Source: Lepidodermella squamata
Lineage: Eukaryota; Animalia; Gastrotricha
Assembly: GCA_047495785.1 (NCBI GenBank)
Contig: JBLDXI010000009.1
Span: forward strand, 2,728,001 to 2,792,000
Direction: 5' to 3'
DNA: 64,000 bases
In this document: positions 1-64,000 of the stretch, piece after piece
Layout of the letters: each line of letters begins with the position of its first letter
How positions within the stretch are numbered: position 1 is the first letter of the stretch
Made by a program: the position numbers and the translations under genes
Notes under the pieces: model-generated
Seen by the model: the letters and a program-made list of their open reading frames with translations, nothing else
Told to the model about the DNA's origin: nothing
Database searches by the model: none

Positions 1-62
1 GTATCAACGCATGCTGCAAGTAAGCTAACCATAGTCATCATTCAAGCAATAGGAGAAAATTT

Positions 63-3000
63 CTCAACTGTCATAATTGGCTGTACGGCAACTAGCAGCG
101 GGGTTTCGGCCCGGAATTACACAGCGAACCCATCCAACCTTTCGACAAACAGAATCAGCGATGAAAAATGAAAAAGGATACTGCATACGAAGTTCATGCA
201 TTCTTCATAATTCCGGTCAAAATATTTCCCTTGATCGAAGACTGCCATCTGCGAAAAAGGTTCTTAATGATACGAGCCAATGTTTGTAGCCTGCTAACCT
301 CAGTCTCAGTTTGCACGTCGCAAGCGTCGTCAGTGCACCGAAAAGTTCCGTCATTTTTCGCGCAATACCTAGCCAACTATAATGAAGAGAAAAAATCGCC
401 AATATAGAAAGTTGTATCAAGTTGAACCTACTCCAAGAGAGCAATTATCGAGGCTATCGAAGGCCTTCCCACTGCTCAATTCCGACTGTAATTGAGAGAT
501 ATAAATTTACATTCTGAAACGCGCGGTGATAACTTACGGAGCCCGACGGGCACCCTGCTGCTTTAGGAACGCATGTCGGGGTTCTTCGATTGGCATCAGT
601 GCATCGCACCAACTTGACCTGCAATAATCAAACGCATTAGCAAAACTGATAAACTAATGACATCTCAACCCACATTTGGCTTGCAGACCTGTAGAGCCTT
701 TTCGTAGTTATTTCCCAAGTAAGGAGAGCTATCATAAACTGCCACCTGTATAAGATTTCAAACAAGAATTCCACCGAGCAACTATTCACGTGGGTTTACT
801 GTGTAGTAATTGTGACAGCCGTAATTTCCTGAAGTCACTACGTATTCATTTGTAGCATTGTTGCGGCAGCAAATAGCAGCCTGCAATGAAAAACATTCTT
901 AAAAGCGCGATTTCGGTGATATACCCATATTTACCGCCTGTTCGCAGTCATCAACCGTCTGGAAATATTGTAACCGGGTCTCAGGATTGATCGGAGTAAT
1001 CTTCATAGGGGATTGAAACAGATGGTAGTAAGGAATTCGGAGTATAGCTTACTTCGACAGATGGCATCTTCGTGGCGCCGCAGCCCGGTGCAGCCGGTAC
1101 ACAGCCTGAGAACGCCCGAGTGGAAGCGTCAATGCATCGGCTATAAGGTGCTGTGCAATTCATTAGGACACATGATTTGGCTGATTACAAATCAAAACTA
1201 ACTGCAATTAGGAATTAAGCATCGGCTTGTTGAGACAGTGTCGTTGTAACAATAAGGAAACAATTTGCCCTCTGGGTTGCGGCACGCAGCTCCAGACGCT
1301 AGCGGGTCGCCCTTTGGGAAGAGCAGCGGGTCCAGATTAGTCCTCGTCCATGACAAGCATGCCTGGTTACGGGCCGTCCTAGCCATTGAACCTTCGTAAT
1401 CGAAGCCAGAGGACGTAAATGAGCACTCCCTTGTCATAGATGCCACTCTTTGGCTCCCGCAAGTCGCGTAAACAGTCATTTTGAACCCGATTGAAGCTGC
1501 GGCCGGATCTGGGTAAAGCTGCGGGTTGTGGTACAGCATCATCACAGCCCAACTGTTGTCTGTCTGAAACAAACGTCCGGCTCTAATTGTGCTGTTGCAG
1601 ATCCTGAAAAACAACGATGATACAAAATGATTAGCCGAAATATGGGCGAACTTATTCATCGGGTTGGAGAAAGGTTTCGATCTGATCTCCAAGTAACTCC
1701 AGCAGCCAGTGTAGGCTAATAATGACCCGATTTTTGAAGAAATAAGGGAATCAAAATTTGAAATAGCATACGAGCTCCGCCGAGATCGGGCGAGTTCTCC
1801 AGGGCGAAAACCATGCCGGTGCCTTTTGTCGTTACGTTCCAAAAGCAAGCGCCTTTACCGTAAACGCCAGGAGTTATAGAAATTTTAGTTGTCCCGCAGG
1901 GCGGCACATCGACTGTTCCGCCGCAGTTCGGTAACGTTGAATCGGCCAGGCGATCGCAGTACGTGCCAGCGAACCCAGGCGGACAGTTGCACGAGTTGCA
2001 CGTGCTCGGATTCATGTAGCCATTATTCTGGCACTCCACGTCAGTTGTCCCACATTTTAAGGCTAAAATAGATGATCGCGAGAGTCACAAATTCGAAATC
2101 GACTTGAACTATAGTTTGGGGTTGTGCGACTTTTCAGCAGTGACATTTCAGCAAATTAGTGTCAAATCATCAGTGACAAATGAGCAGTGACATTTGAGCA
2201 GGGATTTTTGTTAATTTATACTATATTTTTCCAAAGTTATTATTTTTATCTTAGTGACATTTCTGCAGTGACATTTCAGCGGAGACATTTCATCAGTAGA
2301 AGTCAGTAGAATTTCAGCAAGGGGACTATGCACTACATCAAAACGTTGAGCCCAAAAATGCAAGTTCAATGACCGAGATTAATAGGTAAAAATTGATGAA
2401 TTGTCACTTACTCATTTGTCACTGATGAAACGTCACTGCTCATTTGACCGTCATTTGCTGAAGTGTCAATTCTGAAAAGTCTGACCACGAATTCATGGAT
2501 AATATGAAAAAGGTTGTGCCCCTAATTGCACATAATTGGTTGTGCGACTTTTCAACAATATACAAATAGTCAAATATTCCACATGTATAGTCGGGTAAAC
2601 TTTCCGTTGAAATGGGTATTATTTGAAATGTTGATGTTGGGGCCCGAGTCCGAATTCGGCCCGTACGCGATCCGGCCGGCCCGTACGCAGACGGGTAGCA
2701 TCGAATTGCCGCTCCGCGCTCGGGCCGCTTTAAAACATGCCCGTATGCGACGTTTACTGTAATTTCAACAAATTCGAAGGAATCACGCTTCACTGCACAC
2801 AGGCCGGCCAAGGTGTTGGCCCGAGCACGGTGGAGAACAATAGGAACCAGTGCTATTGTTCAAAGCCGCACACGGGCCACCGGGCTCGGGCCTCTGGAAT
2901 CGGGCCGCCGGGCTTGGGTCACCGGGCTTGGGTTATCCTACAACTCGACAATTTTACCAAGTCCCGGTCCAAGCCCGGCGGCGCGAGTACGGAGCTGAAC

Positions 3001-4650
3001 AGTAGCGCTTGTTCCCATTGCTCTCCACCGTGCTCAGGCCAACACCTTGGCCGGCCTGTGTGCAGTGAAGCGTGATTCCTTCGAATTTGTTGAAATTACA
3101 GTTAACGTCGCATACGGGCACATTTCAGACAGGCCCAAGCGCGGAGTGGTAAAGTGCCGTTACCCGACCGCGTACGGGCTGACCCGAACGCGTTCAGGCC
3201 GAATTCGGACTCGGGCCCCAACATTGACACGTAACATTGACACGCTTACGCACGTCCAATGCAGCCCATTTTCACTTGATCACTGAAAGATTAATTGTTG
3301 TTTATTTTGCCTAGGTCCAAATCAATAAAATCGTATTGCTATCTATTCGATTCGATTTTCTATTGTCAATGAACGGTTACCTAAGCACCAAACATGGGAA
3401 CACAATGGGATTTTAGAGATAGAACTAATTTGTTGGCTCTTCCAGGTGAATTACGATGGTTCTTGTATTATTGCTTAAAAATTTGTCCCAGGAATTAGGG
3501 TATTTTTGAGTTTTTGGAATTAAATTTTTCCCCATGAATCAGATACCGCAAGTAAATTCATGCTTTTGGTAGATGAATTAGGGCGATATTTTTTCTGGTG
3601 TAGATTTATCGACTGGCGAAAACCACACCAGGAATTCCTCATGGTTATAAATGTATTGAAAAAAAGTGCGATGCAAAAAAATATTACGCATACTCCAAGT
3701 ACCTAGTTTTCGTTAACACTTGCCTTTGCAGTTATAATGTAGATTTATCTTCTGAAAATCGACGAAAGAGATGAATTGAGTTTGACCAAGAGTATGTAGA
3801 ATGCGCGGATCTTTCGTCTTTATCGTCGGCTTGTCGCTGTCGGCTTGCCACGCCCACCAGCCAGGATGCGAGCTCGACTCGTAGTCGTACGGGGTGTTGT
3901 AACTGTTGTCGTTATTATCGATGTTGAAAAAAGCTGCCTGATCACTTTTGATAAAGAAAATTAATATTCGAAATATTTCTGTTCAGAAATTATCAACTAA
4001 CGGTCCAACATTTTCCTTTATCACTGAGACGTAGCTGTCTCGATCAGTTCTGACATGCTCGTAATTCTGTATTAGGCGATTAATCATTTTTGAAATATCA
4101 GAAAAATTTAAACTTGCCAATCCCAGCGCTCGACCGATCGTTGCAGCTATCAATGGAATCTAAAAGTAAACTAAATAAATTCAATAGCGGCAGGTATTGT
4201 TTTGTATACCCGTCTAGCGCAAGTTATTCCCATGAGCACGTAATTAGGCGGCGAATTCAGGCCGACTTTCGTAAAGCAGCTAAAATTAACAAAAAGTCAA
4301 AGATACATACAATTCTGGCGACATTTTTAATTACTCTCTGCCGAATGAGAATATCAGAACATTGGGCGTTGTGAGGTCGAAGTCCCGTGACCATGCGACA
4401 GGCAGTTGAGTGAAAGTAATACAAGTAGATTGCGACCAAATAGCCATCGCCGCTTCAATATTTGCGACAAATTCACCTTGACAGTCAATCAAAAATCAGT
4501 CAAAATGCAACGGTGAAGTTCTTGCTAACCCAAATGTGTTGAATTGTCGATAATGTATCTCACATTTGCGTTCGGCCATAAACCGGCAGATTTCGGGATA
4601 GCTTCTACCGATATTAGGCAAAGAAGACCCCACACGAGAAAATAGATCAT
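63..4650 (-). CDS. Secreted astacin-like pseudo-metalloprotease (signal peptide, astacin fold, EGF, CUB, kringle, C-terminal Cys-rich repeats); multi-exon, 3' end uncertain
   Basis: ATG 4650 gives MIYFLVWGLLCLISVEA-IPKSAGLWPNANVRYII. Spliced exons give AAMAIWSQSTCITF, CFTKVG, IAATIGRALGL/NYEHVRTDRDSYV, NTPYDYESSSHP and LGQTQFISFVDFQKINLHYNC (astacin pattern). These are followed by EGF CQNNGYMNPSTCNSCNCPPGFAGTYC, CUB (CGG..C.W..CWSYLEIR) and kringle (YEGSMARTARNQACLSW..CRNPEGKLFPYCY..CLIPNC). Splice phases were checked by hand. Confidence 0.85.
2121..2488. mobile_element. MITE/foldback-like element whose terminal inverted arms are built from ~15-nt CAGTGACA(T/A)(T/A)T repeats
   Basis: Left GACTTTTCAGCAGTGACATTTCAGCAAAT.. 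matches the reverse complement of the right end (..ATTTGCTGAAGTGTCAATTCTGAAAAGTC). There are multiple CAGTGACA copies on the left and TGTCACT copies on the right. Confidence 0.7.
2634..3224. mobile_element. GC-rich palindromic MITE, ~590 bp, with ~230-bp inverted arms
   Basis: ATGTTGGGGCCCGAGTCCGAATTCGGCC at 2634 pairs with GGCCGAATTCGGACTCGGGCCCCAACAT ending at 3224. The inner arms (~2740-2840 vs ~3020-3120) are nearly perfectly complementary. No clear TSD. Confidence 0.85.
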
Positions 4651-5090
4651 CGTCCTTCGAAGCTCAGAAATGTCACTTAAACTTCGCTGTATAAAAAAGA
4701 ATGAAAGCATTTACCTATAAGGTTAAAATTGCTGGTAAATGGTTTTAGTAAATTTTTGTTATTATTCTTGACAAATTTCATTCATAGAAAACTCGTGCTA
4801 ACTTCAAAAAAAATAAACGCAACAGAAATTTAGGCTGTATGGCGTCGTAGTTTCCACTATTTTATCACGCGATTTCCGTTCAAGGCACACATTTGTTTGA
4901 ATGATTTTTTCCATTTTTCTTCGCCAGGACACCTGTAGGTTAAGTAATAGTCCCTATCGATTTCGTTTTCAGAATGTTTTGTGGGTGCCAAGTTTCCACC
5001 CTGAATTGAGGGTTCCACTAAATTCGAGACTCCAGAACTAGATTTCCCATAAATACGGTTTCTAAAGTTTCCAGCTTTCACTAGAATCTC

Positions 5091-5280
5091 GAGCCGATAT
5101 CGATTTTACAAATCAGTGATTATTCCGATATCAGCCGTCTTGCAACCCAACATCGATAATTTTCTACGTAGCTTAGGGCACCATTTAGCTAAAATTAAAA
5201 ATCCTAGCATCATGGAGGGCATCAGGATCGATCAAAAACCGGAAACGCCGAAATCGCAAAGAATCTGAAAAAAATTAGGG
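5091..5280 (+). repeat. Dispersed repeat family A, copy 1 (other copies ~18390-18480 +, ~22700-22790 -, ~28090-28165 -, ~36301-36460 +)
   Basis: A shared core ATCGATTTTACAAATCAG(T/C)(G/A)AT..TCCGAT and/or a downstream GGAGGGCATC..GATCAA..AAACGCC.AAAT block recurs at these positions. Confidence 0.7.
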
Positions 5281-5632
5281 TTTGAACCTCATTTTCAGTG
5301 GTGCAAATATTTTGACCCGATCTACTGGTGTCCGGCGTTAATATGCTGAGCCTGATTCCAAACTTGGGAAACCGTACTTGATGCCGAAAGTTTCAGGATT
5401 AATCAAGTCAGCTTTAGGTTCTAGGTTCACATCAATCTCCCATGGAATCAGATTCAGTGCTGGAAACTCTCATGTTTCGATCAAAGAATCAACTGTAGTT
5501 AAATTTTTCAAATGAATTATTTCACTTTAAATGAAACAATCGCCTAGCAATTTTATTAATGTAAAAAGCAATCTTGAAGTTTAAAAAAGCACGGGGTTTT
5601 TAGAAAAACGTCAGAAAATTCATGTCCTTTAC

Positions 5633-7740
5633 TCAAAGCGCCTGCGAAGATGCATTCAGCATTTCTGCATCCACGGCCTGTTTACGGCTGTTATGCGGCT
5701 CGCGTTCGACCAGACGCACCCATACGCCATTTTTCGGCATCATCAACCGCGTGACCTTGACCTTGAGAACGCGATCCGGGCAATCGTCCCCAGCTGGTAA
5801 GACTCGGAACCGGCGAATCAGGTTGATCAAAGTCAGCTTCATCTCGAACAGGGCCAGTCGCATTCCAACGCAATACCTCGGACCATAGCCGAAGCCGAGA
5901 AAGGCCGAGCTTGGGCGAGTAGATGTTGTAGGGTAATCGGGTGAAAATCGATCGGGGTAAAACTCAGCCGGGTCAACAGGCCCCCAGAACTCGGCATTTT
6001 GATGAACGGTCCACATATCAGCGAAAACAAGAGTTTTGCGTTTAGGAACCGGGACACCGCATAAAACTGTGTTTTCAATCGAAAATCGGCTGACGACGAA
6101 AATCGCGATTGGGTACAGCCGGATTGTCTCGTGAACGACCCAATCCAGGTAAGGCATGTGGTTCATCACAGTGTCGTAATCTAGGTCAGCATCAAGGTCT
6201 GGAAATCGAGTAATGGCTTCGTTGTAGACCTTCTCCTGGCAGTCAAGGTTCATCGCCAGGCAATAAGCGGCGTAGGACAAGGTGGCGCTAGTCGTTCCGT
6301 AACCTGCGCCGAAAAATTGAATCGATTGACTGATGATTTCGTTGTCAGTCAGCGGTTTCAAGGGTGGAATCGTGTCGTTATTACTCATATATCGCTGAAC
6401 AGTTTCCGGATTCGATGCGTCAATCAGCATTTGAAGCAAGTCGGGCCTGCGATTTGTCGGACTTTTCCGCCGGTTTTCAATGACATTTTTGCAGACGAGA
6501 GCTAGGGATCGAAATGGAGCCAATACGCCGGAGAAGTACTTCATTTGCAGGACGATGAAGGCCTCGACGATTGGGACGATCTCGGGCAGGCAGCTTGCGA
6601 CTCGAAACATGAGCGGTTCGTTGACCAAAGTTGCGAGGAGGCGTTTGAATTTGGGTAAAATTGGATTGTCCGCCCCTCGATACTTGATCGAATTCAGTTC
6701 GACACCAAAAACCACTTCAGATATTACCTAAAACGGGGAAAAAATTAAAAAAATAACTTAATTTTCAATAAGAAACTAAATTTTGGAATGTACCGTTATT
6801 CGCAAGTTAAAATTCACATTTTCCTCGAAAAATTCTGAAACTTAGGACAAAACTGAGCACGGTAATTTCTGATATTGCAGACAATTTTGGGAATGTTCGC
6901 CTGATTTTTTACAATTCAGGCGTTTGTCTATCATTGGACTCATTAGAGCTCATTAGAGCCTCATTTGCATATTCAACAAACTTATTAATTGCAAGATTCG
7001 CGCTTGAAATACCAGTCGAATTTCGAAGAAAATTACGTCTACTATTTTTAAATATTATTTTAATTTTCGAATATAGGACGTCCGAAACCTTTCTGAACTT
7101 TAGAACCTTTTCTGAAAATCGATTATTTAAATTATTTAAAATTAAATTAGAGAAATTTTATAAAAAAAATTCTTACATCCAGGGTCAAGTACTGAAATGG
7201 CTCGTCGATATTAACCGACTTGTTAGACGCAGCCAACTCAGCCATAAGTTCCATAAATTGTTTCTGGCTCTTCATTATCAGCGGCGCGTAGCTTTTCAGT
7301 TTTCCAGTCGAAAACCCAGGGTTAACAATCGTCCTCAGCCGCTTCCAACGCTCGCCATACACACTGCCGATATTCGAGAACGGCGAATCAGAGTAACGAT
7401 GCGGGTTAGGCTGTACCGGGGCGATTTTGCGGCCAGGAAATGAGTTGAACTGCTTAACACAGAGCCGTTCAATCGCCTCGTCGCTACTCGTCACCAGAAT
7501 TGGCATCGAACCCTCGTAGTAGCCGAAAAACTTGCCGTAGCGCTCGCTCCACGAATGAATCAGCAGATGCCGCTCATCAGTCGCCCAAATTTCGCGTAAA
7601 TTCCCGTAGAACCAATGCGGTTCCGGGCCAGGAATGCCTAGCCGCTTGAAAAATTGATGAGCATAGTAGCGTCGGTACAAGTAGAACGCGGTTACAATCG
7701 TAACCAAAAAGGTTGATAGAAGAGTGAAAAAGACAATCAT
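5633..7740 (-). CDS. Cytochrome P450, clan 3-like (copy 1); exons 7740-7177 and 6727-5633
   Basis: N-terminal TM anchor, GIPGPEPHWFYGNL, WKRLR, ETIR (ExxR), PDRF and heme motif FGYGPRYCVG. GT-AG phase-0 intron at LTLD|VISE. Confidence 0.93.
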
Positions 7741-7935
7741 TTTATCATCGAATTTTTATTTTGCGTTATAGAAAAATTTGTGATAGCTGCCAAATTTTTG
7801 CAATAAAATTCTGAAGATTAACAACGAGGCACGCGTCTTGTGATGCTATACAACATCTGACGCACGCGTTACGACATTTACAAATTATAAAGACATAACA
7901 CACAAAAGCTGGGTCATGTGATTTGATTTTTTTTA

Positions 7936-10016
7936 TCACATTCGAGGCACCAGCTTGACCAGCACCGGGCCGACAGGTGTGAGGAGACCTTCGCGGGATG
8001 ACACCCGCAAACCACCTGGTGGGTACCCGCCATCGGGCTCATCGATGCGGTAACGGCGCAACAAGTTAATCAGCGTCATTTTCATTACCAACAAAGCCAT
8101 TCGCGCACCTTAATAAAAATTCAAAAATTTGACCTAATTTGCAAAACCCATGGAAAAAATGATCAAAAGTGCGAATTGTGCGAGCGAGCCTATATTCAAT
8201 CGATGGAGAATTTTCTGAATTATATATCGGTATAAAAACCGACAGGTTATTCGCAAATAGCCCTTTGACATTTGATCATCGCGCGCGGTCCGAAATCTCT
8301 AAAAATGTTGATCACACGTGCACAAAATTCGCACTTTCGCTCACTTTTCTGAAAAAAATCAACTTTTTTATGAATTCAAGTTACCGATGCAAACTCGAGG
8401 GCCGTATCCGAAGCCTAGGAACGCTGAATCAGGGCGATGAGTCGAATTTTCCGGTAGGAATCGCTCCGGGTAGAACAAAGCCGGGTCTACCGGGCCCCAT
8501 AGATGCGGGTCGTTATGAATTGACCAAACATCGGCCTGAACGCAACCCAGCGCCTTCGGAACTTGAACACCACACACCTGCGTGTCGTTTATCACAAATC
8601 GATTGATGAAATTCAGCCCGATGGGGTAGCGGCGTATCGTTTCGCGGCATACAGCGTCTAGATACGGCAGCTTAACAATGGCGTTGTAATCGACCGGGTC
8701 TAGCGAAACGTTCGATTCGGCGATTTCTCGATACAATTTTTCCTGAATCGATTGATTTCTCGCAAGTTCGTAGCTAGCAAAGGCTAGGGTTGTGCTTGTT
8801 GTTTCGTAGCCGGCGAAGAAAAACAGAAACGATTGAGCTTTGATTTCATTTTCACTCAAAGATTTGCTGAGCAAGTTTAGATTTGTCGGCATTGAAATGC
8901 TGCTATTCATTAGCTCTTTCATTGAGGCATTAGGCGAATCGTTGGGTGAGCTGCTTCGAGAGCTCGATTCACTGCCAGATTCGGCCCCATTAGCGGCAAT
9001 CATCAGTTGTAGTAGGTCGATTTGGCGAATATTCGGATTTTCTTTACGATTTTTTATCAATTTTTCAACAAGGTTCAAAAACATGCCGATGGGACCGAAA
9101 ACTCCGAAGAGCAGTTTCATTTGGTGGTCAATAAGGGGCTGGAAATTTAAAAATAAAAAATCAGGAATAGATTAGTTTTTGAAATTTTTAACCTTCAAAA
9201 ATGGGACACATTCAGGTAGGGCAGATAGGAAATCGATTACAGGTTGGCGTTGAGTGGCGTAGTCTAGAAATTGTTTCAGTTTTTCGCCAAGAATATTTCC
9301 CTTGCATTTTGTTCGAATCGCGTTGAATTCGATGCCGAAGCCAACTTGAGAAATAGTTTCCAACGTGAGAAATTGGTAACTTGATCGAATATCAAAAGAA
9401 GGAGATTTTCTGTACAAAAAATTTGCCAATCGGGAAAGCTTTAAGGTTATCAAAAATTACTTGGCCTCTTCGTCCAACGTCTCAATTAGGTCAGTTTGTA
9501 TTTTAGCGACGGTTGGAGCGTAAGATTTCAGCTTTCCAGACGAAAAAGCCGGGTTGACGATAGTTCGAAGACGTTTCCATGTGTCACCCTGGGCAAACAG
9601 CATGTGGCTGAGAGGGTGGTCCGGCTCTTTCGTCGGATTCGGTTGAATAGGATTGATCTAAATAAAATTCTCCTTAATAGCTGGGATTTTCAAAAATTCG
9701 AAAATTCTACCCGATGGCCCTGAAAGTTTGAGAATTGTTTAATACAAATTTGTTCGACAGCTTCAATGCTGCTTGTGACCAGGATAGGGTTCGGACCTTC
9801 GTAGTAGCCGTAAAAGTGGCCGTATTTTTTCGACCAATTAGCAACAACTTCATGGCGATTCTCGGCCCGGAGTTCGCGTAAATTACCGTAAAACCAGTGT
9901 GGCGCCGGGCCGGGAATGCCATGGCGTTTAAAAAACGTGTGACAGTAGAGTTTGCGATACACGTAAAAAATGAATAACAACAAAATTGGTAGAAAAATCA
10001 GTGTGGTTAAAATCAT
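7936..10016 (-). CDS. Cytochrome P450, clan 3-like (copy 2); five exons
   Basis: GIPGPAPHWFYGNL, AGYETT I-helix, ETIR, PERF and FGYGPRVCIG|ARMALL. The last exon ends LVKLVPRM-TGA at 7936. Confidence 0.92.
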
Positions 10017-10368
10017 TTCTGTTAGCAAATTCTGTATTCGAAATGACTTCAAAGTTATAAAACAAAAAATCTTGTTCAGTAAAATCGTGTTTTTGGGCAG
10101 AAATTTTTTTGTTGATGATCGCTTTTGATAAAGTCGCACGTGCTCGGACGGCGCCATCTGTTTTTCATTCGTGTGCATAAAAAATTATGGTGATGCGATC
10201 TCTATTTTTGAGGTTAATTGCTTCAGGTGTAAATCATAGACGAGATCAGTGTAAGCTCAATTAAAAGCGCACCTGCTGGCAATTCCACGTCGAGACTCGA
10301 AAATAATTGGCATAAAAAAAAGAAAAATTAGATGATTTCTGTTTTTATTATATATTATATATAGCTAT

Positions 10369-10674
10369 TTATTCCGTGCGCTCGAATTTTCGTAAATCGA
10401 TCGGACCTCTCATAAGCACGAATTTTCGACGAACCCGCGGGTCTTTGATGCTCACCGACTTGTAGACCTGTTTCGACTGCGGCAAAAAGGAGTGAGTTAT
10501 AATGAGTCGCTGGGGCGTTATTCGCGGCGCCTTGTTGACAAGCGGCTGCATCATAGCAAAAAGGCGACTCTCCTCGGCGTCCCTAGGAGTATTGTCATAT
10601 CGACAATCGGCCTGACCTGGAAGCAAGGTACACAAAAGTAGACCGGCAAAAATTGCGAAAATTAACGCAGCCAT
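10369..10674 (-). CDS. Small intronless secreted protein (101 aa), unknown family
   Basis: ATG start, signal peptide MAALIFAIFAGLLLCTLLPGQA, TATAAA ~80 nt upstream, GC-richer than its flanks. Confidence 0.7.
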   Translation of the reverse strand: MAALIFAIFAGLLLCTLLPGQADCRYDNTPRDAEESRLFAMMQPLVNKAPRITPQRLIITHSFLPQSKQVYKSVSIKDPRVRRKFVLMRGPIDLRKFERTE

Positions 10675-10821
10675 TATTTGTCGAAATTCTCAGAGTTATC
10701 AAATAAAAACTGGCCGTAATATAATTTTGGAAATGTGTGGGCTTTTATTCCTTTATATCCTATCAATCTTATTTTTCACGGGAAATATATTTCGTTTTTA
10801 ATGAGGATTTATTTATTTATT

Positions 10822-11343
10822 TTATATTTTCTGAGCTATATGCCGGCCAACTCTAGGATCTGCATTTTTCTCGACTGGTAAGAGATTGAAGTTTGTCCTC
10901 AATTTGAGTTGAGCCTGCCTCTGGCTCTGCGGCGCCACGTTGGCGGCGAAGGGGCGGGGCTTAAATGCCGGCACAGTCGCTGCAATTTTCGGGATAGTCG
11001 CCGTTCTGGGCAGCAATTCGATGCTATCTAAAAGGCCCTCATTCGACCCCTCATCCCCGCTGTAGTCGTCCAGCATTCGTTGAACATTCAGCGGGCGGGG
11101 TACTCGCATAGAGCTTGACGCCGTTTTCGTCTCGCCTTGATTGCGCAAATCGATAGTTCCGCTTCGAAAAATTCGATCGGCGTTGATTTGCGGCACTTTT
11201 TCAGTCGCTGATGAATCTTCATCGTAAAACGACCCAGCCGTTTTCTGTTGGCCTAAACCGGCCCGGAAAAGATGAGAGCGCCATGGAAACGCCTCAACTA
11301 CCGTTAAGCTGGCGATTATCGTCAATCCAACGATGGGTAACAT
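10822..11343 (-). CDS. Small intronless secreted protein (173 aa), unknown family
   Basis: Signal peptide MLPIVGLTIIASLTVVEA, AATAAA directly after the stop, coding-like composition. Confidence 0.72.
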   Translation of the reverse strand: MLPIVGLTIIASLTVVEAFPWRSHLFRAGLGQQKTAGSFYDEDSSATEKVPQINADRIFRSGTIDLRNQGETKTASSSMRVPRPLNVQRMLDDYSGDEGSNEGLLDSIELLPRTATIPKIAATVPAFKPRPFAANVAPQSQRQAQLKLRTNFNLLPVEKNADPRVGRHIAQKI

Positions 11344-13410
11344 AGCATATAAATTATAAGTTTAATTTCTAAAAAATGATCGGAAATTTGGAAAAATAGT
11401 TTTGGCACAAAAAAGGTTAAGTTTGAAGCGATGAAAACCTGAGACTGGTTAAGAAAAACTCTTTGCAGACGAACCCTAGATTGACCGCAATTTTCACAAA
11501 GTGAAAAAATTGGATGCTAAACTTAATATTTTTCTAGCGACTAGACAGCGGGAGTGTCATGAAATCGAATTTAATATTCAGCAAAGGGGTAGGTAACGAT
11601 TATAAATAACCTGTACTTGCACTAGAAATGGCGAGCTTTTATAGTTAATTTATCCCTAAATTTTAGAAAAACTAACATAAAAATGGTGATCTGGCGCGTG
11701 GCCCGGGGGGCGGTTTTGTTTATGTGTAGTATATAAACTGAATTTTTGATGAATCAACCGCGGCAGTGCGACCACTGGGGGCGAGACCTATATACAACCC
11801 ATACGACTGCTGACTGATCCACGCAGCGGCGGCGGCGCCGTCAGGTGAGGCCATCTATTACTATACAGTGTCCAGATGAGAGTAAAGCTCATATAAGCCC
11901 GCATATTGGAGGTTTTCCTCAGAAGTATAATAGAGAGAAAAACTCACTGAGCCATTGCGCGCGGAAATTCGTCGCAGAGAAAAAGGGCGTAAACTACTTC
12001 GTGCTCAATATTTCAATTGGAGTTAACGTATAGGGTTTCTTCAAGAAGCGATACTTTGAACGTGGCACGAACGTAGGGTAATTAAGCCCACGATACGTAG
12101 CACGAGACAGCACGAAAGCCCTTCATGGTCGGGTGTCGGATTCCTTGCGTAGCAAGCGTCATACGTTATTAGCTACTGTCTGTTGCAATACGTCGTGCGT
12201 AATATCGTAGCAAATATTCCATCCAAAATCGTAATTGAGATTTTTACAGTCCGTGCTCGGCTTTTCAAGCATCGGTTGGTCAATAATCTGCGCGAACCAC
12301 TCGAAATATGCCATGGATTAAAAATCATGTGCCCACTTGCGCGCTTTTTTTCTAGGTGACTATGGGTATGCGGATAATAAAAATCCGATGTCCAGCGAAA
12401 AATCACTCAATAACAACACATTGTGATGATTCAGTGCGATTTTAGCTTCCAGACGAAAAGTGGGCGGAAAAACGCTGTCAAAACAGCTAAATGGCCGAAT
12501 AAAACCACGGCAGTGCGATATTCGATGCTAAGTGGAGAAGATAATCTTCTTTGTTCCCACAAATAAAACAAAATAGCTTGAAGAATCGAACCAGGGCCTA
12601 AAAACATTCAACCCAGAAAAAAGCACGGAAATGTCCTATGAAACATCAGTCCAAAATGTTGGTGCAATTCGATCGAATGTGATTGACTGGACCTAATATG
12701 GCCTCATTGAAATTTTAATGAAAACTTCGCAAATTAATTTCGATTCATCCCGAGACTTGAATCTTGGAGACAAGACTGCACGCCCTGCCAATTTATTCAT
12801 GGGTCGAATAAGGTCGAAATAGGCTGAACTATATGAATTAGGAATTGAATTTTCGAAGATCGAGCAAAATTTTCCGGCGTAGTTTGTCCCGTTTAATTTA
12901 TTGTTCTGAGTCAATCAACCCCCTCACCTTCCATCGTTTCGCAATTCACAATTTGAGCACCACTATAAAATTGGAAATTGCCCCTGTTCTTTCGTTCATC
13001 GGCCGGTTACCAGAAATTATTTATGCAAGTGAATATAATTTAATTCACCACGTTATCGAATTTAAATAGTCATAACGATTTTTGGTCCGCTGTTTTTCAA
13101 TTTAACGACATTTTCTTAGTAGTATTACTCGTGAAGTACGCCGCCCACGGTATATCGGAAATTCTTACGATAATATCAAAAGTTATTCCTCTTCTATTGT
13201 CAACATCGGTGTCAGTCCTTTAATTGAGACACTCCTTTTGAGTCTAGGAATGCAATCTCAATAAAAAATAAAAAATAAAAAAAGAGAAATTAAAAATAAT
13301 AATGATGAAGAGTTAGAATTTATTGAAATTTATTGAAGCTCTAACACGATGATTAATCGCTGACAATACATGTATTCAATGATTTTAGTAATCGATCGAA
13401 ATCATCAATT

Positions 13411-13686
13411 TCAAAGCTGAAAATGACCCCGCGGGTCGTGCAAAAGTCCTGCTAGATCACGAGTTGGTTTGATAGCCTCATCCAACGGCTTCACGTTGTG
13501 CCAATGTAGGCCTAAGCCGGACATTTGCTGCTTGATCGGCAGAACATAGCGCAACCTTTTAGGCCCGAAGCCGTGGCGATTGATGACAAAAAGCGGCCGA
13601 TTAATGTCCGATGATGACCCGATGACAGCAGCCAAGATCAAGCAATTAAGGAAGACTGCAAAGATCAGCGATCGGCTAAAATCCAT
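13411..13686 (-). CDS. Small secreted protein (91 aa), unknown family
   Basis: Signal peptide MDFSRSLIFAVFLNCLILAAVIG; AATAAA signals ~80-90 nt downstream of the stop. Confidence 0.68.
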   Translation of the reverse strand: MDFSRSLIFAVFLNCLILAAVIGSSSDINRPLFVINRHGFGPKRLRYVLPIKQQMSGLGLHWHNVKPLDEAIKPTRDLAGLLHDPRGHFQL

Positions 13687-14198
13687 GACCTGCGTTTTCG
13701 GTTTGAAAAAAATAATTGCGAGTGCGAAAATTGCAAAATCAACAAAAATAAAAAGCGCAAAATTGATGTTCTCACTTTACTCCAGGGCTTCTGAAATATA
13801 GGGGGCGGCCTCTCTCATTGTATAGTTTTTCCGGTTTTAGAAAATCGAAATTATTTACTCATATAGAGCGCGTAATCTTTTTGCGTATCGAAAATTGAAA
13901 TTGTATAGACAGGTTTCAGAATAATTATTTTTGCCAGTTCAGGACAGCAGGTATTAAAAGCTCAGTTCTAAAATTTCACTCTAACAAGGTCGCTCGGACA
14001 AAAAAACCTGGTTAAAGTCCATAATATCTTTATTTTCAAGTTTAAAAATAATAGCAAGTACAAATTGTTTTAAAGAAAGGCAAGAAATATTTCAAGTATA
14101 CCAACACTTGATCCTTATAAAACTGGCTAAAAATTTCCAGGCATTTCACACAAAAAAATGTAGAAAAATCCTATAAATTATTATTGCTCCCAACAATA

Positions 14199-17100
14199 TC
14201 AACCAGATCTGCGCCGCGGATCGCCAACCGCTGCGATAATCGGCACGGGTTGTTCGACGATGTTAACAGTCTCAGAATCATTAGGCTGGTCGACACCGGA
14301 CGGCGCTAGCAGCAGAAAGTCGTTGGCTGACGCCAGTAATTTTATAGCCGGCGCCGTTCCATCCTTCTTCTTAACGCGTTTCGACGACAATCTTTTAGTC
14401 AATCTGTCGCGGAAACTCAGTTTTTTCGTAAATTTCGTAGGCGCCGAAGGCCGGGAGGGCGAAGTTGGCGGTGATGATTGGCGGCGTAGTTCGCCTGATT
14501 TCGACCGATTCCCGACAATGAAACCAAACGCGGCACTTATTTCACCTGCCACCGTTAAATTTCCGGCCGATCGCCCTGTTTTCAACGACTGTCGAGGCGA
14601 ACACAGCGAATTTGGCGATTCCGATCCATTAAAATTAGCCGTATTACTTTGACGGCTCGTAATTATGGAGGGGACTAGACTTTTCGAGAAGCATAATTTT
14701 TGGTGTTGGGAAGTTCTAGATTGCCGTTTAACATAAGTTCCACACGATGATTCGCCACCTGATGATTTCCGTTCGCTAGCCGATGATTTCCTCTCCCGGT
14801 ACATGAGTTCTGAATGGGACAAATCGACGTTATTTTCGGTTAAAATTGCGTGCAATTCATTTTGTTGCTGTTCCATTTCGATTTCGTGCAGAACTTGGCT
14901 GAGCGCACGGCTGACAAGCATGCCGGCAATGTGAGGCGCATCGAAGGAAGCGGAAGATTTAAGGTCACGTGACGTAGATCGACTCACATTCGCCGAGTTG
15001 GATTGAGTTGCCGACGGATCGACGCTTAGAACTGCCTGCAATTTCGGGTTCGATCGCGAGTTTTTGACAAAATGACCTTGACCTTGAGCTAATTGAGTAG
15101 CTTTTTTCTTGCGATAATAACTGCCGCCACGCGACAAAGTTCTCGAAGGGAATTTGCTGTATAAAAATAAAAACGAAAATTATAAGACATTTTATCCCAA
15201 GACTTAAGACAAATAATTATCCCAGACCCCAGACACAATGGCCTAAGTCGTAAACAATTTTCGATCTGCGCCCAAAATAGCATTAAATTACGCGATGTTA
15301 CAGCATGTGCTTATATATCCAGCGACTGATTAGCCGGGTGCAATCGCGCCTTCGTGCTCATCTCTATGACAAAAATGCCTTCGCACTTCTAGCGCGAAAA
15401 AGTTGACCGTTAACAAGTGAAAAGTGGGATTTGACAAATTTTCTGTATTTTCCAGCAAATCGCAAAAATTTTGTTGACTTGAAAAAGGACGATCCTTGAA
15501 TTTTTATTTTCAAATTTCAGAGCTCATATAGGGGCTCCTATCCTCCATAAAAGAAGGTAAACCCCAAAGTGTCGCTGAAAAGTCTTATCAATTCAGGTTG
15601 ATATGGAGACATTAGCTTGATTCCACCGCAAGTTTCCAATATATCTAGCATCTAGCGCACTTCCTCACCTCAGATTACCCTGAAAAATGTGGACAGTAGC
15701 GCATAAAATAAAATAATATTGACAATGAAATGCGTGAGAGATTATTAATTGATGTAACTCCAATTTTTCAGGCGCACATTTTTCGAAATTAGCATTTGTT
15801 AAATGTTAACTTCAAAGCCAAATTTCTCAGCAACCCTGATGACTATCTATTTATTCCTGATATCGTTCGACTCCTCGTTAGTTGATCTTGAAAACGACAT
15901 CAAAACCCCAATTTTCACTTGTTAACGGTCTGTTATGTTATGTCCATGTTATGTCAGTCAGATTTTTATGGAACGCTAAGATTTCCCTCGTGAAAGTTGA
16001 TAACTTGAAACTCGACGCGGCCAGGCTCTTCACCTGTTGAGATGCACTTCCTTCAACTGAACTGTTTTCGACCTTGTTTTCAAGTTGTTGACATCCTGAA
16101 TGTTAAGAAGAGCCAAGCGCTGAAGAGACCTATTCACTATCATAACAAGAAAGAAATCCATGCTTAGCTGGACTGAAATGTCGTTCCTAGTCTTCAGATT
16201 ACCCAGACATTTGTAATAATTTGTTGTGATTGCGGAAAAAAGCTGTCCGGGATGATATCTTCCCGCTTGATTTGAGCTAATTTTTCAAAGGACGAACAAA
16301 ATATCTATTTTGGAAATATAACGTCACAAGGTATAATATTTGACGACAGAAAATACTTCTACACAGGACTTAATCTCAATTTACATGGATTTGTCTAATC
16401 ATGAACCTCCAAAATTTTGAAAATTCATCTGTGCGCGAATTCATTTTTCAAGATTTGGTTTCAAGACCCATATAAAATTAAATTAAATTAAATTAATTAA
16501 TTAAATATAAATTTTATTCTTTGCACTCACCCGGATGGTTTCGTCAGAGTAGGTTGAGAGGACCTGTCCTGAGATTCAAGATTCGCCACGTCACGCTCAG
16601 CGTCAAGGAAAGTTAACGAAGCGGGCCTTTTCGAAGGCTCTTCTACAGCATCCTGTTTAGCGACGTCTTGCTCAGTCTTAACGGCCGTTTCGTTAGCGAT
16701 AGCAATTTTCGGCATCGATCGCCTGTTTGAGCTGCTAACACTGAACTTCGCACTCGACGTAGTTCTCGAGAACCAGTGCGCTATATTCGCGCCGAAGCTC
16801 TGCAAACTCCGCGATGTTCGCAATATTTTTGTTTTCTCGAGAAACGCAGCAACCTGAAGCTGCCGCAGCGATTTCGGGGTATGCGGCTCTTGGTCCGAAT
16901 CTAGGAATGCATCATCATCGCCATCCTCATCTTCGTTATGGCGCGTCCCATTATTGTTAAGTGTTGTAGTAGAATTCGCCTCGCCGCTCATTTCAGCTAT
17001 AAAATCACGCGGGCTCTGAGGTGAGACAACTGAGGGCCGTTTCGAAGACTGGAAAATCACCTCCAAACTACACCCGGTTATACTCAGCCGATGCGGGTAA

Positions 17101-19815
17101 TCACTGGGTGTCACAGCCCGCGCTTCATATTCACCGGCCTCGTTTTGAAACGTCAATATCGTTTTCGCTAGATCAATTTTGCGCCGCGCATAGAACGGCG
17201 CATTTTGATTGTTACCTCTGTTACCATTATTATTCGAAGACGGGTACAGGCGGGACGAGATAGTCGACGCATGCGACGATTGGGAAGCATTGCGGCACAA
17301 GGCGAAATTTCGTAACAGCGACGATATTCCTTGTTTGTACTCCTTAGCCGATAAGGCGTATAGCAACGGGTTGAAGGCGCTGTTTAAAAAGCCTAGCCAT
17401 ATGAATATGTCGAACAGCGTGTTGTTATGAGGTACAGCCGAACGGCCGACAGCTGCGAAAACTAGATTGAGCGCAAAATAGGGTGACCAGCAGAAGACAA
17501 ATACACCGAGCAGCATTCCTAAGGTTCGGACTGCCTTATTTTCGTTGACGTAGTACTGCCATTTCTTGAACAGTTCGCCCCGGCCGAGTGGAGTAAATGA
17601 GGTTACCTGAAATTAAATTATCACGTGGGTTAATTGCAGCCCATAAACACCTATTTTTGTTCGAATTCATCAAATGATAATGATCATCTTTTTCTCGCAG
17701 CATTATGAATAAACACCTATTTCCGGCCGGTTAATTCCATCATTTCATTTATACCTAGTAATAAATAGTCTGTGCGGTTATTAAATTAATTGTGGGATAA
17801 TCATGTAAAAGGTCGGGATTATCGGAACACGCCAGTGTCAATTATAGATATCAATTTTCCTAAATTATATTTTTGATAGGTTGACAATCGATGAATCGCG
17901 TGCAAATCCCTTTTAATAGCTACGATGAATATTTTTTCTAAATATAAATTTTGCGGAGGAAAAATCCCATAAAAATCCTCATTTCATAGAGGTAACTTCT
18001 GTGGCCGGAATGCCCTGGAAAAAATAAGGAAAAAGGGCAAATTTTGTTTGGAAAAAAACATAAAAAAATCTAAAATGATAACAAGTAAAAAAGCCTTGAA
18101 ATTACCAGTTTTTCTATGGTAGGGTATCGGTGCTTCTTCGGCGCAGCCGGCACCATACTAGCCCGTCGGCTGGCAGCACTTATTCTCGCATTGATAGCAG
18201 CCTGTCGAAGTACCGAACTTCGCGTCCTACTACGCCGCCCACACGATGGCTCAACCGACGGAGTCTGAAAAAAGTGGAAAAACTTAGAAAAATTACGAAA
18301 ATTAATTAAGAATGAGGCTCCAACACTATAGGTTTCCTAAAATATGGTGTTTCGATTACGTCATTTAGTTCATGAGATAGTTCTTCAGCCATATCGATTC
18401 AGAGTATCGATTTTACAAATCAGCAATGTTTCCGATTTCAGCTGTCAAAATTTTTCTACATGACTTAGGGTATCAGGTAGATCAAATTAACACATTTCCA
18501 AGGTCAAAGGATGCATCAGAAGAAACCCTTAATTTGGCAAGCATTCAGACTCAAATTAAATACCTCAGTCAGATCAGTATGTTCAGTTGGCTCGTAGCTA
18601 CTCATACTGCAAATACGGCCATGAGCTCGTTCACCGCCGTTTGTTCCCAACAGTACACCATTTTGAGCCGAATCGTTATTGCTGTCATGATTAGCCGAAG
18701 TTTCTTGTTGTTTCGCAGTTCTATTAGTCCTAGCACCGCCACGGTGCATGCGGAAGCTGACATGCCGCCAGTGGCCTGATGGCGATTTTTGAGGGACCAT
18801 TTTCCGCCCACCCTCCTGTTCGCTGGCATCTTTCAACGAATCCAACTGCTTCCGCGCTAATATGTAAATTTTGCAGTAGAATCCGAACATTATCGACAGA
18901 GGAATGTAGAAACAAATTAAGGAGGATCCGATGAGATAAACCGCCGAAGATGGATAGACGCAATCGCCCTCTACGACAGTTTCAATCTCGCCATCGTCGA
19001 AAAATAGCGACGCATTAGGCTTTTGAGTAATCGTTAAAAGGGTCCACTGAACTTCATCGTAATCGTCGTAGTAATAGTTAGGCAATTCATTCTTCTTCTC
19101 CTCGTGCTTTTGGTACATCCAAAACGCGGACATAGCCGAGGCGAGGAAGCTCATGGTCCATACGATGATGAGTTCGGCAATTGTCGCCTTGTAACTAGCT
19201 TGGGTCATGTAGCCGAACGGCTTGTCCAGCGACCGGCAGCGCTCAATGGCGACGATGCAGATGTGTAAAATAGAGGCGGTGCAGGCGAAAAGGCGCAAAA
19301 AGTGATGCATGTCGCAGATGACGTTTTTACGCGACCAGGCGGCTACGTCGGCACGTGTGTGTTGTGTTAAATGAGCTTCGCCAAACGCATCGGTAACTAA
19401 AAAAATTTTAAAAAATTAAATATATTTCCTACGTCTTGTTATTAGGAATAAAGGCAAGAAAAACGTTGGTACGGGATAAAAAAAATACAGGCAAGTAACT
19501 AAAATAATTCCCTTGTACCTGAAATGGTCAAATTAGGATCGCGAACTTTTCATGTCAAAATTTAATAAATTAGTTAAAAAAAAATCCTCGTTAAAAAACA
19601 TCAGACTTACAATGAAGGCCGAAATCGACGACTTTTGAAGTCATAGCAAAAGCAGCGACCAGAATGTCCGCAACGGCCAGCGAGACGTAACAGCAGTTAA
19701 CCGGCGATGGCAGTTTACGGGCGAGAAGTGACAGGACAAGGACGAAAATATTGCCAAGTAGGGTGAACACAATGATGGCGATGAAGAGGATGAGGAGGAA
19801 AAATGCAAAAATCAT
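14199..19815 (-). CDS. Class A GPCR of the biogenic-amine receptor type (D1-dopamine/beta-octopamine-like) with atypical pocket and very long C-tail; ~5 exons
   Basis: TM1 GN, TM2 SLAVAD, TM3 CTASILHIC..ERC, TM5 SSLICFYIP, TM6 ENKAVRTLG..CWSPYF, TM7 WLGFLNSAFNPLLY. Donor GG|GTGAGT at 16531/16530 joins in frame to acceptor TACAG|C at 15156, adding the 14199-15137 ORF. Start codon uncertain. Confidence 0.85.
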
Positions 19816-22800
19816 TATTTTCTCGCTCTTAATCGACAAACAATCAATCCATTTCACATTTCTAAACCGCAAGAGTAAAATTCTAAAATAAAAAATAAAA
19901 CAGCGGGGTATTATAATAATTGAATATTAACTATGAAAAAACTGGAATTCCCCCATAGGGAATATTCGACCTCCAGACAATTTTTTACGTCAATTGAGCA
20001 GTGTCCTTATCGTCATTAATGCGACATAGAAAATTTGAATACTGGGAAAAGAATGCGTCCCCTTGTTCTAATAATTTAATAAAAATAGTTAATTAATTTT
20101 GGTTCCTTTCCTCGAGACTGGGTGCATTTACCTACTCGGAAGACAGTTTAAACCGCACATCATGAACTATGAACTATGAACAAGAATATTTAGGATAAAA
20201 AGATGAATGGCTAGCCTATACCGGCTTGAAATTTCTCGGCGAACTACAATAATAGGAAATTAGCCCGGAATTCCGATGCACCACAGATATACTGAAAATA
20301 CACACGTGAGTGGAACATGTGACAAAAATGTCTAGGAGGAGGAGAAACGGTAATTTTAGAGTTCCTGGTGAATAATGACACTACTTCGACTTGACAGACT
20401 GCTACAAGATGATATAGTTGAAAGATAGGAAGCCCTCGCCCGTCTACGCGTTAGTTTTTTTTTACGCAATCACGGGTTTACTCGTAAAAACACAGCCTCG
20501 CAGGATACAAGCGCATCATCCGATAATTTAGCAAGGAAAAATTGTTTAGTCACTTAACTACGCACTTTTTGCAGGGACGACTGTGACGATATGGTAATAA
20601 TACTAACAAAATTAATTCCTAATACACGGGGCGGATTTTACCACTCGTGGGCTTCGCTTCATGTATTTCGCGAAAATTGTCGAAATTATTATGTCTGAAG
20701 AATTGATTTCGATTGAGTGTACCGTAAGCATTGCTATAGGATACGTATATCTGCGACTTCGAAAAGCGTTACTCATAGGATAAGTGAAGATGATTAAAAC
20801 TGCGTGTAATTAATTTAGCCAGAGTATTTGATCGAAAACGCTGCGTTGAAATATATATCAAAATTTTTCACCTGTGAGCGTCGATCAGATAGATAGTATA
20901 GATAGTATAAATAGTAGTAAGACGGCACAACTTGAGTGTATAGATGGCGGATAATTTTGCAGCGTTTGACTTGGCATGTGATCGGATGCGCGTAAATCAA
21001 GGATAAAATGTGTACATCACTTTTGATCACGTTTCTCTGTGTCTCATAGCGAATCCATTTGAGGAGGCTCGACTGCTATAAAACTAAAAGAAGCTAAGAG
21101 TAAATCGATCCAGCGGCATCAAGGCTACTTGGACGCAAATTCTTGATTTTTACAACGCAGATAATTCCATATAGGTACAAGGAGGGTTTGAATTTTTTTT
21201 GAAAATAAGGAAGAATCGCGAAATTAATGTCTCCGAAATTTTAGTAAAATTCAAATACGTCACGCCCTTTAAACATTGTCTGTCGAAATCGATGTAGCCA
21301 ACTGTCAAAGTTCGTTAACCTGAACGGTTTGACTGACTCACGTTATAGTAAAAGCAGAGCGTCTCATTCGGTAAATCGTCACTTGAATATCTAACGCCTT
21401 TTGCGTCAATATATGCTATATATGCATATATGCTGAGGCAACCTGAAAAACGGACTAATGTTACACTAATGTCACGATAACGCGATTATGATCTGAGCCG
21501 ATGTCAGTCAGCCGTCTTCACCGGAGCGGATAGTCGACCTGTTTCAGGGGGTCGTATTTTTTAAATGAGTCATTGTGCATACTGATTGCGTGATTGGAAG
21601 AAATGTGGAAGAAATATTTAAAATGTGTTGCCAAATAAAATATTTTTTGATTCCGCAAATTTTTTCCCGCCGAAGCCGCTCTGTTTTCAACTAAAAAAAT
21701 TGCTGCACTCGAGCTCAGCGATTACAGGAAAGATTCCATCAGTAACTTTTTTTATTTACATTAACATTTCAATCAATTCCAAAACTTCGAATTTCTAGGC
21801 TTCGAAATTTTATTCCAATTTCCAATATTTTACGTCACATGACCCAGTTGCGTTATTTGCCTGGGCTGGTAAATTGCAGACTCTTTGTCCAAGGAATGTC
21901 CACCAAATGTTGATTAAAATTTCGTTTCGAGCTTTAATTTGATTAGAAATTAACAAAAAACTCGACAAACGATCAGCTTTAATTTGGAACTTGAAATTAT
22001 TAATAATTAACAAGTTACCGTAACGCAGCGTAATAATAAGTTTGGACAGCGCATAGCCCTCAACCCTGGAAATTTTACAGCTTTTCAAGCTGTCCGTTAT
22101 GGGTTAAGGGTTAAGCCAATGGTTATGCAAGCCAACTGGGCTTAAACAATTACCCGCTAATTGTCCGAGGTGAGCTTGCTTTTAATTGATGAAATCTCAG
22201 GTAAAAATATTAGGCAAATTCTCCTTCAAATTTTATCAGAATATTACGAATCACCTTGCACCTTGCCCATCATTTTGTCGAATCGCTAGAGACCGCATTG
22301 GAGCTGATCGAAATTGAAATTGACCCAATTGAAATAGTAGCGTAGCTGAGTAATGGATAATATATTATAAAAAGCCGACCCTTGTGGGTTTATAGGGTCA
22401 GCTGACGGCAAGCGATAAGCGATCAGCTTGGGGACCCGGCAAATCGGTAGCGAGCACTTTGCTGTTACCCATGAATTCATCATCATTCGCTATTCTTCCC
22501 CATTTCTTCCTGCCATATAAGCAATTTCAAGATCTTCTAATTAAACAGTTTTGGTGCATCGTATAGCTGGAGATCAGACTTTTACGGGTTTTGAGCTCCA
22601 ACATGCTCCAATGAGCTCCAAAATAAATGATCGGGTCTAAATTTATATTTTCGAACAACCAATATTGAAATTCTAGCTTGAATTTCAATTTCAATTTCCT
22701 GACACTAAATTTTTCAGATGCCTTTGAATTTTGGCGTTTTCATTTCTTGATCGATGCCCTCCATAGCCGTGAAATGTTTTAATTTAATTTTTATATTTTT

Positions 22801-25800
22801 TGGGACGTGAATTTGGCATTACGGGAAGACGTGAAAGCTACGTTTTAGGAAAATCTTGGGCTGACGCTCCATATAGCTAGTGTTGGAACCCTAAGTTTAG
22901 ACAATATATACTCGTCTCACTGTGTAAACTGAAACTCTCTCTTGCCACAATATTTACTTTGTCTTCTGCCTGAAAAAACCTATAGCATTGGCTCATCACC
23001 TTTGAATATCGTTGTTCCAGCATGCGAATACGTAATAGTATGGGCTTCTTTACATGGAAAATAATTACTTCGTACGCACAGGTTGTCTGTTTGGTAAATA
23101 ACAGCTTTTGAATCAGGTTTTTGTCTCGGAAGAATATAACTTTTTGCGCTGAAAATTAAGAAGGAGCCTTATTTTGGAATCTAACCTCTATTGAGTGGCT
23201 TCAGTCAGATCTGGCTTTTAGAGTTCAACCATATTTTCATTACATTTTCTACTGTCGTCGTGTTTGAAAATTCACGTGATTTTAAAAATCCTCGCTGTTG
23301 ATGAAGGGGGTTTTAGCGAATATTTAATTAACTTGGTCGAATGTTTATTAGATAGATAGATCTTCAGACGGTGCCTATGCCGTGCACTTCAGAAGGGACA
23401 AAAACTATTTTTCGCACCGGGTGGAAGAATTTAAATAATAATATTATGCGAATATTAAGCCTAAGGGACACTTCAAACATTGTTTGTATAATAAATTAGT
23501 CACTCGTCATCGAGCTGCTCTTAAATTCGCCCGAATCCCCTAGATAGCAATGAACTGCTGCTAAAATAAATCATAATTTAGATTTTTTTTTATCAATTGT
23601 CTATTTTTTCGGCTCTACCTCACAACGTCGGTAAGTGCAAGTTTATTACTGACAATTTTCGAAAATTAGGTCATCGCTCTAGGGATTTATTGCTTACGTG
23701 GGTCCGCAGTGGGTCAAATGGTGGCTTCTATGGAATATTGTTTCATTTAATCAGCTATTCCCTTTATGCGTACTTTTTATGCGTTGTAATGACCGTGCAC
23801 ACCGTATCCGCGTTCGATTGATTTTGAAATTTTACAATATATAACAAACAATAAATTGCACAATTATAATAATATTATAACACTATTATTCACCAGCGCT
23901 TGCGTGGCCCTCCATGTTGATTGCTTCGTGCTGTATTTCGCCATGACCTGTATTCACCTACCGTGATACTATGAAATAGTATATGCCCTCAGCCTGTTTT
24001 TCCGGGCACACGTACAGCCACTAAGCAACGTGTGTGCTGACTGCTGCCGCTAAACAATCATCGATATTGATATTATTTGCAGTAAAAATTATTTTTGCAC
24101 CCATATGAATGTCTTGCAGAAAAGTGAATTGTACTCAATGTCCAATTCTATCAATCCGCCTGGTTCTGAATTCTAATAATTATCTCATTTCCTATAAATT
24201 AATAGCTAATCGCTTGTTTTAAAATTAATAATTTTGATCGGATATTTTTTTGAAATCAGGGCTCTCATTAATTACAGTCTAATTAATTAGCTTTAAAACA
24301 GACATATAAAAAATCCCTTCAATGAGGATGCTTCGTGCAAAGAGCTTTTTCGGTTTTTTCTAATCAATCCATACTTATTTTAGCTTCATTATTTTATAGC
24401 TTCAGGCTTCTAAGCTTATATAAGAGCGGATTTTTTTTGTTTCACTTGGCAAATATAGATTCGTCTCATGAGGCCAGCGCCTTATTTGAAGTGAAATCGT
24501 TGCTTCCTCTCACCTTGGTTAAGACACATGAATCTCACACTATGATTCATGCGATTCATAAGAATTTATAGTCCCTTATCAAATTTCATTAATGAACGCG
24601 TGAATTCTTGAGGTATCCCCTAAACATCAGTGCGAGCGATTTAAACGTCTCTTGTTTCTTTTAATAACATCATTTCCCTGTCCATAACAATTCAGCCCAT
24701 TTTAATGTTTTTGAGATCAACTGTACACATTTTATTAGATGAGTCTCTTCAGCTGAAACTCTGAATGTTGGAAGATAAGCTTAACCCCATATCGATTAAT
24801 ATTTAATAATCGCACCTAGGCATAGAGATAAAAAATTCTGGTGAATAGGTTAAATTTTTGCTGATTGCCGATTTTCACGCCTCCTGGGCATTGCGCCTCA
24901 TTACAATACCCCACTTGTGCAGTGTATCGAGATTGATCATTACTGCGAATTGAAAATTATGGCTCAATAATTAAAATCGCTGGATTTCAGCCCACGGCAT
25001 TTGTGATGAAGCTTCGTTTTTTTCCTTAAGGGATCAGGCAAAATACACTGCTCGTTTTTTAATCAACCTGACTTAAAAGGTATGAACGATCTGTTGCCCT
25101 TAACTTGCCCGAAATTAATTACTCGGCTTTTTTAGCTTTTATCGGCTCAATAGTTTTTTTTACTCGAAGCGTTTGAGCGCTTATAATAAAAAAATTCGTC
25201 CTCACCTCGGGCAATTGCACTAATAAGTCTTATTTTAATTTCAAGTTTTAACATTATTAAGCTCGTATTTACGAGTCTATTTTTTCCAATTTGCAAGTTG
25301 CCAGCAAAATTTGATATGAGAGCAAAAGATAATTGATAGGTGTGATGTTGCAAAAATGCGTGGCAATCATGAGGCACGCGGTTGCTAATCGTTAATGAGC
25401 TCTTCATTTTCGCGCTGCGTCCTGATCGCGATATGATCAAAGCGTGCGAACATGAGATAATTGCTTGCGCGTAAAACCTCGCGTATATATGACTAAAACT
25501 TGTTCATCTTGTTGTTATTATTATTGTCATTAATTCAAGCTTTTGATTTCGCGTCGTGTTAAATTGCTTTCAAGCTAGTTCGGAAGCTTGTTCAGTTTAA
25601 TCATAGTCAGAGTTGAAATTTCAAAAATTTAAGCGGAAATTTTTCTCTTCGCTACTTGGGGACAACACTACATGTCATTCCTCTTTAACATCAATCAATT
25701 TTATCTATAGATGATTTTTCTTTGAAAAAATATTATGCTTGCCAGTGCGACAAAGCTGTCGATGTACAGCGCCGATTTAGTTTGTCATTCAACTGCGATT

Positions 25801-25824
25801 ATTTAGCCGCCCTAAAAAGCAGAA

Positions 25825-29998
<4,174 letters not shown>

Positions 29999-32900
29999 TA
30001 TTGAAAAATTGTTAATGTTATTATATATACACCGCATCTGTGCCATGAAAAAATTTCATCCGAAATGCCTATGATTGATAAGAAAATTTTCCGCCGGAAA
30101 ATCTTTCAGCTGTATATATACATGACTTTCTCGTTCTCGATATTCGTAATTGTAATTTCATCAAATTTCGGCTGTTGCTTCAACGTTTGCTTAAAGTATT
30201 AATACGGTAAAATATTATATTATATTTATGAAATTTTAAAACCATGGAAAAAATGAGCAGCAATAAAAGAGACCGTAATACGCAACTGGGTCAATCTTCT
30301 CGCAACTTTTCTCGAACGTGTTTCATCCTCAGCTTATTAAGGGCAAGCGAAAATCACGCCCACAGACAAAGGGCGCCGCTCTTAATGCCGGATGATTGGT
30401 TTGTCTCGCTAAATTTAGCTGAGCGATCATTAATTCCCTATTTATTGTCTATTTATAAGCAATTATTTCATTTAGCTGCCTGTATAATGAAAACATCAAA
30501 GGCGGTGAAACATATCAGCGGGTTCACATGGCGATCGACTGCACTAAATACCTGAGCGTATGTGAAAACACGGGAGAAGGGAATTTGTTATCTTATATAT
30601 CAGGATCGATTACTTAATTGCGTGCTCCATGTCAGTCATTAGCTAAATGCATCGATTATATGCGCGATCGGTCAATTTGATTGATTGATTGACGGCGTGT
30701 TTATAAATAAACGTCAAGTTATTTAGTAACTGCGTTGTTATAGAGAGATACAAATATCGATACATGGATACTACCAATATATTTATCGCACGGAGCCGCG
30801 ATCACGCGTGTGCGCAATAACGCGTCGGTGTTGCGTGAAAGCGCGCACAAAATATGCGCGCGCGCCAGTCGAAAATTTGCCAAAATCGCACTTATGGAGT
30901 GCGCCGTCAAATCACTTTGCGATGATAATAAAAATAAACACAGGTCTCAATTTGCGTAACAAAGCCGTTGCAAACGAGCCTAAATACAGGTGAAACTTGG
31001 GCGTGCACTGAATAAAAGAAAGATTCGTATATTCATTTCACCTTCTAGAGTTGGTCAGGGTTGGAACTCAACCCATATTCCATCGCCATCAACCAAAAAT
31101 TTTCACAATTTAGCCCAATCATCGACAGTTTTTCTTATCATTATCGAGCAAACGACAAATTTGAGATTATTCCTCTTGATTTTGGTGCTCTCTGAGCTAA
31201 AATTCTTAAATCATCCTCCTTAATTTACTAGTTTGCGCTATTTCGCGTACTTTTTATTTTTCGCTTAATTTTCTCTTCCGAGTGACCACCAGCTTTCTTA
31301 ACGGCTCTTTTGAGTCGAGCCTGTAAATCCGAGTTCGATTTCTAAAATCGATATGCATACCCGAGGCTTCCATTTACCTTGAAACGTTTTTAGTTGTTTG
31401 CGCACTCAGAAGAAAAATTCCGGAATATCGGCATGAGTTTTTTGAAATAATAAATATTGGCCGAAATTATTAAAAACTTGTGCGATTTTTCTCTTTGATG
31501 AAAAGTGACTGTGTTAAGGGGGTCCCATTTTATGGCTCATTTAGAGACAATTCAGTCACCCCCAACCTTGCAAATTTATCATACCAAATAGCTCCCTTGT
31601 TAGTCTCTCAAGTCAGAAAACAAATGTAACGCATTCCCATCGGTGCTTTGTATTTTATTTTTCTCGCACAGGACGGGAACGAATCGCAGGGAATTGGAAG
31701 TTAATAGCGACCGGAAAAGTAAGAAGGTAGCAAACTAATTTGCGATTCATCGAGTGCCGCGTGCATAGGAAACAGACGCAGTTTGCTCGGTATTGGGAAA
31801 ATCACCCGCAACAGGCCTCAAATAAACGCATACTCAGCAACAACTAGATTAGAACCCGAAATACGCTCGAGTCGTTTGCGGCCATATTATCAGCATCGGT
31901 GCGCCGATCGGCTGCTGATTTGCGGACGGGTGCGGACTTGGAACGCCGCGGTCTGTTGATGACGCCGGTGATGATGCCTAAATCATCGCCTTTTGATGGG
32001 CTGCTACTCGCTGATGCGCGATATGTTGGCTGCTGCTACATATAGCAAACAATTTAATCGTCGTCATTAAGCTCTCGCGCTCGCCAATCATCGCCCGGCG
32101 GCGCCCAGGTATGCGCGAGCGCGTTGTAGCGCGCATGTGGCGCAATGTTCGCGCGGCTTCGCTTTATACCGTGACGTGATTTATAGCCAACTTATCATCA
32201 CCCGGGACTATTGGATTGGTTGCCGAAGAATAGGGACGGGCGCGCGCGGCTAATAAACTCCTAAACAGCTAATAAAGCAAGCGCCGATGAAGCGAGACGC
32301 CGCGCCGCGCAGCACATGATGATAATAATGAAGCGACTAATGATAGGCTGTTCAAGCCACCAAAGGTGCGCACTGGAAACGTGGAACCGATTGCGGTATA
32401 TAATACCTACGCCCATTCTCGGTGTTTATTGCCAGGGCGCAAGCCTAATTGGCAGCCGGCCATTCATCACGGCAACACCCCGTTTTGCGGTCATCATCAT
32501 CATCAGCCTCATCATAAAGCGTGATTTTTCACCCAAAATCATAACAATCCAAAGTCAGACCTCAATGCCAACATATTCTGCATATAGTTGAATTTTTGTC
32601 TGAAATCAGATTCTTTCATTATTTAGAGGTCTCAATTTCGCACTAGATAAACGTGTCCTCATACGTGCACGACAAGTTTGAAAAATATTGATGTTGAGTT
32701 GCCCGCATATTTTAATTATCCGACTTATTGCAAGCAAATTATCTTAGCCTACCCATCTTGTTCCATCTTAAGAAACTTACGAATCAACAACGCAAATCGC
32801 GGATTATTGCTTTCTTAAGCTTCGAAATAAATATTGTACAAGAGGTCATTTCCGCGCGCGCGTTTTCGCCTTCTTGGGTGTATAATGTTCGCGGATTACA

Positions 32901-33072
32901 TTACTGCGATGACGCTTCATTGAGCGCCAGCTTTCGTCGACTCATCTTTGTCGGCGAGTCGAGCTTTTTTATCGCGCTCGCTCATCGAAGCGCGTCTGCG
33001 CTCGTCCTGTCGACGCGCAGCTTTGATGCGCGCGCGCACATTGCCGCCGCCTTAAATTGCTCGCACACTTTT

Positions 33073-33207
33073 TCACACCTCACACATGCAAGCAGGCGCT
33101 GTCGGTGGGGCGAAATCATTAGGCGCTTAATTGAGATCGCTGGAACTCGCACCCGAGGGCAACCATAGTGCGGCGACCAGCCACGCCTTGTTAACACCTT
33201 GACACAC
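33073..33207. promoter_or_regulatory. Clustered T-box half-sites in the Tbx1 proximal promoter
   Basis: TCACACCT at 33073-33080 is followed by CACACAT. TAACACCT at 33192-33199 abuts TGACACAC. A TATA-like ATATATA lies at ~33239. Confidence 0.45.
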
Positions 33208-33281
33208 ACACCCTTAATTTCACCCGTTTTTTTACCGAATATATAGCCGTTTACTGCTCTATTAATAAAAAAACCCACACC

Positions 33282-35205
33282 ATGAAACGACCTGCTAAGC
33301 GAGCTGCATCTGACGCTGGTGATGAGTTGCTGCTAGTCGATGACAACAAAGTCGACGGTGGTAAGCCGAAACAGGCGAAAATGGGCGGTAACAAGTCTAG
33401 CAACCGGACGGGCGGCACCTCAAATGCCGCCGGGTCATCAACACCTTCCCTACCACTCCATGCAAAACTGGCCCATATTCGAGCATCACTCGAGGGCAAA
33501 GAACTGTGGCAAGAATTCGATGAACTCGGAACGGAGATGATTGTAACGAAAGCTGGGCGAAGAATGTTTCCAACTTTTCAAGTTCGACTGTCGGGCATGG
33601 ATCCTACTGCGACGTACACGATTCACCTGGATTTTGTCCCGGTCGAGGATAAACGATTCCGCTATTCGTTTCAAACTTCGAGCTGGGTTGTAGCCGGAAA
33701 GTCGGACCCACACGGACCTCCGCGAATTCATGTAAACTCTCAGAAACTAGATTTGAAACTTTTTCAATCATGTTTATTTTTGCAGTACCATCCTGACTCC
33801 CCTGCGCGTGGGATTCATTGGATGAAACAGGTTGTATCTTTCGACAAGTTGAAGCTTACTAACAACCCAATGGATGAGAATGGATATGTAAGCTCGATGA
33901 CACTGTAATTCGTTTTATTCTATTTTTTTTAATTTTTTTTCAGATTATTTTGAACTCGATGCACAAGTACCAGCCCCGTTTGCACATTTTCTACCATCCC
34001 GATCAAAGCGCCGCCGCGGATGCAAGCAATCCAAGCGCTTCATTGGAGGAAATTACCCGTCGCTATTCGATTATTAGGACGTTCGTGTTTGCCGAGACAA
34101 AATTCATGGCCGTAACAGCCTATCAAAATCAACGCGTAAGTTCTAGATACGTGAATTTCCGCTGGGGACATAACTTAAAATCGGAATTTATTCTAGATTA
34201 CTCAACTCAAAATCGCTAGTAATCCTTTCGCGAAAGGATTTCGAGATTGCGACGCCGAGGATTGGTGAGAAATTAATTTTCTTAATTGATTATGACTAAT
34301 TAGTAAATTGTTTCTAGCATGGCTGAGGTGTTCAGCCATATGAACTCGCTTATCAATAATCCCCTCGCTGCAGCGGCCGTGGCGTCTGTAACTGGCTCGG
34401 CGCCTTCAACCTCCGTATCGCCAAATGATCCTTCAATTAGCAAACGCGCGAAAGGTATGCGTAATTTAGTAGTAAAAAAAATCATCCCTGATGAAAAAAA
34501 ATTCTTTCAGGCGGGAAAGATGGGTCGAAAAATCGTGGTAGCCCAACAATGGTCGGCCATCATCAGCACTACGACCAGGGGAATAATAACCATTACAGCC
34601 AACACCAGCCGACTGATTATTCCTGCAATAATATGGCGCAAAATCACCAGGCGTTTGGAAATCTAGGCAATTCTAGCGATCCGTCAGCGGCTGCTGCGGC
34701 TCTGCTGGTCAACCAGGCCGCGGCGCTGAGCCGAGCCGCTGTTGCCGCCGCTGCTCTTTCGAGCTTCACACAGGGTGCCTACAACGTTCAGCCGTCTCAG
34801 TCCACCCTGCATCAATCGGGCGGCTATGACCCATCAGCCATGCTCGCCTCGGCCTGGCAGCAACAACAGCAGCAACAACAACAGGCCTACAGCGCTTTAG
34901 TCACCCAAGCTCTGGTGGCGAAAAGTAACAACACCGCGAAATTAGCTCATTCGCCTAATAATTCGGGTGGCTATTACGGTTCGAAGTTTTCCGGGAATGA
35001 TCAACCCTTGGCGCTGACCAGTGGCGCCAGTACCGGGTCTATTTCCGACCTAGCGGCTCCGATGCCGTCGTCGTGCCTCTCGTCGCCGTCCGGCGCCTCG
35101 ACAGCCTCTTCTTCATCGAACCACCACCAAAGTTCATCTTATAGCGACACTAATTTACCAGGCACTCTTATGTCATCGGCCAATGCCGCTGAAAACGATA
35201 ATTAA
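33282..35205 (+). CDS. TBX1: T-box transcription factor, Tbx1/10 (org-1/mls-1) subfamily; six exons
   Basis: [109 protein letters not shown]; Ala/Gln/Ser-rich tail. Confidence 0.93.
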
Positions 35206-35971
35206 TCCTATATAATATCTCGCGAAATTATTGTGCCTTGATATTTCATTTGTTGACAAATCTTATGCGCTTAAAAATTAAGGAAAATGCTATTATTTTC
35301 AGTATTATGCAATGGTATATATTATGCAAATTTTTTAAGGTTCTCATCTTTTGTTTCGTTTTTTTTTGCTTGAAACTGCGCACAAGTAGTCTCGTTTTTT
35401 TCAATTTTTTTCGTCTCTTCTTTTACTTCTTGTGCCTTTTAAAAACAACAACAATCAAATAATATTTGCCCGACACGAATGAAATTATCATGTAACTGTG
35501 AAATCGGTTGTACTTCGGATGACAAAAAAATAAAGCAAAATATTTGAATTCCTGTTTATTATTTCTGATTTTTTTTCGATCACATGAACAGAAACTTGAC
35601 GCATGAGATACTTCGGTCAGATGATATCCCACGGCGAAAACACAGCAGTTTTAATGATTAATTATTTGGAAAGCAACTAATACAACTTCGCTTAGTATCA
35701 AAAACACGGCCATGATTGGAAAGAAATTTTCGTGAATAATAACTAGGACAAGCAGATCATAATTCTTCATCGTCTATGATAAGAAGACCAGCAGTGCAAG
35801 TCACGTTTTCAACGCACCAGGCAACAAATTATCTGGATCACGGCAATCAAACGCAAATAAAACGCACAATAAACAGAAATTTAAATTGACATCGAATAGA
35901 ACCGATAAAAGCAAGTTTCTCAGCGCGTTAAACGAATATACGGGATGCGAATAGGAACGTTCCCCAATTGT

Positions 35972-38900
35972 TCAATGATGCTCCAAATCGTGGCTTTGAT
36001 GTAGATAATCGATGTAGAGTTGTTGCTATATTGGGAAGAAATTGCAAAAATTTTAAAAATTTAGCCTAGCTTGCACTAAAATTTAAGATTTAAAACAATT
36101 TAAAAATTAAAATTAAAATTTTTAAAAATTTAGGGTCCAAGCACTAAATTTGAGGCTCCATCCTAATTAGTTTCCCGATAACAAGTTTTTTTCGGTTTTC
36201 ACGTCCTTCCTACAATCTATCATGCCCAAACGATATATCTCACTGCAACGCGTATTTTGCGCCTTGAGCGGTCAATTTACGATTTATAATTTATCCTGCA
36301 AAGCCGATATCGATTCCATGTATCGATTTTACAAATCAGTGATTTTTCGATATATTTCGGAGGCATTGCAAATGTTTCAACCGGCTAAAATAAAAACCCC
36401 GGGCCATATGATGCATTATTATCGATCAAGAAACACCGAAAATCGCAAAAAAAATCATGAAAAATGTGCTGTTATGCCAAAAATATTTGGCCTCAAATCT
36501 CGATGTAAAAAAAATAAAAAATCCACCCTAATTTTCAATATTTTCCCATTCTCTTACCTTTTGCGGCTTGACAGTATTTTGGACATAATCCCGGTAGGCT
36601 GCCAATTGTTGCCGATCCTTTCTTGACAACGTGGGCAAGGGGCTAAAGGAAAAATTAACAAAAAAATATTTTCCACACCTCCAATTGATAATTTTTCTTA
36701 CTTATTGTAGTAGCGACCAACGACGAAAATGACAAGGCAGAAGAAAAAGAATATCGCGAGTAGATATGTGATATACCCCGTTGGAATGGCACCGTGGAAT
36801 ACCGCCAGTGGCTGCGAGGCGGACGCCAGCATAACAGCCGCATTAGGTCCGACTAGTAGCTCCAGCTTTTGCGGGCTAATCATGATTGTAGCCGCCGCAA
36901 TGGCGACCCAAACCGGCAGCAGGGCGCCGCAGCTCGTGAACGTCCAGCGGCGCAAGGCTCGGCGCAGATTAATCGAAGCTGCCGATGTGTGTTCTTCGAC
37001 CATTCTATCGACGCGGGCGGCGATGTTATCGCAATCGCGTTCGAGGGTGTTCAGCGTGTTCTGAATTGTTTGGTTGATGGTTTTCTCGATTTCGCGGCAC
37101 ACGTCTTCGATTTGGTTGACGCAACGCGTTTGCTTGCTAGCCATTGTTGGCACGTAAATTGTTGGCATGTCGAAGCAAGTGCGGTTCAGGCCTTTCCGTT
37201 TGCACAATTCTTGAACAACTGCAAAAATAAATCAATGATAAATTGAATAAATTGTTCAAAAATGTCAAAAATGTCAATATAAAGTTAAAACCACGTAGGT
37301 CATTTTCCAGCAAAAATTTATGGAAAATTATAATACAGCGTCAAATGGTGTCAAATCCTTGTTATGATATCGTGAAGAAACTTGTCAACATGGAAAAAAT
37401 CCTGGGATAAACCGGGTAAAAAACTGAATAACCGAAATTTATCGACCGGGCTTATCCAGTTTTCTTCGGCTAATTTCCAATTTTTTAGTAAAATCGGAAA
37501 TTTTTATATGCACAAATGTAACTTCGGATGTCAGCTAATACATTTCTGTAGCTTTAGTTAGGTTTTGAATGACAAATTAGAAGTTTGTAATTCGGGACTT
37601 TTTGGGTCGAACTGGGTCGAAAAATTCAGACGAATCAATTTTACTGGAATGAAGAATTTAGGATGCCACCTTGCGTGCTGAACATTTTCATTCAAGAGGC
37701 AATGGGGCAGTTGATCGACGGTTTTTTTTTGTTAATTCTTATTTATTAGGCGACCTTTACTTACGGTTTATTCAATCTTAAAACAGTGATAATAAAAGTA
37801 AAAAATTCTTTACCGTGCGTAATACAACAATTTTCAAGTTAGGTAATTTCTGTTTCTTAATAATGAATGGATAGTTAACAGAGAGATATCAGGCCTATAT
37901 ATATCGAGGCTCCTGAGGGATTAAAATATCGCTTTCATTTTCATCAATTTTTCTACAAGTTCACAACAACTAAAGCAGCAATGGCTCGTACCTTGGCCGC
38001 CGCTCAGAAGCAAGCTGGAAGCCGACGACCTCCTGTCAAGCCGCGAAAACACCGGGTCCAACGCAAAACCCGGATTTTCTTCACAAATGATGATAAGCAA
38101 CGTTTATGTGATATCGCAAAACGGCACATTCCGGTCATCGAAGACAAGTCGCTAACGGTCGACACGACGGGTGCGAAAAGTAATGCCTGGGCGGCGATTA
38201 CGCAAAGCAGCGCGGCGTCGGAAAACGCCCCGCTCATACGCTCAGCGATCTCAAGAATCTATGGACCCGCATTGTCTACAAGCTGAAAGAACAGATCCGT
38301 CAAGAAGCGAAAAAGCCGGCCCCTGGTGGTGGCGAAGATGGCAATTTCGTTTTTTTTTTAACTCTACGAATTAACGATTCTAAATCAGATCCAGCGTGTC
38401 ACGCCGACTGCCCTGTTGTTCGTTGATATCCACCAGTCGCGAAAAATCGCCAAGTTATCAGAAGATGAAGCATTGTCGATATGGACTTGTTCCTCGCCGT
38501 CCTCCGACGACGCAGGCTTCCACCTATGAATTTTTTTTACTGCTTTCTTGGTGAAGCGATAGCGAAGGTAAAGTGATCACCGCTATAGGCCGAGAACGGG
38601 TTAGACCTGTCACGAGTTACCCGTTCGCGGTTGAGCAGGGGCATTCTGATTATTTAAGCACCAGGCTTGAGAATTGATGGCAGAGAAATAGGCGCAATTG
38701 TTGCATTCAAGCATATCATTGTTCCACAACAACCCGAATCGCGAATTAATTAAATGCATTTTTTATAATAACTTGAATAGACTTCGATCAACCGCGGAAA
38801 ACCGTGAATTTTAAATGTCAACCATTGTTTAGACCTTTTCTAATTTTAAACTTCTGTTAGAGTAAATAACAAACGTCATAGTCAAAAAACCGTCAATCAA

Positions 38901-41900
38901 CTACCCTTTTCATTTCCATTAGTTCGGTCTATTCCCGACACAATAAAATCGATCACTTTTTCGCGATCACTTACTTTGCATCATAACCCGCTGACGGTCG
39001 GTTTCATTGCCAGCCTCGTCGGCCTTGCTCAGATAGAAGCGGATCTTATCAGCGTGCTCTTCATGCAACGCTTCGACCAAATTCAGCGTGCGCTTGCACA
39101 ATGCCTGGCCAATCGGGTCAAAGAACACGAAAATGCGATCCGCCGAATTCGCACCCATCCACAAAATCGCCTTATTCACATCAAACGGATCTGAAAAAAA
39201 TTCAAAATAAAAAAACCTCCTTAAAAATTCATAAATTTCAACTCACAAATCATGTCACCATCGACTAAACCAGGCGTATCGATAAACGTCACAAGGTTGA
39301 ATTTCTTCGCCTTTGAAGTTGAAATTTCCGTGGTTAGGTAATCCGGGACACCTTAACAAATCAAACAATTGAACTTTTCTGTTAAATTTTAGCCAATTCT
39401 ACTGATTTCACTCGATTTCTATTCTAACCTTACCAATTAGCAGGTACACCTGTAAGCTAAACAGAAAGGCGGTGCAGGAAAAGTGCAACAGAAATAACAT
39501 TGAAATAAATGGGGGAAAAAGGGGGGTGAAAAGTGCTGAAGCTCGAGTCGATACAGTCCGACTACAGCCCTTCGACTGGCAGCTATCCGTTGCTAATTTT
39601 CGTAGAGTGAAAAATGTGCAAGGTGCAGGTGCGATTTAAATAAAATTAAGGCAAAGCAGCGGCGATGGCGGCGGACGAACACAACATATAGATAATAAGC
39701 ACATTTAGCACACACAAAAATTACAAGGTGAGTAGGCCGGAAAGCAGCCAATGGAGGGGCCGCAGCCAGCGGTGTGAAACTGAACGACTTCGAGACAGGG
39801 TGGAAAAGCGGTGGTGAAATAAAAATAGGCAACAAAATATGTGCGGAAAAAAGCGGAAAAGCTAACGAAAAAAATGAACAATTTTTTCGCGCCAACCTGT
39901 AATCGAGCGCAATTTCTCCAGATGTGGGTACAAATGCAGCGTGGCGTTGCCCTGTCATACAAAAAATGTCAGTTTTTTTTAATAATTAGATCAAGGCGGT
40001 TGTATTAGTGTTAACAAATGAGCGCAATTATTGCTACGAGTTAGTTAGTTAGTTGTTATAATACCGTTAGCGTTTCGCGCTTTTTGCCGCTGGTAATGAG
40101 CGTGAAGCCTTGCGTCTCGATGGCGACGCCGGTGCGTTGGACGTGCTCCTCGATGTACCAATTAACGAAGGTTGACTTGCCCGCCGAGTGGTTGCCGATC
40201 ATTAGGATGATAATCTTCTTGCGCGGCGGCAGCAGCTGGATTCCCACGGCTTCGGCGATCTTGATTAGACCTGTTCATTCCCACGTTAATAATTGGGAAC
40301 GCAAAGAATTTCGTATTAGACATTGCTTTTTTTTAATAAGAACTCCTTCTTGCAAGCGCCGAAGTTTTTTCCAAATAAATTACGGTAAAAGGGCTAACAA
40401 ATTGAATTGTGATAGTATTGATAAAATCTGAACTTTTTCCATTAAACCGAGCTAGCTTTAAACTCCTTAGTCCTTACACGAAAAAGTGGGAAATATCGAG
40501 AAAAATAAGGCTATTCACACCTATTCAATACCATATCATAGGGTGAATCCTACTTTGCCAATAAGAGGATAATGAAACCCTTTCCTTTCCCTTTCGAATA
40601 TATTTTTCGATATTCGAGGAATAAAACATAGCTTAAAAACCTTTCCAAGCCTTCGCATGGAGAAACCATCAAATAAAGCAAAAAATATGAATATTTCGCA
40701 ATATTTCGCAATAGGTAATTCAAACTTAATTATAGGCCTACGCACCCTTTTTCAATTTTGCAGAATTTGGCGAGTAATTTCTCCAATTTTTATAAAATCC
40801 CAACTTGCTGAAACCTTCTCTCATCCGTAAACCAGATGAAGACTGGTTCGGTAATTATCGGTATTTTACCCGGTTGGGCCCGAATTCTCCGGATTTTAAA
40901 TTTCCATCGACAAATTACATACTAAAATACTCTCCTCAAGTCATTTTCTGGCCATGAGATTTGGAAAAAGTAAGAATTCTTTGACTAAAATATCGATATT
41001 CAAGACGGAAAGAGATGAAAATCTGCATCCCTGCATGGATTAAATAAGAGAATGGCTAAGTTGTATTGAACAAAAGAATGATCGTCAATTCAAACAATCG
41101 TCAAAACTTCAAGTATTTCCGAAAAACTTTCAAACGATCTTCAGCAATAAAATGACGAAAACTGACGAGGGCCGACGAAAAATCACAACAAAATAACAAT
41201 TTCGACTTCAGTATTTGGGATAAAAATTGTAAAAATAAGAGTAGGCTATGAAGGCATTCGGTTCCGAGAAAGAATTCGCCGAAAGTAAAAATGAGAGAAG
41301 GCCGAAAGTCGAAACGCGCGCTAGCTGCATTCAGATCATTAGCCGATCGATTAAGGCAGATTACCACGGCGAACTGCACAAGATGCGATCGCAAGAAATC
41401 GCCGCGGTAAACAAACCGCTTGCAGCAGTAAGAGCGTCGACAAGTGACGAAGGCCAGCGAGAGCGCATCGCGGCTATACAAATGGCAGGCTAATCGAGCT
41501 AATAGCCATAACAGCTAAATCGATTATCGACCGCGTGTTTACGTGCGCAATCAAAAATTCATCGCTCATCTTTCAAGCAGAAATTTTTTCGTACAAAAAC
41601 ACATAATTTAAGGTAGTAATATAAATGTGGAAAATGTGTTTATTTATTTTTAGGCAGCAATAATTATAGCATTTAATGCGCTTAAAAATGGCTATATTCG
41701 AGTCGTTTATTGGACAGGCCATATAGCACATGGCGGGAGATTTATATGATGTTTTAATATCAATAACAACAACACGTCGCGGAAACCAGCAACGTACCTT
41801 TTTCCGGGTTTGTATACAGCGAGTGGCATTGGCGCAGAATTTTCTCGTTTATCGTCAAGTTGGCCTCCTCGACCAGCTGCGAGGCGGTTTTGCCGGCCGC

Positions 41901-41948
41901 GCGCTTCTGCGCCGACCCGTTCGCCGTATTGCCGCCTGAAGCCGTCAT
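35972..41948 (-). CDS. Uncharacterised dynamin-superfamily (EHD-related) P-loop GTPase with two C-terminal TM helices; ~8 exons
   Basis: G1 GNHSAGKS, G2 ETQGF, G3 FIDTPG, G4 YLSKAD. Includes a 55-nt exon GNATLHLYPHL at 39951-39897, coiled segments and two hydrophobic helices. Ends QQLYIDYLHQSHDLEHH-TGA at 35972. Confidence 0.85.
37395..37480 (+). repeat. Dispersed repeat family B (other copies ~40820-40900 -, ~53370-53470 +)
   Basis: Shared AACC(G/A)GGTAAAA..GA.(T)TACCGAA..; the 40.8k and 53.4k copies share TTACCGAACCAGT.(T/A)CATC.GGT. Confidence 0.6.
37705..38906 (+). mobile_element. Non-autonomous PIF/Harbinger-like DNA transposon relic carrying a frameshifted Myb/SANT gene, nested antisense in an intron
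   Basis: Imperfect 23-bp TIRs GGGCAGTTGATCGACGGTTTTTT (37705) and AAAAAACCGTCAATCAACTACCC (ends 38906), 21/23 matches; internal Myb/SANT-like ORF. Confidence 0.65.
37981..38361 (+). pseudogene. Myb/SANT-like DNA-binding protein pseudogene
   Basis: FFTNDDKQRLCDIAKRHIPVIEDKS...KSNAWAAIT continues after a frameshift as TLSDLKNLWTRIVYKLKEQIRQEAKKPAPGGG, then TAA. Confidence 0.7.
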
Positions 41949-42229
41949 TTTTATCGCCTCTCAACACCAGCAACAACAAAAATAGCAACTCAATATATAC
42001 CTACAATAGAGCAGAAAAAATTATTTTCGAGAAACAAGATTTTATTCCGAAAAAATATTGATCACATCAACTTGCACTCATGCACTAAATTTCGACCGAT
42101 TTAAAGCACATTCATCTAATCACCAAAAAAGAATGAAAAATGCATCCCACTCTCAATACCGGAACGTAAAAAAAATCGGCCGAAAAAATGGAATCGAAAT
42201 ATCACCAAAATTTGATAATTCTAAGAGTT

Positions 42230-43366
42230 TTAGAGAGCCATCAGCGATTCAGGAACCCGGCAACCGTAGAGAAGTCGCCAACTGGGTGGAATTTTCCATT
42301 GCATCTGCTCTGGGACGAATAATTTGCCGCCATGTAGCCCATCTTGGTCTTCCTCATCGACATCAAGCAATGAAGGGGTGGGCGAAGAGGCGGTCGATAG
42401 ACTCATTCGAGATCCAGGGGCTTCTAAGCCGATCAATTCCAGGCAAGAAGCGAGGTGATTCGCCAAATCCATCGCATCTGGCGCGTTATCGCCCTCAGAG
42501 CAGAAGCGGAGTAGGATGAGACACGAGAGTTGAGCCTCAATCGAGCGGCGGTACAACTCGCCGGCAAAACCACCGCCAGGAATTGAAATTTTCTCCGACT
42601 CATGTTCATATTTCATCGACTCGCCGAAATTTTCCAGAAATCGTTGGCCAACAGCGGTTTTCATCGAATTTTCATTGCCGAGCCAACGAACTTGCGATTT
42701 CGTACGTAAATCCGCGTCAGATCTCGAGAATGCAAAGGCGGACGTGAGGCAAATGACTGATTCGATGCCGAATTGTTTAGAAAATTCGATCAATTCAGCG
42801 ACAAATTTCTTCGACTGGCCCTTGATAACAGCAGATCGCAGTTGAATAACAACCCATTGGAAGTCATGATTGACGTAGACATCCGCCGCGGTACAGATCG
42901 CGCTCACCCCGGCGCCGAATGGGTTTGCGCCGACGACCGGGACCAGCGCGCTTGAACACAGCCATCCAGCCAGTTCGAACTTGTGACTTTTCGTGTGCTC
43001 GCTTGAAGTTTCAGTCGCAATTTTACCAGTAACAGCGCGACGTTGTGGTAAATAAATGCGATCGTGCGATTCGCCGCTTGTTTTCAAGGCGCCTGGGGCT
43101 GAAGAAATCGGTGGGCGAGCGGCGTCGGGCGAAGGCGCTGGGAAATTGTTATCGACTTTCTGAATTTTTGCGCCATTTTTAAGTGCAAGGCCAACTGGGT
43201 CGGTTACTTTGCAGGTGGCTAATAGCAAATCGACGGCAAGCTGGCCGACATTTCCGTAAGAGACTGATGGTATTACCATAGTATAGCCGGTCAGATTTAA
43301 AGGCCGGTCGGCATCGCTGGCCTGACGAGGGTGAAAAATAGACGATGCTGCCGTTTCGATGACCAT
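42230..43366 (-). CDS. PSMG2: Proteasome assembly chaperone 2 (PAC2)
   Basis: LTGYTMVIPSVSYGNVGQLAVDLLL, LVPVVGANPF, VIQLRS, IPGGGFA, LLRFCSEGDNAPDA, WKIPPSWRLLYG. The first ATG (~43366) is used as the start. Confidence 0.92.
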   Translation of the reverse strand: MVIETAASSIFHPRQASDADRPLNLTGYTMVIPSVSYGNVGQLAVDLLLATCKVTDPVGLALKNGAKIQKVDNNFPAPSPDAARPPISSAPGALKTSGESHDRIYLPQRRAVTGKIATETSSEHTKSHKFELAGWLCSSALVPVVGANPFGAGVSAICTAADVYVNHDFQWVVIQLRSAVIKGQSKKFVAELIEFSKQFGIESVICLTSAFAFSRSDADLRTKSQVRWLGNENSMKTAVGQRFLENFGESMKYEHESEKISIPGGGFAGELYRRSIEAQLSCLILLRFCSEGDNAPDAMDLANHLASCLELIGLEAPGSRMSLSTASSPTPSLLDVDEEDQDGLHGGKLFVPEQMQWKIPPSWRLLYGCRVPESLMAL

Positions 43367-45169
43367 TGTTTGTTTCGTAATATTATCAGTTATCACTACA
43401 AACACATCAACAACATGATAATAAAGAAGATGCGAGTGCGCGAGGCCTCAACGTTAATAACTAGGTTACAGGAAGTATAGTGCGCAATTGCTTGGGTGGT
43501 AGCCGTGTGGGCGGTTGAGGCCGTTTCCCACGGCCTCGGCGTGTTCCAAATAGGCAAGTACAATCAAATTTACTGTTGTTTTGCACGAAACCAGTGTTCG
43601 ATTTCTTAACATCGAATTTTAGATCGAACTAAAACGTGCATCTGACATAAAAACATTTCTAAAATTAGCTACGCGCTCAATTATTACAGGACTCAAATAG
43701 GTCATCGGCTTACAATGAAATAGACCAAAATAAGTATTACAAAGCGGTCAATCAACAACAAGCATGCAATCTTTGGAAATAATTCAAGCTAAGCTGGTCG
43801 TATTTGAAGCCGCTTTTCTGGCAATCACTAAACTCAGATGATCGCTGTCAACAAAATTGAAATGGCTGCATCGAAAACTTGGTAAAAAACGGCGCAGAAG
43901 AAAACAGGCTGAGAGGGTCAAATGATCTAATATGTGATATGTAGTATTACATTTTTATACCGAATTCCGAATTACCAGTTGTCTGGAGTTATCCAATCTA
44001 CATTTAAATGTGAAACAAATCGCTACGCAGAGGAAATGCAAGACTGGCGAGGAACACATTTTTAGTAGACTTTTAAGCCAGTTGCTTACTTCAAGAATGA
44101 ATTCATGCAACAAAGAAAATGTGCATCGAAACAATGGCGCGCTTTTATTTTTAGTTTCGCGAAAAGAAAATGATGAACATCGTGATGCGAACAGATGAAT
44201 GGTCATAACCCGACGCACTGCAACAGCAAAAATCACTCAGCATTCTGCCATGTTAAGTTGCAGCTGGTTCTAGCCTAAAATACGCAGCATGTGCCTTGCT
44301 TGCTCACAGCTTTTTCTATAGAAATCAAAGTCACTCCTCAATCCGTCGGATATCGGAAATACTTTTATACATGCATATGAATAGATACCTAGCTGACAAC
44401 TCAATTATTAAAATTTAATAATAACTCCATATCGTAGTTCGTGGTTTTGCAAGGTTAATTCATGTTCGGAAGTGGTAGGAACAGATAGCGCGTTAAGTTG
44501 ACGATTTCACGGCCAAGATTCTCCCGATTGGATATCAAGATTAGACAGTTTCCCCTTTCATTTCGTGAATTTAGATGCCTTCCTGATAGCTGACAAGTAA
44601 AGATGGTCGGTATGAATTAGACATCGGTAAAAATAGTTAGGCACATCAACAAACAAGCTCATTGTACAATATTATGAAACCTACCAGATCAGTTATTGAC
44701 TTTAATCAGCATCGCTTGATACGCTGGCCTATATAAGTAAGTATATCGCACACAGACTGTATTGTAATATAACCCAACTGATAACCCAGTCATAGCCATA
44801 AACCTAACATATAACAAGCGTGAATAAACTGAATAAACCAAGGGCGAATGAAAAAATCAAAAGAACCTGGATCCCGCAGATGCTCTTTGGATGAAGAAAG
44901 CTAGTATATATTTCGCTTTATCAATGAAGTCGGCATAATCCTAGGGTTAAAGCTTTAACACCAGACCCAAGGTGGATTCTGCAACACGAGAAATATCCTA
45001 AAAAGTCCTGAGACCAAAAGTAACTACTTAACCACTTTAGGCTTTTAGATCAGAATCCATCATCTTAAAACCAGAATCAACCGTTGAAGGTGAAAGGACC
45101 AGCGACCAACGCAGTCGCCGCGAAGAGCAGGGGAGAGAGGGATCCCGTCCCGACCTGGGCAAACAAAAA

Positions 45170-45200
45170 TAGCGCGCAAACGTTTAGTGGCGGGAAAAGC
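45170..45200. promoter_or_regulatory. E2F-like elements in the GC-rich patch between the divergent PSMG2 and MGST3 genes
   Basis: GGCGGGAAA (reverse TTTCCCGCC) at 45189-45197 and an adjacent GCGCGCAAA. Confidence 0.3.
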
Positions 45201-45610
45201 AGTCAACCTAATTAATATTATTATATTTTATCTATAAAAATATTAAATCGTATAATCAATAAAGTAGTGATCAGACCTTCACATAGTGTATCACGTGGGT
45301 TATGTGGGTTATGCGTTTTAGAGAGCTGTTTTTGACCTCCTTCGCTGTTTTTTACACACCCTCTTTGTTTTGGACATCTCGGGTCTCTAGGCCTAGTTGG
45401 AGGCTTCAATTGCTGTCATATGGTGGATTATGCTTTTGATACTTATTTGTTTGTGAGATAGATTACTTCTTTAGTTCTAGCTTACTTAGCAACCCTTCAG
45501 CATCTGACCAGTCAATATGATATCTAATTCACGATCATTTAAGTATTGTAAAATAATTTTGGGTCTATTTATTATCCACTAATAGAAAACTTAGTTGTTC
45601 TATATTCAAA

Positions 45611-46190
45611 ATGGGCGCTGTTTCCAAGTCTTGTGAAAAGGGCATGGGCTACCTTGCTGGAGTCGCAGTCGGCACCGTTTTCGTCAACCAATACCTTGCT
45701 TACAAAGTTATGCAAGCTCGCAAGCAGTACGATGTTAAATATCCCGCCCTGTACCACCCGGAACCGGATCACATTTTCAACTGTGTTCAACGCTCCCATC
45801 AAAACTAGTGAGTTTTGTATTCATGTTTCGTATTTTCAATTTGTGACGTTATCACCATCTTCACTCCAGCATTGAAAACCAGCCCGTTTTCCTTACATTG
45901 TTGGCTGTTGCTGGTATGAAGTTCCCGGTAAGTTTTGTACTAAAAGTGAGTCTAGAGCGTTAACCGCTTTTTCTTAGAAACAAGCCGCTGTTTGCGGTGT
46001 CATCTACTTAGCTGGCCGTATCGTCTATGCTTGGGGCTACTCCAGCGGTGATCCCAAGAAGCGCATGTATGGCGCTTTTGGCTATTTTGGCCTGCTGCCT
46101 CTGTTGGGCATGTCTGTCTACACGGTCTTGTGCAAGACTGGTGTCATCCAACATACTGCAGGAGCTTGCTGCCACGCTGCCTCGAAATAG
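45611..46190 (+). CDS. MGST3: Microsomal glutathione S-transferase 3 (MAPEG); exons 45611-45808, 45870-45927, 45978-46190
   Basis: V..ARK.Y.VKYP.LY, FNCVQRSHQNY|IENQP.FL, GRIVYAWGYSSGDPKKR.YG. Confidence 0.93.
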
Positions 46191-46450
46191 TGTGGAGCTC
46201 TCATGATGAAAAAGGATGACAAAAGTTGAACATATTCAAGCTACTCAAGTAGCAACATTATGATATAAACACGCAGTGTCAAAAGTTTCCACCGGTGATT
46301 CGTAATTCTGTCATCTCTTCGATTCTTTTCCCTTTAGATACCCTGATAGCTAACGAACTAGACATGAAATAAAAAAACAAAGATCTACGATTTATAATTT
46401 TGTCCTGTTTATTTTAGCTTGAATGTATTAATTATCATCTTCACTGACGA

Positions 46451-49400
46451 ATGGCAGCCCGGTCGAAGATCAGAGACTCCGTTGTCTCATCGCTGAAAGA
46501 TCTGGGTTCAGAGTTTGACCTTTTATCAGACACTTACGGTGACTCTGACCCTCTTGTCAGAGAAAAGATCAGTAATCTCAAGAAAAAATTGGAAATAATT
46601 TCTAGTCGCGTTGAAGCTTCAAAAGTTGCTAACAAAGACTTGCCTGATTTGTTGGAATTATTCGAAATTTTCACGTTGAATCCAGACGGTACATTTCAGT
46701 CCAGCCATGCTGAAGATATTCTAGAACTTCTGAAATGCGGTAATGGTCGAGTCATTCAAATTTTTCGTTTTAATTGCTCTCTTATACTGTAGTTTGCAGT
46801 AAAGTTGCCAGTGCTTTTGAGTTGGTTTGCTTCGATGAGTGGAACCTCGTGGCTGAAAATCGTCATGCGCAATCAAATGGCTCGGCAGATATCAACTCCG
46901 GCGAGGTGTCCCGTGCAGAGTCTCATAAGGAAAACGAACTGGCATCGGTTGTCTCAAATGGCGGCGATGAACATGCTGCGACTTCTAGCGAAACTCAAGG
47001 TGCTTCTAAAGCTTCCAAATTTATGAAAGTTGCCACAGCACAGCCGAAGAAGCCGGTCATCATGTTCAACCCTACAGCTGCTAAAGTTAGCAAGTCGAAG
47101 GAGGATTCTGTCAAGCCTGAGGAAATATTCTCACCTCCTCCGGTTGCTCCTCCTAAAACTGCTCCTGCCTCGAGTTCGAATATGAATTTCTTCGGCTCCC
47201 CTCCTCATCAGCCAGTTTTCGTACCTTCTGAACAATCAGCTCAACGTGCCTCGACGATGGCGAACGAAATTTTGACGAAAGCCCTGGAGGCGGCTTCGTT
47301 GAACCAAGCCCCGGCATTTAAACTTCCTCAAGCTCCGCAACTACCCAATCCGATTATGCCTCAGATTTTGCCGAATGGAATGTTTCTACCCGCCTCTGCC
47401 GCTCAACTGCTGAATCAAGCCCTTCAGCCGCCGAGACTTCAGCCGCAAGTTGCCCAGCCGCAACTTTTCACCTTGGGAAATGGCCAGCAATTTCAGTCGA
47501 TGCAGCACATTCCACCATTGTTCAACCTCGGCTCCATCGCCCAGCCGCCAACAGGTGCGTACAATCCCTATTTTGGCTTCGTCGATCGTCGCAAATGACG
47601 ATGAACAAAATTTTCTATAACGAACCAGTATTGAAGAGTATCTCAGAGAGTTGACTGACGAAATCATGTTTCCTATAATTTTGCAATTTGTATTGCTCAT
47701 TGTTCAAATTATAATGTTCTCACTAATAAACAATGCATCCTATTCGTTGTGGTGACTTTTTGCATTAGATGAAGCTCTTTATGTATTATCGCGTTTTTGA
47801 GAAAGTGTCTTATTTAAGGAGGAATTTTTACTTTCGAATACCTTTTAAAAATGAGTTTTTCTCTTGTTTTCCTTACAGTTCCAATTTACGATGAAATCGC
47901 CGTGGAACCAACTGATTTCGTAGATCCCGAGCCTGCTCCAACGTCGAAGGCTGGTAAAAAGAAAATCGTCATAACGGACCCAACGACCGGCGAAGTGGTA
48001 GATATTACTTCACCAAACAACAGCGAGCCTTCTACAAGGAACTATCGCACTGCCAGCGAAAGCTCTGGAAGCAGCTTTATTCCTGAAAAGAAGCCGGCAT
48101 TATCAAGCTACATGGTTGAAGTTGATTCAGTAAGTATACCAGTTCAAGAAATCGAGAAAACCGTGTCAGAACCAGCGAAAAAACCGGCGCCGCCCCCGGG
48201 ATTTAACAGCGCGCCTAAATCAACGAACCAAACTGAATTTTCCGCGAAGAATGTTGAGGATTTTATTCCGACGAAAACGTTTTCGAAACCGCCAGGATTT
48301 TTCGACAGACCAGAGCCGCCGAAGGAGACGGAAACGGATAAAATCGTTAGCTTTTCGCGCGATTTTCTACGCAACAAAACGCTATCTAGCGGCAAATTGA
48401 CGAAGACTGAAAAAGTTTTTGCAGAATATCAAACGAAGCATTCATCAAATGTAGACGTTGAAGAATTTATGGAAGCACTAAAGAGCCACAGCGCGATTTT
48501 CCGTTTTTCAGCATCTGGCTCGAAAATCGAATTGGTCGAAGTTATCGAGCGGAAAATTGTCCAGTTTATTGTTAATGAGCTGGTTAAATTGCCAAATGAA
48601 TCCGGCGGTGCTGTTACCATGATTTACGACGCATACATCTCGATAATGCGAGACAAAACTCGAGTTCTTCACGTAGGATCGAAATTTTCGTTGGATGACG
48701 TCACTGAATTGGTCGAACAGCGATTTTCTGATATAATTCGCTTCTCCGATGATCAAACGACGTTATTCTTGTCGGAAATAATGCTGGAATCTGTCTTTCT
48801 TATTGTTAAATCTCAACTGGAGAAGGAACGGGACGCCAAACCGCCGGCTGAATTGCATGATTTGTTCCAGAAAATTGCTGATGAGCGACTGGCGTATCTC
48901 GTTTCATTCGATACTTTCATCGAAATGTTGACTCGTCGCACGAATTTGTTTTTATTCGCAAATTCGCGAGTTTCGCTGGCTTCGATGAATCTGAATGTGT
49001 CCAACCCGGTGCCTAGGGCGAAATCGACCAAGCTAACCAGTCGTCAGCAGTCGGGCGGTGGTCTTGGTCAGTTGGATGATTACGGCGAGCCGGAAGAACA
49101 GCCGGAAAATAAACGCCTCATGTCGCCCATTGGCGATTTGGATGTTCGTTTTGTGGAAATGCTGTCAGAGGAAGGAAATTTTGACATTTGCTCGAATTTT
49201 GTCGATGAATTCAACGCACTTCAAGTCGGTGATGTCATCCCTGTTCGAGACTTGCCCGAACCGCTCGATACGTCGGAACATATCGGCAAATTTATTGGCA
49301 TGGTTTCATTCGTTTCCATGGAATCTCGCCGGTAAATTTCCAAAATAATTTTACGATTTTATTTTCGTGGTCATCTGTAAGCTAGGAAATTGTCTCAAAT

Positions 49401-52400
49401 TCTAAAGTTGAAAATACCTTAAATCAATTGAAGAAACGTATGAGTTGAAATTTTTTATCGCTCACTGTGAGCTAAGCGAGTCGAAAAATTTGCCCTATAG
49501 GGCGAAACTTGTTAATTTTTCATTTTTTATCAATTTTTTGGAGGCTCCCAAAGCTTGTGCTGATGAGCGTCCAAATTTACCACGAATTTTCAAACCAAGT
49601 GCACAAATATTTGCCATGACAAATATCGGGTGAAATTCTGTGAAATTTTCTGAAATCGCTGCTGATTTTTTAATTCTCGAAAAACCTGGTATTCATTCCA
49701 AGTCTAAGTAATTAGCGTATGTATTTTCTGGATTAAAAGGACCCCTTTTTTCCAGATGAGGGAGGAATCGTATTTGCTTAGTGGTTTTGCCTCATAATTG
49801 GGCCTTATTTGCTCAGTATTTTTTCATATAAAAGAGCGCTATCGCTGTAGTATACCGCAAGGGTAGGGTTACTTCGCATTCTAAACCTCAAATTTTGACT
49901 TTGACACTGTTCATTACATACCAAAACCAGCCGTGCAAACCTGTGTTTTTATTTTATATTTTTTATTCATTTCTAAGCTTTTAACTAAATTCTTAGGAAT
50001 AGAATAAATTCTAAATGTTTTATTTACGAATTGTTTTATGCCGAATTCATTGAAAAATCGTAAACTTTTCAGGGTATTCATTTACTTCCCTCGCGACCCG
50101 GTGTGCGCCGGGTTTTCGACCGCTAATGACCTGGTAAAAGACGACGATTTCCTCTCGTGGGCCAACGCTATGATCCACACCTCGGCGCGATCTTGCCCGC
50201 CTGGCTGGTGCGACGTCGGCCGTTTCGTGCTGTTCTACGACGAGGACAGCGATTCGTTTGGCCGCGGTTGCGTCCTCAGCACATTCGCCCTGCCGCACTG
50301 CAACGTCAGCATCGACGTGCCTGTTGTTGAATCGATCACCATCCTCGATATCGATACGGGCATTGTTCATCCTAACATTCGTGCAACGGTAAATTATTCA
50401 AAATTTCATATCATACAGTCGGAAAGTTGAGTCCCAAATATTGGTACCTAGGTAACAAGAATTTGAATGGAATATTTAGGAGATTTCCTCAAAACCAATG
50501 AAATATTCTTTCGTTATCGGAGTTTGATTGTCGGGTAGAAGATAAAAAAGGAAGAAAATGCGCTATTTTCATCGGAATTTTCCCACGACTGTAACTCCTC
50601 CATTTTCCATGGTTCCACGTTTTCCCCTCTACTTTGAACATGTGTAGCAAGGATACAAAGTAGACGATTTGGGCATATCGGCATCAGAGTCTGAAAGCCC
50701 AAGTCCGCCATATTACTTTGAATCAGTTCAATTTCTTCGACTTTTTTTACTGACAATTTCGTCGCGTCATTTTTGAGCTTTGATTGGCCATTCACATTTT
50801 AATCGCCCAACTTTTATCATCTTCCGCAAAAATTAGCAATTAGTGTTACCTACGGCACCCTGACAGACGGCGCCCATAACCAACGGGATTATTAAATCTA
50901 ACTTTAATTCCATGTAAATATGATCAAATTATCTGTAGAAAACCGGACACAGCAGGCTTGATTAAATTAGGGCCTCACTTTTAGCGGAAACAAAATTTCC
51001 TGGAGCGGAACCACAGTTTAAATGACCCATTCGCGCACAAATTCTGAATTCTGTGAAATTTCAAGATTAATTAAAAACAAATCCTAACGAGTTGAAATCC
51101 TGCGGGATTTTCTGTATGAGACCTGGTCGTTTCCTCCAGAACGCGACACGGTCATGGTCTACAAAATAGGTCTTCGAAAATGGCACCTTTCGGAATTAGC
51201 CTTTCGGTCTGCATAAGGCAAATTTCCTTCCGCCTAAGGTTCGCGTTCTGTTCGATTTAGCTAGTAAAATGATAAAAAAAACGGCGACTTCTAGCGCATC
51301 ATGTCATCAAATAACCGAAAATAAATGCCTAGACCCGAAATCCTATCGCCAAATATGTACCATTTCCCGCGAAAGAGAGTGACTTCTAGGCACACGTGCA
51401 TACGCGCTGAGACATGGGCCCGAGACACTTACGTTATCCCAGCCAAAAATTGGAAGTTAATGTCATTAATATGTGATCAACTTTTATCTCTAATGTAAAT
51501 TGGACAACGAAGTTAGCACCGTCATAATCAACAGACAAAACTGATGTCTGTATTATACCCTGATTTTCAGTAATTTCGATTTTCTATTTTTCTGCCGAGA
51601 AAAAATAAGATTAAAGCAGCGTTTCCCAAACCGTGTCCTATAGGACACTCGTGTACTAAGCCAACTTTCAAGTGTACTATAGGACACTGGTGTCCTATGG
51701 GCCTCAAAATGACAAAAGGAAAAAAGTAGATCCACACTAAGAAATAAGGCATTTTTAGACTATTTTCAGACTCAAAATCGGAAAAAAACCGTCAGCTAAA
51801 GCTCGCTTCGCTCGCGAGTAGCCTATTTATGAAATGTTGTATTAAAATCTCCGATCGGACAAGAGACGGTGCTTTCCGCGTGGTATGGCCGAATCTCTGA
51901 TACGGTAAATGATTGAGTCAATTTTTGAAACTGACCTATGTCCCTTGTTATTTAAGCACGTTACAGATTGCACCTTACGACATGATTAATTGACATTTCA
52001 TAATTAATGATGAATTTCTGGGAAAGCCCCGAGGCATTGCCTCATTTTTAAGATTTTGTCGTTTTCAGTGTCAAATTCTAAAAGTGTCCTCGCTTCGCTC
52101 GCGTTTAGTTTGAATTTCACCCGGAATTTTATCAATTTTCAGCGCGGTTGTCATCAAAAACAAATTTGAACTAGCAATCAATTTGTAACTCAAAAAATTG
52201 CACTCCCAACCAAATTCCCAACCAAAGTCCCAAGTCGCAACCAACTTTCAGTCATTTCACCAAGGTGTCCTACGAGCCATTCTCATAGGACACTGCTGTG
52301 TCATATGAGACAAATAGTTTGGGAACCGCTGGATTAAAGCGTTCAATTTTGGGTTTTTGTTTTGGAACTTTTGCAAGAATAATTGAAATTAATGACCTAC

Positions 52401-54175
52401 TGACAACTAAAACTTATTGGAATTATTGGAAATGGTAGTTTTTCGCGGGAGGTGAATTAAAATCTAGTTCACAATTAATTCGATAGCAGTTCATGGATCC
52501 CTAAATACGTCTGAGGTGACATAAAGCCGCTAATTCTTGATTTGCTCGAAATTGCCGAAAAGTGGAGCCCTTGTTGTATTGGAAAAATTGTTGATCTAAT
52601 TTTCTGTGCTGCGCTCTTGATACTATCATTATGTTACATCCAACACTCCGATCTGGCTATAATCGCTTTGAATAGAGGCAATGTCATAACAAAGATTGCG
52701 GAGTTTTTTTATTGTCTAGCCGCCGCGCTTGCAGTCTGGACCAATTCATTAAAATCCAGACTGCAGACGCTGGGGAGGCAATGTCTTATGACTGATTAAT
52801 CGAAGTTTCACCTCAGAAAGGCTGCAGCGTTTGGCATTTTTCATCATCAGAAAGACTAAACAAACTAACTTTAGTACCTAGTTACAAGGAACCTGCCACG
52901 CCTGTCAAACAAATTAGATCAGCGGCCCAGTTTATTAAAGTGAGAAATCGAATAATTCCAATTTGAACGAATATTGACGTTGATGTCACCATGATGTTCA
53001 GGCGTTACATGACGTTAGCGTCGTTAATTAACTCGAATTTGGGCCTGTTTACGTCAGTTTTAAGGTGATAGGTGACAGGTAGTGGCATTTTTTTTACGCG
53101 AAATATGAGACAAAAACAACTTTGAATTTAAATTGCCACCTAGCAATTCAGAACTGAAATAAACAAGACTAAATCCGACGATAACGATAACAAAAATATT
53201 TAAAAAATTCGACTAGTAAGGCAAACAAAGAAAATTCACGGAAATGGCTTCGGAAACTCTATAATGATAGGCCAAGTCCTTTCTTATGGCCATAATAATC
53301 TTGAAAAATTCATAAAGCCATGAGAATAGTGATCAAGTATGTCACATGTCAATGGGATGAACAAATATCCGGATAAATTTGGTCCAACCAGGTAAAAAAA
53401 CGAAGATTACCGAACCAGTTACATCAGGTGTTTCCGGGTTTTCTCCGGTAAATTTCTAAGTTTTTCGGTAATAAATCGCGGATAAAGGATGGAAGATTAT
53501 TCCTGTACGTTCAACGTCGCAAAATTAGCCAAATTTCCTGAGAAAATTGAAAATCCAAGATATGGCTGCGCAACTTTTGTTTCATTCTTTTTCAAATTAC
53601 TATTGGGTATTGGGCATACTCATTTGAGCTGCTAGAATTGAAGTTCCACCACTAAATATACGCGCATTTTTCCGATTTTTTCGATCTCGGCTGTTTCTGT
53701 TTTTAATCGATACTGATACCCCCTCCCCTCCCCATTGCTCTGGAATTTCTTATCTAGCTACTAGGTAAAATATTGAGACTCTTTGGGAAATAATTATAGC
53801 TCAAAAAAATGTAGAAAATTTTTATCGCTCCAACCCTAAAAACTTAATATTCTAAGAAAACAATTAATGCAATATTTTCTCTTCTAAAGCTTCTGTTTTG
53901 AATTTTTCTTTCATTCTTCTTGATAGCATGTTTCAGCGTTGACCAAATACCGCGATATTCCATGTCTCGTCATTCGTTGTTCTTTCATCCTGGAGCCCGG
54001 TGCCCTGCCGCCGAAACAGAAGCGCCAGGTCATGTTCACGCTGGACACGCGCAATCTCTACCCGCCGGAAGGACCGAAGGACAAACCCGTTAAAATTGCG
54101 GCCATGCGAGCCGCCCGCGTCAGCGAGTATCGAAGCGCCGAGACGCCGCTGCCAGCCATTATTTTGGCACCTTGA
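46451..54175 (+). CDS. Protein with long low-complexity N-terminus, three winged-helix (LOTUS/OST-HTH-like) repeats and a C-terminal extended Tudor domain (TDRD5/7-like architecture); exons 46451-46739, 46793-47554, 47879-49331, 50073-50388, 53927-54175
   Basis: Phase-consistent GT-AG junctions. Tudor pattern: GMVSFVSMESRRVFIYF..VGRFVLFYDEDSDSFGRGCVL..ILDIDTG..HVSALTKYRDIPCLVIRCSF. Three repeats end F.E.L....IF.F......L. Confidence 0.7.
51617..52331. mobile_element. Non-autonomous hAT element (715 bp) with 15-bp TIRs and a perfect 8-bp TSD
   Basis: TIRs CAGCGTTTCCCAAAC / GTTTGGGAACCGCTG; TSD GATTAAAG at 51609-51616 and 52332-52339; subterminal GTGTCCTA/TAGGACAC repeats. Confidence 0.9.
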
Positions 54176-54756
54176 AAGCAGCGAAAAATTATCGACCTGA
54201 AATGTAATCTGACACTTGATATTCGTACAAATCGTTGTTCACCCAATTTTGTATAATCGTTTTCATGATGCTGGTTGTATTAGGCGCGGAGTGTGTATTA
54301 TCTGAATCTCAGGACAAAGTTGTTTTCTTTCCGCTCATCTGCGTTCTTGCTCCGTGTCGCGTTTATCTGTGCTAAAAATTGAATAAAGTCGGTCATGTCC
54401 GATCGCCGGAGAATAAAATGACAAATTGGGATGTCTTCGCCTTCGTTAACTTTGAAAATTAACCGGGTAAATGTAGATTGGAAATCTGATTATATTAGCG
54501 AGCGCTCAAAACAAATCGTGGGCAAAAGCTGCCACGTATGTGGACTTGTTCCAGAAAACTGACAAATTAGACAGAAATAAACGCGTCAAGGCACCTTGCC
54601 ATGGTCTGATGACACTGAAATGTTATGCTTCATAAATTGCTTTCGACACTGGTGGACAGCCGCAGACGTCATTGATCAAATTGGCCAACTACTGCAGACC
54701 TTCAAATTATTCTAAGCTGATTTTTTGTTCAAAATTCGGCGTTTTAATCTGTCATA

Positions 54757-54947
54757 ATCTCATCTAGAAGGCTGAGATTACTTTGCTGGTATAAACAGGA
54801 GTCTTTCCCTATTTTCATCAAGTTCTATCCAACGTCCGGGACCTTTTAGGTTTCCAGGGCTTCATGTTTCATGAATGTTCATTACTTCGTGTTTTTACCA
54901 GCAATTTGATAACAGGGTAAGTATAATCTCAGCCTTCTAGATGAGAT
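54757..54947. repeat. Short foldback: perfect 24-bp inverted repeat plus an imperfect inner stem
   Basis: ATCTCATCTAGAAGGCTGAGATTA (54757-54780) and TAATCTCAGCCTTCTAGATGAGAT (54924-54947); inner TTGCTGGTATAAACA / TGTTTTTACCAGCAA. Confidence 0.8.
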
Positions 54948-56741
54948 GTGATTCTTACGCGGATTTGAAAGCAGAATATTATGATCGACAAATGTCGAAT
55001 TACGGAAGCGGAAAGCAGTTTATGTACTATCTACTCAGATGAGGTAAGTCGTAATTGATTCATTGGCGACGGATATTTAACATGCGATGAGCGCCAATCA
55101 CATATAATCAGTCCTTTTAGCAGCTGGAAGTATCCCAATGTCGACGCTGGAGTCATAGAAGCATAGGCTCAAAAGGTAGGGAAACCTCGATTTCCATTGT
55201 GTATTTTCAATGAGAATCAAAGCAGTTGAGATATCTGCTGGAAATCGACTGTAAAACAAAACAGCGCCGATCTCTACCGTATTTCTACCGTAGTGAAAGC
55301 ATTGCCGTTGAGTACTATATTGAAGTAAGAAGTAAAATAAGAAGTAAAATATCAGTGGAATTTTCATTTATTTCCTAAATAATTTCGAATATTTTTTAAA
55401 GAATAATTTTATTATTTTTATTTTGACGCTAATATTATTATGCTTTATACGTGATAATTTTTTCATCCGACAATATTAATTTCATGCGGAATTGGGAAAT
55501 GGTGACTTAAAACATCAACTATGGCAACTTTTCCATGCTTTGCCAATGTCTCATGTTTTTAGAATGATTTTGAATTCGGGTAACAACGCTTTCCTCTGGC
55601 ATTGCTTATGACAGTAGGTTTGGACAACCGCAGACATCATCGATTGATGGCCACCTTATTAATGCGGACGTTCAAATTAATAAAATGCGCTTGTTCGCCG
55701 CCTTTTTGGCACATGAATCGACACATGGTTAATTAATCTGTAAGCTTTGGGACGATTTTTATTCGATTTAATTGGCATGCCTCTTGGTTAGGAAATATTG
55801 AAAAGAATTGATAACACGTGCTCTCATGGTTTCACCATCAGGGATTAGACTTGAAAGAAGCAGGTTGGGAACAGTTAACAATATTCGGGCACTTTCCAGC
55901 CATATTAGCCAAGGCGTAATATTGGTCGCCAATACATTTTTTGGTTAAAAAATCAGCTTGATGAGACAACTAATTTCCAATTCAGGGCCCCCTTTTACCC
56001 GCCTACAACAATCGCATTTCCCTTGATCAAATAGTTTCGGAGAGGCAACACTTTTATTTGGAATTACCCAGATGTCAGATGACATTTGTACGTGAATTAA
56101 CCTGGCACCTGGAGGTCGCGCTTGATGGCCGAAATTCTCACTCAATGACCGTTTTGACGTTTGCCATGCGTTTGCCTCTGACAGATTCGCTAATTCGCTT
56201 TTTTACTGTTTACAGATCAAGAGCAAAATCATTTTTCATGAGATATCCATAGCTATGGAAAGGTCGCTAATTTAATGGGCATCGGCTTTAGACTGTAAAC
56301 AAAAAATCACCAAGCGCAACCGAAAGGATCCAAATAGGTTTCAGCGATTAAATTAAATAAAAATCGACAAAAATTCCGAGATGACGTGGGAAAATCGGGC
56401 GTTGGATGGATGCCATACGTAGTTGTTGATATGACGTGATCGAGATCAGCCACATAATCAGTCGGATATGGCATCCCAAACCCTCGGACAACGTCATAAA
56501 ATGGACCACATTCCACATTGTCTGCCGAATGGATCATCCAGACAGGAATATCAAGTGCCATTTTATTAGCCTGCTTAATCGAACTGATTATTCGTACCCA
56601 TTTTAAAAGCATTGCCCAGGCTCTGTCATGCAAAGCCTGGAGAGGCTTATGGCGCGATCTGTGGAGGGTGACACCTTAGGCCTCAACTTGCATGCTAGCC
56701 GAGATTGGGATAGGGGAATCGATGATTTTATGCGGAACGGG

Positions 56742-56847
56742 ATTCGCAGTTTTAGCAATTTACTTTCGTTTCAATCAATTTTTCATTTATCATTATTCGC
56801 AGTTTTAGCAATTTACTTTCGTTTCAATCAATTTTTCATTTATCATT
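56742..56847. repeat. Perfect tandem duplication, 2 x 53 bp
   Basis: ATTCGCAGTTTTAGCAATTTACTTTCGTTTCAATCAATTTTTCATTTATCATT starts at both 56742 and 56795. Confidence 0.9.
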
Positions 56848-57899
56848 CTGGAATTGTGCACTGAATGACTTCTTAAGAGCACCAGACCACGAGCAGAATG
56901 GCCGCTCAAATTATTAAATCTTCGCACGAGGACAAAAAATCTTGTATTAACGCTACGTCGGTTTAGGAAAAAGAGGTTATTTCCTGCTAATCATAAGGAT
57001 TGATCATGTTGACGGTTTGTCGGATGCACATACCTTACAGCCGCGATAGCTATACAGTGGCAATTGAATTGAAAACGCGCTAAGTTGCCAGTCATCTTCG
57101 CTATAGAGTACAATGATCACGTACTAGCTATCACGTAAGTATTATCGCACGTGTACAAATCGCTTTAACGCACAAATCCCACGTACAACTAGGTATAGGT
57201 TTCATAAAACTTGATTGAGGTGTAGATTCAATCTAGTACATAAAGCAGTGTGCACCACCCAGACCGACACGAAGAAAGGTGAGAGAAAGGGTGAAACGGC
57301 GTTCATTCATACCCACCAATTTATATTCCTGATAATCCACCGGTGGGCACCAAAAACCAAAATATTTGTCGATTGGGCGAATTATCACACATTCGAAATG
57401 TTAATCGAATATGTTATATGATTGAAAAAATAAGATTTCCCACCAATTCGACCTCCGTTTTGCTTGACACGCACAACGGGTTAATTTTTACTAAAATAAA
57501 TGTCACAACAGACTGCATCAATCTAAAATGTTTAGTCTTTCTGACGATGTCAAACGCTACAGTATTTCCGACGTGAAATTTGAATAATCAGCCAAAATAC
57601 CGCCCCAGTGACTGGATTTCGGGCGTCGCCGTCAAAAATTAAATCCAGACTGCAGACGCAGCGGCCAGACGATTGAAAAATTCAAGCAAATATCCTTATC
57701 CGAACATGTCTCTTCTACTTCAAATCAAGCAAATGAGATCACAAACAAATTGAGCGAATTTCATTAGGATGAATGATAGATGGAATTTAGTTCAATTCTT
57801 AAGGTTATATTATTAGAGAACTCGTTTTGTAACATAACTCAGTCAAAGATCTTAAGACCAGGCTAGAATGAAAAATATCAGCAAAAGAGTTGTCCAGCG

Positions 57900-58150
57900 T
57901 CTGAATCAAGTTTACAAGGCTATCGCTTATAACGGTTTTAACGGACTCTAGAATCTGGACAATATAGACAATTAGCGAAGTTTGCATGCCTACTGAGAGA
58001 CATGGTTGAAGTGGAGACATTAGGATTCTATCAAATTTTGTTGCAGCGGTTGCAGCGGATACTCGAAAGATTATCTTGCGATGACCAGTCAAGCATGAAA
58101 ATAAGCGCTTCTAGTTGTCCAGATCAAGTTCATGAAGTTCATGAAGTTCA
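57900..58150 (-). mobile_element. Possible decayed 3' end of a non-LTR retrotransposon ORF2
   Basis: Broken frames read LFSCLTGH...PCLS...CLYCP, resembling the LTGH + CCHC knuckle at the end of non-LTR ORF2. Stops and frameshifts are present. Confidence 0.3.
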
Positions 58151-58619
58151 CATATTACGATAAAAGTTCAGGCCATAAATATCCCAGGACAAAGACTGAA
58201 CCAATTTCATTAGGACGCTTCATGGCACCAAATCTTTGCTAACCGATTGTGGCACCTGATCTAGCACAGCATATAACCTAGTTGAGTAAACGGACCCCGG
58301 AATTACGATTGTTGCCCTTTTCTCGAATTTTTGTCGCTTAACAGGGCAAAACTCGCTGCAAATGGTCGAACTTCTCGAAGAAACGGGAAACGAACTGCCA
58401 ATCAGGTTGTAATTAACATGAATTCATATCGGCTAAATTTATTGTCGAAATAGTTGGGATTCTTAGAAATTGACAGCAAAATACCCAAAAAAGCTTTAGC
58501 TATAAGTCACAGTTTTACTTGAGTTAACACCTTACATTCGATAAAGAATAAACCGGATCAAAGCGATACGTTGAAAGATTACAAAGTTGACACAGAATGA
58601 GAGAGGTAAAGCGTTCCGT

Positions 58620-60004
58620 TCAGGAGGATCCGTGGAACAAGGCGCTGTAAATCGACAACACCTGCTCGAAAGGGAATTTCGCTTCATTGCTGTGAGCGGC
58701 AACTGCGGACGACGCCAGAGAAGAAGATGCGACTTCATAAGTGGCGACTGGGCGATGGGGCTGGATAGGCTTATTCGAGCCTCTGTCGCTGCTATCAGGA
58801 AAGCTGCAAGTGCTGTTGTTGCCACTACGCAAATTTTCGCGATGGCACCGGCGTCTGTGCATGTAAAGGTAGCTCACCGAGGCGAAAAAGGTTCCGCAGA
58901 ATTCGCAGTTGAATTGGCCAGAGCTAGAGCTGCTGCTTGCCTGCATTGATCCAGTCACTTGTTGCGACTTGTTATCTCCACTATTTGCGCGGCGGCCGGA
59001 TGAACATTCGCCCAGAAAACAGATTTTGCTTTTGATATGTTCCGTCAGTGAACGCTTGTGCTTGAAAGCTTTTTTACAAGTTTCGCATTGAAATTGCCGC
59101 CCAACTGTATGTACGTAGCGATGCGCGAAAAGTGTAGACGCCCGAGCGAATCCTACAAATAAAATATTTATCATTTTTGAAGTGGATTGAAAGCTTTCAG
59201 ACTATTTTCAGACTTGAAAACGCATGTCTCAAAATATGGAAAAAATATGGAGTTGAAAATTTGAGTAAGGTACACAGAAAGCGTCGTACCTTTTCGGCAA
59301 ATTTCGCAGACGAATGGACGCTCCTTGCTGTGGGTCATCAAATGTTGGGTCAAGTAATGCTTCTGCTTGAAGTTCGTTCCACAAACGTGACAAGAAAACG
59401 CAGCGTTGCTACTCGTTGATTGCTGAGATTTCGTATCAAGCTCCGCCGCTTTGACCTTTTCTTCCTGATTAGCAATAGGTTGATCGCTTGACTCCAGTTT
59501 CACTTGATCCGGGGCTTGACGAGCTGGTATATGAGCCATTTCCCTATGGAGTCGGAACAACTCTTCACCCTTGTAGCTTTTGAAACAGATATCGCAGGTG
59601 AAAACAGGTCGATCTGGAGCGTGAATCAGCCATTTATGCCTTCGAAGGTGATAGGCGTAGCGGAAAGCTTTCGGGCACGCATCACACGGAAATTCTTTCG
59701 GGAATTCAGACTCGGACTGGTGGATCTTCTCGTGGCGGCGTAGCTTGCTCGGAAATCGAAACGACATTCCACAAGCTTGGCACTTGATCTTGGCCGCAGT
59801 TTCCGAAACATTACCATCGCCTGATAATTCGGACGCTGCCCGACTTGAGGACAATACCATGGAAATTGGTTCATCGTCATCACTGAAAGTAACCACGTCG
59901 ATATGCCCGTCGTCATCGCTCAGGTCATCTTGATTCCGATTGGTATTGCTGCTCGAGGAATCACTTCGACTGCGTTTCGAAGAAACAAACTTATCATCGA
60001 TCAT
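58620..60004 (-). CDS. C2H2 zinc-finger transcription factor (~7 fingers); exons 60004-59290 and 59152-58620
   Basis: CQAC..HEKIH, CDAC..HKWLIH, CDIC..HREMAH, CHVC..HLMTH-SKERPF, CEICRK|GF..HRYVH, CETC..HIKSKIC and CEFC..HRRRCH. Confidence 0.9.
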
Positions 60005-63000
60005 TTTTTCGAAAAAAAGACTAGTTCCAATTTTGCGTTACACTAAATTTTTATGAGAAATGTAAAAATTGATCTGATTGTTTTATGAGTAAGGGAGAGT
60101 TGTTGATTTCAATAAGCTTTTATGTGAGCTGACAGACATCGGATCCTCATCAAGATTGATGCACGGATGATGAAAGACAAGCTGTGACAGGGTTAATTAT
60201 CGCGCTCTAATGAAATGTGCACGCGGATCCCCACCAAACGAGTAAAAAGTGTATCAAAGCACCTCATGCTCGCTATTTTGAGGGGCACCGGAAAGAGGAA
60301 AAAAACAGCGGTGTCAAATAAGATAAATCGATGGATGCATCTAACAGTAAGGTAGCGGTGAAAGCAATAAAAAATATCAAATTTCTGTGCTCAAACTCTT
60401 CACCTGCTGGCTGAATAGCTTTTAGAATTATTAGTTTTTTGCTCCTCATGCCATGTCAGTGGTCAAAATGGTTGCTTTTAGAAATATGAGGTGCTCGTAG
60501 GCTGCGTTAAATTCGATTTTTTCACCTTCGCGTGTAAGTCACGTAAATGTACCGCTTAGACCTTAGACATACCTGAACGATAAGTGCGCGGACTCTGATT
60601 GCTGCCACGACATAGCTGCCTCATCTTCATTTGTACAGTGGGTGTTCGCAGGCGCATCCGTCGAATGTCTAACGTCGTCAAATGTTTCAGTTCCGCGATC
60701 TAACGCCACGACGTTCGTAATGTACGTTCGCCTACGCCCAGGCGTCGTTTGCTTGGATCGCATGTCCGACTCCTAATGGACACGAGGACACCCTGGAGAT
60801 TGTAAGAGATAATTTGTACAAAAAGAGGTTCAGCAAAAAGACGTTGCTTGAAAACAAGAACTGGCCAAAAACGATGACTTAGAATGTAGCGGATAGTGAT
60901 TTATAATGCTGCAGTGTGAGGGCAATAAAATTCGAGAAAATGCGCCATGACCCAGACAGCCGATGTCGCGACAGCAAGTAAAAAAATAACAATTGTATCA
61001 TCATTCATTTTTCCTCATCGAGCTCGTTGGCTGCCTAACCTTTCAAGTTCATACTACGGTAAATTCACTTCAAATCAACATTAATCAAACTGAGGATTTT
61101 CATACGTGTTTGATAATGTTTAATTGCCGTAATTTCATATTCATTTTTTATCAGTTTCATAAATGGTGACACGGTAAAAAAAATGTGCACTTCGCAAGAA
61201 TCAGTTCAGATCAGTCAAGATTTTACCAGCAAGACAAATTATCGCAACATGTCCCTAAAATGACATTTTTGGGAACAACATCACATTATTTGCTAATCTC
61301 CTAACTAACCCTTGAATCTCTAATAATACTTGTCACATGCAACGCTAATATTAGGTACTTATCGAAACGAATCATCTTTAGATAAGACGTAGTTCACTGA
61401 AGCATTCCGACATCCTGACGTGATTGTCAGTGGTTGTCGGTGGTCAAATCAGCTGCAGTGTTAATTTTGTACACAGCCTGGGTTGTACAGGGCAGTTAAT
61501 ATATTGATCATTGCTCATCGACTTATTATCGGGCAACTCTGACACTGAAACTGTAATCGACTACTTTTCCAATTTGTCCGCAGCTGATGTAACTCACCTA
61601 AAATACAGAACAACTCAGGCTGAAAAGTAAAGTCAACCAGGTTTTCGGCACTTGAGTTACGTTGAGTTACAGCTATATCAATTATCTTGTATCACTTCAC
61701 CCAAGGCGAAACTGTCACACCTCCGTACGAAGTGTCCAACAATTATCTTTCCACGGACCCCACAGATATAATCAAAGAGAAACAGTATGGACAATTCGTG
61801 AAGTTGTCGCGTTCGATTAATTTTGTCATCGCAATTTTGTCATCGCACCCTAGCTCTTCCTAAAATAAATTTTCTCATAAGCGGGTAATTGAACAATTTT
61901 CGTGCGTGGCTGGGGATAAATTTGCACTAGTCTTAGGATGAACAACAGCGCCACATAACCTTCCTAATTATCGACCATTTGGGACACGTAAAGGCAAGTG
62001 CTATGTGTAGAAACGACGAGTCTTAGGCTAGGTCAAGCCGCGTTAAGACATATCCCAGTAAATGTTGGAAATAAGTCGGAATAAGTGAAAAAAATCGCCA
62101 GCCATGCACCCTTTTGATTATGTGATTTTGTGCAAGGAGACATATAAATCCATCGTAGAATTTCTCTCCAACGAATTGATGGGCGAGATTCTCATCTACT
62201 TTATCACGCTTCTTTTATTCTTTTATCGACGGTAATTCCGATTGAAGAAAGGTCGGGGGAATGTAGTGTCAGAAAGATGTTCTGAACTAGGCGATGTCGG
62301 TGTTCATCTTGCTTATTACTCGATATTGCCCACGTACGTCGGGGTTATATGGCAGGGGGTGTCACGTATCTCACACATAGACATAATATCAGTCTATTTT
62401 GTCTAAGATCTCGCATAATCTTCTAGCGTATCAAATTTTTTAGACGTCGTAAGTTGAAAGCCTCTGTTATGCCACCTTACCGGAAATCAATTTTCGACCT
62501 GATGTGCCCCAAGGCAAATTGCACGAAGTACGTGGGGGGTTTTGACAGAGCTAAACTATCCGTAGGGACTTTTCAGTGCTGCATCCTTTCATCAAAACAT
62601 GAGAGAATGAACGTCATCAATACGGAAATCAATGCGGAAAAGTTAGCAATTTTGGGACCGTGCGAAGGACATTTTCGCCTGTTACGCAGCTTTGCTTACT
62701 GCGATTCAATACAAAGTATCTCCATGTTGAACACGTTTCTCATGTGCCATATAGGACTCTAGAACGTCCATCAGGTGTCACGTTGCTTGCATAACATTCT
62801 TTGAGCTTGTTATACTTTTCTAGGATTGCCGTCGTCGCAGTCGGCGGAGCCACCTTCTACTTAAAAGCCCATCTCATTACGTCCGGCTTGATGTGAAGTG
62901 ACTAATAACTATTCTGCAATCAATTTTCGACCTGATGCTGTACCCAGATGTCCCCGGAACTAATTGGGCGAAGTAACGTAGGCGATGTCTGACCGAGCTA

Positions 63001-64000
63001 ATCTATTCGCGGCAGCTTTCATCAGCACAGGAGTATGGACGTCTGCTGCTGATAAAAGCGGAGAAGGCCGCGCTACTCTCAGGCGAATGTTACGGAAGGA
63101 TTTGTTCGCTGACAGTTTGCTTTGAATTGCACGCAGTCGATGAAGGAAGTCCGATTTTGAGACGCCTCTGTGCAACATGGATATCACAGCATTTTCTCCA
63201 AGCCTGCATAATATGTTAATTTGCCGCGCTCGTCTCTGTAGAAGGAATGATGGGGATACTATAGTTCTGTCCCTAGCCCTAGGTCAAAAGTGAAAATGAC
63301 CGGCTCGAAACGTACAGCAGACTTCTGTATCTGGAACAGAAAAGCTCTCATAAAGTAAATTTGCATTTCGAATGACAATTAGCATGTTGGAAAAATGATT
63401 CGAGAAAACGCTGTCTTTCGCTGCCGTAAAAAATTGAGTTTTCTGGCCTGCTATTTGTCAGCCGTTGATCGCATGAATATGGGCGATGTCTCGAACAAAA
63501 CAAACGAGAGTCCTCTTTCAAACGGATGAAGGCTCTTGAGCGAATTCCATGAATTGAGCGAAAAATCTTCAATCAATTTATTTCTAATTAATGTCGTTTT
63601 TCGAATTTTCAATTATGCCTCTATCAATTTACGACAGCGGTTTGAGACCCAAAATTGGGTCGCAGGGGCTTTTCTGATGGATCGCTGGGCGCTGGGTGGA
63701 CCGCGGGTCGCATGGGTCGCAATGCGAAAATAGATGTAAAAAAACTAAATGAATGATTAGTAATGAGATAATAGTTAAAAATGACTTGTTATCACTTTTT
63801 CCAGTTCTAAAGAACATGCTTTTTCAACACTGTCAGCTCTGAAACTTATTAACCAGCTAATTCTGAATTTTAAGTTTTCTCTCTATCCAGGCCAGTGTGC
63901 GACTTTCAAAGGGAATGGAGGATGGTATCATCCCCTCAGCTCGGCCAGACCGCAGACGAACATGAACTTTAGCCCACTGTTTAGTCAATTCTATCAGGTT

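Follow-up and report, generated by a model that had tools for sequence, protein, structure and literature searches.

An orphan receptor pair of aminergic descent with arginine at position 3.32, one member of which is encoded in the genome of Lepidodermella squamata

No residue predicts monoamine binding in GPCRs as dependably as Asp3.32. TM arginines or lysines are typically employed by those class A receptors that recognise carboxylates and nucleotides. Teleost TAARs without Asp3.32 reportedly compensate for its loss by Asp5.42. Aminergic-like receptors that lack Asp3.32 are already known in other forms. The schistosome SmGPR clade is a lineage-restricted group of biogenic-amine-like receptors with a neutral Asn3.32, the sole receptor characterised in that study, SmGPR-3, having kept Asp3.32 and responding to dopamine (PMC3289605). 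For teleost TAARs, a non-classical amine recognition with an altered TM3 amine-contact site has been described (PMC4695389), and for CXCR1 and CXCR2 a possible bridge between Lys3.32 and Glu7.39 is reported (PMC10425996).

The receptor gene analysed here lies in a 64,000-nucleotide stretch of DNA from Lepidodermella squamata (the window), and its product and one orthologue make up an orphan clade of two members, derived from aminergic receptors and, judged from sequence, new in form by virtue of its charge-reversed position 3.32. Like the SmGPR clade, this pair is lineage-restricted, belongs to a small spiralian group and lacks Asp3.32; unlike the SmGPRs with their Asn3.32, it combines the charge-reversed Arg with a second conserved pocket residue, a Lys. 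With the teleost TAARs, the pair has the aminergic descent and the changed TM3 amine contact in common, whereas position 5.42 is Ser or Tyr in the pair and its 3.32 is cationic. A basic 3.32 combined with an acid on the side of TM7 that lines the pocket recalls CXCR1 and CXCR2, the pairing in the window receptor being putative; those proteins, however, are chemokine (peptide) receptors related only as class A members, and the candidate acid of the window receptor sits at 7.36. A divergent HRGG-type relative without Asp3.32 is found in the bdelloid rotifer Adineta ricciae (P0063/P0170). It possesses Asn3.32, ERY, the same TM3 stretch FACTASI as the window receptor and VRIHHGK in ICL3, and differs from the latter by Asn in place of Arg, a kept Tyr7.43 and NVLVY replacing NPxxY; in our tree it does not group with the pair, though it sits on a long branch. 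In the literature on Arg3.32 in aminergic receptors and on rotifer amine receptors, we found no receptor of such type described.

Gene structure, expression and the single orthologue

Reading and translation of the window revealed a class A GPCR gene of four exons on the minus strand, encoding 758 amino acids (Table 1). The preliminary description of this DNA had placed the receptor at 17380-19320, a span that lies inside the gene and covers just part of its coding sequence. Two public runs were compared with the gene model, X1, which is labelled only as probable RNA, and X2, which consists of DNA contigs. X1 covers the receptor exons but neither the introns nor the flanks: its depth is about 0 within intron 1, the exact exon 1-exon 2 junction sequence is carried by loose ends of its contigs, a contig joint from 17606 to 18106 skips the 499 bases of intron 3 (ends CT..AC on the plus strand), and its coverage stops in bin 16434-16567. 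Hence, the receptor gene is real and expressed, and two of its three introns seem to be spliced out in the RNA-like run. Intron 2 is predicted from its flanks, which are both in frame, and from the homology of exon 3 to an unbroken ORF of the orthologue; no joint across it is among the read joints listed for the public runs. A high-copy repeat lies inside the predicted intron 2 at approximately 18391-18423, and the X2 depth amounts to about 20,500 in bin 18310-18443.

Table 1. Coordinates of the receptor gene and its features (positions in the window)
Feature	Position	Strand	Content	Basis
Coding sequence	19815..16527 (19815..19611, 19396..18564, 18264..18106, 17606..16527)	-	four exons, 758 codons	read and translated
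Exon 1	19611..19815	-	ATG 19815-19813, TM1 (N1.50), ICL1, TM2 (D2.50)	translation; Pfam 7tm_1
Exon 1, pocket residues		-	Lys2.61 (AAA) 19635-19633; Asp2.64 19626-19624	
Intron 1	19397..19610	-	GT..AG, phase 1	X1 junction sequence
Exon 2	18564..19396	-	ECL1, TM3, TM4, ECL2, TM5, start of ICL3 with FRMHRGG	
Exon 2, TM3		-	Cys3.25; His3.28/3.29 19307-19302; Arg3.32 (CGC) 19295-19293; E3.49-R3.50-C3.51 (GAG-CGC-TGC) 19244-19236	
Exon 2, ECL2 and TM5		-	ECL2 long and acidic, ending in EGDC; S5.42, S5.43, C5.46, P5.50, Y5.58	
Intron 2 (predicted)	18265..18563	-	GT 18563-18562, AG 18266-18265, phase 0	
Exon 3	18106..18264	-	53 ICL3 codons, ending in the conserved RYPTIEK[LM]	
Intron 3	17607..18105	-	GT..AG, phase 0	X1 joint
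Exon 4	16527..17606	-	conserved end of ICL3, TM6, TM7, helix 8, tail of ~270 aa, TGA 16529-16527	
Exon 4, TM6		-	E6.30, F6.44, CWSPYF, N6.55	
Exon 4, TM7		-	Asp7.36 17411-17409, Ile7.39, W7.40, Phe7.43 (TTT) 17390-17388, NPLLY	
AATAAA polyadenylation-type signal	16513..16518	-	9 nt past the stop codon	

When exon 2 was compared exhaustively with 1.84 billion representative proteins by phmmer, a sole orthologue-grade match emerged, P0002 (E 2.7e-57, about 50% identity over the matched stretch), the next matches following at E 4e-16. P0002 could be located on three ENA metagenome contigs, where TM1 to ICL3 are contained in one ORF and TM6-7 in the next. This locus has no counterpart of intron 1 and carries a 63-nt intron at the position matching intron 3. 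Our search for an upstream coding exon for the N-terminus in 19882-26000 found none. Since Met1 of the orthologue aligns with the start Met of the window receptor (70% identity over 67 aa), a further N-terminal exon is not expected; as in both proteins this Met lies directly at TM1 and, in the orthologue, is preceded at 15 codons by an in-frame stop, both are devoid of an N-terminal ectodomain.

A third member of the clade was not encountered in the JGI metagenome contigs scanned with clade peptide patterns (TM3 and the ICL3/TM6 junction), and a word-index search with P0002, insensitive owing to its length window and the database size, returned P0002 alone at E<=1e-10. The same kind of insensitive search with the whole of exon 4 gave one fish receptor and with its TM6-7 part nothing significant. 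Synteny between the window and the P0002 contig was not detected, the only hint on that contig being a kinase match, weak and on the opposite strand at a distance of 8.5 kb. Within the window, whose G+C content is 41%, tblastn with the exons gave no paralogue of the receptor, and Rfam gave no match.

The window receptor and its orthologue differ by a pS of 0.77-0.90, which is saturated, and a pN of 0.18-0.35. Because synonymous sites are saturated, the residues common to both have outlasted a long divergence. Among the exonic differences between the window and the two runs X1 and X2, 16 of 17 are synonymous and the remaining one is the conservative Leu7.51Met. The receptor gene is under selective maintenance. 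A decaying pseudogene, or an artefact of assembly or annotation, might be suspected from the single orthologue and from the unconfirmed intron 2. This explanation is extremely improbable and was rejected, as the 758-codon frame is open over four exons, the RNA is spliced, the ratio of synonymous to nonsynonymous variants is 16:1, the microswitches are intact and the orthologue exhibits the same features.

Descent from monoamine receptors

When the TM3-5 and TM6-7 exons were compared with the PDB, the 60 matches listed for each were monoamine or trace-amine receptors, bar one engineered D1 variant, and included D1, alpha1A, beta1/2, 5-HT1B/D, octopamine beta2 and TAARs. The aminergic signatures are present in TM3 (C/S-T-A-S-I), TM6 (FxxCWxP(F/Y)F) and, with the exception of 7.43, TM7 (W-x-G-x-x-N-S-x-x-N-P-x-x-Y). 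The named neighbours are proteins annotated as 'dopamine receptor 2-like', found in echinoderms and in a scallop, as well as alpha1-adrenergic and 5-HT1-like receptors. The ICL3 motif [LF]R[IVM]HRGG reads FRMHRGG in the window receptor and FRIHRGG in P0002 and also occurs in the Dop2-like matches; of the two named alpha1 matches, that of Engraulis has it and that of Myxine does not, and it is absent in the 5-HT1-like matches. By this alignment evidence the receptor is of monoamine-receptor descent, and the motif in ICL3 tentatively ties it to the invertebrate Dop2/INDR - alpha1-adrenergic-like group.

A maximum-likelihood tree of the TM3-5 exon joined the window receptor and P0002 at 100/100. 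The pair is attached to the unresolved base of a Dop2-like polytomy of motif-bearing sequences, on a long stem and with no supported sister group, and lies outside a 98/98 group that contains the 5-HT1-like and alpha1 matches. While the stem measures 3.83 substitutions per site, the tips are as short as 0.18 and 0.52, and this combination of a very long stem and short tips suggests that an episode of rapid change in the history of the pair was followed by constraint. The assignment to the aminergic type made in the preliminary description is thereby borne out, since PDB matches, relatives, ICL3 motif and tree agree on monoamine descent.

The best sequence neighbours of the window receptor are Dop2/INDR and the alpha1-adrenergic or alpha-adrenergic-like octopamine receptors. 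Besides the ICL3 motif, it has in common with them Cys3.25-Asp3.26, His3.29, C/S3.36-T-A-S-I, E6.30, a TM6 start of KA-x-(K/R)-TLG, F6.44xxCWxP, N6.55, W7.40-x-G and N7.45-S7.46. In contrast to this group, the amine-anchoring residues are replaced, with Arg for Asp3.32, Phe or Leu for Tyr/Trp7.43, His for Trp3.28, Thr-Ser for Pro2.59-Phe2.60 and a Lys at 2.61; moreover, Thr7.39 is exchanged for Ile, the serine triad 5.42/5.43/5.46 is not retained, the N-terminal tail is absent and the stem amounts to 3.8 substitutions per site.

Ligand pocket and activation machinery

Counting TM3 back from R3.50, gapless from Cys3.25 to Cys3.51, assigns Arg to position 3.32, and a phmmer search against all PDB chains aligns this Arg to Asp3.32 of the dopamine D1 receptor. 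TM7 reads W7.40-L-G-F7.43, followed by LNSAFNPLLY. Arg3.32, Phe7.43 and the ERC motif had all been claimed earlier and proved correct to the base in our direct read. Since X2 contigs span the Arg3.32 codon with no difference listed there, the residue does not represent an assembly slip. Pfam PF00001 (7tm_1) matches exons 1, 2 and 4, the latter two above the cut-off, and the class A reference residues N1.50, D2.50, R3.50, W4.50, P5.50, P6.50 and P7.50 are all present.

In functional monoamine receptors, Asp3.32 is the counter-ion of the amine and Tyr or Trp at 7.43 is hydrogen-bonded to it. In the pair, the former position is Arg in both species and the latter Phe in the window receptor and Leu in P0002, and the canonical amine counter-ion is lost. 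The preliminary description had regarded the changes at 3.32 and 7.43 as paired. Arg3.32 is indeed found in both species and Tyr7.43 is lost, but the pairing is loose because 7.43 differs between the two. Likewise, the Ser5.42 and Ser5.43 that it had described as retained are present in the window receptor, with C5.46, but given Tyr5.42 and Ser5.46 in the orthologue, catechol-type serines are no conserved feature. Other aminergic residues, namely C3.36, T3.37, S5.43, W6.48, F6.52, N6.55 and W7.40, are kept.

Among the best 150 relatives out of the 1.84 billion representatives, position 3.32 is Asp in 143, Asn in one (the A. ricciae protein) and Gly in one, with Arg in P0002 solely, and ERC likewise occurs once, in P0002, so that the change at 3.32 is no mere coincidence. 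At 7.43, relatives carry Tyr (68), Trp (17), His (5) or Phe (3), so that Tyr or Trp is found in 85 of the 93 readable ones. Lys2.61, which belongs to the minor pocket, and His3.28 are rare in the relatives, and Asp2.64, Asp3.26 and His3.29 are ancestral and retained. Asp7.36 is outside the six commonest residues at its position, where Ser, Pro, Thr, Lys and Arg are common.

The elements required for activation are intact: N1.50 and D2.50 together with S3.39/N7.45/S7.46, the sodium site, the triad I3.40/P5.50/F6.44, W4.50, Y5.58, CWSP(Y/F)F, NPxxY, and E3.49-R3.50 together with E6.30. They are also kept in the orthologue. As all of them are intact, the protein is a signalling-type receptor and no decoy, and it is predicted to be signalling-competent. 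We also considered whether ERC might be a dead version of the DRY switch. This was rejected, as neither R3.50 nor E6.30 is altered and relatives, too, carry Glu3.49 or Cys3.51; Glu3.49 (as ERY or ERF) is present in 14 of the best 150, and DRC also occurs.

Conservation of the pocket and candidate ligand classes

The preliminary description had asked whether orthologues carry Asp at 3.32. The sole orthologue has Arg, across a divergence that is saturated at synonymous sites, and its TM3, with ERC as in the window receptor, is identical at 31 of 37 positions. TM3 in its upper half and TM2 at its top are very strongly conserved between the two species. Lys2.61, His3.28, His3.29, Asp2.64, Asp7.36, Ile7.39 and ERC are identical in both, and of the shared residues Thr-Ser at 2.59-2.60, Lys2.61, His3.28, Ile7.39 and Asp7.36 set the pair apart from its relatives. 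Positions 3.33, 5.42, 5.46, 6.51 and 7.43 differ. ECL2, 55-65 residues long, has EGDC in common and is otherwise poorly conserved. With two members only and a TM core that is about 65% identical anyway, the conservation of any single residue is of weak statistical weight; and since pocket identity (16 of 22) is about the TM average, conservation alone cannot discriminate between the possible ligands.

On these grounds the window gene probably encodes a receptor that is functional and descends from the aminergic type without being a classical amine receptor itself. Almost certainly, it has ceased to sense classical monoamines in the customary manner. What it binds instead can be worded with less confidence. 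Our tentative proposal, which we hold to be possible though not probable, is an anionic-ligand mechanism acting through Arg3.32, Lys2.61 and His3.28/3.29. The ancestor would have been an invertebrate dopamine-2 or alpha1-adrenergic-like monoamine receptor, whose canonical monoamine binding would have been lost in one evolutionary burst of remodelling. Arg3.32, aided by Lys2.61 and His3.28/3.29, would constitute a cationic site gripping a small ligand by its acidic group, be it a carboxylate, sulfate or phosphate, and binding of this ligand would shift TM3, TM6 and TM7 as in other class A receptors. Since the conserved Lys2.61, His3.28 and His3.29 are located in or near the pocket, an electropositive pocket is plausible. 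As a counterpoint to a site for anions, the charge of the Arg could be cancelled within the protein by Asp7.36, Asp2.64 and the EGD preceding the ECL2 cysteine.

An internal neutralisation of this kind underlies a different explanation, namely that the receptor is self-locked or constitutive. Arg3.32 would bridge Asp7.36 (or Asp2.64, or the Glu-Gly-Asp of ECL2) in replacement of the Asp3.32-Tyr7.43 link, and the receptor may signal without a diffusible ligand or be opened by an agent that breaks the bridge. Asp7.36 is kept in both species and uncommon in relatives, helix geometry would place 7.36, 7.39 and 7.43 on one face, EGDC is conserved, and the possible Lys3.32-Glu7.39 bridge reported for CXCR1/2 (PMC10425996) points in the same direction. 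However, the strongly conserved upper TM3 and top of TM2 suit a binding site in use at least equally well, and an intact E6.30 with R3.50 is typical of regulated and not of constitutively active receptors, so that we consider a self-locked receptor unlikely.

The same acidic residues could serve an amine. In a non-canonical amine receptor, Asp7.36, Asp2.64 or an acid of ECL2 would take the role of the counter-ion, for which precedents exist in the Asn3.32 SmGPRs of schistosomes (PMC3289605) and in teleost TAARs with their non-classical amine recognition (PMC4695389). The conserved acidic residues of the pocket rim and the retained aminergic positions from C3.36 to W7.40 are consistent with it. 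Unlike Asn or another neutral residue, however, Arg puts a fixed positive charge at the place of the amine, to which Lys2.61 adds a second; 5.42 is Ser or Tyr and not Asp, and Tyr7.43 and Trp3.28 are lost. This possibility strikes us as just as unlikely as a self-locked receptor.

Finally, the receptor might have acquired a peptide or some other non-anionic molecule as its new ligand, with Arg3.32 as one of many contacts, in the manner of basic 3.32 residues of some peptide receptors. A stem of such length points to wholesale change, ECL2 is long, and Arg or Lys at 3.32 is mentioned in the literature for GnRH and RPCH receptors. Against this stand the complete absence of an N-terminal ectodomain, the poor conservation of ECL2 between both species and a deep pocket whose shape-defining residues are still aminergic, which makes such a ligand distinctly improbable.

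Returning to the anionic ligand, its fuller version holds that the two species represent a charge-inverted clade in which a small transmitter or metabolite is bound at its acidic group by Arg3.32 and Lys2.61, the scaffold having switched its chemical class in one burst. Stated at this length it is somewhat unlikely; candidate ligands would include amino acids, nucleotides and acidic or conjugated derivatives of amines. As the conserved Asp7.36 permits an internal bridge, we put forward both the anionic-ligand and the self-liganded idea as hypotheses. The preliminary description, which had raised these two ideas, is supported in part in its interpretation, as the orthologue comparison turned out in its favour, while the ligand class that it suggested is a candidate one.

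The clade has two members, both from poorly characterised organisms. Annotation pipelines based on homology only would call the window receptor a dopamine, adrenergic or serotonin type. The pattern of a long stem and short tips makes the pair a candidate for a clean example of episodic neofunctionalisation in a neurotransmitter receptor, and the opposite charge at 3.32 together with a second conserved basic residue would represent a natural experiment on the re-tuning of an aminergic pocket. Deorphanisation of such a receptor would reveal whether charge inversion changes the class of the ligand or makes an internal lock. If the charge-inverted reading is true, a monoamine scaffold would have been turned to ligands of a new chemical class in an invertebrate lineage that has received little study.

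Residue and intron differences in the receptor gene

Comparison of the receptor gene with the public sequencing runs X1 (RNA-like) and X2 (DNA) revealed a single non-synonymous difference, at window position 17366, where residue 7.51 is leucine (NPLLY) in the window and methionine (NPMLY) in both runs. The second extracellular loop (ECL2) of the receptor contains a Y-Y-Y-D-D-Y-D-E run (window 19072-19045), which in its sequence resembles tyrosine-sulfation sites and is not kept in the orthologue.

The orthologue gene (positions 7597-9656 of its metagenome contig L001) harbors a single intron of 63 nt, which is placed as intron 3 of the window gene (16527-19815). Since introns 1 and 2 of the latter (214 and 299 nt, intron 2 being predicted) are without counterpart in the orthologue, introns have been gained or lost between both lineages. 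Within intron 2, window 18391-18423 reached a DNA depth in X2 of about 20,500 compared to about 90 nearby, and numerous loose contig ends flank this segment on either side. The segment resembles a high-copy repeat or part of a mobile element.

Other ORFs in the window

The two neighbouring ORFs matching cytochrome P450 probably represent exons of P450 genes arranged in tandem.

Further ORFs identified in the window
Feature	Position	Strand	E value
Cytochrome P450 match	5633-6715	-	7e-54
Cytochrome P450 match, neighbouring the first	8368-9120	-	4e-47
T-box DNA-binding domain	33282-33908	+	1.4e-40
PAC2 (proteasome assembly chaperone) family	42230-43405	-	
C2H2 zinc finger	59171-60004	-	

A rotifer relative lacking Asp3.32

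Asp3.32 is likewise missing from a receptor of the bdelloid rotifer Adineta ricciae (P0063/P0170; NCBI CAF1686532.1, CAF0779044.1), which belongs to the same HRGG-type group as the window receptor. This protein possesses Asn3.32 instead, carries ERY and has NPxxY replaced by NVLVY, and it has the FACTASI stretch of TM3 in common with the window receptor. The amine anchor may have been lost here a second time, independently, in small spiralians.

Follow-up and report, generated by a model that had tools for sequence, protein, structure and literature searches.

The window, a 64,000-nucleotide stretch of the genome of the gastrotrich Lepidodermella squamata, carries on its plus strand a gene of five exons (46451–54175) that encodes a protein of 1022 residues, with GT-AG borders at every intron. 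All features described below lie on that strand unless stated otherwise, and positions are those of the window.

Gene structure, transcription and conservation

Exon 1 (46451–46739), placed by its open reading frame and GT donor, starts with the ATG at 46451 and encodes residues 1–96 and the first base of codon 97, the bulk of a conserved N-terminal helical domain (residues 1–118). The end of this domain (CSKVASAFELVCFDEW) and a disordered region rich in glutamine and proline are encoded by exon 2 (46793–47554, residues 97–350). Exon 3 (47879–49331, residues 351–834), whose first base at 47879 directly follows the acceptor ccttacag, supplies the remainder of the disordered region, motifs included, followed by three winged-helix-like repeats, a linker segment and the first portion of an extended-Tudor-like domain. 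The strand, helix and barrel core of the Tudor-like domain come from exon 4 (50073–50388, residues 835–940), and its C-terminal part, with a conserved tail, PLPAIILAP, at the end, comes from exon 5 (53927–54175, residues 941–1022 and the stop codon, whose last base is 54175).

Spliced, intron-free contigs of runs X2 and X3 join exon 3 to exon 4 and exon 4 to exon 5 across introns 3 and 4. The first junction is found in X3 record 16 (49330|50072, equivalent to 49331|50073 after GT-AG placement of the shared G), and the second in X2 record 15 and X3 record 17 (50387|53926, equivalent to 50388|53927). The unique parts of both introns have zero depth in these contigs. X2 contigs span 48229–49206 of exon 3, and between 46440 and 48230 (exons 1–3) X2 contains 0.71 of sampled words, where exonic bases account for 0.78. 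An earlier note on this DNA, made from the sequence alone, had assumed that the exons are joined in one transcript, and the contigs across introns 3 and 4 confirm it. Coding variants from run to run were 15 synonymous and 3 non-synonymous for X2, and 10 and 2 for X1. These data show that the gene is transcribed, that its splicing follows the model and that it is under purifying selection.

Outside the protein, intron 4 harbours high-copy repeats at roughly 51580–52380 and 53180–53580 (no strand assigned). Summed X1 contig depth reaches 900–6800 there vs. ~60 nearby, with numerous rearranged joints and loose ends.

An exhaustive HMMER search returned a single relative, on a metagenome scaffold and with ~30% identity, which we took as the orthologue. 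Synteny is kept on this scaffold, with the same neighbour, a MAPEG gene, upstream. The exon pattern is shared, and a single ORF of the orthologue contains both the repeat region and the Tudor-like core. The two first exons are 32% identical, the orthologue's exon 2 starts with SSRVSCAFEMACFEDW at the equivalent place, and its intron before exon 5 interrupts the frame at the identical codon and in the identical phase, with LDRFRDVDCLSIRCSF...PLPVIILADH after it. Because there is one orthologous lineage, "conserved" here means conserved between two species. Identity is ~30% for the scaffold gene vs. ~62% for the neighbouring gene. The best explanation is that the protein is lineage-restricted and rapidly evolving.

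Repeat region and C-terminal domain

Repeat 1 (48340–48543, residues 505–572) was modelled by AF2 at a pLDDT of 70–85 with the topology H-(E)-H-H-E-E. Repeat 2 (48544–48777, residues 573–650, pLDDT below 50) and repeat 3 (48778–48987, residues 651–720) follow the sequence pattern of repeat 1, each with a fold that is not confidently modelled. The three units of ~70 residues and their three orthologue counterparts fall into one alignment register. What the earlier note called winged-helix repeats is therefore upheld for the register of all three units and for the modelled fold of the first, and stops short of a confident fold for the other two.

Using VIA, the best match to repeat 1 was a cullin WHB domain (3dpl_C, Z 8.8, rmsd 5.0, 77 residues aligned); the top fold matches were cullin/APC2 WHB, Z-alpha, RPA2 and histone H1 domains, and the MARF1 LOTUS domain appeared at rank 48 with a Z of 6.9. 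Pfam gave no match to OST-HTH (PF12872) at E up to 10, whether searched with the whole region or with the repeats of both species one by one. No PDB entry matched a profile built from all six repeats, other PDB sequence searches were also empty, and a LOTUS signal was absent from the Atlas feature search with the repeats. The model of repeat 1 is a winged helix of generic type, and the LOTUS identity that had been proposed for the repeats is unsupported by sequence or feature search.

The winged-helix units are N-terminal to the Tudor-like domain in one polypeptide, as seen from the exon 3-4-5 contigs and the single orthologue ORF. The extended-Tudor-like domain spans residues ~781–1022. Extended Tudor domains that read methyl-arginine have four aromatic residues and an Asn, with the cage strand F-x-D-Y-G-N. 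In its place, the window protein has ILDIDTG (50341–50361, residues 925–931, read from sequence) and the orthologue VIDIDSG, so that both proteins have other residues at the Asn and at the two aromatic sites of the strand. The aromatic cage is incomplete, as the earlier note had observed.

When we compared the orthologue's exon 4-equivalent segment with known structures in VIA, it matched TDRD1 (Z 4.8, rmsd 3.1, 69 residues aligned), Papi (Z 4.7) and Tudor-SN (Z 4.5). The top VIA matches were nearly all Tudor or extended-Tudor domains, all weak (Z below 5), and the model has a pLDDT of 57–63 in the barrel. Foldseek returned Tudor-SN with a probability of 0.66–0.72 and E of 0.7–1.3. The Atlas (language-model) feature neighbours were all PF00567 (score 0.86, 174–177 shared features), and one neighbour of the Tudor part, at rank 14, was an OST-HTH+TUDOR cluster. 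A Pfam search for TUDOR (PF00567) at E up to 10 gave no match, and the two AF2 models have low overall quality (mean pLDDT 40 and 46). The extended Tudor domain claimed previously has modest support from fold matches, Atlas neighbours and the cage-less L/I-x-D-I pattern, which resembles that of LOTR-1, and none from Pfam. The C-terminus is best read as a Tudor-like barrel whose cage is degenerate.

Conserved islands in the disordered region

The disordered region is ~385 residues long and includes a Q/P-rich low-complexity stretch in exon 2 (residues ~230–350). As the earlier note described, this stretch lies upstream of three motifs, all of which are in frame: KKKIVITDPTTGEVVDI (47956–48006), APPPGF (48187–48204; the start at 48190 given in that note is the first P) and KPPGFF (48286–48303). 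When the region is aligned with the orthologue, conservation falls to three islands, GKKKIxIxDPxTG, APPPGF and KKP[VI][IV][ML]FNPT. Two of these are basic and share the pattern KK-x-(aliphatic)3-x-[DN]-P-[TK], and the third is one PPPGF. We estimated chance occurrence by composition-preserving shuffles of the disordered region. The basic-strand-DP pattern was found in 0 of 20,000 shuffles, and PPPGF in 0.2% (0.002) of those for the window protein and 0.06% (0.0006) for the orthologue.

Copy A of the basic motif, KKPVIMFNPT (47047–47076, residues 182–191), was missed in the earlier note and has KKPIVLFNPT at the aligned place in the orthologue. Copy B (residues 377–393) is the segment that had been called eIF4G-like; its positions G-K-K-K-I-x-I-x-D-P-x-T-G are identical in the orthologue's GKKKITIIDPKTGQEPDF. 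AF2 draws copy B as a β-hairpin (strand-turn-strand) at low confidence, with a pLDDT of ~50.

The PABP-binding element of human eIF4G is KRERKTIRIRD, and mutating it abolishes PABP binding (bioRxiv 10.64898/2026.04.06.716749). Aligned to this element, the window's KAGKKKIVITD has 5 of 11 residues identical and one conservative change, and the two arginines flanking the second Ile, both inside the mutated element, are replaced here by V/T or T/I. Copy B resembles eIF4G PAM1, which binds PABP RRM2 (PDB 4F02), in its basic run, its I-x-I-x-D-P, a Gly three residues later and a disordered setting; it differs in the lost arginines and in one additional residue ahead of the following D-I-T. As in eIF4G, the element in the window, KAGKKKIVITD, is followed by P-x-x-G. 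Neither phmmer with the peptide nor hmmsearch with the two-species profile retrieved the eIF4G peptide of 4F02 from the PDB at E up to 10, and the best matches to the copy B profile were unrelated hairpins of cyclophilin, acetyl-CoA synthetase and GerQ. Unlike eIF4G, the rest of the window protein has no MIF4G domain (Pfam), and a motif scan of both proteins found no conserved PAM2 or 4E-binding motif. Judged from sequence, the resemblance to eIF4G is generic and the specific likeness asserted earlier is not supported; PABP RRM2 would be one candidate partner of the basic β-strand motifs, and an unlikely one.

APPPGF (residues 454–459, with PPPGF at 455–459) has KAPPPGF at the aligned place in the orthologue. 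In GYF-domain ligands, the residue after PPG is hydrophobic but not Trp (PMC6648886). The motif matches this consensus in an accessible disordered stretch (AF2 pLDDT below 50), is kept in the orthologue and is rare in shuffles, and its earlier designation as a GYF ligand motif stands at that level. KPPGFF (residues 487–492), a second PPGF, faces an alignment gap, and the orthologue has one PPGF; of the motifs first listed, copy B and APPPGF are conserved and KPPGFF is absent. The exact PPPGF, the disordered proline-containing stretch and the conservation are as in ligands of GIGYF/Smy2-type GYF domains (TTP, ZNF598, GW182 and Drosophila HPat), except that there is a single conserved copy here, because the second PPGF is species-specific. 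Drosophila ZNF598 (PPPGF) and GW182 (PPPGL) carry such motifs, yet they do not bind Drosophila GIGYF (PMC6648886), and a consensus match is therefore not predictive of binding. Tentatively, the likeliest partner of PPPGF would be a GIGYF/Smy2-type GYF domain, a pairing that we consider possible rather than probable.

Overall layout, rival readings and known relatives

We lean slightly towards reading the protein as a scaffold with the TDRD5/Tejas/LOTR-1 layout, in which a helical N-terminal domain and a disordered Q/P-rich region are followed by three winged-helix units (residues 505–720) and one extended-Tudor-like domain with an aliphatic cage. The folded domains would keep such a protein in an RNP assembly, with the winged-helix units possibly binding a helicase or RNA and the Tudor-like domain binding without methyl-arginine, and the three islands may be docking sites for partner proteins. 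A germline role is suggested by analogy only.

A close comparison is with C. elegans LOTR-1 (D1081.7), a TDRD5/7-like Z-granule protein with ZNFX-1 as a partner, in which L613 and V616 occupy cage positions and D615 is retained (PMC9200344). Both proteins have winged-helix (in LOTR-1, LOTUS) units upstream of one Tudor (here Tudor-like) domain, an Arg/Asp pair and aliphatics at two cage positions (L613-x-D615-V616 vs. I-L-D-I here and V-I-D-I in the orthologue), and the LOTUS and Tudor domains of LOTR-1 are, like the domains of the window protein, hard to detect by plain sequence search (PMC9200344). However, similarity to LOTR-1 is undetectable in sequence, the exhaustive HMMER search having returned the metagenome orthologue alone. 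LOTR-1 has an eLOTUS and an mLOTUS domain where we find three repeat units, and its eLOTUS starts at residue 33, whereas the window protein has an N-terminal extension of ~500 residues (the helical domain and the disordered region with three motifs). In the order and count of its domains the protein is similar to TDRD5, where a series of LOTUS domains precedes a single Tudor; we compare TDRD5 together with Drosophila Tejas and Tdrd5l (LOTUS plus one Tudor; nuage, germline bodies). In contrast to these proteins, the window protein gives no Pfam match to OST-HTH or TUDOR, and we know of no description of an N-terminal motif-bearing region in any of the three. Drosophila Tdrd5l, a LOTUS-Tudor protein, is reported to repress maternal mRNA translation (bioRxiv 10.1101/2022.08.02.502436), so LOTUS-Tudor scaffolds can act in translational control.

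The protein could instead be a lineage-specific Tudor-like protein with generic, non-LOTUS winged helices and no Vasa or germ-granule link, possibly a somatic RNP or chromatin adaptor. The fold matches of repeat 1 (cullin/APC2 WHB, Z-alpha, RPA2, histone H1) and the missing OST-HTH signal in Pfam, the PDB profile search and Atlas features agree with this. We nevertheless consider it unlikely, as tandem winged-helix units right before a single extended-Tudor-like domain are the TDRD5/Tejas/LOTR-1 layout, an OST-HTH+TUDOR cluster is among the Atlas neighbours of the Tudor part, and LOTUS domains are known to evade sequence searches (PMC9200344); the identity gap to the neighbouring gene would also fit the fast pace at which germ-granule proteins usually evolve. 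A separate question is whether the basic motifs dock partners at all. They might be self-pairing or intramolecular β-strands (self-association or condensation), or SUMO-interaction-type or nuclear-import elements. Both copies follow one pattern, copy B is a strand-turn-strand in AF2, the sequences closest to it in the PDB belong to ordinary structural hairpins, and a loose SIM pattern can be read in the aliphatic stretches IVI/ITII and VIM/IVL. However, SIM flanks are usually acidic and those of the motif are basic, no nuclear-import signal of the form K-[KR]-x-[KR] is conserved, and the copy B hairpin has a pLDDT of only about 50; we regard these alternatives as rather improbable.

The full model of the earlier note has the KKKIVITDPTTG segment grip PABP RRM2 as eIF4G PAM1 does and PPPGF recruit GIGYF-4EHP, so that poly(A)-bound mRNAs would leave the closed loop for cap-dependent repression in germ granules. 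Both motifs are kept in the orthologue, KAGKKKIVITD with P-x-x-G resembles the human element, PPPGF agrees with the GYF consensus, and a basic motif present twice suits a multivalent binder. Set against this are the 5 of 11 matching residues with the arginines around the second Ile lost, a motif profile that finds other hairpins in the PDB and not the 4F02 peptide, and the lack of a conserved PAM2 or 4E-binding motif. We find this model improbable, and its fullest form, a germ-granule LOTUS-Tudor scaffold whose two eIF4G-like PABP-docking hairpins and GIGYF-docking PPPGF couple PABP-bound mRNAs to 4EHP repression, very improbable.

The finding is a well-defined hypothesis rather than a demonstrated mechanism, and the PABP grip and the hand-over to GIGYF-4EHP would be guesses from motifs. 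If we have read the architecture correctly, a layout of the known LOTUS-Tudor kind is here joined to an added N-terminal region, in which just three short motifs survive roughly 70% sequence divergence. Short conserved islands in disordered regions are usually binding sites, and these would therefore be precise, mutable handles on what such scaffolds recruit. If the GYF partner is true, it would tie a LOTUS-Tudor scaffold to the 4EHP/decay machinery, in agreement with the repression role of Drosophila Tdrd5l; to our knowledge, TDRD5-type scaffolds have not previously been linked to cap/tail translational control. If the architecture is right, the gene encodes a highly diverged TDRD5/Tejas/LOTR-1 counterpart in a poorly sampled animal lineage.

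A transcribed and spliced gene under purifying selection

Five open stretches on the forward strand between 46451 and 54175 join through canonical GT-AG introns; the resulting coding sequence is 3069 nt long, has 1022 codons and consists of exons at 46451–46739, 46793–47554, 47879–49331, 50073–50388 and 53927–54175. The earlier note had flagged 47879–54175, and both limits hold in this model, the former being the first base of exon 3 and the latter the final nucleotide of the stop. Contigs from three public sequencing runs (X1, X2 and X3, the contigs of X2 and X3 being intron-free and RNA-type) were mapped to 48180–54179. Across this interval the exons were covered by X2 and X3 contigs, while the unique parts of the introns were uncovered in both. 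One X3 contig (record 16) links 49330 to 50072, and one contig each from X2 (record 15) and X3 (record 17) link 50387 to 53926; since a G is common to both sides in each case, these joins correspond to GT-AG junctions between 49331 and 50073 and between 50388 and 53927. Upstream, over 46440–48230, a fraction of 0.71 of sampled words was present in X2, where exonic bases make up 0.78, which fits exons 1 and 2, together with the first part of exon 3, belonging to that RNA-type assembly, the junctions seen in reads being those of exons 3–4 and 4–5 only. Relative to the window, the coding frame has 15 synonymous and 3 non-synonymous differences in X2 and 10 and 2, respectively, in X1, an excess that indicates purifying selection.

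A candidate polyadenylation signal, AATAAA, lies at 54382–54387, about 207 nt past the stop codon. Intron 4 holds high-copy repeats at 51580–52380 and 53180–53580, where the summed X1 contig depth is 900–6800 vs. ~60 in the flanking intron, and where contigs show numerous rearranged joints and loose ends. These are probably small transposable elements, and weak depth in the RNA-type run X2 shows that copies are transcribed somewhere. Also in the window are ordinary animal genes: two tandem CYP3-like cytochrome P450 genes (5633–10178, minus strand), a T-box transcription factor exon (33282–33908, plus strand) and an ORF resembling PAC2/proteasome assembly chaperones (42230–43405, minus strand). 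Rfam returned no match on the window.

A single orthologue with conserved synteny

A word-index protein search with exon 3, which covers only proteins of 266–847 residues, returned no match. An exhaustive phmmer/HMMER search of 1.84 billion representatives returned a single one, cluster P0001 (E 2e-10, 30% identity), whose three members are near-identical, and an alignment-based scan of JGI metagenome contigs gave 600 pattern matches and no relatives. P0001 is encoded on L001, a metagenome scaffold of 13 kb whose layout matches the window: it carries counterparts of exons 1 and 2, its last exon is preceded by an intron at the codon and phase of window intron 4, and the same MAPEG/MGST3-like gene lies directly upstream (window 45557–46216, plus strand; L001 625–1981, in two tandem copies). 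The coding parts of this neighbor are ~62% identical, against about 30% for the protein studied here, indicating that synteny is conserved. Identity between the two full models is about 25–40% by region, low beside that of the neighbor, so the scaffold protein evolves fast. All statements on conservation below refer to these two species.

A single uninterrupted ORF of L001 encodes both the repeat region and the Tudor-like core, which shows independently that the two are parts of one protein; together with the contigs spanning the exon 3–4 and 4–5 junctions, this bears out the proposal that the exons form one spliced transcript. The N-terminal helical domain (residues 1–118; 46451–46850) is 32% identical to its counterpart and ends in a strongly conserved AFE[LM].CF[DE][ED]W. 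At the other end of the protein, behind a variable stretch, PLPAIILAP (54148–54172) and its counterpart PLPVIILADH at the end of L001 exon 5 are conserved, perhaps as a last strand of the domain's SN-like part or as a terminal motif.

Three conserved islands and their candidate ligands

A disordered region of 385 residues separates the N-terminal domain from the repeats. When the alignment of the two proteins was scanned there in sliding windows of 12 residues, exactly three conservation islands emerged: residues 179–193 (KKPVIMFNPT in the window protein, KKPIVLFNPT in the orthologue), 373–390 (GKKKIVITDPTTG and GKKKITIIDPKTG) and 446–461 (PA..KPAPPPGF and PA..KAPPPGF). A pattern common to the first two, KK-x-(aliphatic)3-x-[DN]-P-[TK], is present twice per species at aligned places; the island 1 copy had been missed in the earlier note. 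That note's motifs are all in frame and where it placed them, with KKKIVITDPTTGEVVDI at 47956–48006, APPPGF at 48187–48204 and KPPGFF at 48286–48303, and the Q/P-rich stretch it described upstream is present in exon 2. Conservation is uneven among them: the basic motif and APPPGF are kept, while KPPGFF falls in an alignment gap, and the orthologue carries a single PPGF. In composition-preserving shuffles, PPPGF arose at a rate of 0.2% for the window region and 0.06% for that of the orthologue, and the basic-strand-DP pattern in none of 20,000, so the three islands are not due to chance and make the strongest candidates for functional short linear motifs. No conserved eIF4E-binding motif, FDF, GW, RG-repeat, LC8 or NLS pattern was found on scanning both proteins.

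The earlier note read the island 2 motif as an eIF4G-like PABP-binding segment that, with PPPGF, would grip PABP and hand mRNAs to GIGYF-4EHP repression. In human eIF4G1, replacing the element KRERKTIRIRD abolishes PABP binding (bioRxiv 10.64898/2026.04.06.716749). The window's KAGKKKIVITD shares five identities with it and lacks the arginines that surround the second isoleucine. When the motif peptide was searched against the PDB with phmmer, nothing was returned; a two-species motif profile did not retrieve the eIF4G peptide of 4F02, finding instead, at E about 1, hairpins of cyclophilin (GKTSKKIVITD), acetyl-CoA synthetase (KVFIPDPKTG and VVLDPNTGE) and GerQ (HIIISDPKTG). AF2 predicted a strand-turn-strand for this segment (pLDDT about 50). 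By these matches and this prediction, the likeness to eIF4G is that of a generic basic β-hairpin with a DPxTG turn. PABP is a possible partner of the motif, one that its sequence does not indicate. A fair match to the MLLE-binding PAM2 motif, FNADAVPYRP, occurs in the orthologue (residues 334–343; L001 3745–3790), 20 residues upstream of its GKKKI motif; the corresponding stretch of the window protein (IYDEIAVEPTDF) does not match, and PAM2 was rejected as a feature common to both proteins. GIGYF-type GYF domains follow a ligand rule of PPG and then a hydrophobic residue other than Trp, which PPPGF fits (PMC6648886). By the same study, Drosophila ZNF598 (PPPGF) and GW182 (PPPGL) do not bind Drosophila GIGYF, so a match to this motif is necessary but not sufficient. 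With a generic likeness and a single fit to a consensus as its basis, the proposed grip on PABP with hand-over to GIGYF-4EHP is improbable.

Folded domains and a possible TDRD5-type scaffold

Pfam searches of the five exons, each repeat and the Tudor parts in both species, to E of 10, gave no OST-HTH or TUDOR, the only sub-threshold noise being EF-hand, mTERF, TrwB and WHD (a winged helix variant; E 0.038, exon 1). Likewise, PDB sequence searches with exon 3, the orthologue, the motif peptide, the motif profile and a six-repeat profile retrieved no LOTUS (the six-repeat profile returning no LOTUS chain), Tudor or eIF4G. An AF2 model of exon 3, built from a shallow three-row alignment, had a mean pLDDT of 40, and because most of it was of low confidence, Foldseek and Atlas shape searches with the whole model were uninformative; an Atlas feature search with exon 3 and the repeat region gave no usable family. 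Residues 150–220 of this model, corresponding to repeat 1, reached pLDDT 70–85 and form a helix-helix-helix-strand-strand arrangement. A structural search against all representatives placed this unit among winged helices such as cullin WHB (Z 8.8, rmsd 5.0, 77 aligned), APC2 WHB (Z 8.4, rmsd 2.0, 65 aligned) and, at rank 48, MARF1 LOTUS (Z 6.9). The three units of each species, six in all, share one alignment register and a common pattern. Of the winged-helix-like repeats described earlier, unit 1 is thus supported, and units 2 and 3 are plausible. Their assignment to LOTUS found no signal in Pfam, PDB profiles or Atlas features, but LOTUS domains are hard to spot by sequence, and the mLOTUS of LOTR-1 was modeled on the Cdt1 winged helix (PMC9200344), so these negatives are weak evidence against LOTUS.

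As the window's own Tudor-like region spans three exons, the fold was modeled on the uninterrupted orthologue segment P0001:335–505, again from a shallow alignment (mean pLDDT 46; 57–63 over a helix and four strands). Its best structural match was TDRD1 (Z 4.8, rmsd 3.1, 69 aligned), and nearly every one of the top matches, which all have Z <5, was a Tudor or extended-Tudor domain (TDRD1, TDRD3, Papi, Tudor-SN, Krimper, Qin, Tudor eTud9-11). Foldseek gave Tudor-SN at a probability of 0.66–0.72 and E about 1. Language-model neighbors were all PF00567 clusters (0.86, 174–177 shared features), with an OST-HTH+TUDOR cluster at rank 14. These individually weak lines agree, and the C-terminal domain is probably Tudor-like. 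As the earlier note had seen, its cage is degenerate: the cage strand reads I-L-D-I-D-T-G in the window and V-I-D-I-D-S-G in the orthologue, retaining the aspartate and losing two aromatics and the Asn. Judged from these residues, methyl-arginine reading is unlikely. The LOTR-1 Tudor domain shows the same kind of replacement, with L613 and V616 around D615 (PMC9200344).

Transcription, splicing, selection, domain order and motif conservation are shown for this gene; everything on its partners and cell type is inferred. The best-supported reading is that the protein would be a diverged TDRD5/Tejas/LOTR-1-type scaffold, in which three winged-helix units precede a single cage-poor extended-Tudor-like domain; added upstream are a helical domain at the N-terminus and a long stretch of disorder bearing three conserved putative docking motifs. 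Drosophila Tdrd5l is an earlier example of a scaffold of this type that acts on translation (bioRxiv 10.1101/2022.08.02.502436).
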